The notes below the pieces were generated by a model. The model did no database searches and was not told the origin of the DNA. It saw only the letters and a program-made list of their open reading frames with translations. The position numbers were made by a program, and so were the translations under genes. Source: Craspedostauros australis (lineage: Eukaryota). Taken from it: DNA of 42,095 nucleotides. The stretch covers positions 1 through 42,095 of the forward strand of contig JALAGF010003894.1 in the NCBI GenBank assembly GCA_030167865.1, in the 5' to 3' direction. Below are positions 1 to 42,095 of this stretch, in pieces (position 1 is the first letter of the stretch; the number at the start of each line of letters is the position of its first letter).

Positions 1-3000
1 GGCGATGAGTTCGATGAGCAAGTCGCACTCATCGATCCCAACAAGACAGGAAATGTCACACGAGATGCCTTCATCTCTTGGTACAGCAAGCTGCTCGATG
101 GTGGCGCCAAGAAGTCCGGCGATGATGACGACGCTGACTCGTTGGACTCCGATGAAAGAGCCGAACGAGAAGAAGAACGGCAATCCGCTTCTGCAGCATT
201 CACAGAGATGGCAGGATCAGATGGCAAGGTGGGCTTTTCCGAGTTCCCGAAGCTGTTCAAGGCACTGGGGTCAACGTATGGTGAAGAGGAGTTCCGCAAG
301 CCGATGAAGAAGCTGCGCGGATCTGCATCAGGATCGGACAGGATCGACAAGGAACCGTTCTTGGATTGGTATGTGAACTGGCTGTTCGCAGGCGATGAAT
401 CAGATGACGACGACGACGACGATGATGATGTTACTGGTGGTGGTGGCGAAGCCCCAGAAACGGCGACAAGTGGAGGCTCTGGCGCTGTGTCGGGCTGGGG
501 CGATACTTTCAAGTTGGACAAGGATAGCTGGAAGTGTGACGTATGCTCTGTTCGCAACAGCGGCACAGCAACGGAGTGTGCAGCCTGCGAGACGGTGCGC
601 CCAGGATCTAAGAAGGCGAACAAGGAAAGCAAAGCAAAGGAGAGTGGATCATCATCGTCTGGTATTGGTCAAAGTGGTTTCTCCTTTGGCGGTGCGAGTA
701 GTGGTGGAGGCGCGATTGGGTCAGGTGGATTCAGTTTCGGGGCTCTCTCTGCAACATCCGCAGCTTCATCCAAGGTACCGCCGCCGCCACCACCACCACC
801 CTCATCATCTTTGTTTGGAGGAGGTGGTGGTGCTGGATCGGCAGGCGATGGCAAGTCGAAGATGTCGTTTGGCTTTGGAAGTGGGACAAGCAGTGGTGGT
901 GGATTTTCGTTTGGTGCAACAGCACTTGCCCCTCCCTCTGCAGTTCCATCCAATGACAAGAGCGCACTTGGTGGTTCTGCAGCATTCCCACCAATGGCTA
1001 GCAAGGCTCCTACTCCATTCGATGCCGCCGCACCCAAACCCAAGCCAAACAGTGGTTCTTCCGCATTCCCACCAATGGCCAGCAAGGCTCCAACACCATT
1101 CGGTGGATCAGCCAGCAAACCAAAACCAAGCGGTGGTTCATCTGCGGCATTCCCACCAATGGCTAGCAAGGCCCCCACTCCATTCGGTGCAGCGGCATCC
1201 AAGCCAAAACCAAGTGGCAGTTCGTCCGCGGCGTTCCCACCTCTGTCAAGCAAGGCTCCCACTCCATTCGGTGCGATCGCCAGCAAACCAAAACCAAGTG
1301 GCAGTTCCACGGCATTCCCACCAATGGCTAGCAAAGCCCCAACACCGTTCGGTGCAACGGCACCCAAGCCAAAGCCGAGTGGCAGTTCCGCGGCATTCCC
1401 ACCAATGGCCAGCAAAGCTCCAACGCCATTTGGTGCGACCGCCAGCAAACCAAAACCAAGTGGCAGTTCATCCGCGGCGTTCCCACCTCTGTCAAGCAAG
1501 GCCCCCACTCCATTCGGTGCCGCTGCACCCAAGCCAAAATCAAGTGGCAGTTCGTCCGCGGCATTCCCACCAATGGCCAGCAAAGCTCCAACACCATTCG
1601 GTGCGACCGTCAGCAAACCAAAACCAAGTGGCAGTTCGTCCGCGGCATTCCCACCCATGGCCAGCAAAGCTCCAACGCCATTTGGTGCGACCGCCAGCAA
1701 ACCAAAACCAAGTGGTAGTTCATCTGCGGCGTTCCCACCTCTGTCAAGCAAGGCCCCCACTCCATTCGGTGCAGCTGCACCCAAGCCAAAGCCAAGTGGC
1801 AGTTCGTCCGCGGCATTCCCACCAATGGCCAGCAAGGCACCCACTCCATTTGGTGCAGCGGCAGCCAAACCAAAACCAAGTGGCAGTTCGTCCGCATTCC
1901 CACCAATGTCAAGCAAAGCTCCAACTCCATTTGGTGCGACAGCCAACAAGTCCCAACCAAGCGGTGGAAGCTCTTCGGCATTTCCGCCCATGTCTACCAA
2001 GGCTCCCACTCCATTCGGTGCAGGAGCCAACAAGCCCAAATCAAGTGGGAGCTCTTCTTCCGCATTCCCGCCCATATCCGCCAAAGCGCCAACACCGTTT
2101 GGCGGATCTTCAACAGCATTTTCAGCAAAGCCTGCAAGCACAGGGCCTTCTCCATTTGCAGCTTTCTCTGCGAAGCCACCGAGCAGCAGCAGTGGCGCTG
2201 CCAGTGGAAGTTCGTCTGTAGCTTCCAACACACTCCCATTCGGCGCGACTACGAGCGCAACAGATCCAAATGCACCATCTGCCTCAGGTGCATCAACATT
2301 CGGTGTCGCCACAGGGAAGCCCGTGACCAGTGCTGCCCAATCGTCAGCCAGCCCTATGGCACAGACGTCTCAGCAAAAGGGCGGCAGTGCGAAGCCGCAT
2401 GCCGCTCCGTTGTCCACAAAGAATCTCTCAGATGCGGCCGTCGAGTTCCAGGCCGTGGCAGACAACTTCAAGAAGCACATTGCGAAAGTCTCCAGCATGG
2501 TGCAAGAAGTTTCGTTGGATCAGGCTATGCAGGAGAAGGTCAACCAACATGTAAACGAGATTCAGAGCATCAGGACGTCATGCATCGATCTTGACAAATC
2601 ACTCCTGGAGTTCCGCAAGCAGAATGCTTTCATCCTTGCGAGGAAGACCGATGCATCTCGTCAGGCAGCCGAAGCTCGACGATTGCTTGAGAAAGCAGCG
2701 AACGCAGACGTTCGCAACGGCGAGGATTCTATCGCGAAATCAGAACCCCTCGACATGGCGTCAGAAGCCCGCCGACGGTTGTTTGCCTGCCAGGCGATGC
2801 AGGTCAAGACTAAGAGCGACACCCTCCGCCAACGACTCGACATGGTGGAGAGCATGCGAACTTCTGCTCCGGAGGGGAGGATTGCTGTGCTCAAAGGAGT
2901 GATGATCACGAATAAAAAAGTGCAATCATTCGGCAAGATGGTGAATCGAATCGAAGCCAAGGCCCAGAATGTGTCCAAGCTGCTTCCGACCACCGCACGA

Positions 3001-5310
3001 GGGCAGAGACAGTCGCGCTCCATCGCATATGGCAGAAGCACAACGACGTATGGACTGGCCTCCCCAACTTTTGTGCGCCGAAAGAAAATTCAACAGCCTC
3101 GGATGCCAGCTCTGTTCTCACCTCAAAAGAAGCCCAGCCGAGCCAAGCAGGAATCATCGGTGGGCCAGTGGAAGCACGCTGAAAGCATCGTGCAACGCCT
3201 TGGGCAGGGTGCTGCCACCATAGTGAGAATCGACGATCTCAAGCCGGTGATAGATGGCCAATCATCAGCGAAGCGACGACAGAAAACAGCTACGATGGCC
3301 TCCATTGCGCCGTCCACGCCCACTTTCTCGTCGCCGTCACCGCAGCTTTCGGCGTTGACACCGTCATCGTTCGACCAACGAAACACAGGTGGAGGCAGTC
3401 AACAGGTGTTCATGTTCTCACCGCCATCAGCAAGGAAGCTGAGGAGCGGTTGGGACCACCCCGTGCAGAACGAACTCGACCAGGCACGACGACTGAATTT
3501 TGCCTTCTCGCAGGATCTGAAGGAGAGCACCGTGAATGATGTTTCGAAGGATGCGTTGGCCTCGTTCGGAACGACACCAGAGAGGGTGAGCGCAGCAAAC
3601 AAGGTTGTGAAGACGGGAGTGCGAACACCGCCAAAACCTCCAGTGCAGAGCAAACCGCCCGTTGCCGCACCGCAGGCCGCGAAGAAGGCGGCACAAGCCC
3701 CGGCTGCTTCGTCTGCGGCTTTCCCTCCGCTATCGACGAAGGCACCATCAAATCCCTTTTCAAAGAAGACGAGCTCTTCGGCTCCCAGCAAGCCGGATTC
3801 CAAACCAGCAACAGCAAGTGCCTCGGCATCATCGTCTTACCCGCCCGTCTCTGGCGTGGCACCCAAGTCATTCAAAGAGCTCACGTCCAAGCCATCCAAT
3901 GACGCAAAACGTGAAGGAGCATCATCGCTCTTCTCCAACCCATCCTCCGGTTCGAAGGCAAAAGCGTCCGACGAAGAGCAGGCATCTGCGGTTGCGCCAA
4001 AACCTCCAAGTTCCGCCGCCCCAGCATTCTCCGCCATGTCGACGATGGGGTCGCTTGGACTATCCTTGGGGGTTGGCAGCTCATCTAGTTCCGCTGCGCC
4101 TGGCATCGCTCCGAAGGATGACTTCAAGGCTCTGCTGACATCCTTCTACCAGAATCACAACCCATCTAAGGTCGGCGAGGTCGATAAGACCCTCCAGAAG
4201 TACATGGGACGAGAGAAGGAGATGTTTGCGAAACTGGCAGCAAAGTACAAGACGACGAGCCCTCTCGATGCAGGGGCAGGATCAGTGACAGGAGCAGCTG
4301 GTGCACCTCCGGCTGCTTCTAACCCTCAATCTTCAGGAGTATCTGCCTTTCCATCCACCTCGGCGTCCCAAGGTGCGGCAAGCTCGGGTTTCGGATCAGC
4401 ATTTTCTTCGTCGGCACCATCCAGCGCGCCTTCCCCTTTTGCTTTGTCAGGTTCTAGCAAACCAGGTACGACACCATTTGGGACAGCCAGCGCCGCCGCG
4501 CCATTCGGACAGCCCCAGCAACAACAATCGGCGCCCAAACCCGCCACAGCAGCAGCCCCTGCCGGTGGTGGATTTTCCGCTTTTTCGGGTGCGACGAATA
4601 GCATGACGACGAATGCTTCACCATTCCTACCGGCTCAGACATCGAACACGATGGCATCCGCCTCACCATTTGGGTCAGCGCCAGCTTCTGCGACGCCGTT
4701 CGGCCAGCCAGCGCAACAACCGGGTGCATTTGGCGCGCCAACCGGCGCCCAGAGCCAAGCAAAATTCAACGGGCTCACCGCGCGAGAGATGTTGGTGAAG
4801 TTCTACAACGAAAAGAACCCGACCAAGGTCGCCGAAGTGGACAAGCTGTTGGCAAAGTACGTCGGCAAGGAGGAGCAGCTGTTCCGAAACCTCGCCAAGA
4901 AGTACCAGCTTGATCCCAGCGTCTTCGGCGTGTCGTCATCCGCGGCTCCTCCAGCTGGCGGCTTTGGGATGGCAGCAGCTGCTGCGCCGAATGCATTCGG
5001 GTCTCCGTCGAATCTCGGATCGAACGCAGTGTTTGGACAGAGCCCAGGGTTCGGACAGCCCCCGCCCCAGGCCCAGCCATCGCAGGGATCTGCTTTCGGA
5101 TCTTCCACGCCATTCGGATCGACCACCACAAGCGGATTCGGCTCCCTCGCCCAGTCGTCGGGTGCTGCCACATTCGGATCGTCCGCTGCCGGAGGAGCTC
5201 CTGGATTCTCCTCGCAGGGTGCGCCGTCAGGATTTGGCGCGTTCGGATCGCCCACCCCCGGTGGTTTTGGATCCGCGGCCGCGAGCCCATTCGGTTCTGC
5301 CAGACGATAA
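1..5310 (+). CDS. FG-repeat nucleoporin (Nup214/Nup159-like C-terminal part) with EF-hand-like loops and a RanBP2-type zinc finger; 5'-partial
   Basis: Frame 1 is open from base 1 (GDEFDEQVALIDPNKTGNVTRDAFISWY...), so the true start is left of the window. Contains EF-hand-like DPNKTGNVTRDAF and AGSDGKVGFSEF, RanBP2 ZnF WKCDVCSVRN-x5-ECAACET (~529-594), FSFG/PFG repeats, a coiled-coil (~2430-2980) and a C-terminal FG-rich tail. Stop TAA at 5308-5310. Confidence 0.8.
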   Translation, partial: GDEFDEQVALIDPNKTGNVTRDAFISWYSKLLDGGAKKSGDDDDADSLDSDERAEREEERQSASAAFTEMAGSDGKVGFSEFPKLFKALGSTYGEEEFRKPMKKLRGSASGSDRIDKEPFLDWYVNWLFAGDESDDDDDDDDDVTGGGGEAPETATSGGSGAVSGWGDTFKLDKDSWKCDVCSVRNSGTATECAACETVRPGSKKANKESKAKESGSSSSGIGQSGFSFGGASSGGGAIGSGGFSFGALSATSAASSKVPPPPPPPPSSSLFGGGGGAGSAGDGKSKMSFGFGSGTSSGGGFSFGATALAPPSAVPSNDKSALGGSAAFPPMASKAPTPFDAAAPKPKPNSGSSAFPPMASKAPTPFGGSASKPKPSGGSSAAFPPMASKAPTPFGAAASKPKPSGSSSAAFPPLSSKAPTPFGAIASKPKPSGSSTAFPPMASKAPTPFGATAPKPKPSGSSAAFPPMASKAPTPFGATASKPKPSGSSSAAFPPLSSKAPTPFGAAAPKPKSSGSSSAAFPPMASKAPTPFGATVSKPKPSGSSSAAFPPMASKAPTPFGATASKPKPSGSSSAAFPPLSSKAPTPFGAAAPKPKPSGSSSAAFPPMASKAPTPFGAAAAKPKPSGSSSAFPPMSSKAPTPFGATANKSQPSGGSSSAFPPMSTKAPTPFGAGANKPKSSGSSSSAFPPISAKAPTPFGGSSTAFSAKPASTGPSPFAAFSAKPPSSSSGAASGSSSVASNTLPFGATTSATDPNAPSASGASTFGVATGKPVTSAAQSSASPMAQTSQQKGGSAKPHAAPLSTKNLSDAAVEFQAVADNFKKHIAKVSSMVQEVSLDQAMQEKVNQHVNEIQSIRTSCIDLDKSLLEFRKQNAFILARKTDASRQAAEARRLLEKAANADVRNGEDSIAKSEPLDMASEARRRLFACQAMQVKTKSDTLRQRLDMVESMRTSAPEGRIAVLKGVMITNKKVQSFGKMVNRIEAKAQNVSKLLPTTARGQRQSRSIAYGRSTTTYGLASPTFVRRKKIQQPRMPALFSPQKKPSRAKQESSVGQWKHAESIVQRLGQGAATIVRIDDLKPVIDGQSSAKRRQKTATMASIAPSTPTFSSPSPQLSALTPSSFDQRNTGGGSQQVFMFSPPSARKLRSGWDHPVQNELDQARRLNFAFSQDLKESTVNDVSKDALASFGTTPERVSAANKVVKTGVRTPPKPPVQSKPPVAAPQAAKKAAQAPAASSAAFPPLSTKAPSNPFSKKTSSSAPSKPDSKPATASASASSSYPPVSGVAPKSFKELTSKPSNDAKREGASSLFSNPSSGSKAKASDEEQASAVAPKPPSSAAPAFSAMSTMGSLGLSLGVGSSSSSAAPGIAPKDDFKALLTSFYQNHNPSKVGEVDKTLQKYMGREKEMFAKLAAKYKTTSPLDAGAGSVTGAAGAPPAASNPQSSGVSAFPSTSASQGAASSGFGSAFSSSAPSSAPSPFALSGSSKPGTTPFGTASAAAPFGQPQQQQSAPKPATAAAPAGGGFSAFSGATNSMTTNASPFLPAQTSNTMASASPFGSAPASATPFGQPAQQPGAFGAPTGAQSQAKFNGLTAREMLVKFYNEKNPTKVAEVDKLLAKYVGKEEQLFRNLAKKYQLDPSVFGVSSSAAPPAGGFGMAAAAAPNAFGSPSNLGSNAVFGQSPGFGQPPPQAQPSQGSAFGSSTPFGSTTTSGFGSLAQSSGAATFGSSAAGGAPGFSSQGAPSGFGAFGSPTPGGFGSAAASPFGSARR
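975..2105 (+). repeat. Coding tandem repeat, 14 x ~81-84 bp (SSSAAFPPMASKAPTPFGAxAxKPKPSG)
   Basis: 14 successive AFPPxxxKAPTPF units counted in the translation; the DNA units are near-identical (gcattcccaccaatggccagcaaagctcca...). Confidence 0.95.
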
Positions 5311-5870
5311 AAACAACTGAACGATTCATGCGTTGCGATGCGATGCAACCCAAACAAAGGGTGGTATTCGTATAGAACAATCATATCCAAACACCATATT
5401 ATAATCTATTACAGATAGTATAATTCATAACTATTGTATAATATACGTTGTATCACGTTCATGCAACAACCCTGCACCCAGAGCTCCAGGGAAGACGACA
5501 CGGTCATGTGAATCGTGCCGCCACGTGGGATTGTGGGGATGGTCTAGTTTCGTCCATGTAGAGCGATCACGCGATCTGTCGTTTGCTGTTTTGGCGACCG
5601 AATCTTCCGATCTTGTGACAAAACACATCACGCAAACGAGAGTGGACGCGTTACATCCCTGTTGCCTTTCGTTGGGCGTCCTCTGTCCACACCTACTGTA
5701 CGAGCTGCAGTGGCCACCACGCCCATCATCTGCGTCCTTCCGAGTTTGTCCTGCATCAAGGGATAAGCGGTGGCCAACATCTGCGAATACTATAATATAG
5801 GATAATACTTTGGAGTCAATACTCTACTTGTACTCCACTTCCACTCCACTTGTACCGCACGCTCGCATCG

Positions 5871-7061
5871 ATGTCCCGTCTCGTTCGCAAGCATGTGGGC
5901 CAGATGCTGTCGCAGTACTATTCGCAGCCTGCGGATGCGGTCGTCGGATCATCGTCGCTGCCGTCCAGCTTCGCGTCGTTGCTGGGAGAATGGCACTGGC
6001 GACGCGCCTTACGGACGGCGTACCAGAACCGGCAGGGTCATTGGCTGACGCCCGTCGAGCTGTTCCAACCGTACTATTCCAACATCCTGGCCAATTTTTG
6101 CGCCGACGCCCTGCAAGGCGACACGCCCGTGGAGATCGTGGAGGTCGGTGGCGGACGCGGTACGAACGCGGCCTTGATTTTGGATCATCTGCGAGCCTCG
6201 CATCCGCACATCTACGACTGCGTCACGTACACGCTGGTCGATGCGTCGCCGACGTTGCATCGGCTGCAGCAGGAGCGGTTGGCGACATGCGATCATGGCG
6301 CGAAGTTGCGGTTCCGGCAGTTGGATCTGATGGATGTGGCGGAAGGGCAGGCGCAGCTGCTGTCGGCGTCGGATACGATCCCCACCGTCGTGCTGGGCAT
6401 GGAGGTGCTCGATAATCTGCCGCACGACAAGATACGGCGATCGCGGTATCAAACGATGGAGCAGGCCGAGGTTTTCGGGGAGGATGGCCATCATGAGCGG
6501 TTCGTGCCGTTGCAGGATCCTTTGCTGACGAAAGTGTTGCGTTGCTGCCCTGCCCTCGTGCAGGGCCATGCGACGTGGGTGCCGAGCGTGGCGTGCGGGT
6601 TGATGCATCACATTGGCACGCAGAGACCATGTGCCGGTCTGGTGTTTGCGGACTTCGACTGGCTGCCGCCTCCTGACTTGGCAGCGTCCGAGGATCCGCC
6701 GTTATCAGAATGGGCCGAGGGCGAGCCCATCGTGTCCGGCATGGATGGCATGGATCACAGATGCTACCTGTCGACGTTCGGGGAGGCAGACGAGCGGCAG
6801 CTGTGCGACGTGCTGTTTCCAACCGACTTTGCCAACCTCGCTAAATTCATTCGTAGCACGAGGCAGTTGCCGCGTGCGCATGGACAGAAACGGTTGGAGG
6901 TGAGGGTAGAGAAGCAGGCAGAATTCCTGCATCGGTATGGGGCCGAGGAGGTGGCAAAGACGCAGAGCTGGTTGACAGGCCACACGCCGCTGTTACATGA
7001 CTTCGTCAATTGTTCCGTCTTGACGGCCACTGTGAAAGAGATGGAGGACATGAAATCATAA
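5871..7061 (+). CDS. NDUFAF7: SAM-dependent protein arginine methyltransferase, NDUFAF7/MidA family
   Basis: WLTPVELFQPYYS, motif I IVEVGGGRGTNA, YTLVDASPTL, EVLDNLPHDKI, ADFDWLP and DVLFPTDF are characteristic of the MidA/NDUFAF7 family. First in-frame ATG is at 5871. Confidence 0.85.
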   Translation: MSRLVRKHVGQMLSQYYSQPADAVVGSSSLPSSFASLLGEWHWRRALRTAYQNRQGHWLTPVELFQPYYSNILANFCADALQGDTPVEIVEVGGGRGTNAALILDHLRASHPHIYDCVTYTLVDASPTLHRLQQERLATCDHGAKLRFRQLDLMDVAEGQAQLLSASDTIPTVVLGMEVLDNLPHDKIRRSRYQTMEQAEVFGEDGHHERFVPLQDPLLTKVLRCCPALVQGHATWVPSVACGLMHHIGTQRPCAGLVFADFDWLPPPDLAASEDPPLSEWAEGEPIVSGMDGMDHRCYLSTFGEADERQLCDVLFPTDFANLAKFIRSTRQLPRAHGQKRLEVRVEKQAEFLHRYGAEEVAKTQSWLTGHTPLLHDFVNCSVLTATVKEMEDMKS

Positions 7062-7476
7062 GCTTAAAATTCAGCACAACACAGCATAGTACGATCCAGT
7101 GCAGTGCAGTTGGTTGAGTGGAGCATGGTGTATGGTATTATGTCATCGTGATGTATGACAATGCTGCATACTCGTCTTATGCAATTGGACTAATATGTAA
7201 TGTTGCTCTACGTAATCGTCCGGTGTTGCGCAGCAGCTGCGTTGTTTTGGTTCCTCATGGTCGCTTCTCCATTCATGATGGCGCTCCAAGTGGATCGCTT
7301 GGGCAATTGATAGCGCCAGCCTCGCTGAGCGTCCTGGATACAGGATAGAAGAGTCGAGATGGGGAGTTATAGAGAGCGGCTTGGGAGATGGAGACAGAGT
7401 GCCTGGGAGAGTACGCGCATACTTGTATGAAGATGGAGATGCTCAGAGCACTAATCTGGTACAGGAATACCAATGC

Positions 7477-7869
7477 CTAACCGATGGATGGACTGACCGA
7501 CACATTGCCATTGCCGTCGACAAAGATGCGAACTCGATCCTCGCGGTAATCCATGGTGACAATGCTTCCAGCCGGGAGGATCTGGATCTCCGTCACGCTG
7601 CTGTTCTCCGACATGATGGTGGCCTTTGCCTGCTCACCAGACATGCCCACCAGCTCCGGCCAATTGGTCTTCGGTGCGTCCGCCGTGGATTCCACCATGT
7701 CTCCGATGAAGTGATCTGCTGTGTGGATGGATTCTGCGCCCTCAACAATCTGGGATTCTCGTCTGTGTTCGTGGGTGTCTTCGACTCCTGAGGCCGTGAT
7801 GGATGTGGGGATGAGCAACAAAATGACAGCAACGGTCACGATCAAGATCAGCGATGTGGCTTGCTTCAT
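7477..7869 (-). CDS. Secreted serine protease inhibitor, potato inhibitor I (I13) family
   Basis: Hydrophobic signal peptide (MKQATSLILIVTVAVILLLIPTSITA), then the family signature KTNWPELVG...A...I...GSIVTMDYREDRVRIFVD...P.IG. Confidence 0.92.
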   Translation of the reverse strand: MKQATSLILIVTVAVILLLIPTSITASGVEDTHEHRRESQIVEGAESIHTADHFIGDMVESTADAPKTNWPELVGMSGEQAKATIMSENSSVTEIQILPAGSIVTMDYREDRVRIFVDGNGNVSVSPSIG

Positions 7870-9293
7870 CTTCCTTTATTGGTTTGTTTCGTTGGTTTGT
7901 GTCGTTGGTTTGTTTGATGTGGCCGTTGATCCGTTTCTTTGTGTGCTTTGGTTGGGTGATGGAGAGAATGCTCGTTCTTCGCGCATCGCGGAATGGTGCC
8001 TCTTGTTGTTGGTGCCAACCGTGGCGATCCTTCCTTCCGAGTTCAGGTTCCACCAAGACGTCAAGAGAAGACAGCGCGTGATCGTCACGTCTTCATTGTG
8101 ATGACTGTGACGCAATTGCCACGATTCGTTCAAGTATTCGTTTTCGCGTGTTGTTTTGTGTTCGTATTTTCGTTCCGTCTTGTGCGAGTCCTGATTGGCT
8201 GAACTCAATGTCGTGTTAGTCGTGAGCATTGTAACTATTCATCATATAATACTGACATTCACACGATGCATAATCTCGGACACAGTTGTGATAACGGACA
8301 ATCATAAATACGAACAAAATGAAAAATGTGGTGTTGAATCCCGGATTGAAAGAAAGGGCCTAGAATATCGACATTGGATGTAGATCAGGAGAATAGGACA
8401 ATGACGTCGCGGATGACGGCGTCACGGATTTGGGTGAGCATGTTGCACGTGGAAAAGAAATGTGCAATCCCCTTCGTGATTGTGCAGCCTTTCACCTTCA
8501 CCTCTCTTGCGTGCTGATGGTATACTTCAGCCTTCTTCTGCCAAAGATTCGAAAGCAGAAACGAATGCGGCCAGGAGTGGACTAAATCGTTGTTGAAACA
8601 AGATCGGCGGCGGAACCCAGGGCGCTTGTGGGTGTGACCAGACGCGCACAGAGCGAATGGATCTGCTCGATGTTCCTTGCGGATGCAGGACCTCCGGTGG
8701 GAACCTCTGTCGGTGGTACTTGAAGATCCGGCCACGCCCGCCAACCATCGAGGAGCCTTGGTCCTTGGGTTGGTATGGTCCGCATCCACGCCGCTCGTCG
8801 CTGTTCCAGGTGCCACCGGTATCGTCACCGTCATCGTCATCGTCGTTGCTTCGGATGGCACGACTCGTCATACTCGTAGTATAATTCTAACATATATTCG
8901 TACTGTTGGTCTCGTATTGAGTACAGCACACCAGAGCAGAGTATTCGTGTAGAGCACGTACGTGTAGTACACAGGATGACTGTTGTCACCGCTAGTCTCA
9001 TCGTGATGGTAGTTGCTGTCATTGTCGACATCATTGTTGCTGCCATGCTCAGCAGGCCCAGCCGTGCTACCAACAAACGCGCAAGCACGCAAGCAGCATC
9101 AGCAGTCCGCTGCACTCTTCCAGGCACACAGGCGGAGATGACATGGTGGACCGGATAGTTGATGGGCTTCGCGATCTGCGAACATCCAATCCACCAACAG
9201 ACGTCCGTTGTCTTGCGGACATTCGACTTGGACACGGAGACGCAGGAACGAGCGAAACCAAGTGCAACAAATGCAAGTCCCTCATCAGACAGG

Positions 9294-9353
9294 AATCCGA
9301 GTACGAATCCAAGTACAAATCCAAGCACGAATTCAAGTACAAATCCAAGTACG
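9294..9353. repeat. 12-bp minisatellite x5 (aatccaagtacr)
   Basis: aatccgagtacg/aatccaagtaca/aatccaagcacg/aattcaagtaca/aatccaagtacg. Confidence 0.9.
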
Positions 9354-10062
9354 AATACGAATGCTCTTCCTGGAGAGAGGAATACCCGCATTGGCCTCTG
9401 CATTCAAGGTCTACTCGACTCAACTCTACCACTGTGATGTGGAGAGAGGGACTGTGGCATCGGATTCCGACAGAAGGAGGCGGGAGCAGAAGGACTGGCT
9501 CTCACTGCGCACGATAGGCGTAGCGCGTACTGGAGAATAGTACATACATGGACAGTCCACAATTGCATACGAACGTCAGAGGGTGGTACTGATTGTCTTC
9601 CATGGGCACAACAAACGTTCGTTGAATGGAAGGAGGATTGCAGCTGTTGATTGCCTGTGCGAGCGCGAGTGTTTGTGCGGCGCTGCGTTCTGCAGTCACC
9701 TATTCTACTTTCTTCTCTTTTCTGATTCCAACCCCAAGACAGATACAGCAAGAGAAACGCAGCCAAAATGATGCGCTCTTGAGGGGCTCTGTCCTTGGGA
9801 ATGATCATGTTGGTATGCAGAGGATAATTGGTTTGATCTTGTCCTAACTTCCATCGACATCATCGTATCGTCTTCAATTCTCACTTTCGGCATTCCCAGG
9901 GAAGGGGCAGAGCTGCAATGTTTCTTGGTGCTTCTGGTTCCTGTTTCTACTCCCTGCCACATCTTACAATCGTCATGGTTGTGTTATTCCTGTTTGCAGA
10001 GTGGTCTGGGGCCTCTCCCTTGTCCGCATCGTTCCCCTGACGTGACAGTTTAGACACTGCAC

Positions 10063-10086
10063 GCTCTCTCTCTCTCTCTCTCTCTG
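10063..10086. repeat. (CT)n microsatellite
   Basis: Uninterrupted run of ct dinucleotides. Confidence 0.9.
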
Positions 10087-11442
10087 GCAGGCTGATCTGT
10101 TTCCAACTGCAAACGAAACATCCGAGCAACAGGATAACTAAAAAGCAGGTTCAAGACAGATTCAGACAATGCAGATTTGATGCGTCACCACAACATGCGT
10201 GTGGAGAAGGAGCCTTGCATGGGTTCATGCCGGTGATACAAGTGCGTGCGGGATGATTCACGGCGCTGCAAATTCTACGAACGTGTGGAGTTGACAGAAA
10301 CCCACGCCAACACCAAGTGGATGCCGCAGTTGGGGTTCGCGATTCGGTTGAGGTTGTGGTTCTTCTTGTGCTTTGTTGTGCTCCCGATCGCACCGAAGTG
10401 GTCATAGCTCATGTTCGTCCGTGTGTTCGCACGTTGCTCGTCGAATAGTCGTACTCGCAAAACACGCGCCGCTGCGTTGGTGGAGCCGGAGGTGGATTGT
10501 CGGCCAATGTTTTGTTTCCTGACGAATTCCAGCATTCGTCATCCGATGTGCCTTGTCGTGAACTGTGGCTGGTCACATAAACAGCATGCCAACTAAAAAA
10601 GTAGCCGATGAGAAATGACATTGTGGACAGGGAGGTTGAGGCATGAACGCTCTGCTTCTTTTTGTGTCATGGGAAGTTTGGGGAGGGACTGTGGACATTT
10701 GGTGAAGAGCGTCTGTGCGCACAAATTTATTTATTTATTGACTCATGACGTTCGCGCGCAACATTCAACAAATCGGCGACACAGTTGTCGGTCTGAACAC
10801 GATGCCATACGAGCGCAAAGGCAAAAGAGCCTCTTGTCGTGTGGGCGTCCGTATCCGTGTTTCGTACACTTTCGAACGGATCAGAATGACACAGATTGTC
10901 GTACGAGTACTAGGACAAGTATTGGGCGTGCGCGTGATGGAGCGCCGCTTCGTGGGTGGAATGGCGTGGTGATGCAAAACAGATTCATGGATGCTCGTTG
11001 TTACGTGCGCGCAAGAACAGACAAGGCGTGTCGAGGAAGAGAAGGAAGCGAGGTTTTCTCTTGGCGTGAATACGAGTTCTGCTGTTGTCGAGGCGTTGTT
11101 CTGCTTCACAAGATCCTGGCGGATGTTGGCTTCGTGCAGAATCAAGTGCGCACCGAGGCAGCGGAACCTCCATTTCACATGGAAGCAGTTGCGCCAAGAG
11201 AGTGTTTCGTTTCTCACATCAACACAATTTCACCTCGTCGACATCTTCTGTATCAAGTGATCGAACACATCCCAAGGACCTCCAACTTTCTCACAAACCT
11301 GACCATCGCCTTTCTGCTCACCCACATACCGGCACTGCGCCCTTGCCACGAATTGAAACAACAAGGAAGCTCAAGGTTGCACATCAAGACAGAGACAGAA
11401 AGAAAGAGGCGTTCCCAACACGATCACCTCTCAGAAACAACC

Positions 11443-11502
11443 CTCGTATCAACACTTGTATCAACACTCGTATCAACATTTGTATCAGCGCTCGTATCGA
11501 TA
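11443..11502. repeat. 12-bp minisatellite x5 (ctygtatcaaca)
   Basis: ctcgtatcaaca/cttgtatcaaca/ctcgtatcaaca/tttgtatcagcg/ctcgtatcgata. Confidence 0.9.
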
Positions 11503-12257
11503 CAACAGCAGCTGGAGCCACCGAAGCCGATGACACTCCACCAAGAAACACTTCGCTGGGATCAAGGTACATCATTTTGTCAATGCCATCAAAAGCTTGC
11601 CTATCTTATCGCTCGCCTGGTTGAATTCAATGCGGCTGTCATCACAGCGAATGCTCGGTGATCTATTTGGCGCCACAAGCACTGTGGACGTGGTTTGATA
11701 AAGTGGCCAGCCAAGGGAGGGACATGGAAGGAAAAGGCTGTGCAGACAGAGACCGACGCCACACCCATCAACTCGTTCCGTGTCCACAACTTGTGAGGTT
11801 TCGGAGGTCGGGGGGAAACACAGACAGAGAAATCACAGGGAGAGACTGGAGCACAGAGAGGAAGAGTGACAGAGCTTGCGTTTGGTATGGTACCTCCAAG
11901 CAGGTCCAGAGATCCAGACATTGCGATACCGGCTTCCGATCCTCTCTGTGAGACATGTCACCCCTGCTGCCAAGCTTTGGAAAAACTGCGCAGCCCTGTG
12001 CCGACTTCTTGAGTGTGACGAGTCTCTCTTCTCCATGCGCCATTGGAATCGTCAACATCGCAATCGCCAGGGTTACCGAGCTATCAAGCTACTACCCGAC
12101 CTTCGTTCTGTCACATTGCATGCAAAGGATAACGAAGATTGTACACCTGTGCGTGCCACTCAACCAGTAGTCTCACAAAATTTGCGCCAACACAACTTGC
12201 AATACTATCACCATCACCACCTACAATCAACAATCAACAGAATCCAACAACCACAAC

Positions 12258-13133
12258 ATGTCGCCTCTTACCATCGACACGCTTCTCAGCATGGGATACA
12301 GCCTTGACGAGGTTTCAAGCGCTTCATCCCGCCACTCCATCCAGCAAGGGCTTTCCGGATCTTCGGCTTCATCCGTTTCGTCGCACTCGACATCGTCGCC
12401 TTGCAGATCTGCATGGAGTGCTCGTTCCAGCTCACCATCGCAAAGTGAAGATGAATGCCAGCTGGCAGCATCCAACGATAGAGAGCTTCACTTTGTCCCA
12501 CCACAGCAGACCGCGGGATCCCAAACCCCATCGCCACAGCGCAGAACGAAGCGCAACTCCAACGAACTGAGCACATCGAGCAATATGCTCGATGTTTCTG
12601 ATGGTAGCATCCCAAACGCCCACGCTTGCGACACCCATCAACCGCAACAAGCCTTCCGCGGATCCACATACGATGAGGCTTCCGCATGGGCTTCAGCTCC
12701 TGGCGAATATGCCTGCCCGCACATCGCGCTCGTGCCAACTCCATTCGTGGAGACACAGGTGCATCGCATTCCCGCGGAATCTCCATTGAAGAAGCGCAGA
12801 TCCGACGGGGACGCGGGTCGATTTCGCTATCCTCTGTCGCATCCATCTGCTGCATTCGCTGTGTCAACGCATGCAATGCCATCAGCCGCAACCTATTCCC
12901 CACTGCCACAACAGCAGCTGCTCGACATCGTCTCCAGCTTCGCACGACATCCTCAGTCTCATCCGGTGCTCAACTCGGCCTCATTCTCATCGACACTGGC
13001 GGGGGCTGCAAAGACAAGCACAGCCACAAACCCACGCTCTCAATTCTCCGTGCCACGATCATCTCCAACCATGTCGACGGACAGCATCCTCATCCCGCAG
13101 GCCATTCCCATCAGGGGAGCGTGCCAGTGGTAA
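12258..13133 (+). CDS. Hypothetical Ser/Pro-rich protein with N-terminal UBA-like motif
   Basis: ATG follows an A/C-rich leader (caaccacaacATG). IDTLLSMGYSLDEV resembles UBA helix 1 plus the MGF/Y loop; basic PLKKRR is NLS-like; the rest looks disordered. The 3' end could be spliced. Confidence 0.55.
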   Translation: MSPLTIDTLLSMGYSLDEVSSASSRHSIQQGLSGSSASSVSSHSTSSPCRSAWSARSSSPSQSEDECQLAASNDRELHFVPPQQTAGSQTPSPQRRTKRNSNELSTSSNMLDVSDGSIPNAHACDTHQPQQAFRGSTYDEASAWASAPGEYACPHIALVPTPFVETQVHRIPAESPLKKRRSDGDAGRFRYPLSHPSAAFAVSTHAMPSAATYSPLPQQQLLDIVSSFARHPQSHPVLNSASFSSTLAGAAKTSTATNPRSQFSVPRSSPTMSTDSILIPQAIPIRGACQW

Positions 13134-13682
13134 ATGCAAGATCGTTGGCGCCAGTATGGCATCGGCTGTACATTTTCTATGGCGGCAACTACTCTGCTCT
13201 ACTCTCCAGTACTCCAGAGCACTCCTCTCTCTCTCTCTCTCCCCCCAGAGAGGGAGAGGGTACACCGAATCGCCAAGTCAATCAAATTTTGCACCTTTTC
13301 CCCTCTTCTTGAATCCGGTCAAATGAACGAGCCACCCAACCCAATCCATCGACACAACTCATAAACCACAACAGCTCGTGTTGCAGATGGAACGATCCAT
13401 CTCGCCAACATACCAGTATTCTACCAATACAGAGCAAGAGCTATCCAGAACCATTTTCAATAACTAAACACACACACACACACTCAAATCACTTACTCTA
13501 CAGCTACAACGCTTACTCCAAGTACTCGACTCTAGCATACGCGAAGTACGTACCTACTCCACGAGCTACCGCGCCAAACTCTCTAGCTCTCCACACGAAT
13601 CTACAAAGTAGCACTCTTCTTTCCAATCGAGGAAATTCACTGCTGACCAATCACGGTGCCCGGCCTTGTGACAGGCGCGTCG

Positions 13683-14377
13683 TGCGACAACGGCGAAAAT
13701 ATTAATTTAGCCGCGAAGCACACATCAACGATTTCCTCGTGGAATAAAGCAGGCTAGAGTAGACGAGACGAGACGAGAAGAGAAGAGACAAGTTTATGAT
13801 GTTGTTGATGAATCCTGTTCTGCGGAACACAAGGAGAGGGCCGAACCAACTATTATATATTGCGCACTGACATCGGTCATGGGCATGCATTTACCTTGGG
13901 GCGGTCCAGACCCAGCTGCAAGGAGTTTCAGATTGCATGCAGTCAGTTCCTGTGATACCGTTCGGGCACTGTGTGTACTGTGTTGGTCATATGTGCATAC
14001 AAACTGTCCAGCATACTTGATTATACCAACCACGTCACTCCGAGCGCACTCCAAAGGGTACGGTCATGAAGTTTGAAGCCTTAACTCCGTTCAGAAGGTA
14101 TTCAAATCTGGGGGGACGGATATCGTGTGGCGCTCTGTGTGACAGTACAACATGATATGGTGTGCAATGGACAGCGATTTGGATATTTGTGCAAATAAAA
14201 TGTCAGTATGCAACATATTATACAATATAATATAATAGTTGGTTCAGCCCTCTCCTTGTGTCCCGCAGAACAGGATTCATCAACAACACCATAAACCAGA
14301 CTACTCTGCACTGGTCCACAGAGAAATGGTTGATGTGTCCGAGTCGCGGCTAAACTAATATTTTCGCCGTTGTCGCA
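13683..14377. mobile_element. Non-autonomous foldback/MITE-like element with long imperfect terminal inverted repeats
   Basis: Left arm 13683-13873 (tgcgacaacggcgaaaatattaatttagccgcg...gtttatgatgttgttgatgaatcctgttctgcggaacacaaggagagggccgaaccaactattat...actgacat) matches the reverse complement of right arm 14200-14377. The spacer is ~325 bp. No transposase; no clear target-site duplication. Confidence 0.75.
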
Positions 14378-16173
14378 GTGATACGCCGGCCATTTCAGTC
14401 ATCCAACCATCGTGTCAGGCACTGAAACGGCCTGGTTCTTTCCTCATCCATCGAGGTCTTCGGAGCAATCAACATCCAGACGATGCCAGCCAATCAAACG
14501 CAGTGGAAAACGAGAATTCCGTTGACTACGATGACTCCAACATCGATTGAGTCAGACAGGTCAATGCAGCGCGGACTCACCGCACGCGCCTCTGTCTTGT
14601 GCCAGCGCCACAGTTCCGCACGCGAAACCAACAATCGGGAACGAAAGGCACAACCAACCCACCATGACAACAGCACCGACACAAAGACGGCGGTGACGAC
14701 AACGCCACCAAAAGCACGAGAACGAGGAACAAGGCACAAACCCTCGCGCACAGAGACAACAACAACGACAACAACGACAGCAACGACAGCAGTAGTAGTG
14801 CGAGCGCACCACCTTCGTTGAAGCTCGTGACGAAACCAAGCGCAGGAACACATTACCGACTCGGAGGCGAATGTAAGAAACCAAGACTTGAACGAGCACT
14901 GGGGTGTTGCACCTTGATCAGCATCCCACCATGAGGATGTCTCGGATGCGTTGCGCTTGGCTCGAAGTCGGACCGTTTTGAGCGACGGAATCCGTGGAGA
15001 AATGGTCATCATCGTCATGGTGGATCGGTCGACGTCCGCGACGGTGTCGGATGCAGCCGACGTGGTTTTTTGTACGGACGGTCTGTCCTTCCGCCCCAAA
15101 TCCGCGTTGGTCCGCCTTTGCATCACGTCGATTGTCCGAACTCGACCAAGGCTGTCACCATCATCTACGGTCTGCGCTTGGGCCGAATCGTATCAACGAC
15201 GCTCGCGCCATTTCCTGCTGGCATTGCACACGATCATCATATCTTCGGGATAACATTGCTGTGGGTGAAGCTCCAATGATGTCAATGCTTGCAATCATGC
15301 CTGCGATGATGTTCCATCCTTTCTCTGGTTGGCAAGCACAATGGATTCCAAAAGCTTGTGGATGCGGTGGGAGCAATACGAACTGTTTGCGTCAGCGACG
15401 TGATCAAGCCACAGGCTGTTATGTCTCTTGGCGCGCATTCCTCTTGTCCACACCCCACCAGCCTCTTACGAGTACTCACGCTTCTATCTTTGCCCAATGA
15501 TCATGATCCGTATCCGGCTATCCATCCATCAATTCATCCAAACATCCTCATTGTTTCTCCCGACACCATTCGAACGAAACACCAACTGACCAATCACTGA
15601 CCGACCGGCTCGCTTCGTCTCTGTAAACCCTTCACCTCATCTCACCTCACCCCATTGTCCTGCGATGAACACACAAACACACGTCTGTGCACTATCTGCA
15701 TCCGTTCCAAACAACCGTGCGCTTACGGAACCACATCAACACCTCACCAAAACGAATCGAAACGGAACTACTTGCACGATAGTCATTGCAGTGAGCCTTG
15801 TCTTGGCAGTCTAGAGATAAGCATCGAGAAAGCAAGGGAGACAGACACAGAAAGAGATACTCTAGAGATCATTGCTTTGCTGAGACTGTTGGTACTTCTG
15901 TCAGCTGGCGTGGTTGGATCGGACAGTGTTTGAGGAGGACGCGTCACATAGATCAGCAGCGGCTAACCTGCGAGTACCAGACGAATACAACGACGAGTAC
16001 AGCCGAGTCGATGGATTGTGAGCGATCCACAAACAAATAGACGACAGAGGATCTGGCAAACGGAGCAGTAGCCGCGGTAGTGCATTGTGAACTAGCACGG
16101 ACGCACGGCTCGTACTACAACAACAACAACACACCAACCGGAGCTTAATAAGCGGTGCGTCTGCTCCATTCGT

Positions 16174-19100
16174 ATGATGCGCTGGCGGACGGCAAGCACC
16201 AACGAGATGGCGCGATCCGACATGCCACAGACATCGCAGAGCCACGACATGGACGGAAGCGACGACATCACGTCCAGTGCCACTCCGGCCGATGAGACCT
16301 CAGGAAGCGGACCGGCCATGGAGAGTGCGGAAGGAGCCACCTCGAACGCCCTCTTCCACAGCCGTTTGGATTCTGATCACGAGGAGGAGGAGGATGAGCT
16401 CTTCACCGATGACGACGACGGGCTTCGCGAACGCGTTCGGCACCGGATGAAGAAACGTCAACATTCATCCTTCAGCTCAGCCGACGATCCTAACGATCCG
16501 GGGGATACGTTTCCGCTCAATATACACGACGAGGAGGGGATGGATCATTCACAACCACCGCCGGATGACGAGCATGCATCCATAGAATGGCGGCCACAAA
16601 CCTCACAGAGCACGTGCGAATTCACGCACACCATCATGAACTACAGCCAAAAGCGGGAGTCTGGTTGCAAGAAGGCAGAGTACTCCGCAACGACTGTGGA
16701 CGAGTTTGGCAATCGTTGGAGACTCATTGTTTACGTCAACGGGAACGGACGCGCGTCCAACCACCACTTGAGCCTCTTTCTGCAGGTACGAACAAAGACG
16801 AACTATCGACCTAGTGACGTCGGTGATCGACCCAGTCAATTGGATTTGCCCACGGGATGTTCCCATGGGATGTGCTCATTGAGAATCTGCTTCTGCGCAT
16901 CAACAAAGAACACAAGGGCAAGGCAAGGCAAAGTATGCTACGTCTTGGTCCACTTGTCGTCACAACCATAGCACACCGATACTGGAGAAGAACCTTCAGC
17001 ACTCCAGCATGCCCATACCTGCATGTGTGTCACCCAATGCGGTGGCTGCACTGTCTCGTTGGCAACCAGCCTTGTGCTTGCCACCACCCTGTACAACAAA
17101 GCAAATGACATCCCAAACTCACAAATTTTCCAACACCCACACACCCTTCACACATGACAATCGATTGTCGACCACACGGCCATTTTCCGATGGAAAAATC
17201 AAAACCAAACAAATTCCGGTTCGCTCACCTGTCCCTTCTCGTTTGAACTGTTGTTGCAAAACGTTGCCTGTTTGCATGTCCACCCGACTTCCTGCCTTCC
17301 TGCCCGCCTACCATCACGACTTACCTTCCACAGGTGGCAGACGCAGATGATTTGCCATTCGGTTGGAAAAAGGCCGTAAGCTACGTGCTGACATTAGAGC
17401 ATCCGTCGGGGAACAATCTCAGCTACGCAAAGAGAAATCCGGACAAGACATTCAAGCTTTGTCCCAAAGCCATTGACTGGGGATGGTCGCAATTCATCAC
17501 CAGCGATCGCATCCAGCAGGAGGGGTTCATACAGGATGATTCGTTGACCGTGAGAGCATGCGTCACCGTGAAGAGCTCTTCCGTCACCATCGACGCAGAT
17601 GACTCGGAGCTCTACTTGAAATGCGCCGTGGAAGAAGGCAACGAGGAAGGCGTGAAACTATGCTTGAATCAAGGTGCGGGGGTCAACTGCCAATTCAAGG
17701 ATGACTTGTACACTCCCCTGCACACTGCCTGCTCCTCGGCCTCCCCAACCAGCACGTCGGAGGATGGGAACATGCGCGTGCTTGAGCTCCTTCTTGAAAG
17801 AGGCGCGGATGGTAACGCATGCAACAAGTGGCGTGAGACACCGCTTCTCATCGCGGCAAACAACGGACACCGCGCTGCGGTCGAGGCCTTGTTGAAGCAC
17901 GGAGCCGATCCAAGTCTCTGCAGCGAAGCAGGATGGTCGGCACTCACGTTTGCTGCGCACAAGGTACGTGAACCCAATTCATCTCAATGACTGCCACACA
18001 TCAAATGATCACATGACCTTTGTCACGTCATCCATGAAATTCAACCGTGGAGTTCAGCCGTGGAATTCGACGAGCACACACCGGAATCACCTTGGATTGT
18101 CCACGCTCCAACCACTCACACAAATCCCTTTTCTTGTCCCATTTCATCAACTAAACTCGTATTCATCTGCATGCGATGACTCGCGACCAATTCAACGTCC
18201 ACCACAATCTCCACAGGGTTACGACGACATCGTCGCATTGTTGCTTCGTGCCGGCGCGCCCGTCAACTGCCGCGTCACTGAGGATTCCAGCACTCCGTTG
18301 CACAAGGCATGTGCGGGATCCAAGCCAGGCCATTTGACCGCGGTCAAACAGCTTCTGGACGGCCGCGCCGATGTCCATGCACTGAACAAATGGCGTGAAA
18401 CACCTCTGCTCACTGCGGCCAATCATGGCCAGGCAGGCGCCGTCGACGCATTGCTCAGGGCAGGGGCTGATCCATGCAAGTGCACAGACACTGGCTGGTC
18501 GCCACTCAGCATCGCGGCCTACAAGGGCCATGACGATGTCGTCAAGCTCCTCTTGGAGGAAGGCGCCCCGACCGAAGAAGCCGACCCAACACTGTCGGCA
18601 CTTCTCCAGGCAGCAACCAAAGGATTGCCTGGAACCGTCGAGCTCCTCCTGCAACATGGTGCTGATCACACTGTCACCACAAAGAAGGGCGACACCGCGC
18701 TCAGTATCCTCGTCGAACAAAACCTCATCGATGCAGCCGTGGAGATGGTCACCGAATACAAGGCCAGCATCCCCCGCTGTTCTCGTGATCGCAAGAAGGT
18801 CCAACGCGCGCGTTTGCTGATCAATCTGCGCATCAAGCAGATGCAAAAGGACGGCACCTACCGCAACAACGGCGGCAACATGGGCGACTACGGAGTGGAC
18901 GACGACGATGATGACGATGCGGAGACCGACCAGGAGGATGGAGCAGGATCACCACAACACGGCAAGTCAAACAATGGGCAGGGCAACAAGGGTAACAAGT
19001 CTTCGCCACGCAAAAAGAAGAAAAAGAAGGGTGGCAGGAAGAAAATGTCTGCGGAAGAGCAGGCAAAGGCCGCCGAAGAGGCCTTGTTGCTGGAGCTTGA

Positions 19101-21897
19101 CCAAGAGATGGCACAGGCCGAAAAGGTGCAGCAGGAGGCGAGCAAGAAGAGCGCCAAGAAGAAAAAGAAGAAGGAACGGGAACGACTCCAGAAGCAGAAG
19201 GAGGAGCAGGAACGCAAGGAGAAGGAAGAAAAGGAAAAGCAGGAGAAGGACAAGATCCGGAAGGCCAAAGAGGAGCGACAGCGCAAGGAGCGCGAGGAGA
19301 AGGCCAAAATCCAGCGCGAGAAGGAGATGGAGGAGCGAAATAAGGCGATGGAGGCTATGGCCAAACGTCGCGAGAAAGAGGAGAAGGAGCGCCAACGCCA
19401 GCAGCGCCTCGAAAAGCAACGCAAGGCCGAGCAACAGAAGGTTCAGCAGGAACAGGAGCAACAAAAGCGGCAACGCGAGCAAGAGCGTGAGAGAGAACAG
19501 CAAAAGGCTCAGACTGCGCTTGTCGCCAAGCAAAAGGCACAACAGCAAACTACCAAGGGTAGCACCAAGAAGGTTGGCAATGCCGCGAAGTCAGCTGTGC
19601 GCCCTGATACCATGGCTGCAACCGCACCATCATCTGCTGCTTCAGCTTCATCTGTGACGGCCGCACCGACGGCTTCTAAGCCTATCACTGGAAAGAACCG
19701 AGGGTGGGAGACCAAAGTCAAACCTGCAGCGCCGCAGACCAATGCTACCAGAGCACCTGAAGTTGCAAAGTCTGCGGCCCCAGCTGTGGTGCCAGTGCCT
19801 GTTGTTGCGCCTATGTCGCACTCGACCAGTCTCGGCGCGAATGTGACAACTTCTGGTATGCCTCCGCACACCACGCAACCGACTATGCCCATGTCACGAT
19901 CGATTTCGGACTTCCAGCCAGGTAACGATGCGATGTCCGCCCACAGCGGTAGCATCGCACCACAGCTGATGGGGTTCAACCCTGCGCCAGCCAAAATCGA
20001 CCTGCCGTCCAATCCGTTCGGAGAGATGCAGTCGTTGCTCACTCCGTCGAAGCAACAGAACCATCACAACGTCTTCGGAATGACATCAGGAGGGAGCAAC
20101 TCCGCTGACAGGCAGCTCATGAACGGCCTTTCGGGAAGTTCATTGCTGTCTCATGTGCCTGCTCCAGATGTTTCAGAACATCCGGCTTTAGCGCTGTTCC
20201 GCGAGGAAAAAATCTCTGCCTTGATCAGCAGATTCACTGTTGCACCGAATCAGATCTCCATGGATCCTCTTCATGTGATTGATGCGCCAACTGCCAAGCG
20301 CGTGATCTACCGTTGGATAATCCGTGCAGCGCACGACAACCATCCATCTCTGGACTGCGTCATCCCCAGTTGGATCGACTTCACCTACCTCACGACTTTC
20401 TTCCAGCGGCAGTTCATTGCCGAGAATCACAAGGCATCTGGTCCCGGCGCATCGATGCGCAATGGCATGGTTGGCATGGAGGCCTTGAAAGAGGCTGGTG
20501 TCGCCATGGCAACGCTGTGCCAAAACCTTGCAAAGGATGTGGCCGAGTTTAGGCGCCAGTTGGACTCGCAGGTTCCGCCGGACTGGTCCGACAATGGCAT
20601 CGGGATGACTGCGCGAAGTGCCATGCAGCAAGGGAGCTCGCACGTTTTCATCAGCTGGTCGAACAGATCGCAGGTGGACCTCGCGAGGGATGATTACGAC
20701 AGGCTGAGCCAGCAGTTCGTCGGACGCCCCAATCGCATGCTTTCCGCACTGTTCCATCTGAAGGTCCGGCACAACACCGTCGGGCTGATTGTGGATGGAA
20801 CCGAGATGGACTCCCAACTGTCGGTGTCGTTCCGACAGTCAGCCATTGCCGAGGCCAGCGCGAGGGTTGAGCTTTGGTCCAATCCCTTGACTGTGCTTGG
20901 GGACAACACATTGTGGGGGCAATTCGCGGACATCGATTGCCTGTTCGGTGCTGCTCCGCCCTTCGGTAGCGGCGAAGGGAGCAGCGACGAGAGCCTGTCC
21001 CGCATCGGTGGTTCGGTCGTCGTCATGCTCCCAATGGACAGCATGGTCGCTTCCGTTTACGTCAACCGCATGGTAACACTGTTGCAAGCAGCAGACAATG
21101 ACCGCGTGCCCCTCTCGTTCGTCGCCATTCTCAGAAACGAGTGCTTCCACGACCGCAGCAGCGCCCCGATGCCCACGGATTTGCGCACGCTCGACCCACG
21201 CCTGCATGATCAGTGCCAGCACTACCTCCGTCGTGCCGAGACGCTCGTTGCCGGGCAACACACCTTCGCGAAAAAGGACGACTCTACCGTCGTGAGCGAA
21301 ACAGGCAGCCTGCTGGTCGTGGTGCAGAACGGAGCCGCTGGGCACCGATTTGACGTGTCTGACATGGCCATGACTAAGCTCGTCGCAGCGCTGTCTCTGC
21401 CAACCCAACAGCTCGTGGCTCCAATGAGCTTCAGCGCTGCCGCGCCAGAAACAAATGACTTTGGTCGTCCGCGGGCGTCATCGTCTGACTTCTTGGACAC
21501 GTTCGCGCCAATGCCCAATCAGGGTCTGAACCCCGGAGCCACCGAGTTTGGTGGGGTCGGTAACATCGGAGGTATCCCACTGTCTTCGGCATTCTCTTCT
21601 GCTCCTTCACCAGCCGTGAGTCACGACATCCTCGGTTCGACGTCAAAGGCGGCATCGCGCCGACCAGCAAATTCGAGCCGCAGACTGTTCGATCTCGTGG
21701 ATGACACCGATGACAACATCAATGATGTTGATGTCGTCTCTGGGATGTTGAACAACCTCAACGTCGATCTCTTCCAGAGCAGCGGCGTGAGCGGTCAAGA
21801 CGTCGACATCGAGGCCATCAGCCTGATGGGAATTGGCAATACATCGGCAGGGGGGAGCCGATTGCAGCGCAATGGCTCCCACGGCCGATTTGGCTAA
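16174..21897 (+). CDS. MATH domain + ankyrin repeats + coiled coil + PCIF1/CAPAM-like methyltransferase-fold protein (~1640 aa; exons 16174-16785, 17334-17963, 18217-21897)
   Basis: GT-AG introns (CAG|gtacga...cag|GTG; AAG|gtacgt...cag|GGT) join in frame to give LSLFLQ|VADADD and AAHK|GYDDIV. MATH: RWRLIVYVNGNG..HLSLFL..DWGWSQFI. Ankyrin: TPLH/TPLL..AA..GH repeats. E/K/Q/R-rich coiled coil, then a PCIF1-like C-terminal domain. Confidence 0.88.
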
Positions 21898-22811
21898 ATG
21901 CTCGTATGCCAGCCAAAAACCGTCTCAACATGACAACAACAATGGAACTACTCGTGCACGAGCTTGGTACAGTGACACACCATGCTCTGCAATACACTAG
22001 ACAAGAAGCAAACCAACAACAACTACCTCGACAGCAACACGAACTGTCTCAGCAAGGTTATGACTGGAATGCAAAACAACCCAACGCACCACAAACAAAC
22101 ACAGAACCAAATTCACACGCGCAAACAGAAAACACTCATCACGCCTCTTATGCCCATCTTTGCCAACATCATGACCCGAAGTAAACGCCGGATTCAACAG
22201 CATGCAGATTACGGAATTCCCCGACCCGCGCGCACGCAACACAATCGATCTTCTCCGACATTGGTGGCAATAATGATCATATTAGTACACACATCTTCTT
22301 GCATTTTGTGCTGTGCCTTTTGTTCTGTTGGGCTCTTGCGTTCGTGCAACCACTACAATTGCTTCAGCGGGGCCCATTTCTGATGGACAACTGCAAGCAC
22401 CAGCATACTGACTTGCGAGGCAAGAGTATTAGAGGAGAACAAGTACGGCGCACCTCAGCATCGAGGGTTCGTCCCGGGGTCCGCTTCTTGTTTCGATCTT
22501 GGTGCATCCGCAACAGGCCCGTGCCCGCAGGGGGAGAGTCAGTTTTGAACATGACATGACGTGAGGTTGGAAACAAGATGGACAGCGACACTTAGAAAGG
22601 ACTACTCTCTATGGTAGAGAGAATACGTTGCTCTACTTCATGATTGCATCCTGCTGGCACGGGTGTATCGCTGTCTCACTCTGTCAGCCTAGCCGCAAAC
22701 TGGAGAGAAACAAGATAACTATGAACGCAAACGAGAACCATTCGTTAACGCTTTGATGAGAGTACTATACTCGTAGTCCTACATATGTTGCCGCTCGACG
22801 ATGCTTTGAAC

Positions 22812-24212
22812 TTAGATTTCAAGCGTGTCTACCGCCGTGTTTGCTTCGGTCACGGCAGAAACCTCCTCCTCGTTCACGACACCCGGGTGCTTGGCCAAGT
22901 ACTCGCAGAGCTCGGCAAAGAGGATCTTGCCACCACCGTTCTTGTCGATGGCTGCGAAGAGTTCTTCGATAGAATCGACGGTGAACAGGCGTGCGTTCTG
23001 CTGCATCTCCTCGAGATGGATTCGTCTGTCGCTATCCGTGTCGATGGCATCGAAGAAGGCCCAGAGGTTGTTGTAGTACACGATGTACTGCAGGAAATCC
23101 ATGAATTCGGACTTGCCGACGAAGCCGTCGCCGGTTGTGTCGCTGGATTTGTAGGCCCGCATGATGGCTGCCTTGTTGTCGAGGTTGGGGTACATGGTGA
23201 CGATGGCCTTGTCAAGTTCTGCCAAAGACAATTTGCCAGACGCGTTCTCATCGAGCTTGTCGAATTGCTCCATCGCCTTGCTCTTTTCCGGCAATGCGAT
23301 CTTTGCGACGGCCTGGGGCTTGGGAGCCGCCTTTTTGACGTTTTTCGTCTTGTTGGCAGCCTTTGCAGTATCATCGTTGACATTGGCGTCGTCGTTGTCG
23401 TCCTGCAGGATGTCGTGTAGGTCATCCATGGCGGTGTCGTGCCATTTTTGGTCGGCGAGGTAGTGGCACAGCTCCGCAAAGAGGATCATTCCCTTGCCAT
23501 CAATGTCGATGGCGGCGAACATGGCATCCGCATCGTCGTCACCGGAGCCGATGGCCTTGGCGAATTTGGGAGCAACCTTATGGAACTCATCCTTGGAGAT
23601 GCGCCTGTCGCCATCCTTGTCGAGGGCCGAGAATATGGTCCACAGATTGTTGTAGTAGACGATGAACTGCAGGAAGGCGGGGAACTCGTCACGGCAGACG
23701 AAGCCGTCACCTGACGCATCGGTGGATTTGTAGGCTCGCATGAGCGCCGGCTTGTTGTTGAGGTCGGGGTAGACCTGCACGATGCCCTTGTCCAGCTCCG
23801 CGAGGCTGAGTTTGCCAGAAGCATTGTCGTCCATGCGATCAAAGAGCTCCAGCGGATGTTCCGGGAACGTGAGGCGCGCGGCCTTTTCGACTCGGGCCTG
23901 CGAATGCGCGGGCGGTTTCTTGGACGCGGTCGTTCGCTTCTTGGGCGACGTGGCGACGCGTGTTGGGGCTAGTCGTCTCGAGGGCGTTGTGGTTTGCTTC
24001 CTGGGCGATGGCGAGTACGCAGCGTGGGCACGGTGCCGGTTGGTGCTGGCGGCGTCTCGCGACGCCACGGAGGGCAAAGGCGACGTCATGCGAGACGAGG
24101 CAGTCAGTGGCCTGAGGGGCATCGGCTGCTTTCCCTTCCACACATGGTACTGTTGGTTGGTGGACGCGGTGGTCTGCTTGCGGTGCAGCCGGTGCAAAGG
24201 ATCTTCGGCCAT
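22812..24212 (-). CDS. EF-hand calcium-binding protein with two tandem calflagin (FCaBP)-like modules
   Basis: Duplicated unit F..MDDNASGKLSLAELDK...LNNKPALMRAYK..D.SGDGFV...EF..FLQ.IVYYNNLW..F..LD.DGDRRI...E...F.AID..G.G.ILFAELC.YLA gives 8 EF-hand loops. The N-terminus is basic and low-complexity. Confidence 0.85.
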   Translation of the reverse strand: MAEDPLHRLHRKQTTASTNQQYHVWKGKQPMPLRPLTASSRMTSPLPSVASRDAASTNRHRAHAAYSPSPRKQTTTPSRRLAPTRVATSPKKRTTASKKPPAHSQARVEKAARLTFPEHPLELFDRMDDNASGKLSLAELDKGIVQVYPDLNNKPALMRAYKSTDASGDGFVCRDEFPAFLQFIVYYNNLWTIFSALDKDGDRRISKDEFHKVAPKFAKAIGSGDDDADAMFAAIDIDGKGMILFAELCHYLADQKWHDTAMDDLHDILQDDNDDANVNDDTAKAANKTKNVKKAAPKPQAVAKIALPEKSKAMEQFDKLDENASGKLSLAELDKAIVTMYPNLDNKAAIMRAYKSSDTTGDGFVGKSEFMDFLQYIVYYNNLWAFFDAIDTDSDRRIHLEEMQQNARLFTVDSIEELFAAIDKNGGGKILFAELCEYLAKHPGVVNEEEVSAVTEANTAVDTLEI

Positions 24213-25191
24213 CTTGTCGATCGGCTGTCCTCTCCACTATTCTATGCTGATGCGAGTATTCCACAATGCTTTGGAGGTTTATGCGGCTTCGTTTCTTGCC
24301 GTGGATGTTCCTGCTGTGTGTCAAACTGCTGGTGTGTAGTCGTATAATATTCTTGACCGTTGTACTTACAGTGTTGTTCGCTCTCTCGCTCTCTTGTTGG
24401 ATTGCTGGATTGCCTTTGGATTGCCTTCGGATGTCAATCCCACGTGTCTCCGTTGGGATGGAAGTCGTCAGGAAGGATCAACGACACAACCAAACAGCGG
24501 CGTGCGGTGATGGGATACAACAGCGTGGTATGGTGCGTATGGTACGTGTGGTACAGTGATGCCTTCGTCGGCAAAGTGGTTGTCTTGCGTAGTTGTATAG
24601 TATAGCGGCACACTTGCAAGATCCTCTCTGCTTCGAATTTCAATCGTGGTGGATCAATCAGATGTAGCGGAATGCAATGCAACACGATACTCGTGGCCGT
24701 ATTCGCACAATCCGGAGTCAAGCGCAACTCAACTGTCTCTCTGAATGACGGAGTGAGGCGGGATGGGGTGGTTGGGCACCTTCCGTGTGGGAATGGTCGG
24801 TTGCTTGTGGGGTGTGTGCATCTGTTGTGATGGATACGGGACGCGCGGGAAAGGCGTTGACACGGCGTCGGAAGCACACCAGATACAGTTCCGATTCGCA
24901 ATTCAACATGCAGAAGACGAGTATCGTTGCGCAGTCCCGTTTTCGCGCTGGTTGGATGCTCCCGCCAACCACGCAACGAACCAAGAGCTCGCGGGCTTCT
25001 TGCCTCCAATCATAGACATCTGCACGAAGGAGTGCGATAACGATACGCAACATTATGCCACCAGAGAAGTGCCGCTCTTGAGAGAGATCAATGCGCATGC
25101 GGTTGCACTCGTACTCTCGAGAATAGGATGTATTGTCTCTCTACTATAACAGGTAGTGCAAGTTTTTTGTTACACCATTGTTCACATCGTA

Positions 25192-28100
25192 TCAGCCTGC
25201 GACGACGTGCACACGAAGTTTGGAAGTGCTTGCGTCATGGCCACCTTCGCCCGTGCGTCTGGAATCATCTCCAATTCCATTGTCGTTATTAGTGTTGTCG
25301 TCGTCGTCGTTGTCGAAAGGGACATGAGTGTTCCACCAACCAGAAACCTGGGCTTCCACTTCGTAGAGACCTGGAATGATTCCGTAGTCTCCGAGCGATT
25401 CGTGCCACACAGCTACATCCTTCCATGCTATATCCACCTGCATCATGTGGCTTTCATTCGCTTTTAGCATCGGTGCCGTCTCAAACGCACATAGCCTGCG
25501 TTGCGGTTGACGTGCTTCGGATGCAATGAGGGATGCTGACGACGTTGATGCCGACCCCAGCAATCGGATGGGCACTGATGCAGCCCCCTCCACATCAGGC
25601 TTATCTTGCGGCAAGTCAAACTCGATCAACTTCCAAAATAGAAGCACGGACTGACCACCAGGCATGGGTCCCAGATTCTTCACCGTCAGTGACAGCGACA
25701 ACGGCGAGGACCAATCGCGCACGTCAACATGCAACCTGCCATCGCCACCGTGAAGTGCGACGCCCCAGTCGCTGTAGCTCAGGCCATGCCCGAATGGGAA
25801 TTCCACGGGGCCCTTGTAGTACAGATAGGTGCGACCGACGCCGACGTTCAAGCCCATTTCGGTCAATGGGATTTGGTTCACGTAGTTGGGTGGATAGACA
25901 GTGGCCGCGAGACGCCCTGTGGGATTGTAGTCGCCGTACAGTACCGATGCCAGCGCCCGTGAAGCCGCTTGGCCGCCGTAGCTTGCCGACACAATCGCGG
26001 GGGCTTTCTGCAGCAGTTCTTCGCCCAATGACACGGTTCCGCCATGAAACAGGACGAGGATAGTTCTGGGATTGCCCAGATCCAAAATACCATTGGCAAG
26101 CTTGGATTGCAGGCCGGGCAGGGTGGTGTTGTACCGATCACGACCTTCTCGTTCCACGGATCGGTCCAGACCAAGTGCGAGCACGATGGTGTCCGCGGTT
26201 GCGGCAAGTTCCATCGCTTCCTTCATCAGTTGGGCTTCGTCAGCCTCCGGAAGATCGCCAATCATCGAGCATCCCATTGCGCCAATCGTCTCTGCATTTG
26301 GATCGGCAGCAGCCAGACCTTGCAGCGGCGTTTCGACACAATCTACGTCGAATCCATGAAGCGGAGGCGAGCTCTCGGATGTTTCCGGATCATCCGTGTC
26401 CCATGGTGTTTGTTGATCATCTCGTTCGTTGAGATCAGAATGTCCGCAGCGTTCTCCATAATATGCGCTCAGCAATGCGGCCGTGGAATGCGTGTGTGGT
26501 CCGATGACGGCAACCCTTGGTTTGGCAGCATTTGGCGTCTCCAGGAGGGATGCTCGCTTGAGAGGCAGCGTATCACCATCATTCTTCAACAGGATGATGC
26601 TCTGCAACGCAGCCTCGTAGGCGAGCTTTCGATGTTCAGGTGAATCGATCGCATCCCAATCCGCATCGGTATCGCTTGCAGGCTCCTCGGCTTCTTCGAT
26701 CCTGGTAGCGGTGCTTGGGCCAACCGTCCTGTCTTTGTCGTTATCGAACAACCCCAGCTCCATCTGCACACGGACCATGCGACGGAACGATTGCCGAATC
26801 TGATCTTCCTTCACCATGCCCTGCTGGAATGCCTCGTGCAGACCTTTGGGATAGTGCGATCCATCGCCGCAATTCACATCGGTGGTTGCATTCAGCGCTT
26901 TCGCCGACGCTTCCGCAGCATCTTTTGCGGCCTTGTGGCCATTGTCGATGTCGACCAGCGCGCCACAATCAGACACGACGTATCCACCGAAGTTCCACTC
27001 GTCTCGCAGGACATCCTTGAGCAGCCAGTTGTTGGAACACGATGGTTCGCCATTGACAGCATTGTAGGAGCACATGACTCCGCGGGAATTGCCGGTTTGG
27101 ACACATTCTCGGAAAGGAACGAAGTAGTAGTTGTAGAGATCATACTTTGTGACTTGCGCATCGAAGTCGTGCCGTGTGATCCCGTTCCAATTCTCCAGCG
27201 AGTTGGCCACAAAGTGCTTGCATCCTGCTGCGATTTGAATGTGCGGAGTGGACCGAGGAGAGGTGCGCTGGCTGGCGCTGCTGCTAGAGGGTATGGATTG
27301 GAGTCCGTTGACGTATGCGACGGCGTACGCACCAGTCATGTGCGGGTCTTCGCCGGGGACTGTGATTGTATCATGCACAAGAAAAGAAACACGCAGAGGT
27401 GGGTGAAGCGGGTGGAGGGGGGAATACAATGACGCAGAGGCAGGGTGAGCAAGCGTAACGTTGAGGACGTGCTAGATCTCGAACCAGCGATGCGCCTTCC
27501 ACGTTCTTTGTGCATATGGCCCGGATTGCATCGTTAATTGAGCACACTACTCCACACACAGACAACGTACCTTCCTGGTTGCGTCCCCATCGAGGATCGC
27601 GTTGTAAATTGATGGTTGGAGACCAGAATGTGAGTCCGTCACCGATCGGAATTTGGCTTGGAGTTGTGCTGTGCTGCGGTCGCAAATTGAGCAACGCTCG
27701 TCCTTCCCTCCCGATCGCTGCAGCAACCTCACGCCAAAGTGTTTTATTGAAGGAGCTCCCGAGACCGGATGGTGCCGGGAAGCTGGTGGGGCACCTGAAC
27801 TGCTTCTGCTTCTGCTGATACTGCCGATTGCTTGGGATGCTGAGCCCTGGCTGGTAGCCACGAAGGAGGGTCTGCGGATTCATGCTTGGCTGGCTGTCGA
27901 AGGGGGCAGTAGTCGTACGTCGTGACTGTCCATCGCTTTGCTCGTCTGAGACATCCACAAAGCGCTGATCCAGATCCGCCCTCGACACACATTGGACCAT
28001 CGCACCGTGCAGACCTTCCGACCACCATTGGTAAGGCGGGATATGCAAAGGTGGATACTCCGCAGCGACGTGAGACATCATGTCGATCTGTTGCTGCGTG

Positions 28101-28306
28101 GGAATCCGGTTGACGTAATCTTCCACGCGGTCATCGAGCGGCAGGTCGAGCTGGCAGAATGGAAGATGCACGACATCGTCCTGGGTGCACACCTCATCCC
28201 ATATCCGGACGCAGCGGCATGGACGGAGCCCGGAGCCGAGGATCAGAAGCCATGGAAGCAGAAGGGAAAGCCTGAACTTCGATGGCTGCACAGGAAGGTG
28301 TTTCAT
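25192..28306 (-). CDS. Glycoside hydrolase family 3 (beta-xylosidase/arabinofuranosidase-like), secreted; exons 28306-27571 and 27359-25192
   Basis: Signal-like N-terminus, QWWSEGLHG, and FWSPTINLQRDPRWGRNQE|VPGEDP joined across a 211-bp GT-AG intron (27570-27360). Also CKHFVAN, MCSYNAVNG, the nucleophile motif GYVVSDCGA, EREGRDR, FPFGHGLSY and an Fn3-like tail. Confidence 0.92.
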
Positions 28307-29050
28307 CACAGAATGCGATTCGCCGTGGATGGCTGTTGCGGTGGGAGACGATCTTCTTTGAACCTTGATCGGCGATGGGCAATGGCAGCATGCAATGGCA
28401 GTATGAAATGGCAGCATGCAAAGGTATGTAGGGCGCTCCCTCTCCCTCTCTCTCTCTCTGTGTATGTATGTGTCCTTGTATCGGTCTGCAGATGTGGTGG
28501 TGCCTGTTGTTGCCCTTCGGTGAGCGTGTTGATGTCGAACGAATGATCGCCAAGTTTTGCTTCGGTCCCGAACCAAGAAGACAACATCGTATCTTACTCC
28601 CGGGACTTCTTGAAACACGATCGAACAGTATCTCGTTGTTGTTGCAGTCACGTTAGTCGAAGTGAGATCATATCGACTCATGTGACCATTTCTGCGCCCA
28701 TCGCAATCTGTTGCCAGATGGGCACAAAGCAACACGAACGTTTGTGCGAAATTTCAAAGATCGGGGTCACAGTGCCCCTCTGTCTCCCTCTCTTTTGTGT
28801 TGTGCGTCGCAGCCGAGGCGCGAGAACATCGAAGCCAAAGCACCGAAGGGGAGGCAGCAAGGATCACAAACAAATCATACGACGAGAGAAGCAAGAACAA
28901 CAACAGGTGACAACAACAGCAACAGCAGACCCATCGATGGCAATAATGTTCGTTGAATCTGGTTCATAATCCTCTCCAGATTTGTTCAATTGCAGGCACG
29001 CCATCAAGCAAGCAGGGCGCGTATACTCCATCGCACAAGACCATACCAAT

Positions 29051-29110
29051 ACGTGCAGACATACGTACGTGCAGACATACGTGCATACATACGTACGCAC
29101 ATACAGACGT
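29051..29110. repeat. Degenerate ACATACGT/TACGTGCAG short tandem repeat in the divergent GH3-MORC intergenic region
   Basis: acgtgcagacatacgtacgtgcagacatacgtgcatacatacgtacgcacatacagacgt. Confidence 0.7.
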
Positions 29111-29246
29111 GCGAGTACGAGAACAGCCAAAAGTGAAGCCATCGCAAGTACAAAGGCCCGCAGAAGTGTGCTCGTGGGGCGTCTGTGTTGGACTATCACA
29201 AGCACTCCTCAGAGTCGAGCAATCTAGCGAGCCAGACGGTGGAACG

Positions 29247-32200
29247 ATGAACGACCTGACGGACATGGACACCTTCCATTCAGCCAGCGACGGCATGCTC
29301 TTGGATCCGGAGCAGGCGCTTGACGGCGAAGGCCAATACAACGATCCAGATGATTATCTCAATTACAATGGGACTGATGCGATGCAACCTGATTCTTCGC
29401 AGTTTGCCAAGGCCACGGTGGAAGGCGCTGGCATGTGGAAGTCCTGGACGCGCAGTTTCAACAAACCGATCATGGCCATGCTCGATCTCTTCGACAATGC
29501 CATCGATGCCTGCCTGCAGGAGCAGGATCTGCAGTCCAGCAAGTCTCGCTACGCTCAAAGTCAAACGCCGATCATCACCGTGCAGAGCGACCTCAGCGTC
29601 CACAAACTGACAGATGCAAAAGCACACAGGAATGGGCGAAATGGCAACGGCGGGGAGGCGGCAGCATCTGACTCCGGCAATCCAACAGGGACAAGCGACA
29701 GAACCAAGGCGAGGCCCACGGGAGAAGGCGTGCTCATGATGAACTCATCCGTCCATCCCATCCCGCCCATGGCGCAGATCCTCACAGTCTACCGTTCCTC
29801 CAAGCAGAACGACTCAGAGATTGGAGAAAATGGGGTCGGCATCAAGCAGGCATGTGCGCATCTCAGCGATGTCTCCATCATTTGCACCAAATCAAGCTCC
29901 ACTAAGTTCGGCCTGGGTGTTCTGTCGAAGGACCTGCAAAAGAAGGAACCCAATCTGCCATCCGTCCAGCTGCCGGACGGCTCCATGTCGCAGAGCATGC
30001 CCTCTGCCACCAAGGTCTTGACGGATTTGGCAGCGCGCCATCCTCAAACCTTTGGTTCAGCATTTCGGTCCTACGGTTCGTCCGAACAAACCACGAGCAA
30101 CGGTGAAGCAGTGCGGCTCGGCGCGGAGAAGGTCGCCAAGGTCTTCGAGTGCATCACGCAGCGCGATGAATGGAAGGACCATCCACATGTCTTCGTCCTC
30201 ATCATGTGCAACCTGAGACATCAAGGACAGGTCGCCGATACATTTGAGATTCGTGAAAGCACAGGTGGCGCTAACGCAGATAAAGACGCAGTCTCCGAGG
30301 TAAGCCTGATCCAAACAAAGATCAGCGCTTCTGCTCGTCTCCTCGAAGAGCTGGAGAGGGAGTTGCCAATGCGGTACCTGCATGTTCCTCTCCATTTCCA
30401 TATCCAGGTGCAGTGGGATCGAATCGAGTTTCAGTACTGGGAACGGAGACTCGTCGAGCTCACCAGATTCGACGTGATGTACTCCAAAATCACGCCCTTC
30501 CAAAAGATGCAGAATTGGTGGCATTTGGAACAAGTGCTGGCCGACATCAAGGAAGGCGGGGACGCCAACGGCAACGGCAAACAACTTGAGTCTCGCGCAT
30601 CACTCGCAGCGGCCAATGCAAAAAAGGCCGACGAGGATGCCGCTGTTCCTCAACTTGGAAATGGGATGAAAGATGGTATTCAAGACCTTGCAATGCAGGA
30701 CTCGGATGGTGCAATAATGGCAACCCCAGAGCCCACCATCAAGCAACGACCTCTCAAGAAGATGGCCAGAAAGACACCATCGCGAAGATGCAGTCCGAGA
30801 GCACCTGTGCCTGTGGCCAAGTATCACCAAGAGGAGGCCATCGAAGCACCGTCGGATCCTCCGAAGGTAATCAAGAAAGCCGCTTCACCAAAACGAGCGC
30901 CCAGAGCGCCGTTGAAGCCGATGCCACCACCAAATCCCAAAACGATCTCCCAGATGCGCATTTGGTGCGGATTCGACCCCATTCGCGCGTCCTCCAAGAC
31001 GTCCGCCGCGTCCATGTATTTGTACAGCCGCACGTCCGGCCGGTTGATCAAGTATTCGAAGGACTGTCGCGCGGAGCTCGGTCTCGTCACCAGCGGCTCC
31101 GAATTCGCGCAGGGGCTGACCGTCATTATTGACGACCTGCACGGGACACTGCCGCTCAACCCAACGAAGCAGGATGTCGCATTTGGGCTGGAGGCTCACG
31201 GCGAAACGCACGAGACCAACATGCAGGCCTGGGTGGGCGGGTGCACCCACACGTACTGGAGGTTCTACGCGGACAGACTTGGAACGAAGACGAACGTTGC
31301 CAAGGCGGTCTGTCAACAGCTTCCGAAGATCAAATCGCTGGTGGAAAGGTCGACTACGATGAAAACGCGGAAATCAGGCCGGATGACGGTGTTTCCGCAG
31401 CTTTCGACAGGATCGTTCCTGCGCTTCGACTTGCTGGGTTGGAATCAAAAGCTGGGAGTGATCCGATGTCCGAAGAGCAAGCGGGATCGTCTCATTCAAA
31501 AGGATGGAAAGGACTGCGCTGCGCGCGTCGATTTTGAGAAGGCATTACTTTCGGATGATGTCGGCAACGGTGATGAAGATGGTGACTATGATTCCTCATC
31601 CGAAGCTCCCAGGACTCCGAAGAAGAGGAAGTCGACCCCGCGGTCGAGGAAGAGAAAGGCTGCTAACAAGAAGCAAGCCGCAGCCATCCCCCCTGACATT
31701 GTGGACCTTCTCAATGATAATGGAAATCTCGAAATGGATGTATTCGCTGACGACACCGGGAGATCGTCTGGCAGGACACAGGCCCAGTGGAAGTCGCAAC
31801 TCCAACAGCGCAGCGATGCCAACAAGGAACTGCAGGCGACCATCCGAGAACGCGACGAACGCATCAAGGCTCTCGAAGAAGAGATGAAGGAGCACAGCGC
31901 CAAGAAGGACGCGACGCTGGCAAAGGCCAGGGAATACCGTCGCAAATACAAGGAAGAGCAGAGGTACTGCCAGGAGATGCTGTCGACGGAGAGACAGACG
32001 GCGGAACGATGCCGCGGATTGCATCAGGAGAACATGCGGCTGATGGACAAGGTGGACGAGCTGAAACGGATCTGCCGCAAGAACAAGATCAACATACGCG
32101 GTGATCTCAGTTCGGACGATGATGACTTGTACGACAACGACGAGGGCATCACGAGAGCGAAGAGAAGCACATCATCTGGCGCAAACACAAACCGCAAAAG

Positions 32201-32339
32201 GAGGGCGACTCGATCGAGGAGCAGGTCCAGCAGCAGGCGCGCATCGTCACAGCCAGTGCAGAATGCTCCTTCCTTCAGCGATGACGACTCTGACGACGAC
32301 CACGACGACGACGACGATGATGATGATTCTGTGCTTTGA
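29247..32339 (+). CDS. Divergent MORC-like GHKL ATPase with S5-like domain and C-terminal coiled coil (1030 aa)
   Basis: N-box AMLDLFDNAIDA, G2 box IGENGVGIKQACAHL, FGLGVLS, YL..P, MORC S5-type GLTVIIDD...LPLNPTKQD..F, NLS-like KKRKS..RKRK, coiled coil ~31780-32080, acidic tail. ATG 29247 taken as the first Met in the open frame. Confidence 0.72.
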   Translation: MNDLTDMDTFHSASDGMLLDPEQALDGEGQYNDPDDYLNYNGTDAMQPDSSQFAKATVEGAGMWKSWTRSFNKPIMAMLDLFDNAIDACLQEQDLQSSKSRYAQSQTPIITVQSDLSVHKLTDAKAHRNGRNGNGGEAAASDSGNPTGTSDRTKARPTGEGVLMMNSSVHPIPPMAQILTVYRSSKQNDSEIGENGVGIKQACAHLSDVSIICTKSSSTKFGLGVLSKDLQKKEPNLPSVQLPDGSMSQSMPSATKVLTDLAARHPQTFGSAFRSYGSSEQTTSNGEAVRLGAEKVAKVFECITQRDEWKDHPHVFVLIMCNLRHQGQVADTFEIRESTGGANADKDAVSEVSLIQTKISASARLLEELERELPMRYLHVPLHFHIQVQWDRIEFQYWERRLVELTRFDVMYSKITPFQKMQNWWHLEQVLADIKEGGDANGNGKQLESRASLAAANAKKADEDAAVPQLGNGMKDGIQDLAMQDSDGAIMATPEPTIKQRPLKKMARKTPSRRCSPRAPVPVAKYHQEEAIEAPSDPPKVIKKAASPKRAPRAPLKPMPPPNPKTISQMRIWCGFDPIRASSKTSAASMYLYSRTSGRLIKYSKDCRAELGLVTSGSEFAQGLTVIIDDLHGTLPLNPTKQDVAFGLEAHGETHETNMQAWVGGCTHTYWRFYADRLGTKTNVAKAVCQQLPKIKSLVERSTTMKTRKSGRMTVFPQLSTGSFLRFDLLGWNQKLGVIRCPKSKRDRLIQKDGKDCAARVDFEKALLSDDVGNGDEDGDYDSSSEAPRTPKKRKSTPRSRKRKAANKKQAAAIPPDIVDLLNDNGNLEMDVFADDTGRSSGRTQAQWKSQLQQRSDANKELQATIRERDERIKALEEEMKEHSAKKDATLAKAREYRRKYKEEQRYCQEMLSTERQTAERCRGLHQENMRLMDKVDELKRICRKNKINIRGDLSSDDDDLYDNDEGITRAKRSTSSGANTNRKRRATRSRSRSSSRRASSQPVQNAPSFSDDDSDDDHDDDDDDDDSVL

Positions 32340-32810
32340 TTGTTTTGTTTTGGATACAGGATGCAGGTGCAAGCACAAGTCATGACGATGGCAGGAGTGC
32401 CGATGATCAACATGGATTCCAGTTAAACGAATCACATAAAGTAATCCAATCTTCATACAATGGGGCATTGCTGCTACGATCCATACCTACAAACCAAACA
32501 TTATTGGAGTATCCGTTTCATGGATGTCCAGAAGTCCACGTTGTCGTAGAGTCTCTACCCATCGACGACTACTCGAGAGCCATGAGCGTTTTTGTGTACT
32601 GCCCTCTCTTGGCTTCCTCTTCGGAGGAGACCACATGGAGCAGCTGTTGCGGGGTCCATCCCGTTGCGTTCTGTCTCATTTCAGTCCTTCTGTTTCCTGA
32701 AGCTACCCATCTGTTCCCTCCTTGGCCAAAGTGGAGGGAATCTTGACGATGGTATCTTTGTGTGTCCCTTCCACGGAAGATACCTTTTGGTCCAATCCAA
32801 GAAGAACACC

Positions 32811-32923
32811 CACGTGACAGCTCACGTTTTGCAATTGCATTTTCGTTTGTTGGGTGTGGCCACGTGTGCGCGATTTGCAATTGTGCGGGAAGATCCTGAA
32901 GCGCAAAGCTCCGAGAACGTGAG
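32811..32923 (+). promoter_or_regulatory. Cluster of G-box/ACGT and TTGCAATTG motifs upstream of the small ORF
   Basis: CACGTG at 32811 and 32861, CTCACGTT at 32821 and its reverse complement at 32916, TTGCAATTG at 32829 and 32875, all 300-430 bp upstream of ATG 33239. Confidence 0.4.
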
Positions 32924-33238
32924 GAAAAACAATGGAATCGTGTCAGAACTTTTGACAAAAATGGAAGTGATCTTGTGCTGGGTGGAATCAACGCGATGGC
33001 CTTCGCGATTGGTGTTGTGTTCAACGACAAAAGTCGGTGGCGAAGGAAACCTTTTTCCATCTGCTTGTTTGCTTGTGTCTCTCGCTTGTTCTCCGCGTTG
33101 GATGATGCATGGTGGCCTCCACAGATCCGTATTGGATCACGCCATCCACACATCGATGGCCTCACCCCCACACAAAAACAGAGACAAGCACAACAAGACA
33201 TCGCAACGCTCACCCAAACACCCACGCATTATATCACG

Positions 33239-33499
33239 ATGATCCGCCGCCTCGCCATCCAGCTCCAATCCAAGCTCTCCGTCCGCGGAATTGCCGCCAA
33301 GAAGTCCACCAAGGCAACCTCGTCCGGCGTTGCCATGATGTCCGCGTCTCCTTGCTTCGCGTCGTCTTCCAAAGCCGCAACAGCATCCACCATGCCTGCG
33401 CTTCCCAACGCCACTGCCGCCGCTCGGGCCTCGCCATCGTGGCAAGGATTCAACTCAACGCTCGATGGTCCTTCTTGCTGTGAGCTGACCGGTTTCTAG
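33239..33499 (+). CDS. 86-aa microprotein, mitochondrial-presequence-like, ending ...FNSTLDGPSCCELTGF
   Basis: A/C-rich 5' leader, strong C-ending codon bias (atc cgc cgc ctc gcc atc cag ctc caa tcc aag ctc tcc gtc cgc), double stop TAG TAA. R/K/S/A-rich, with no acidic residue until the last 11 aa. Confidence 0.7.
   Translation: MIRRLAIQLQSKLSVRGIAAKKSTKATSSGVAMMSASPCFASSSKAATASTMPALPNATAAARASPSWQGFNSTLDGPSCCELTGF

Positions 33500-42095: not shown

Follow-up and report, generated by a model that had tools for sequence, protein, structure and literature searches.

The window analysed here, a stretch of 42,095 nucleotides on contig JALAGF010003894.1 of Craspedostauros australis, carries a gene whose product contains a region resembling PCIF1/CAPAM, the cap-adenosine N6-methyltransferase. 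The enzyme is considered ancient among eukaryotes (PMC4738411), and the study of its non-catalytic roles is only starting (PMC10158991, PMC12896973). The original prediction, made from the sequence without searches, had described an apparently inactive PCIF1 domain fused to MATH and ankyrin repeats. The locus thus raises the questions of whether this is a true PCIF1 core, whether it could still methylate adenine, and what it might do in such a protein if it could not.

Gene model and domain layout

The PCIF1-like core was encoded by a single three-exon gene on the forward strand with a product of 1640 aa. From the N-terminus, MATH and about 10 ankyrin repeats were followed by a K/E-rich segment and a disordered linker; the PCIF1-like core came next, and an acidic tail, conserved and predicted to be disordered, closed the chain. 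The features are as follows, with the basis of each in brackets.

16174..16785, + strand: exon 1, with the start codon, a low-complexity, acidic N-terminus and, from ~16606, the first half of MATH (ORF, Pfam)
16786..17333, + strand: intron 1, GTACGA...CCACAG, phase 0, interrupting the MATH domain (splice sites read from sequence)
17334..17963, + strand: exon 2, with the C-terminal half of MATH, ending at ~17576, followed by the first ankyrin repeats (Pfam, translation)
17964..18216, + strand: intron 2, GTACGT...CCACAG, phase 0, within an ankyrin repeat (splice sites read from sequence)
18217..18834, + strand: start of exon 3, with the rest of the ankyrin repeats and a helical cap (Pfam, invariant columns)
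18922..19554, + strand: highly charged K/E/R-rich segment with poly-K runs (composition)
19555..20196, + strand: S/T/P/A/G/Q-rich linker, presumably disordered, with a small conserved RGWE motif at 19699-19710 (composition)
20197..20796, + strand: helical domain of the core, including YRW (20308-20316), which corresponds to the human cap contact R235 (AF2 model, VIA, alignments)
20797..21396, + strand: Rossmann-fold methyltransferase-like domain of the core (profile, model, alignments)
21025..21036, + strand: MLPM instead of the catalytic NPPF (motif IV), right after model strand E272-277 (alignment to 6irv/6irx)
21397..21681, + strand: linker from core to tail, disordered and poorly conserved (pLDDT 33-54, ~22% mean identity)
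21682..21897, + strand: conserved acidic/hydrophobic tail, RLFDLVDD ... VSGML.NL ... DVDIEAISLMGI ... GRFG, and the stop codon (alignment, translation)

The start MMRW agreed with the conserved M..RW start in 13 full-length homologues. Both introns were of the GT-AG type, the first with its GT donor at 16786. The junction formed by removal of intron 1, FLQ/VADADD, was gapless across the alignment to a transcript-derived Staurosira protein (P0002), and that formed by removal of intron 2, AAHK/GYDDIVAL, rebuilt a canonical ankyrin repeat and was covered by the same alignment. Residues 2-1640 of the spliced model matched residues 1-1722 of P0002 in one HSP with 67% identity, and the ORF of exon 3 was open without interruption from 18217 to 21897. 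Given the uninterrupted ORF, the GT-AG introns and the single HSP with the transcript-derived homologue, the MATH, ankyrin and PCIF1-like parts are, as read from the sequence, one gene. The backing for this model comes only from transcript-derived ORFs of relatives; the sole sequencing run on the locus (X1), which is of uncertain kind and may be DNA, covered 6% of words, and its two contigs on 21587-21813 and 21835-22100 showed no differences.

The two halves of the MATH domain were both recognized by the Pfam profile MATH_2 (PF22486), the half in exon 1 with 38.6 bits (cut-off 32; profile positions 2-61 of 136) and the half in exon 2 with 35 bits (50-136 of 136). The whole MATH domains in homologues scored 59.8-88.7 bits (E 1e-16 to 1e-25). 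When a 57-aa piece of the MATH domain was searched against the PDB, the matches to TRAF proteins were non-significant, the best being TRAF2 with E 0.31. Ankyrin repeats were found above the Pfam cut-offs both in exon 2 (Ank_4, 4.4e-19, 68.6 bits; Ank, 2.2e-17) and in the exon-3 ORF (Ank, 5.1e-24, 83.5 bits; Ank_2, 4.9e-23, 81.9 bits). Among 13 full-length relatives, MATH and ankyrin were ~86% identical and the PCIF1-like core ~40%. MATH domains bind short peptide motifs. A link of the MATH domain to ubiquitin adaptors had also been proposed; no BTB, RING or USP domain was detected by Pfam in the translated stretches or in 14 long homologues, and that proposal is pure inference.

The segment preceding the core had been described as MATH, ankyrin repeats and a long coiled coil. 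The first two and a K/E-rich stretch were indeed found; in 50-aa bins of aa 651-850, K+R numbered 14-20 and D+E 5-16. From this composition we infer a coiled coil or a single alpha-helix, possibly with nuclear localisation signals. In the following linker, R912, W914 and E915 of P0002, which belong to the RGWE motif, were close to invariant in the family alignment.

At the other end of the protein, the columns of the tail from R496 to G545 were invariant or nearly so in the family alignment, and the mean identity of the tail was ~59% versus 22% in the adjoining linker. The pLDDT of the tail was below 50. Docking of the tail on the core was not seen in a 566-aa model, in which residues 410-566 had pLDDT 33-54 and were without secondary structure. 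Since the tail is predicted to be disordered, it is probably a linear binding motif.

The named relatives were all diatoms, both centric and pennate (Staurosira, Cylindrotheca, Detonula, Nitzschia, Thalassiosira and Cyclotella). The protein was present in all the named diatoms among the matches, where its public records carry no label beyond 'ankyrin repeat domain protein' or 'hypothetical protein'. MATH and ankyrin repeats occurred together in 13 of the 14 long homologues scanned (9/9 and 4/5), and the same architecture was observed in MMETSP ORFs flagged 'type:complete'. The predicted fusion in one gene was thereby borne out. The architecture had not been recognized from described proteins in the original prediction. 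No description of a MATH-ankyrin-PCIF1 protein was found in the accessible main texts on PCIF1 with diatoms, ankyrin or stramenopiles. The words 'ankyrin' and 'stramenopile' are absent from the accessible parts of the Boulias preprint and of PMC7641849, as is 'MATH' from those of the Boulias preprint, and in the accessible part of PMC4738411 'ankyrin' concerns RAMA-domain proteins, not a PCIF1 fusion.

Homology and fold of the PCIF1/CAPAM-like core

The relationship of the core to PCIF1 was examined by profile and by structure. With single-sequence phmmer, the window domain did not find CAPAM in the PDB and gave two unrelated weak matches (E 0.49 and 0.56); recognition thus requires a profile. 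When a profile of 19 relatives was used, the only PDB matches at E<=1 were two CAPAM sequences (6irv/6irx), with E 2.8e-12 and 3.1e-08. Likewise, the window copy alone reached 17.9-18.3 bits (E 0.002) against PF12237, which is below the gathering score of 31.1; PF12237 was matched by all 19 relatives at E<=0.01, the best with E 5.1e-18. An HMM built from 74 diatom domains matched 27/27 canonical PCIF1-like proteins (E 1.9e-40 to 5.5e-08), and an alignment of 21 of these 27 matched CAPAM with E 2.3e-93. Among the canonical PCIF1-like matches, the cluster members with names were Polykrikos and Leptophrys only. A database search with a canonical PCIF1 profile, in which the candidates reached the limit of 8000, gave at least 8 proteins, all of them without an organism name. 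A branch with SH-aLRT 100 separated the diatom domains from the others.

The AlphaFold (AF2) model of the core had a pLDDT of 94.6. In Foldseek, the six CAPAM entries ranked first (E from 2e-15 to 1.2e-13), followed by a seventh match at 5e-4. VIA aligned 338-343 residues of the model with the six CAPAM crystal entries (Z 23.9-28.7, rmsd 4.0-4.2 A), the next fold having Z 7.8; model residues 1-400 corresponded to residues 204-668 of human CAPAM with Z 28. The sequence identity of the core to CAPAM was 13-17%. Taken together, these findings show that 20197-21396 on the + strand is a complete PCIF1/CAPAM core and a true homologue by sequence profile and fold. The homology that had been proposed by eye therefore stands, as does the position of the domain after MATH and ankyrin repeats; the folded domain is somewhat wider than the proposed span (20280-21355).

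All seven motif pairs that had been aligned by eye were recovered by HMMER. Six came from the family profile against 6irv/6irx and the joint alignment, namely ELWSNPL~ECFASPL, FADIDCLFGA~FPDTDGYFGS, GGSVVVMLPM~GSFEANPPF, PLSFVAIL~PLSFIVFI, AGQHTF~AFEHEY and VVQN~FLQN; the seventh, YRW...D.VIP~NRW...DPLLP, came from combining two alignments. In the Rossmann part these motifs lie at ELWSNPLT (20869-20892, the motif-I region) and FADIDCLFGA (20923-20952), and include the conserved PLSF, GQH.F and QN. Over 81 rows, F250 was invariant, and D247, G251, S307, F308, R335, Q377 and N378 were invariant or nearly so; mean identity was 40% in the core versus 21-31% in the linkers. The WW domain, which had also been noted as not evident, was not found by Pfam in the four translated stretches (E<=1) or in the 14 long homologues (E<=0.001).

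Motif IV, the cofactor region and possible roles of the core

The replacement of NPPF by MLPM had been placed at 21025-21036, and the alignment located it at exactly this position; both the catalytic Asn and the Phe are absent. The loss was not confined to the window copy. N or D at the first position of motif IV was observed in 0/80 homologues, and none had either residue at any of positions 271-279. The motif reads.PPL or.LPL in the diatom family, its first position being variously L, M, V, F, I, T or Y, and an acidic residue follows it in 80/80. In the canonical PCIF1-like proteins, N was found in 24/27 and F or Y in 25/27. As for the consequences, human PCIF1 was reported to be inactivated by N553A alone and also by APPA and SPPG mutants (PMC9178792, 10.1101/485862, 10.1101/484931), and D/N-P-P-F/W/Y was described as common to all characterized m6A methyltransferases reviewed (PMC8287941). 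By the alignment, then, the catalytic residue has been lost throughout the diatom family. Because the Asn and the aromatic residue of the NPPF loop are lost in every relative found, the core most likely cannot methylate adenine N6.

The residues E225, D245, D247, F250 and G251 of the cofactor region were retained; the canonical A-S-P-L-N was changed to S-D/N-P-F/L-S/T, and F-G-S-x-G-S to F-G-G-x-x-P. The substituted positions were themselves conserved within diatoms (W227 in 54/74, S228 in 54/74, D229 in 51/74, G241 in 65/74 and G252 in 68/74). Judging from this conservation, the fold and a remodelled, family-conserved pocket are under purifying selection. We therefore propose, with a probability of roughly 75%, that the diatom PCIF1-like core is a family-wide pseudo-methyltransferase which serves as a non-catalytic binding module in a MATH-ankyrin protein. 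The core would have descended from PCIF1 with both domains kept. It may bind a candidate ligand, namely an RNA 5' end, SAM/SAH or a protein, and would bring this ligand together with partners of the MATH-ankyrin block and of the disordered C-terminal motif.

What the core might bind is less certain. There is a real, though minority, chance that it is a SAM/SAH sensor or a purely protein-binding platform, a regulated interaction surface whose only small ligand, if any, is the cofactor. The conserved residues of the cofactor region agree with this, as do the peptide-binding modules and the conserved, disordered tail that make up the remaining protein. However, canonical invariant residues near the presumed cofactor loop are replaced (A->S, S->D/N, N->S/T and S->G), and nothing in the present data separates this reading from the following one.

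It is doubtful, though conceivable, that the dead core acts as a cap reader. It would then recognize either the m7G cap or the 5' end of mRNA, whether nascent or mature, and link this to partners bound by MATH/ankyrin. The helical domain, which was described as a helper in cap recognition by CAPAM (PMC8287941), is fully present, and the acidic residue after the motif is universal. The naturally inactive Pcif1 of the fly is also reported to keep a gene-regulatory role (PMC10158991). The m7G-cap contacts of human PCIF1 were given as R235, E558 and W588 (PMC13290413). The equivalent of R235 was R in 61/74 and K in 8/74 (R or K in 69/74). In contrast, the W588 column held E, D or Q in 70/74, with F or L two residues on (317) in 74/74, which might replace the stacking Trp, and the E558 column held N or S in 67/74, with D or E one residue before; the loop alignment of both columns is uncertain, with a two-residue insertion. 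Furthermore, a WW domain to recruit the protein to RNA polymerase II is missing, and the core carries a small negative net charge (-7 in the window copy, with a family median of -5), a value that is itself uninformative. Of the three mapped contacts, the R235 equivalent alone is retained under this uncertain loop alignment, and the binding of capped RNA suggested earlier is a putative function.

That the core is still an enzyme appears improbable. In such a case the remodelled pocket (E.WSDPFS, FGG..PF,.PPL[DE]) would methylate another atom or substrate without the canonical Asn. The five retained residues of the cofactor region mean that SAM binding, and in principle some non-canonical transfer, could still occur, and the conserved substitutions resemble a new fixed state rather than decay. 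Against this stand the complete lack of N or D at motif IV, the dead N-to-A mutant of human PCIF1 (PMC9178792), the motif common to the reviewed m6A methyltransferases (PMC8287941) and the free variation of the first motif residue, which a catalytic position would not be expected to show. Finally, a gene-model artefact (two separate genes) or a decaying, functionless relic is hardly credible: the sole sequencing run covers 21587-22100 and may be DNA, but the long ORF, the single HSP, the MMETSP ORFs, the invariant columns in centric and pennate diatoms and the confident fold all speak against it.

The pseudo-methyltransferase reading admits a bolder extension, which we regard as unlikely: in diatoms, the former 'writer' of cap m6Am might now act without catalysis as a 'reader' or sensor of the 5' cap or of SAM/SAH, coupled via MATH-ankyrin and the acidic tail to protein partners, e.g. 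in turnover or nuclear RNA processing. Even without this extension, a major algal lineage would have fixed a catalytically dead PCIF1 core in a large scaffold whose MATH-ankyrin module hardly varies. The protein would then offer a natural separation-of-function system in which its role is independent of m6Am writing. The practical gain is a corrected annotation and a testable lead in diatom RNA biology; no long-standing question is answered by this alone.

Comparison with known systems

Vertebrate PCIF1/CAPAM (6IRV, 6IRW, 6IRX, 6IRY, 6IRZ, 6IS0) has the two-domain core in common with the diatom protein (Z 24-29, ~340 residues), and both share E..SP., F.D.D..FG, PLSF, H.[YF], QN and the R235-type arginine. 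The diatom core differs in having MLPM for NPPF and no catalytic Asn, and in the alignment it does not conserve the cap-contacting Trp and Glu. The N-terminal WW domain of CAPAM binds the Ser5-phosphorylated Pol II CTD, whereas the diatom protein is without a WW domain and adds ~1070 N-terminal residues (MATH, ankyrin) and a conserved C-terminal tail. The MATH domain is shared with the adaptors TRAF, SPOP and USP7, from which the diatom protein differs by lacking RING, BTB and USP.

The motif IV of METTL14 is EPPL. Like the proposed diatom core, METTL14 combines an N6-adenine methyltransferase fold and a degenerate motif IV with a role as binding or scaffolding subunit, as described in PMC4738411 and PMC8287941. 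It belongs, however, to a separate, circularly permuted methyltransferase clade (MT-A70) and is an obligate heterodimer with an active paralogue, whereas no active partner is known for the diatom protein.

Haptophytes and choanoflagellates have DCD-CAPAM-like proteins, in which modules other than WW are joined to the CAPAM-like domain (PMC7641849), as in diatoms. One protein among our matches (P0103), with a RanBP2 zinc finger, DCD, PF12237 and the motif HPPA, was of this type. The partners in these proteins are DCD, eTudor and zinc fingers, and most related sequences keep NPPF, unlike the diatom family; the accessible part of PMC7641849 on these proteins makes no mention of MATH or ankyrin repeats. 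The methyltransferase-like domain of DIRS1 is described as derived from cellular PCIF1 and was judged inactive because catalytic and substrate-binding residues are substituted (PMC4738411). Compared by description only, that domain is part of a transposon polyprotein. The context of the diatom core argues against membership in this group: its gene is cellular, has introns and looks single-copy, and Pfam detected neither RT nor RNase H nor recombinase domains in the translated stretches or the scanned homologues.

Drosophila Pcif1, like the diatom core as proposed here, has lost methyltransferase activity with the gene retained, and non-catalytic gene-regulatory roles are reported in the fly (PMC10158991). 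The fly protein is described as keeping the WW domain and the Asn, with only F->H in NPPF (PMC9479742, PMC10158991), whereas in the diatom family N and F are both gone, WW is absent and the core sits in a different domain context. If the diatom protein is also the sole PCIF1 homologue of diatoms, this lineage would have lost m6Am writing and kept a PCIF1-based scaffold, in parallel to Drosophila.

Gene structure and domain layout

The frame that holds the PCIF1-like domain runs from stop to stop over 1333 codons (17896-21897, + strand), and reading of the upstream DNA gave a three-exon gene, of which the spliced product is 1640 aa.

Exons and introns of the gene
16174-16785, +, exon 1 (upstream DNA reading)
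16786-17333, +, intron 1, GT-AG, phase 0, splitting the MATH domain between FLQ and VADADD
17334-17963, +, exon 2 (upstream DNA reading)
17964-18216, +, intron 2, GT-AG, phase 0, splitting an ankyrin repeat between AAHK and GYDDIVAL
18217-21897, +, exon 3 (ORF reading)

Residues 2-1640 of the spliced protein aligned with residues 1-1722 of P0002, a transcript-derived Staurosira homologue, in a single HSP at 67% identity. Therefore, the MATH/ankyrin and PCIF1-like parts form one coding sequence, and the fusion within one gene that had been predicted was confirmed. Two contigs of X1, a public run of uncertain kind, matched 21587-21813 and 21835-22100 identically, covering its 3' end and downstream sequence; the rest of the gene was uncovered.

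In the Pfam analysis, MATH_2 was matched in two halves, by exon 1 (38.6 bits) and exon 2 (35 bits; cut-off 32), together with several ankyrin families. A WW domain was not detected at E<=1 in the Pfam scan of the gene's translated stretches, in line with the first inspection. By composition, the ankyrin repeats are followed by a K/E/R-rich stretch (aa about 650-860), and an S/T/P/A/G/Q-rich linker (aa about 860-1074) lies between this stretch and the PCIF1-like domain. An RGWE motif (19699-19710) was nearly invariant within the otherwise poorly conserved S/T/P-rich linker. Poly-lysine runs suggest that the protein may localise to the nucleus. The neighbouring ORFs showed no evident link to the gene; those at 10612-11658, 12171-13130, 27374-28753, and 28947-32336 were long and had no Pfam match.

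Neighbouring ORFs with a Pfam match
1-5307, +, frame of >1769 aa that is already open where the window begins and carries a RanBP2-type zinc finger
5796-7058, +, Methyltransf_28 protein
22815-24236, -, multi-EF-hand protein
25195-27471, -, glycoside hydrolase family 3 protein

Homology of the core to PCIF1/CAPAM

The window copy alone gave E 0.002 and 18 bits against PF12237 (PCIF1_WW), below the cut-off of 31.1, and single-sequence phmmer of the window domain against the PDB did not find CAPAM. Searches for homologues yielded 29 proteins (E 1e-172 to 6e-64) and 77 cluster representatives (52 at E<=1e-30). In the Pfam check proposed earlier, PF12237 was matched by all 19 aligned relatives (best E 5.1e-18), the window copy by itself staying below the cut-off. 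When the profile of the 19 relatives was compared with the PDB at E<=1, only two distinct sequences were found, zebrafish CAPAM (2.8e-12) and human CAPAM (3.1e-08). All seven pairs of PCIF1 motifs aligned by eye in the original prediction were recovered in HMMER profile and joint alignments. The Pfam name is described as a misnomer, since the model covers the methyltransferase domain (PMC7641849, in excerpt).

The AlphaFold2 model of 20197-21414, built from 81 aligned sequences, had a mean pLDDT of 94.6 and a pTM of 0.92. In the Foldseek search suggested earlier, the six top-ranked matches were indeed the CAPAM entries, at E 2e-15 to 1.2e-13, followed by a seventh match at 5e-4. VIA-align against CAPAM gave Z 23.9-28.7 over 338-343 residues at 4.0-4.2 Å, the next fold having Z 7.8. 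Residues 1-400 of the model correspond to residues 204-668 of human CAPAM in this alignment; therefore, the match spans the helical and Rossmann domains, beyond the Pfam segment. The nearest ESM Atlas clusters, mostly from Nucleocytoviricota, were PCIF1-like proteins of giant viruses, PF12237 being carried by 30/30 matches. In BFVD, the top nine matches were likewise PCIF1-like and came from large DNA viruses, of which most are giant viruses; they include Pithovirus, Hokovirus, CroV, Bodo saltans virus, Tetraselmis virus, and Salmon gill poxvirus. The core descends from PCIF1, and its fold is intact as predicted by the model.

All family members with an organism name, a minority of the family, are diatoms: Staurosira, Cylindrotheca fusiformis, Detonula confervacea, Nitzschia inconspicua (KAG7356494.1), Thalassiosira oceanica (EJK45188.1, partial), and Cyclotella cf. 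meneghiniana (KAL7486264.1). Public annotations of members read just 'ankyrin repeat domain protein', as for N. inconspicua, or 'hypothetical protein', as for C. cf. meneghiniana. When 74 diatom domains and 27 canonical ones were placed in a tree, the diatoms fell on one side of a branch with an SH-aLRT of 100; the tree being unrooted, this indicates separation and not polarity.

Catalytic motif and remaining pocket

In the HMMER alignment, GSFEANPPF of human and zebrafish CAPAM corresponds to GGSV.V.PPL of the family and to GGSVVVMLPM of the window sequence. MLPM was confirmed in place of NPPF at 21025-21036, right after the model strand E272-277, the place expected for motif IV. Among the 81 aligned family members, 80 had residues at this site; N or D occurred at the first motif position in 0/80 and nowhere in 271-279. 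L, M, V, F, I, T, or Y occupies the first position, P is found at the third in 74/80, and L or P predominates at the fourth. In the canonical set of 27 PCIF1-like proteins, of which an alignment of 21 (A3) matches CAPAM at E 2.3e-93, the four motif columns held, in order, N (24 proteins), P (27), P (26), and F or Y (25). The activity of human PCIF1 is reported to be abolished by N553A or by changing NPPF to APPA or SPPG (PMC9178792, 10.1101/485862, 10.1101/484931, in excerpt), and a D/N-P-P-F/W/Y motif is described as shared by all structurally characterised m6A RNA methyltransferases (PMC8287941, in excerpt). Because the family has no N or D at motif IV, the human mutants are inactive, and the motif is shared by the structurally characterised m6A RNA methyltransferases, we strongly infer that the window domain and the whole family are unable to N6-methylate adenine. 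The catalytic residues are lost throughout the family. The original reading of a presumably inactive pseudo-enzyme fused to MATH and ankyrin holds by this motif loss and the one-gene evidence.

In the canonical set, 36 columns were >=80% conserved. Canonical residues kept in the diatom family are R191, Y192, L216, E225, P230, F243, D245, D247, F250 (invariant in 74/74 diatom domains), G251, F256, G272, P279, L296, F308, H355, and N378. Family-wide substitutions are Q to D at 205, F to W at 227, A to S at 228, S to D/N at 229, N to S/T at 232, S to G at 241 and 252, S to P at 255, N to a hydrophobic residue at 277, and F to L/P at 280. Within diatoms, the substituted states are in turn conserved, so that the pocket seems to have been remodelled and not to have decayed. 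It is unlikely that some enzymatic activity persists through a non-canonical site.

The m7G-cap contacts of the human protein are R235, E558, and W588 (PMC13290413, in excerpt), which we mapped using an offset of 164 between chain index and residue number. The R235 equivalent lies in YRW (20308-20316) and is R in 61/74 and K in 8/74 domains. With uncertain loop alignment in both cases, 70/74 domains have E/D/Q in the W588 column, after which the two residues C-F (F 59, L 15) are inserted, and 67/74 have N or S in the E558 column, with D or E just before it in 74/74. The canonical m7G pocket thus appears only partly retained at best.

Conservation, proposed function, and known systems

Pfam detected MATH and ankyrin in 13/14 long homologues. 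Two of these 13 are cut short at the N-terminus and keep only the MATH end, and the one homologue without the pair is also truncated N-terminally. Many homologues have gene models of about 1100 aa from which the MATH exons are missing, probably because introns split MATH as in the window gene. The mean pairwise identity among 13 full-length members, whose named representatives include the centric Detonula as well as pennates, was 86% for MATH, 86% for the ankyrin block, 59% for the C-terminal tail, 40% for the PCIF1-like core, and 21-31% for the charged segment, linkers, and N-terminus. The MATH-ankyrin block (16606-16785, 17334-17963, and 18217-18834) had a minimum identity of 78-79% and hundreds of invariant columns. 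Constraint is very strong on MATH-ankyrin and moderate on the core and tail; because it is so strong, it suggests that the MATH-ankyrin binding partner is very conserved.

The tail (21682-21894; RLFDLVDD...VSGML.NL...DVDIEAISLMGI...GRFG) is acidic/hydrophobic and ends in GRFG, with R496 and L500 invariant and DIEAISL nearly invariant. In a 566-aa model, the core had pLDDT >90; the tail had pLDDT 33-54 without secondary structure, being predicted disordered, and did not dock on the core. As modelled, this is the behaviour of a putative linear binding motif. We take VSGML.NL.V.LF to resemble a leucine-rich export signal.

The PCIF1-like core is most likely a non-catalytic binding module, and the protein is probably a scaffold joining the core's ligand with partners of MATH, the ankyrin groove, and the tail. 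In TRAF, SPOP, and USP7, the MATH fold binds peptides. Capped RNA, SAM/SAH, or a protein is each compatible with the data as the core ligand. For the ubiquitin link of the original prediction, a specific ubiquitination role is without support because Pfam found no E3, BTB, or DUB domain in the window gene and the long homologues.

According to excerpts of the cited papers, Drosophila Pcif1, which retains the WW domain, has NPPH instead of NPPF and plays regulatory roles that are non-catalytic (PMC9479742, PMC10158991); inactive PCIF1 descendants also include the MTase-like domain of DIRS1 retrotransposons (PMC4738411); and CAPAM-like domains are fused to other modules (DCD, eTudor) in a haptophyte and choanoflagellates (PMC7641849). 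P0103, a 742-aa PCIF1-like protein from our searches, contains a RanBP2 zinc finger, DCD, and PF12237 with HPPA instead of NPPF, and is apparently an inactive CAPAM-like fusion of the haptophyte kind in the excerpted PMC7641849. A MATH-ankyrin-PCIF1-like architecture or a diatom PCIF1 family was not found in the main texts searched. By descent, the protein belongs to the PCIF1 clade; lacking both the defining catalytic motif and the WW domain, it is not classed as a CAPAM enzyme.

Follow-up and report, generated by a model that had tools for sequence, protein, structure and literature searches.

Does a short open reading frame whose product is basic, free of acidic residues over most of its length and seemingly devoid of a folded domain represent a protein-coding gene, and if so, of what kind? 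The question is raised by an 86-codon frame (ORF1) of the raphid pennate diatom Craspedostauros australis. It lies in a stretch of 42,095 nucleotides (hereafter the window; contig JALAGF010003894.1), in which long intronless ORFs occur on both strands. A first-pass annotation of the DNA letters had singled out ORF1 for its codon bias and had read its product as almost entirely a mitochondrial presequence. It had proposed that the product is a sensor or decoy of mitochondrial import, the precursor of a Cys-Cys peptide, or an arrest peptide acting at a stop codon embedded in a hairpin. We therefore asked of this locus whether it is transcribed, whether ORF1 carries a coding signal, whether it has relatives, and what the RNA behind it and the protein itself look like.

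Evidence for an intronless, polyadenylated transcript

ORF1 is contained in a contig of 1049 letters which matches the genome from 33188 to 34228 with 0 differences and 0 gaps (Table 1). Past position 34228, the contig ends in eight loose A residues (AAAAAAAA), where the genome continues from 34229 with other letters. We read these residues as a poly(A) tail. As they are absent from the genome and the contig is unbroken, they indicate an intronless, polyadenylated transcript of about 1.04 kb from the plus strand. The contig stems from one sequencing run kept as contigs, the RNA label of which is a guess, and contigs of this sort do not fix the true 5′ end, the transcript ends, the strand or the expression level. 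We hold the transcript at 33188-34228 to be real with high confidence.

A second contig of the same run covers 31853-32460, the 3′ end of the upstream gene, with one repeat skipped. Within the mapped stretch (31800-35600) the contigs of this run leave 32461-33187 and 34229-35600 without cover, which was not counted as evidence. The 1080-nt contig from a transcriptome source that carries the downstream frame ORF2 may represent the same data as the 1049-letter contig.

Table 1. Positions of the features of the ORF1 locus in the window.
Feature	Positions	Strand	Description
Transcript unit	33188-34228	+	1041 nt, single contig without gap or joint; putative poly(A) site at 34228
5′ leader	33188-33238	+	at least 51 nt, no ATG (the ATG list of the transcript begins at 33239)
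ORF1	33239-33499	+	86 codons (ATG at 33239) plus TAG (33497-33499); first AUG of the contig; gene-like codon phase
Second in-frame stop, TAA	33500-33502	+	adjoins the TAG, forming tandem stops
Hairpin with stop codons	33491-33515	+	7 bp, -8.5 kcal/mol, z -2.88; 1 of 200 shuffles folds as well
Structured RNA segment	33488-33862	+	about seven hairpins directly behind the tandem stops; MFE and centroid structures nearly identical
ORF2	33708-34118	+	136 codons, in a different frame from ORF1; on record as a protein from the 1080-nt contig

The genes on both sides lie on the same strand. The upstream gene (29247-32460, +) encodes a 1030-aa protein with a Ser/Arg/Asp-rich tail and no Pfam family above the cut-off. 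The contig on this gene reaches 32460, approximately 120 nt beyond its stop, and the sequence skipped in mapping is a short repeat at 32285-32353. The downstream gene (35073-36161, +) shows TPR-like matches slightly under the Pfam cut-offs. Of 8000 candidates that were scored against it, 367 proved to be homologues with an E value of 0.001 or better. All of the named ones are from diatoms: the best, from Fistulifera solaris, is 56% identical, and the other names are Cylindrotheca, Amphora, Mayamaea and Bacillariaceae. There was no identical protein among the matches listed, and the window's copy seems to be absent from the collection at that length. On the minus strand, an ORF at 32569-33201 (210 aa, Cys-rich) extends over the spacer and into the beginning of the transcript; by eye it has the look of a chance ORF. 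No paralogue or repeat of the transcript was found in the window, the best non-self matches having E values of 0.036 (blastn) and 0.94 (tblastn), and the repeats within the locus are short two-copy matches only.

A further ATG is present upstream of the contig, at 33156 (+), 32 nt 5′ of the contig end. It opens a frame of 28 codons, out of frame with ORF1, whose TGA (33240-33242) overlaps the ORF1 start as ATGA. If it were transcribed, ORF1 would be a re-initiation ORF.

Coding signal of ORF1

The start codon of ORF1 is located 51 nt from the 5′ end of the contig in the context ATCACGATGA, with an A at -3. The coordinates and the length of 86 aa that we obtained agree with those of the first-pass annotation. 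The frame stays open in the 5′ direction to an ATG at 32996, which would give a product of 167 aa. This extension scores -0.074 bits per codon and lies mostly outside the contig, which begins at 33188.

Codon use was scored with a table drawn from 8 to 10 of the window's long ORFs, whose own status as genes is unverified. ORF1 yielded +0.16 to +0.17 bits per codon in frame versus -0.22 to -0.27 in the off-frames, in keeping with the codon bias reported initially. Its in-frame score would place it 3rd of the window's 157 ORFs of 60-150 aa, and the frequency of C at third codon positions is 0.45, versus 0.22-0.35 in the ten long ORFs. The codon phase has a z score of 3.05 and was matched by a fraction of 0.0003, or about one, of 3000 shuffles of ORF1 itself. 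An in-frame stop was absent from 1399 of those 3000 shuffles, 0.0007 of which scored equally well, and the codon score was equalled by 0.19% of 6359 null ORFs. In positive controls, the same measure gave z 7.7 for the TPR gene and z 3.9 for the 3′-terminal 300 nt of the upstream gene. These values are to be read with the fact that ORF1 had originally been picked for its codon bias, and that approximately 0.3 of the 157 ORFs are expected at p = 0.002 by chance.

The signal sets in at the ATG and vanishes past the stops (-0.07 upstream and -0.05 downstream). Within ORF1, the first 50 codons score +0.22 and the last 36 codons +0.07 per codon. The signal is thus located in the first 60 codons or so, an A/S/T-rich part of low complexity with C at 50% of the second positions, and it fades in the C-terminal motif. 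After the tandem stops, the next 73 codons of the frame contain no stop; they score -0.053 bits per codon and show no coding-like codon use. Readthrough or frameshifting to a longer product was rejected in view of the tandem stops, the lack of coding signal in these 73 codons and the proximity of stops in the other two frames.

The RNA of ORF1 shows no unusual degree of structure (z -1.0 to +1.2 in 150-nt windows), like coding sequence. The length of ORF1 is at chance level: when the transcript was shuffled 3000 times with dinucleotides preserved, the first-ATG ORF had at least 86 codons in 425 cases. Since it begins at the first AUG of the transcript and has a gene-like codon phase, we conclude that ORF1 is probably a bona fide short coding sequence, and on balance we lean towards its being translated. 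The first-pass annotation had remarked that gene predictors often miss ORFs this short; however, the identical 86-aa sequence is already present in a public protein set, with eukprot as its source.

Search for relatives of ORF1

A word-based protein search with ORF1 returned only ORF1 itself (one of 6 candidates). A HMMER search over 1,835,955,588 representative proteins, with no length limit, yielded ORF1 itself and one artefact. The latter, P0003 (1435 aa; E 9.9e-05), was the sole non-self match; we rejected it as a tandem-repeat artefact, with a match of 26 residues and 9 identities that recurs 17 times. In metagenome contigs, none of the 596 matches to patterns derived from the ORF1 protein was a relative, and a 22-mer of the hairpin array had no exact match. 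Pfam, NCBIfam and the PDB sequences contained no match to ORF1. In the ESM Atlas, the best score was 0.88, under the lead threshold of 0.9, with unnamed bacterial or phage clusters. ORF1 is therefore an orphan, with 0 true homologues versus 367 for the neighbouring TPR gene. Such a lack of homologues among the proteins searched is an outcome that the first-pass annotation had itself listed as speaking against its proposal. Also, no report of diatom small ORFs of this kind was found in the literature searched.

The nearest relatives on record are distant, at 56% identity or less for the conserved TPR neighbour, and transcriptome ORF callers often drop ORFs of less than 100 aa. For these reasons the missing homologues are weak evidence either way, and they fit a young protein gene and a non-coding RNA alike. 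With no homologue to compare, ORF1 gains no support from purifying selection, which counts against a coding role.

RNA structure behind the stop codons

Downstream of the ORF1 stops the transcript continues for 729 nt, such that 70% of the RNA lies behind ORF1. According to the first-pass annotation, the stop is embedded in a hairpin and structured RNA follows, and our folding calculations agree on both counts. The first 375 nt from 33488 (+) gave a z score of -4.17, and 0 of 100 shuffles folded as well. The opposite strand of the same segment gave z -1.82 (4 of 100 shuffles), and the distal part of the transcript (33863-34228, +) gave z -0.52 (31 of 100). Four overlapping 150-nt windows in the segment have z scores of -2.4 to -2.9, and those of the distal part are near 0; among 58 background windows of this size the fraction at z -2 or below is 0.02, about one window. 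In the hairpin at the end of ORF1, the stop codons are found at the top of the 5′ arm and in the loop. The window for this hairpin was chosen post hoc, as were those for two others, at 33575-33617 (z -4.0) and 33673-33702 (z -3.6). The segment is thus predicted to fold unusually well and in a strand-specific manner, with the proviso that structure scores from a single sequence without covariation are weak evidence of function. Rfam gave 0 matches at the gathering score in the whole window; the single sub-threshold match, HOTAIR_2, is at chance level (12.5 bits versus a gathering score of 60; E 4.6).

These properties bear on the most serious alternative to a protein-coding gene, namely, that the transcript is a long non-coding or bifunctional RNA in which the hairpin array is the functional element and ORF1 is a chance frame, untranslated or irrelevantly translated. 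The strong and strand-specific structure argues for it, as does the large share of the RNA that is 3′ of ORF1. ORF1 and ORF2 both lack homologues, and the lengths of both are at chance level, given that some ORF of at least 136 codons was present in 731 of the 3000 dinucleotide shuffles of the transcript. However, a codon phase reached by only about one in 3000 shuffles, in a frame that begins at the first AUG in a good context, would not be expected of a chance frame, and the array matches no Rfam family. Considering also how little single-sequence folding scores say about function, we regard this alternative as unlikely, if worth keeping in mind.

In an improbable bifunctional arrangement, a presequence-like orphan ORF1 would end in the first hairpin of a 375-nt, strand-specific stable domain. 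The arrival of ribosomes at the tandem stops would then remodel the RNA domain and so set the stability, the localisation or a non-coding activity of the RNA. Plant ENOD40 is a bifunctional RNA of this type, combining a small ORF with a structure whose conservation is defining. The ORF1 transcript resembles it in its length of about 1 kb, its polyadenylation, its small 5′ ORF and the stable RNA domain behind. In contrast, there is no sequence similarity between the two, and the likeness is one of layout and of the predicted fold of one sequence. No ENOD40-like coding/non-coding hybrid in diatoms was found in the literature searched.

The downstream frame ORF2

No ORF of the transcript is longer than ORF2, which is recorded as a protein, and the context of its ATG (ACAGCGATGG) has a purine at -3. 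Were it the real product of the locus, ORF1 would be a long upstream ORF regulating it. However, its codon score of -0.05 bits per codon is at the median of the null: 48% of the 6359 null ORFs reach it, as do 0.063 of 3000 shuffles of ORF2 itself and 0.54 of the 90 that are stop-free. By the difference between in-frame and off-frame scores it ranks 38th among the 157 ORFs of 60-150 aa. Eight ATGs, that of ORF1 included, precede it in the contig, and its first 50 codons are within the hairpin array. The word-based search returned only ORF2 itself, Pfam and NCBIfam contained no match, and the best score in the ESM Atlas was 0.89, below the 0.9 lead threshold and again with unnamed bacterial or phage clusters. 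ORF2 is probably a chance ORF and not coding, and its public protein call is probably a longest-ORF artefact that selected the wrong ORF of the transcript. With ORF2 tested, no downstream ORF with a coding signature was found for an architecture of upstream ORF and main ORF, which we consider quite improbable here.

Features of the ORF1 protein and the mitochondrial reading

The predicted ORF1 protein has a pI of 10.2, 9 Lys and Arg and 2 Asp and Glu residues, and 50% of it is Ser, Thr, Ala and Pro. The first acidic residue is at position 76, confirming that residues 1 to 75 are acid-free; the last 19 residues are WQGFNSTLDGPSCCELTGF. We modeled its structure with AlphaFold without an alignment, which gave a mean pLDDT of 46. 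The sole secondary structure is a helix at residues 3-13, and the mean pLDDT is 71 over residues 1-10 and below 50 for residues 41-86. No folded mature passenger is therefore predicted after the presequence-like part, as had been proposed.

We compared the N-terminal region with 199 control ORFs. The first 30 residues include 7 Lys and Arg and 0 Asp and Glu, and 5 of the 199 controls have at least 7 basic residues without an acidic one in that region. An N-terminal run of at least 75 residues free of Asp and Glu is found in 2 of the 199. In charge and composition, ORF1 is thus like a mitochondrial presequence, i.e., net positive, without acidic residues and rich in hydroxylated and small residues. 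Helical amphiphilicity is a feature that correlates with mitochondrial import. That of the ORF1 N terminus is ordinary, no better than that of chance ORFs: its 11-residue hydrophobic moment (0.543) is reached by 46 of the 199 controls and its 18-residue moment (0.161) by 182. The initial reading as a mitochondrial presequence is thus one from composition.

Set beside mitochondrial matrix-targeting presequences, ORF1 has the same net positive charge, richness in Ser, Thr, Ala, Leu and Arg, and a predicted N-terminal helix, along with its 75 acid-free residues. It differs from them by its ordinary amphiphilicity and the lack of a passenger domain, and a signal of 75 residues would be unusually long. 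Arg16 and Arg63 would, by eye, be compatible with R-2 or R-3 processing sites. The protein has three cysteines (39, 79 and 80), two of which are adjacent. An intermembrane-space protein of the twin-Cx3C or Cx9C type was considered and rejected, with only three Cys, no fitting spacing and no helices predicted there.

A basic, acid-free make-up is also the outcome of a young ORF in C-rich DNA, without selection for targeting. In this context, Lemire et al. in 1989 reportedly studied random peptides. N-terminal targeting signals are described as highly degenerate (PMC4585086). Given this degeneracy, a young basic ORF may be importable into mitochondria without having evolved for import. Judged by its sequence, the ORF1 product seems rather doubtful as a protein that reaches mitochondria.

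Mitoregulin and BRAWNIN are examples of mitochondrial microproteins of animals, which are conserved and mostly have a membrane helix. ORF1 is neither conserved nor endowed with a membrane helix. It is similar to these proteins, to which PIGBOS (PMC6814811) also belongs, in that it is shorter than 100 aa, that its transcript could pass as non-coding and that it may go to mitochondria.

The special mechanisms proposed at the outset, arrest at the hairpin stop, sensing or decoying of import, and release of a Cys-Cys peptide, are jointly very unlikely. ORF1 does stop within a 7-bp hairpin followed by a stable hairpin array, and its presequence-like composition and lack of a predicted folded domain are what those proposals would call for, but none of the three gained supporting evidence. 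Ribosomes pass through a 7-bp hairpin without hindrance, which counts against arrest at the stop. As no orthologue was found, neither a conserved C terminus nor a fixed stop position, which the first-pass annotation had sought as support, is demonstrable. Moreover, the coding signal is weakest in the C-terminal part, there is no downstream ORF with a coding signature to control, and the amphiphilicity is ordinary. Regulatory arrest peptides, such as the fungal arginine attenuator peptide, CMV gp48 uORF2 and plant CGS1, are defined by a conserved C-terminal sequence together with a controlled downstream cistron. ORF1 is like them in being short and in that its end might act on its own RNA, and unlike them in having no demonstrable conserved C terminus and no coding-like downstream cistron.

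Finally, a donor-like GTGAGC at 33480, 17 nt 5′ of the stop, would fit ORF1 as exon 1 of a longer spliced gene, an objection already raised in the first-pass annotation; this is most unlikely and is excluded for the contig at hand, since it is unspliced through 33480, remaining collinear with the genome through 33480-34228 and ending in the A-tail, and no downstream frame has a coding signature.

Discussion

We favor, with middling confidence, the explanation of ORF1 as the coding part of a small orphan gene, intronless, polyadenylated and restricted to the species or genus of this diatom, with a structured 3′ UTR. The gene may be of de novo origin. Scanning ribosomes would translate ORF1 into a basic protein of 8.7 kDa, almost wholly disordered except for a short N-terminal helix. 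The mitochondrial import machinery might accept its basic, hydroxylated and acid-free make-up, and the product would perhaps be imported into the organelle and processed or degraded there. The 3′ part of the transcript would be an untranslated region in which ORF2 is a chance ORF, and the hairpins predicted in the first half of that region would most likely affect the stability or the translation of the mRNA. A 3′ UTR of 729 nt after an ORF of 86 codons is long for a diatom mRNA, which counts against this explanation.

Like orphan and de novo small-protein genes, ORF1 is short, intronless and predicted to be disordered, has no outside homologue, and makes up a separate transcription unit flanked by conserved genes; it departs from them in that its translation is putative and a de novo origin only a candidate. 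The kind of gene, an orphan small ORF, perhaps mitochondrial-looking, is already known, and this instance is uncharacterised though its sequence is public.

The main yield of our analysis is the existence, with high confidence, of the transcript, along with the realization that the public protein call on it probably concerns the wrong ORF. Less usual is the array of hairpins beginning at the stop, the one element of the locus that could lift it above the ordinary. Should this segment be functional, the locus would represent a rare algal case of a coding/non-coding hybrid transcript. Should ORF1 be translated, it would be one more species-restricted microprotein in a diatom. It would then also provide a test case for whether the cell by default takes the products of young, unevolved ORFs for mitochondrial presequences, and for how it handles them.
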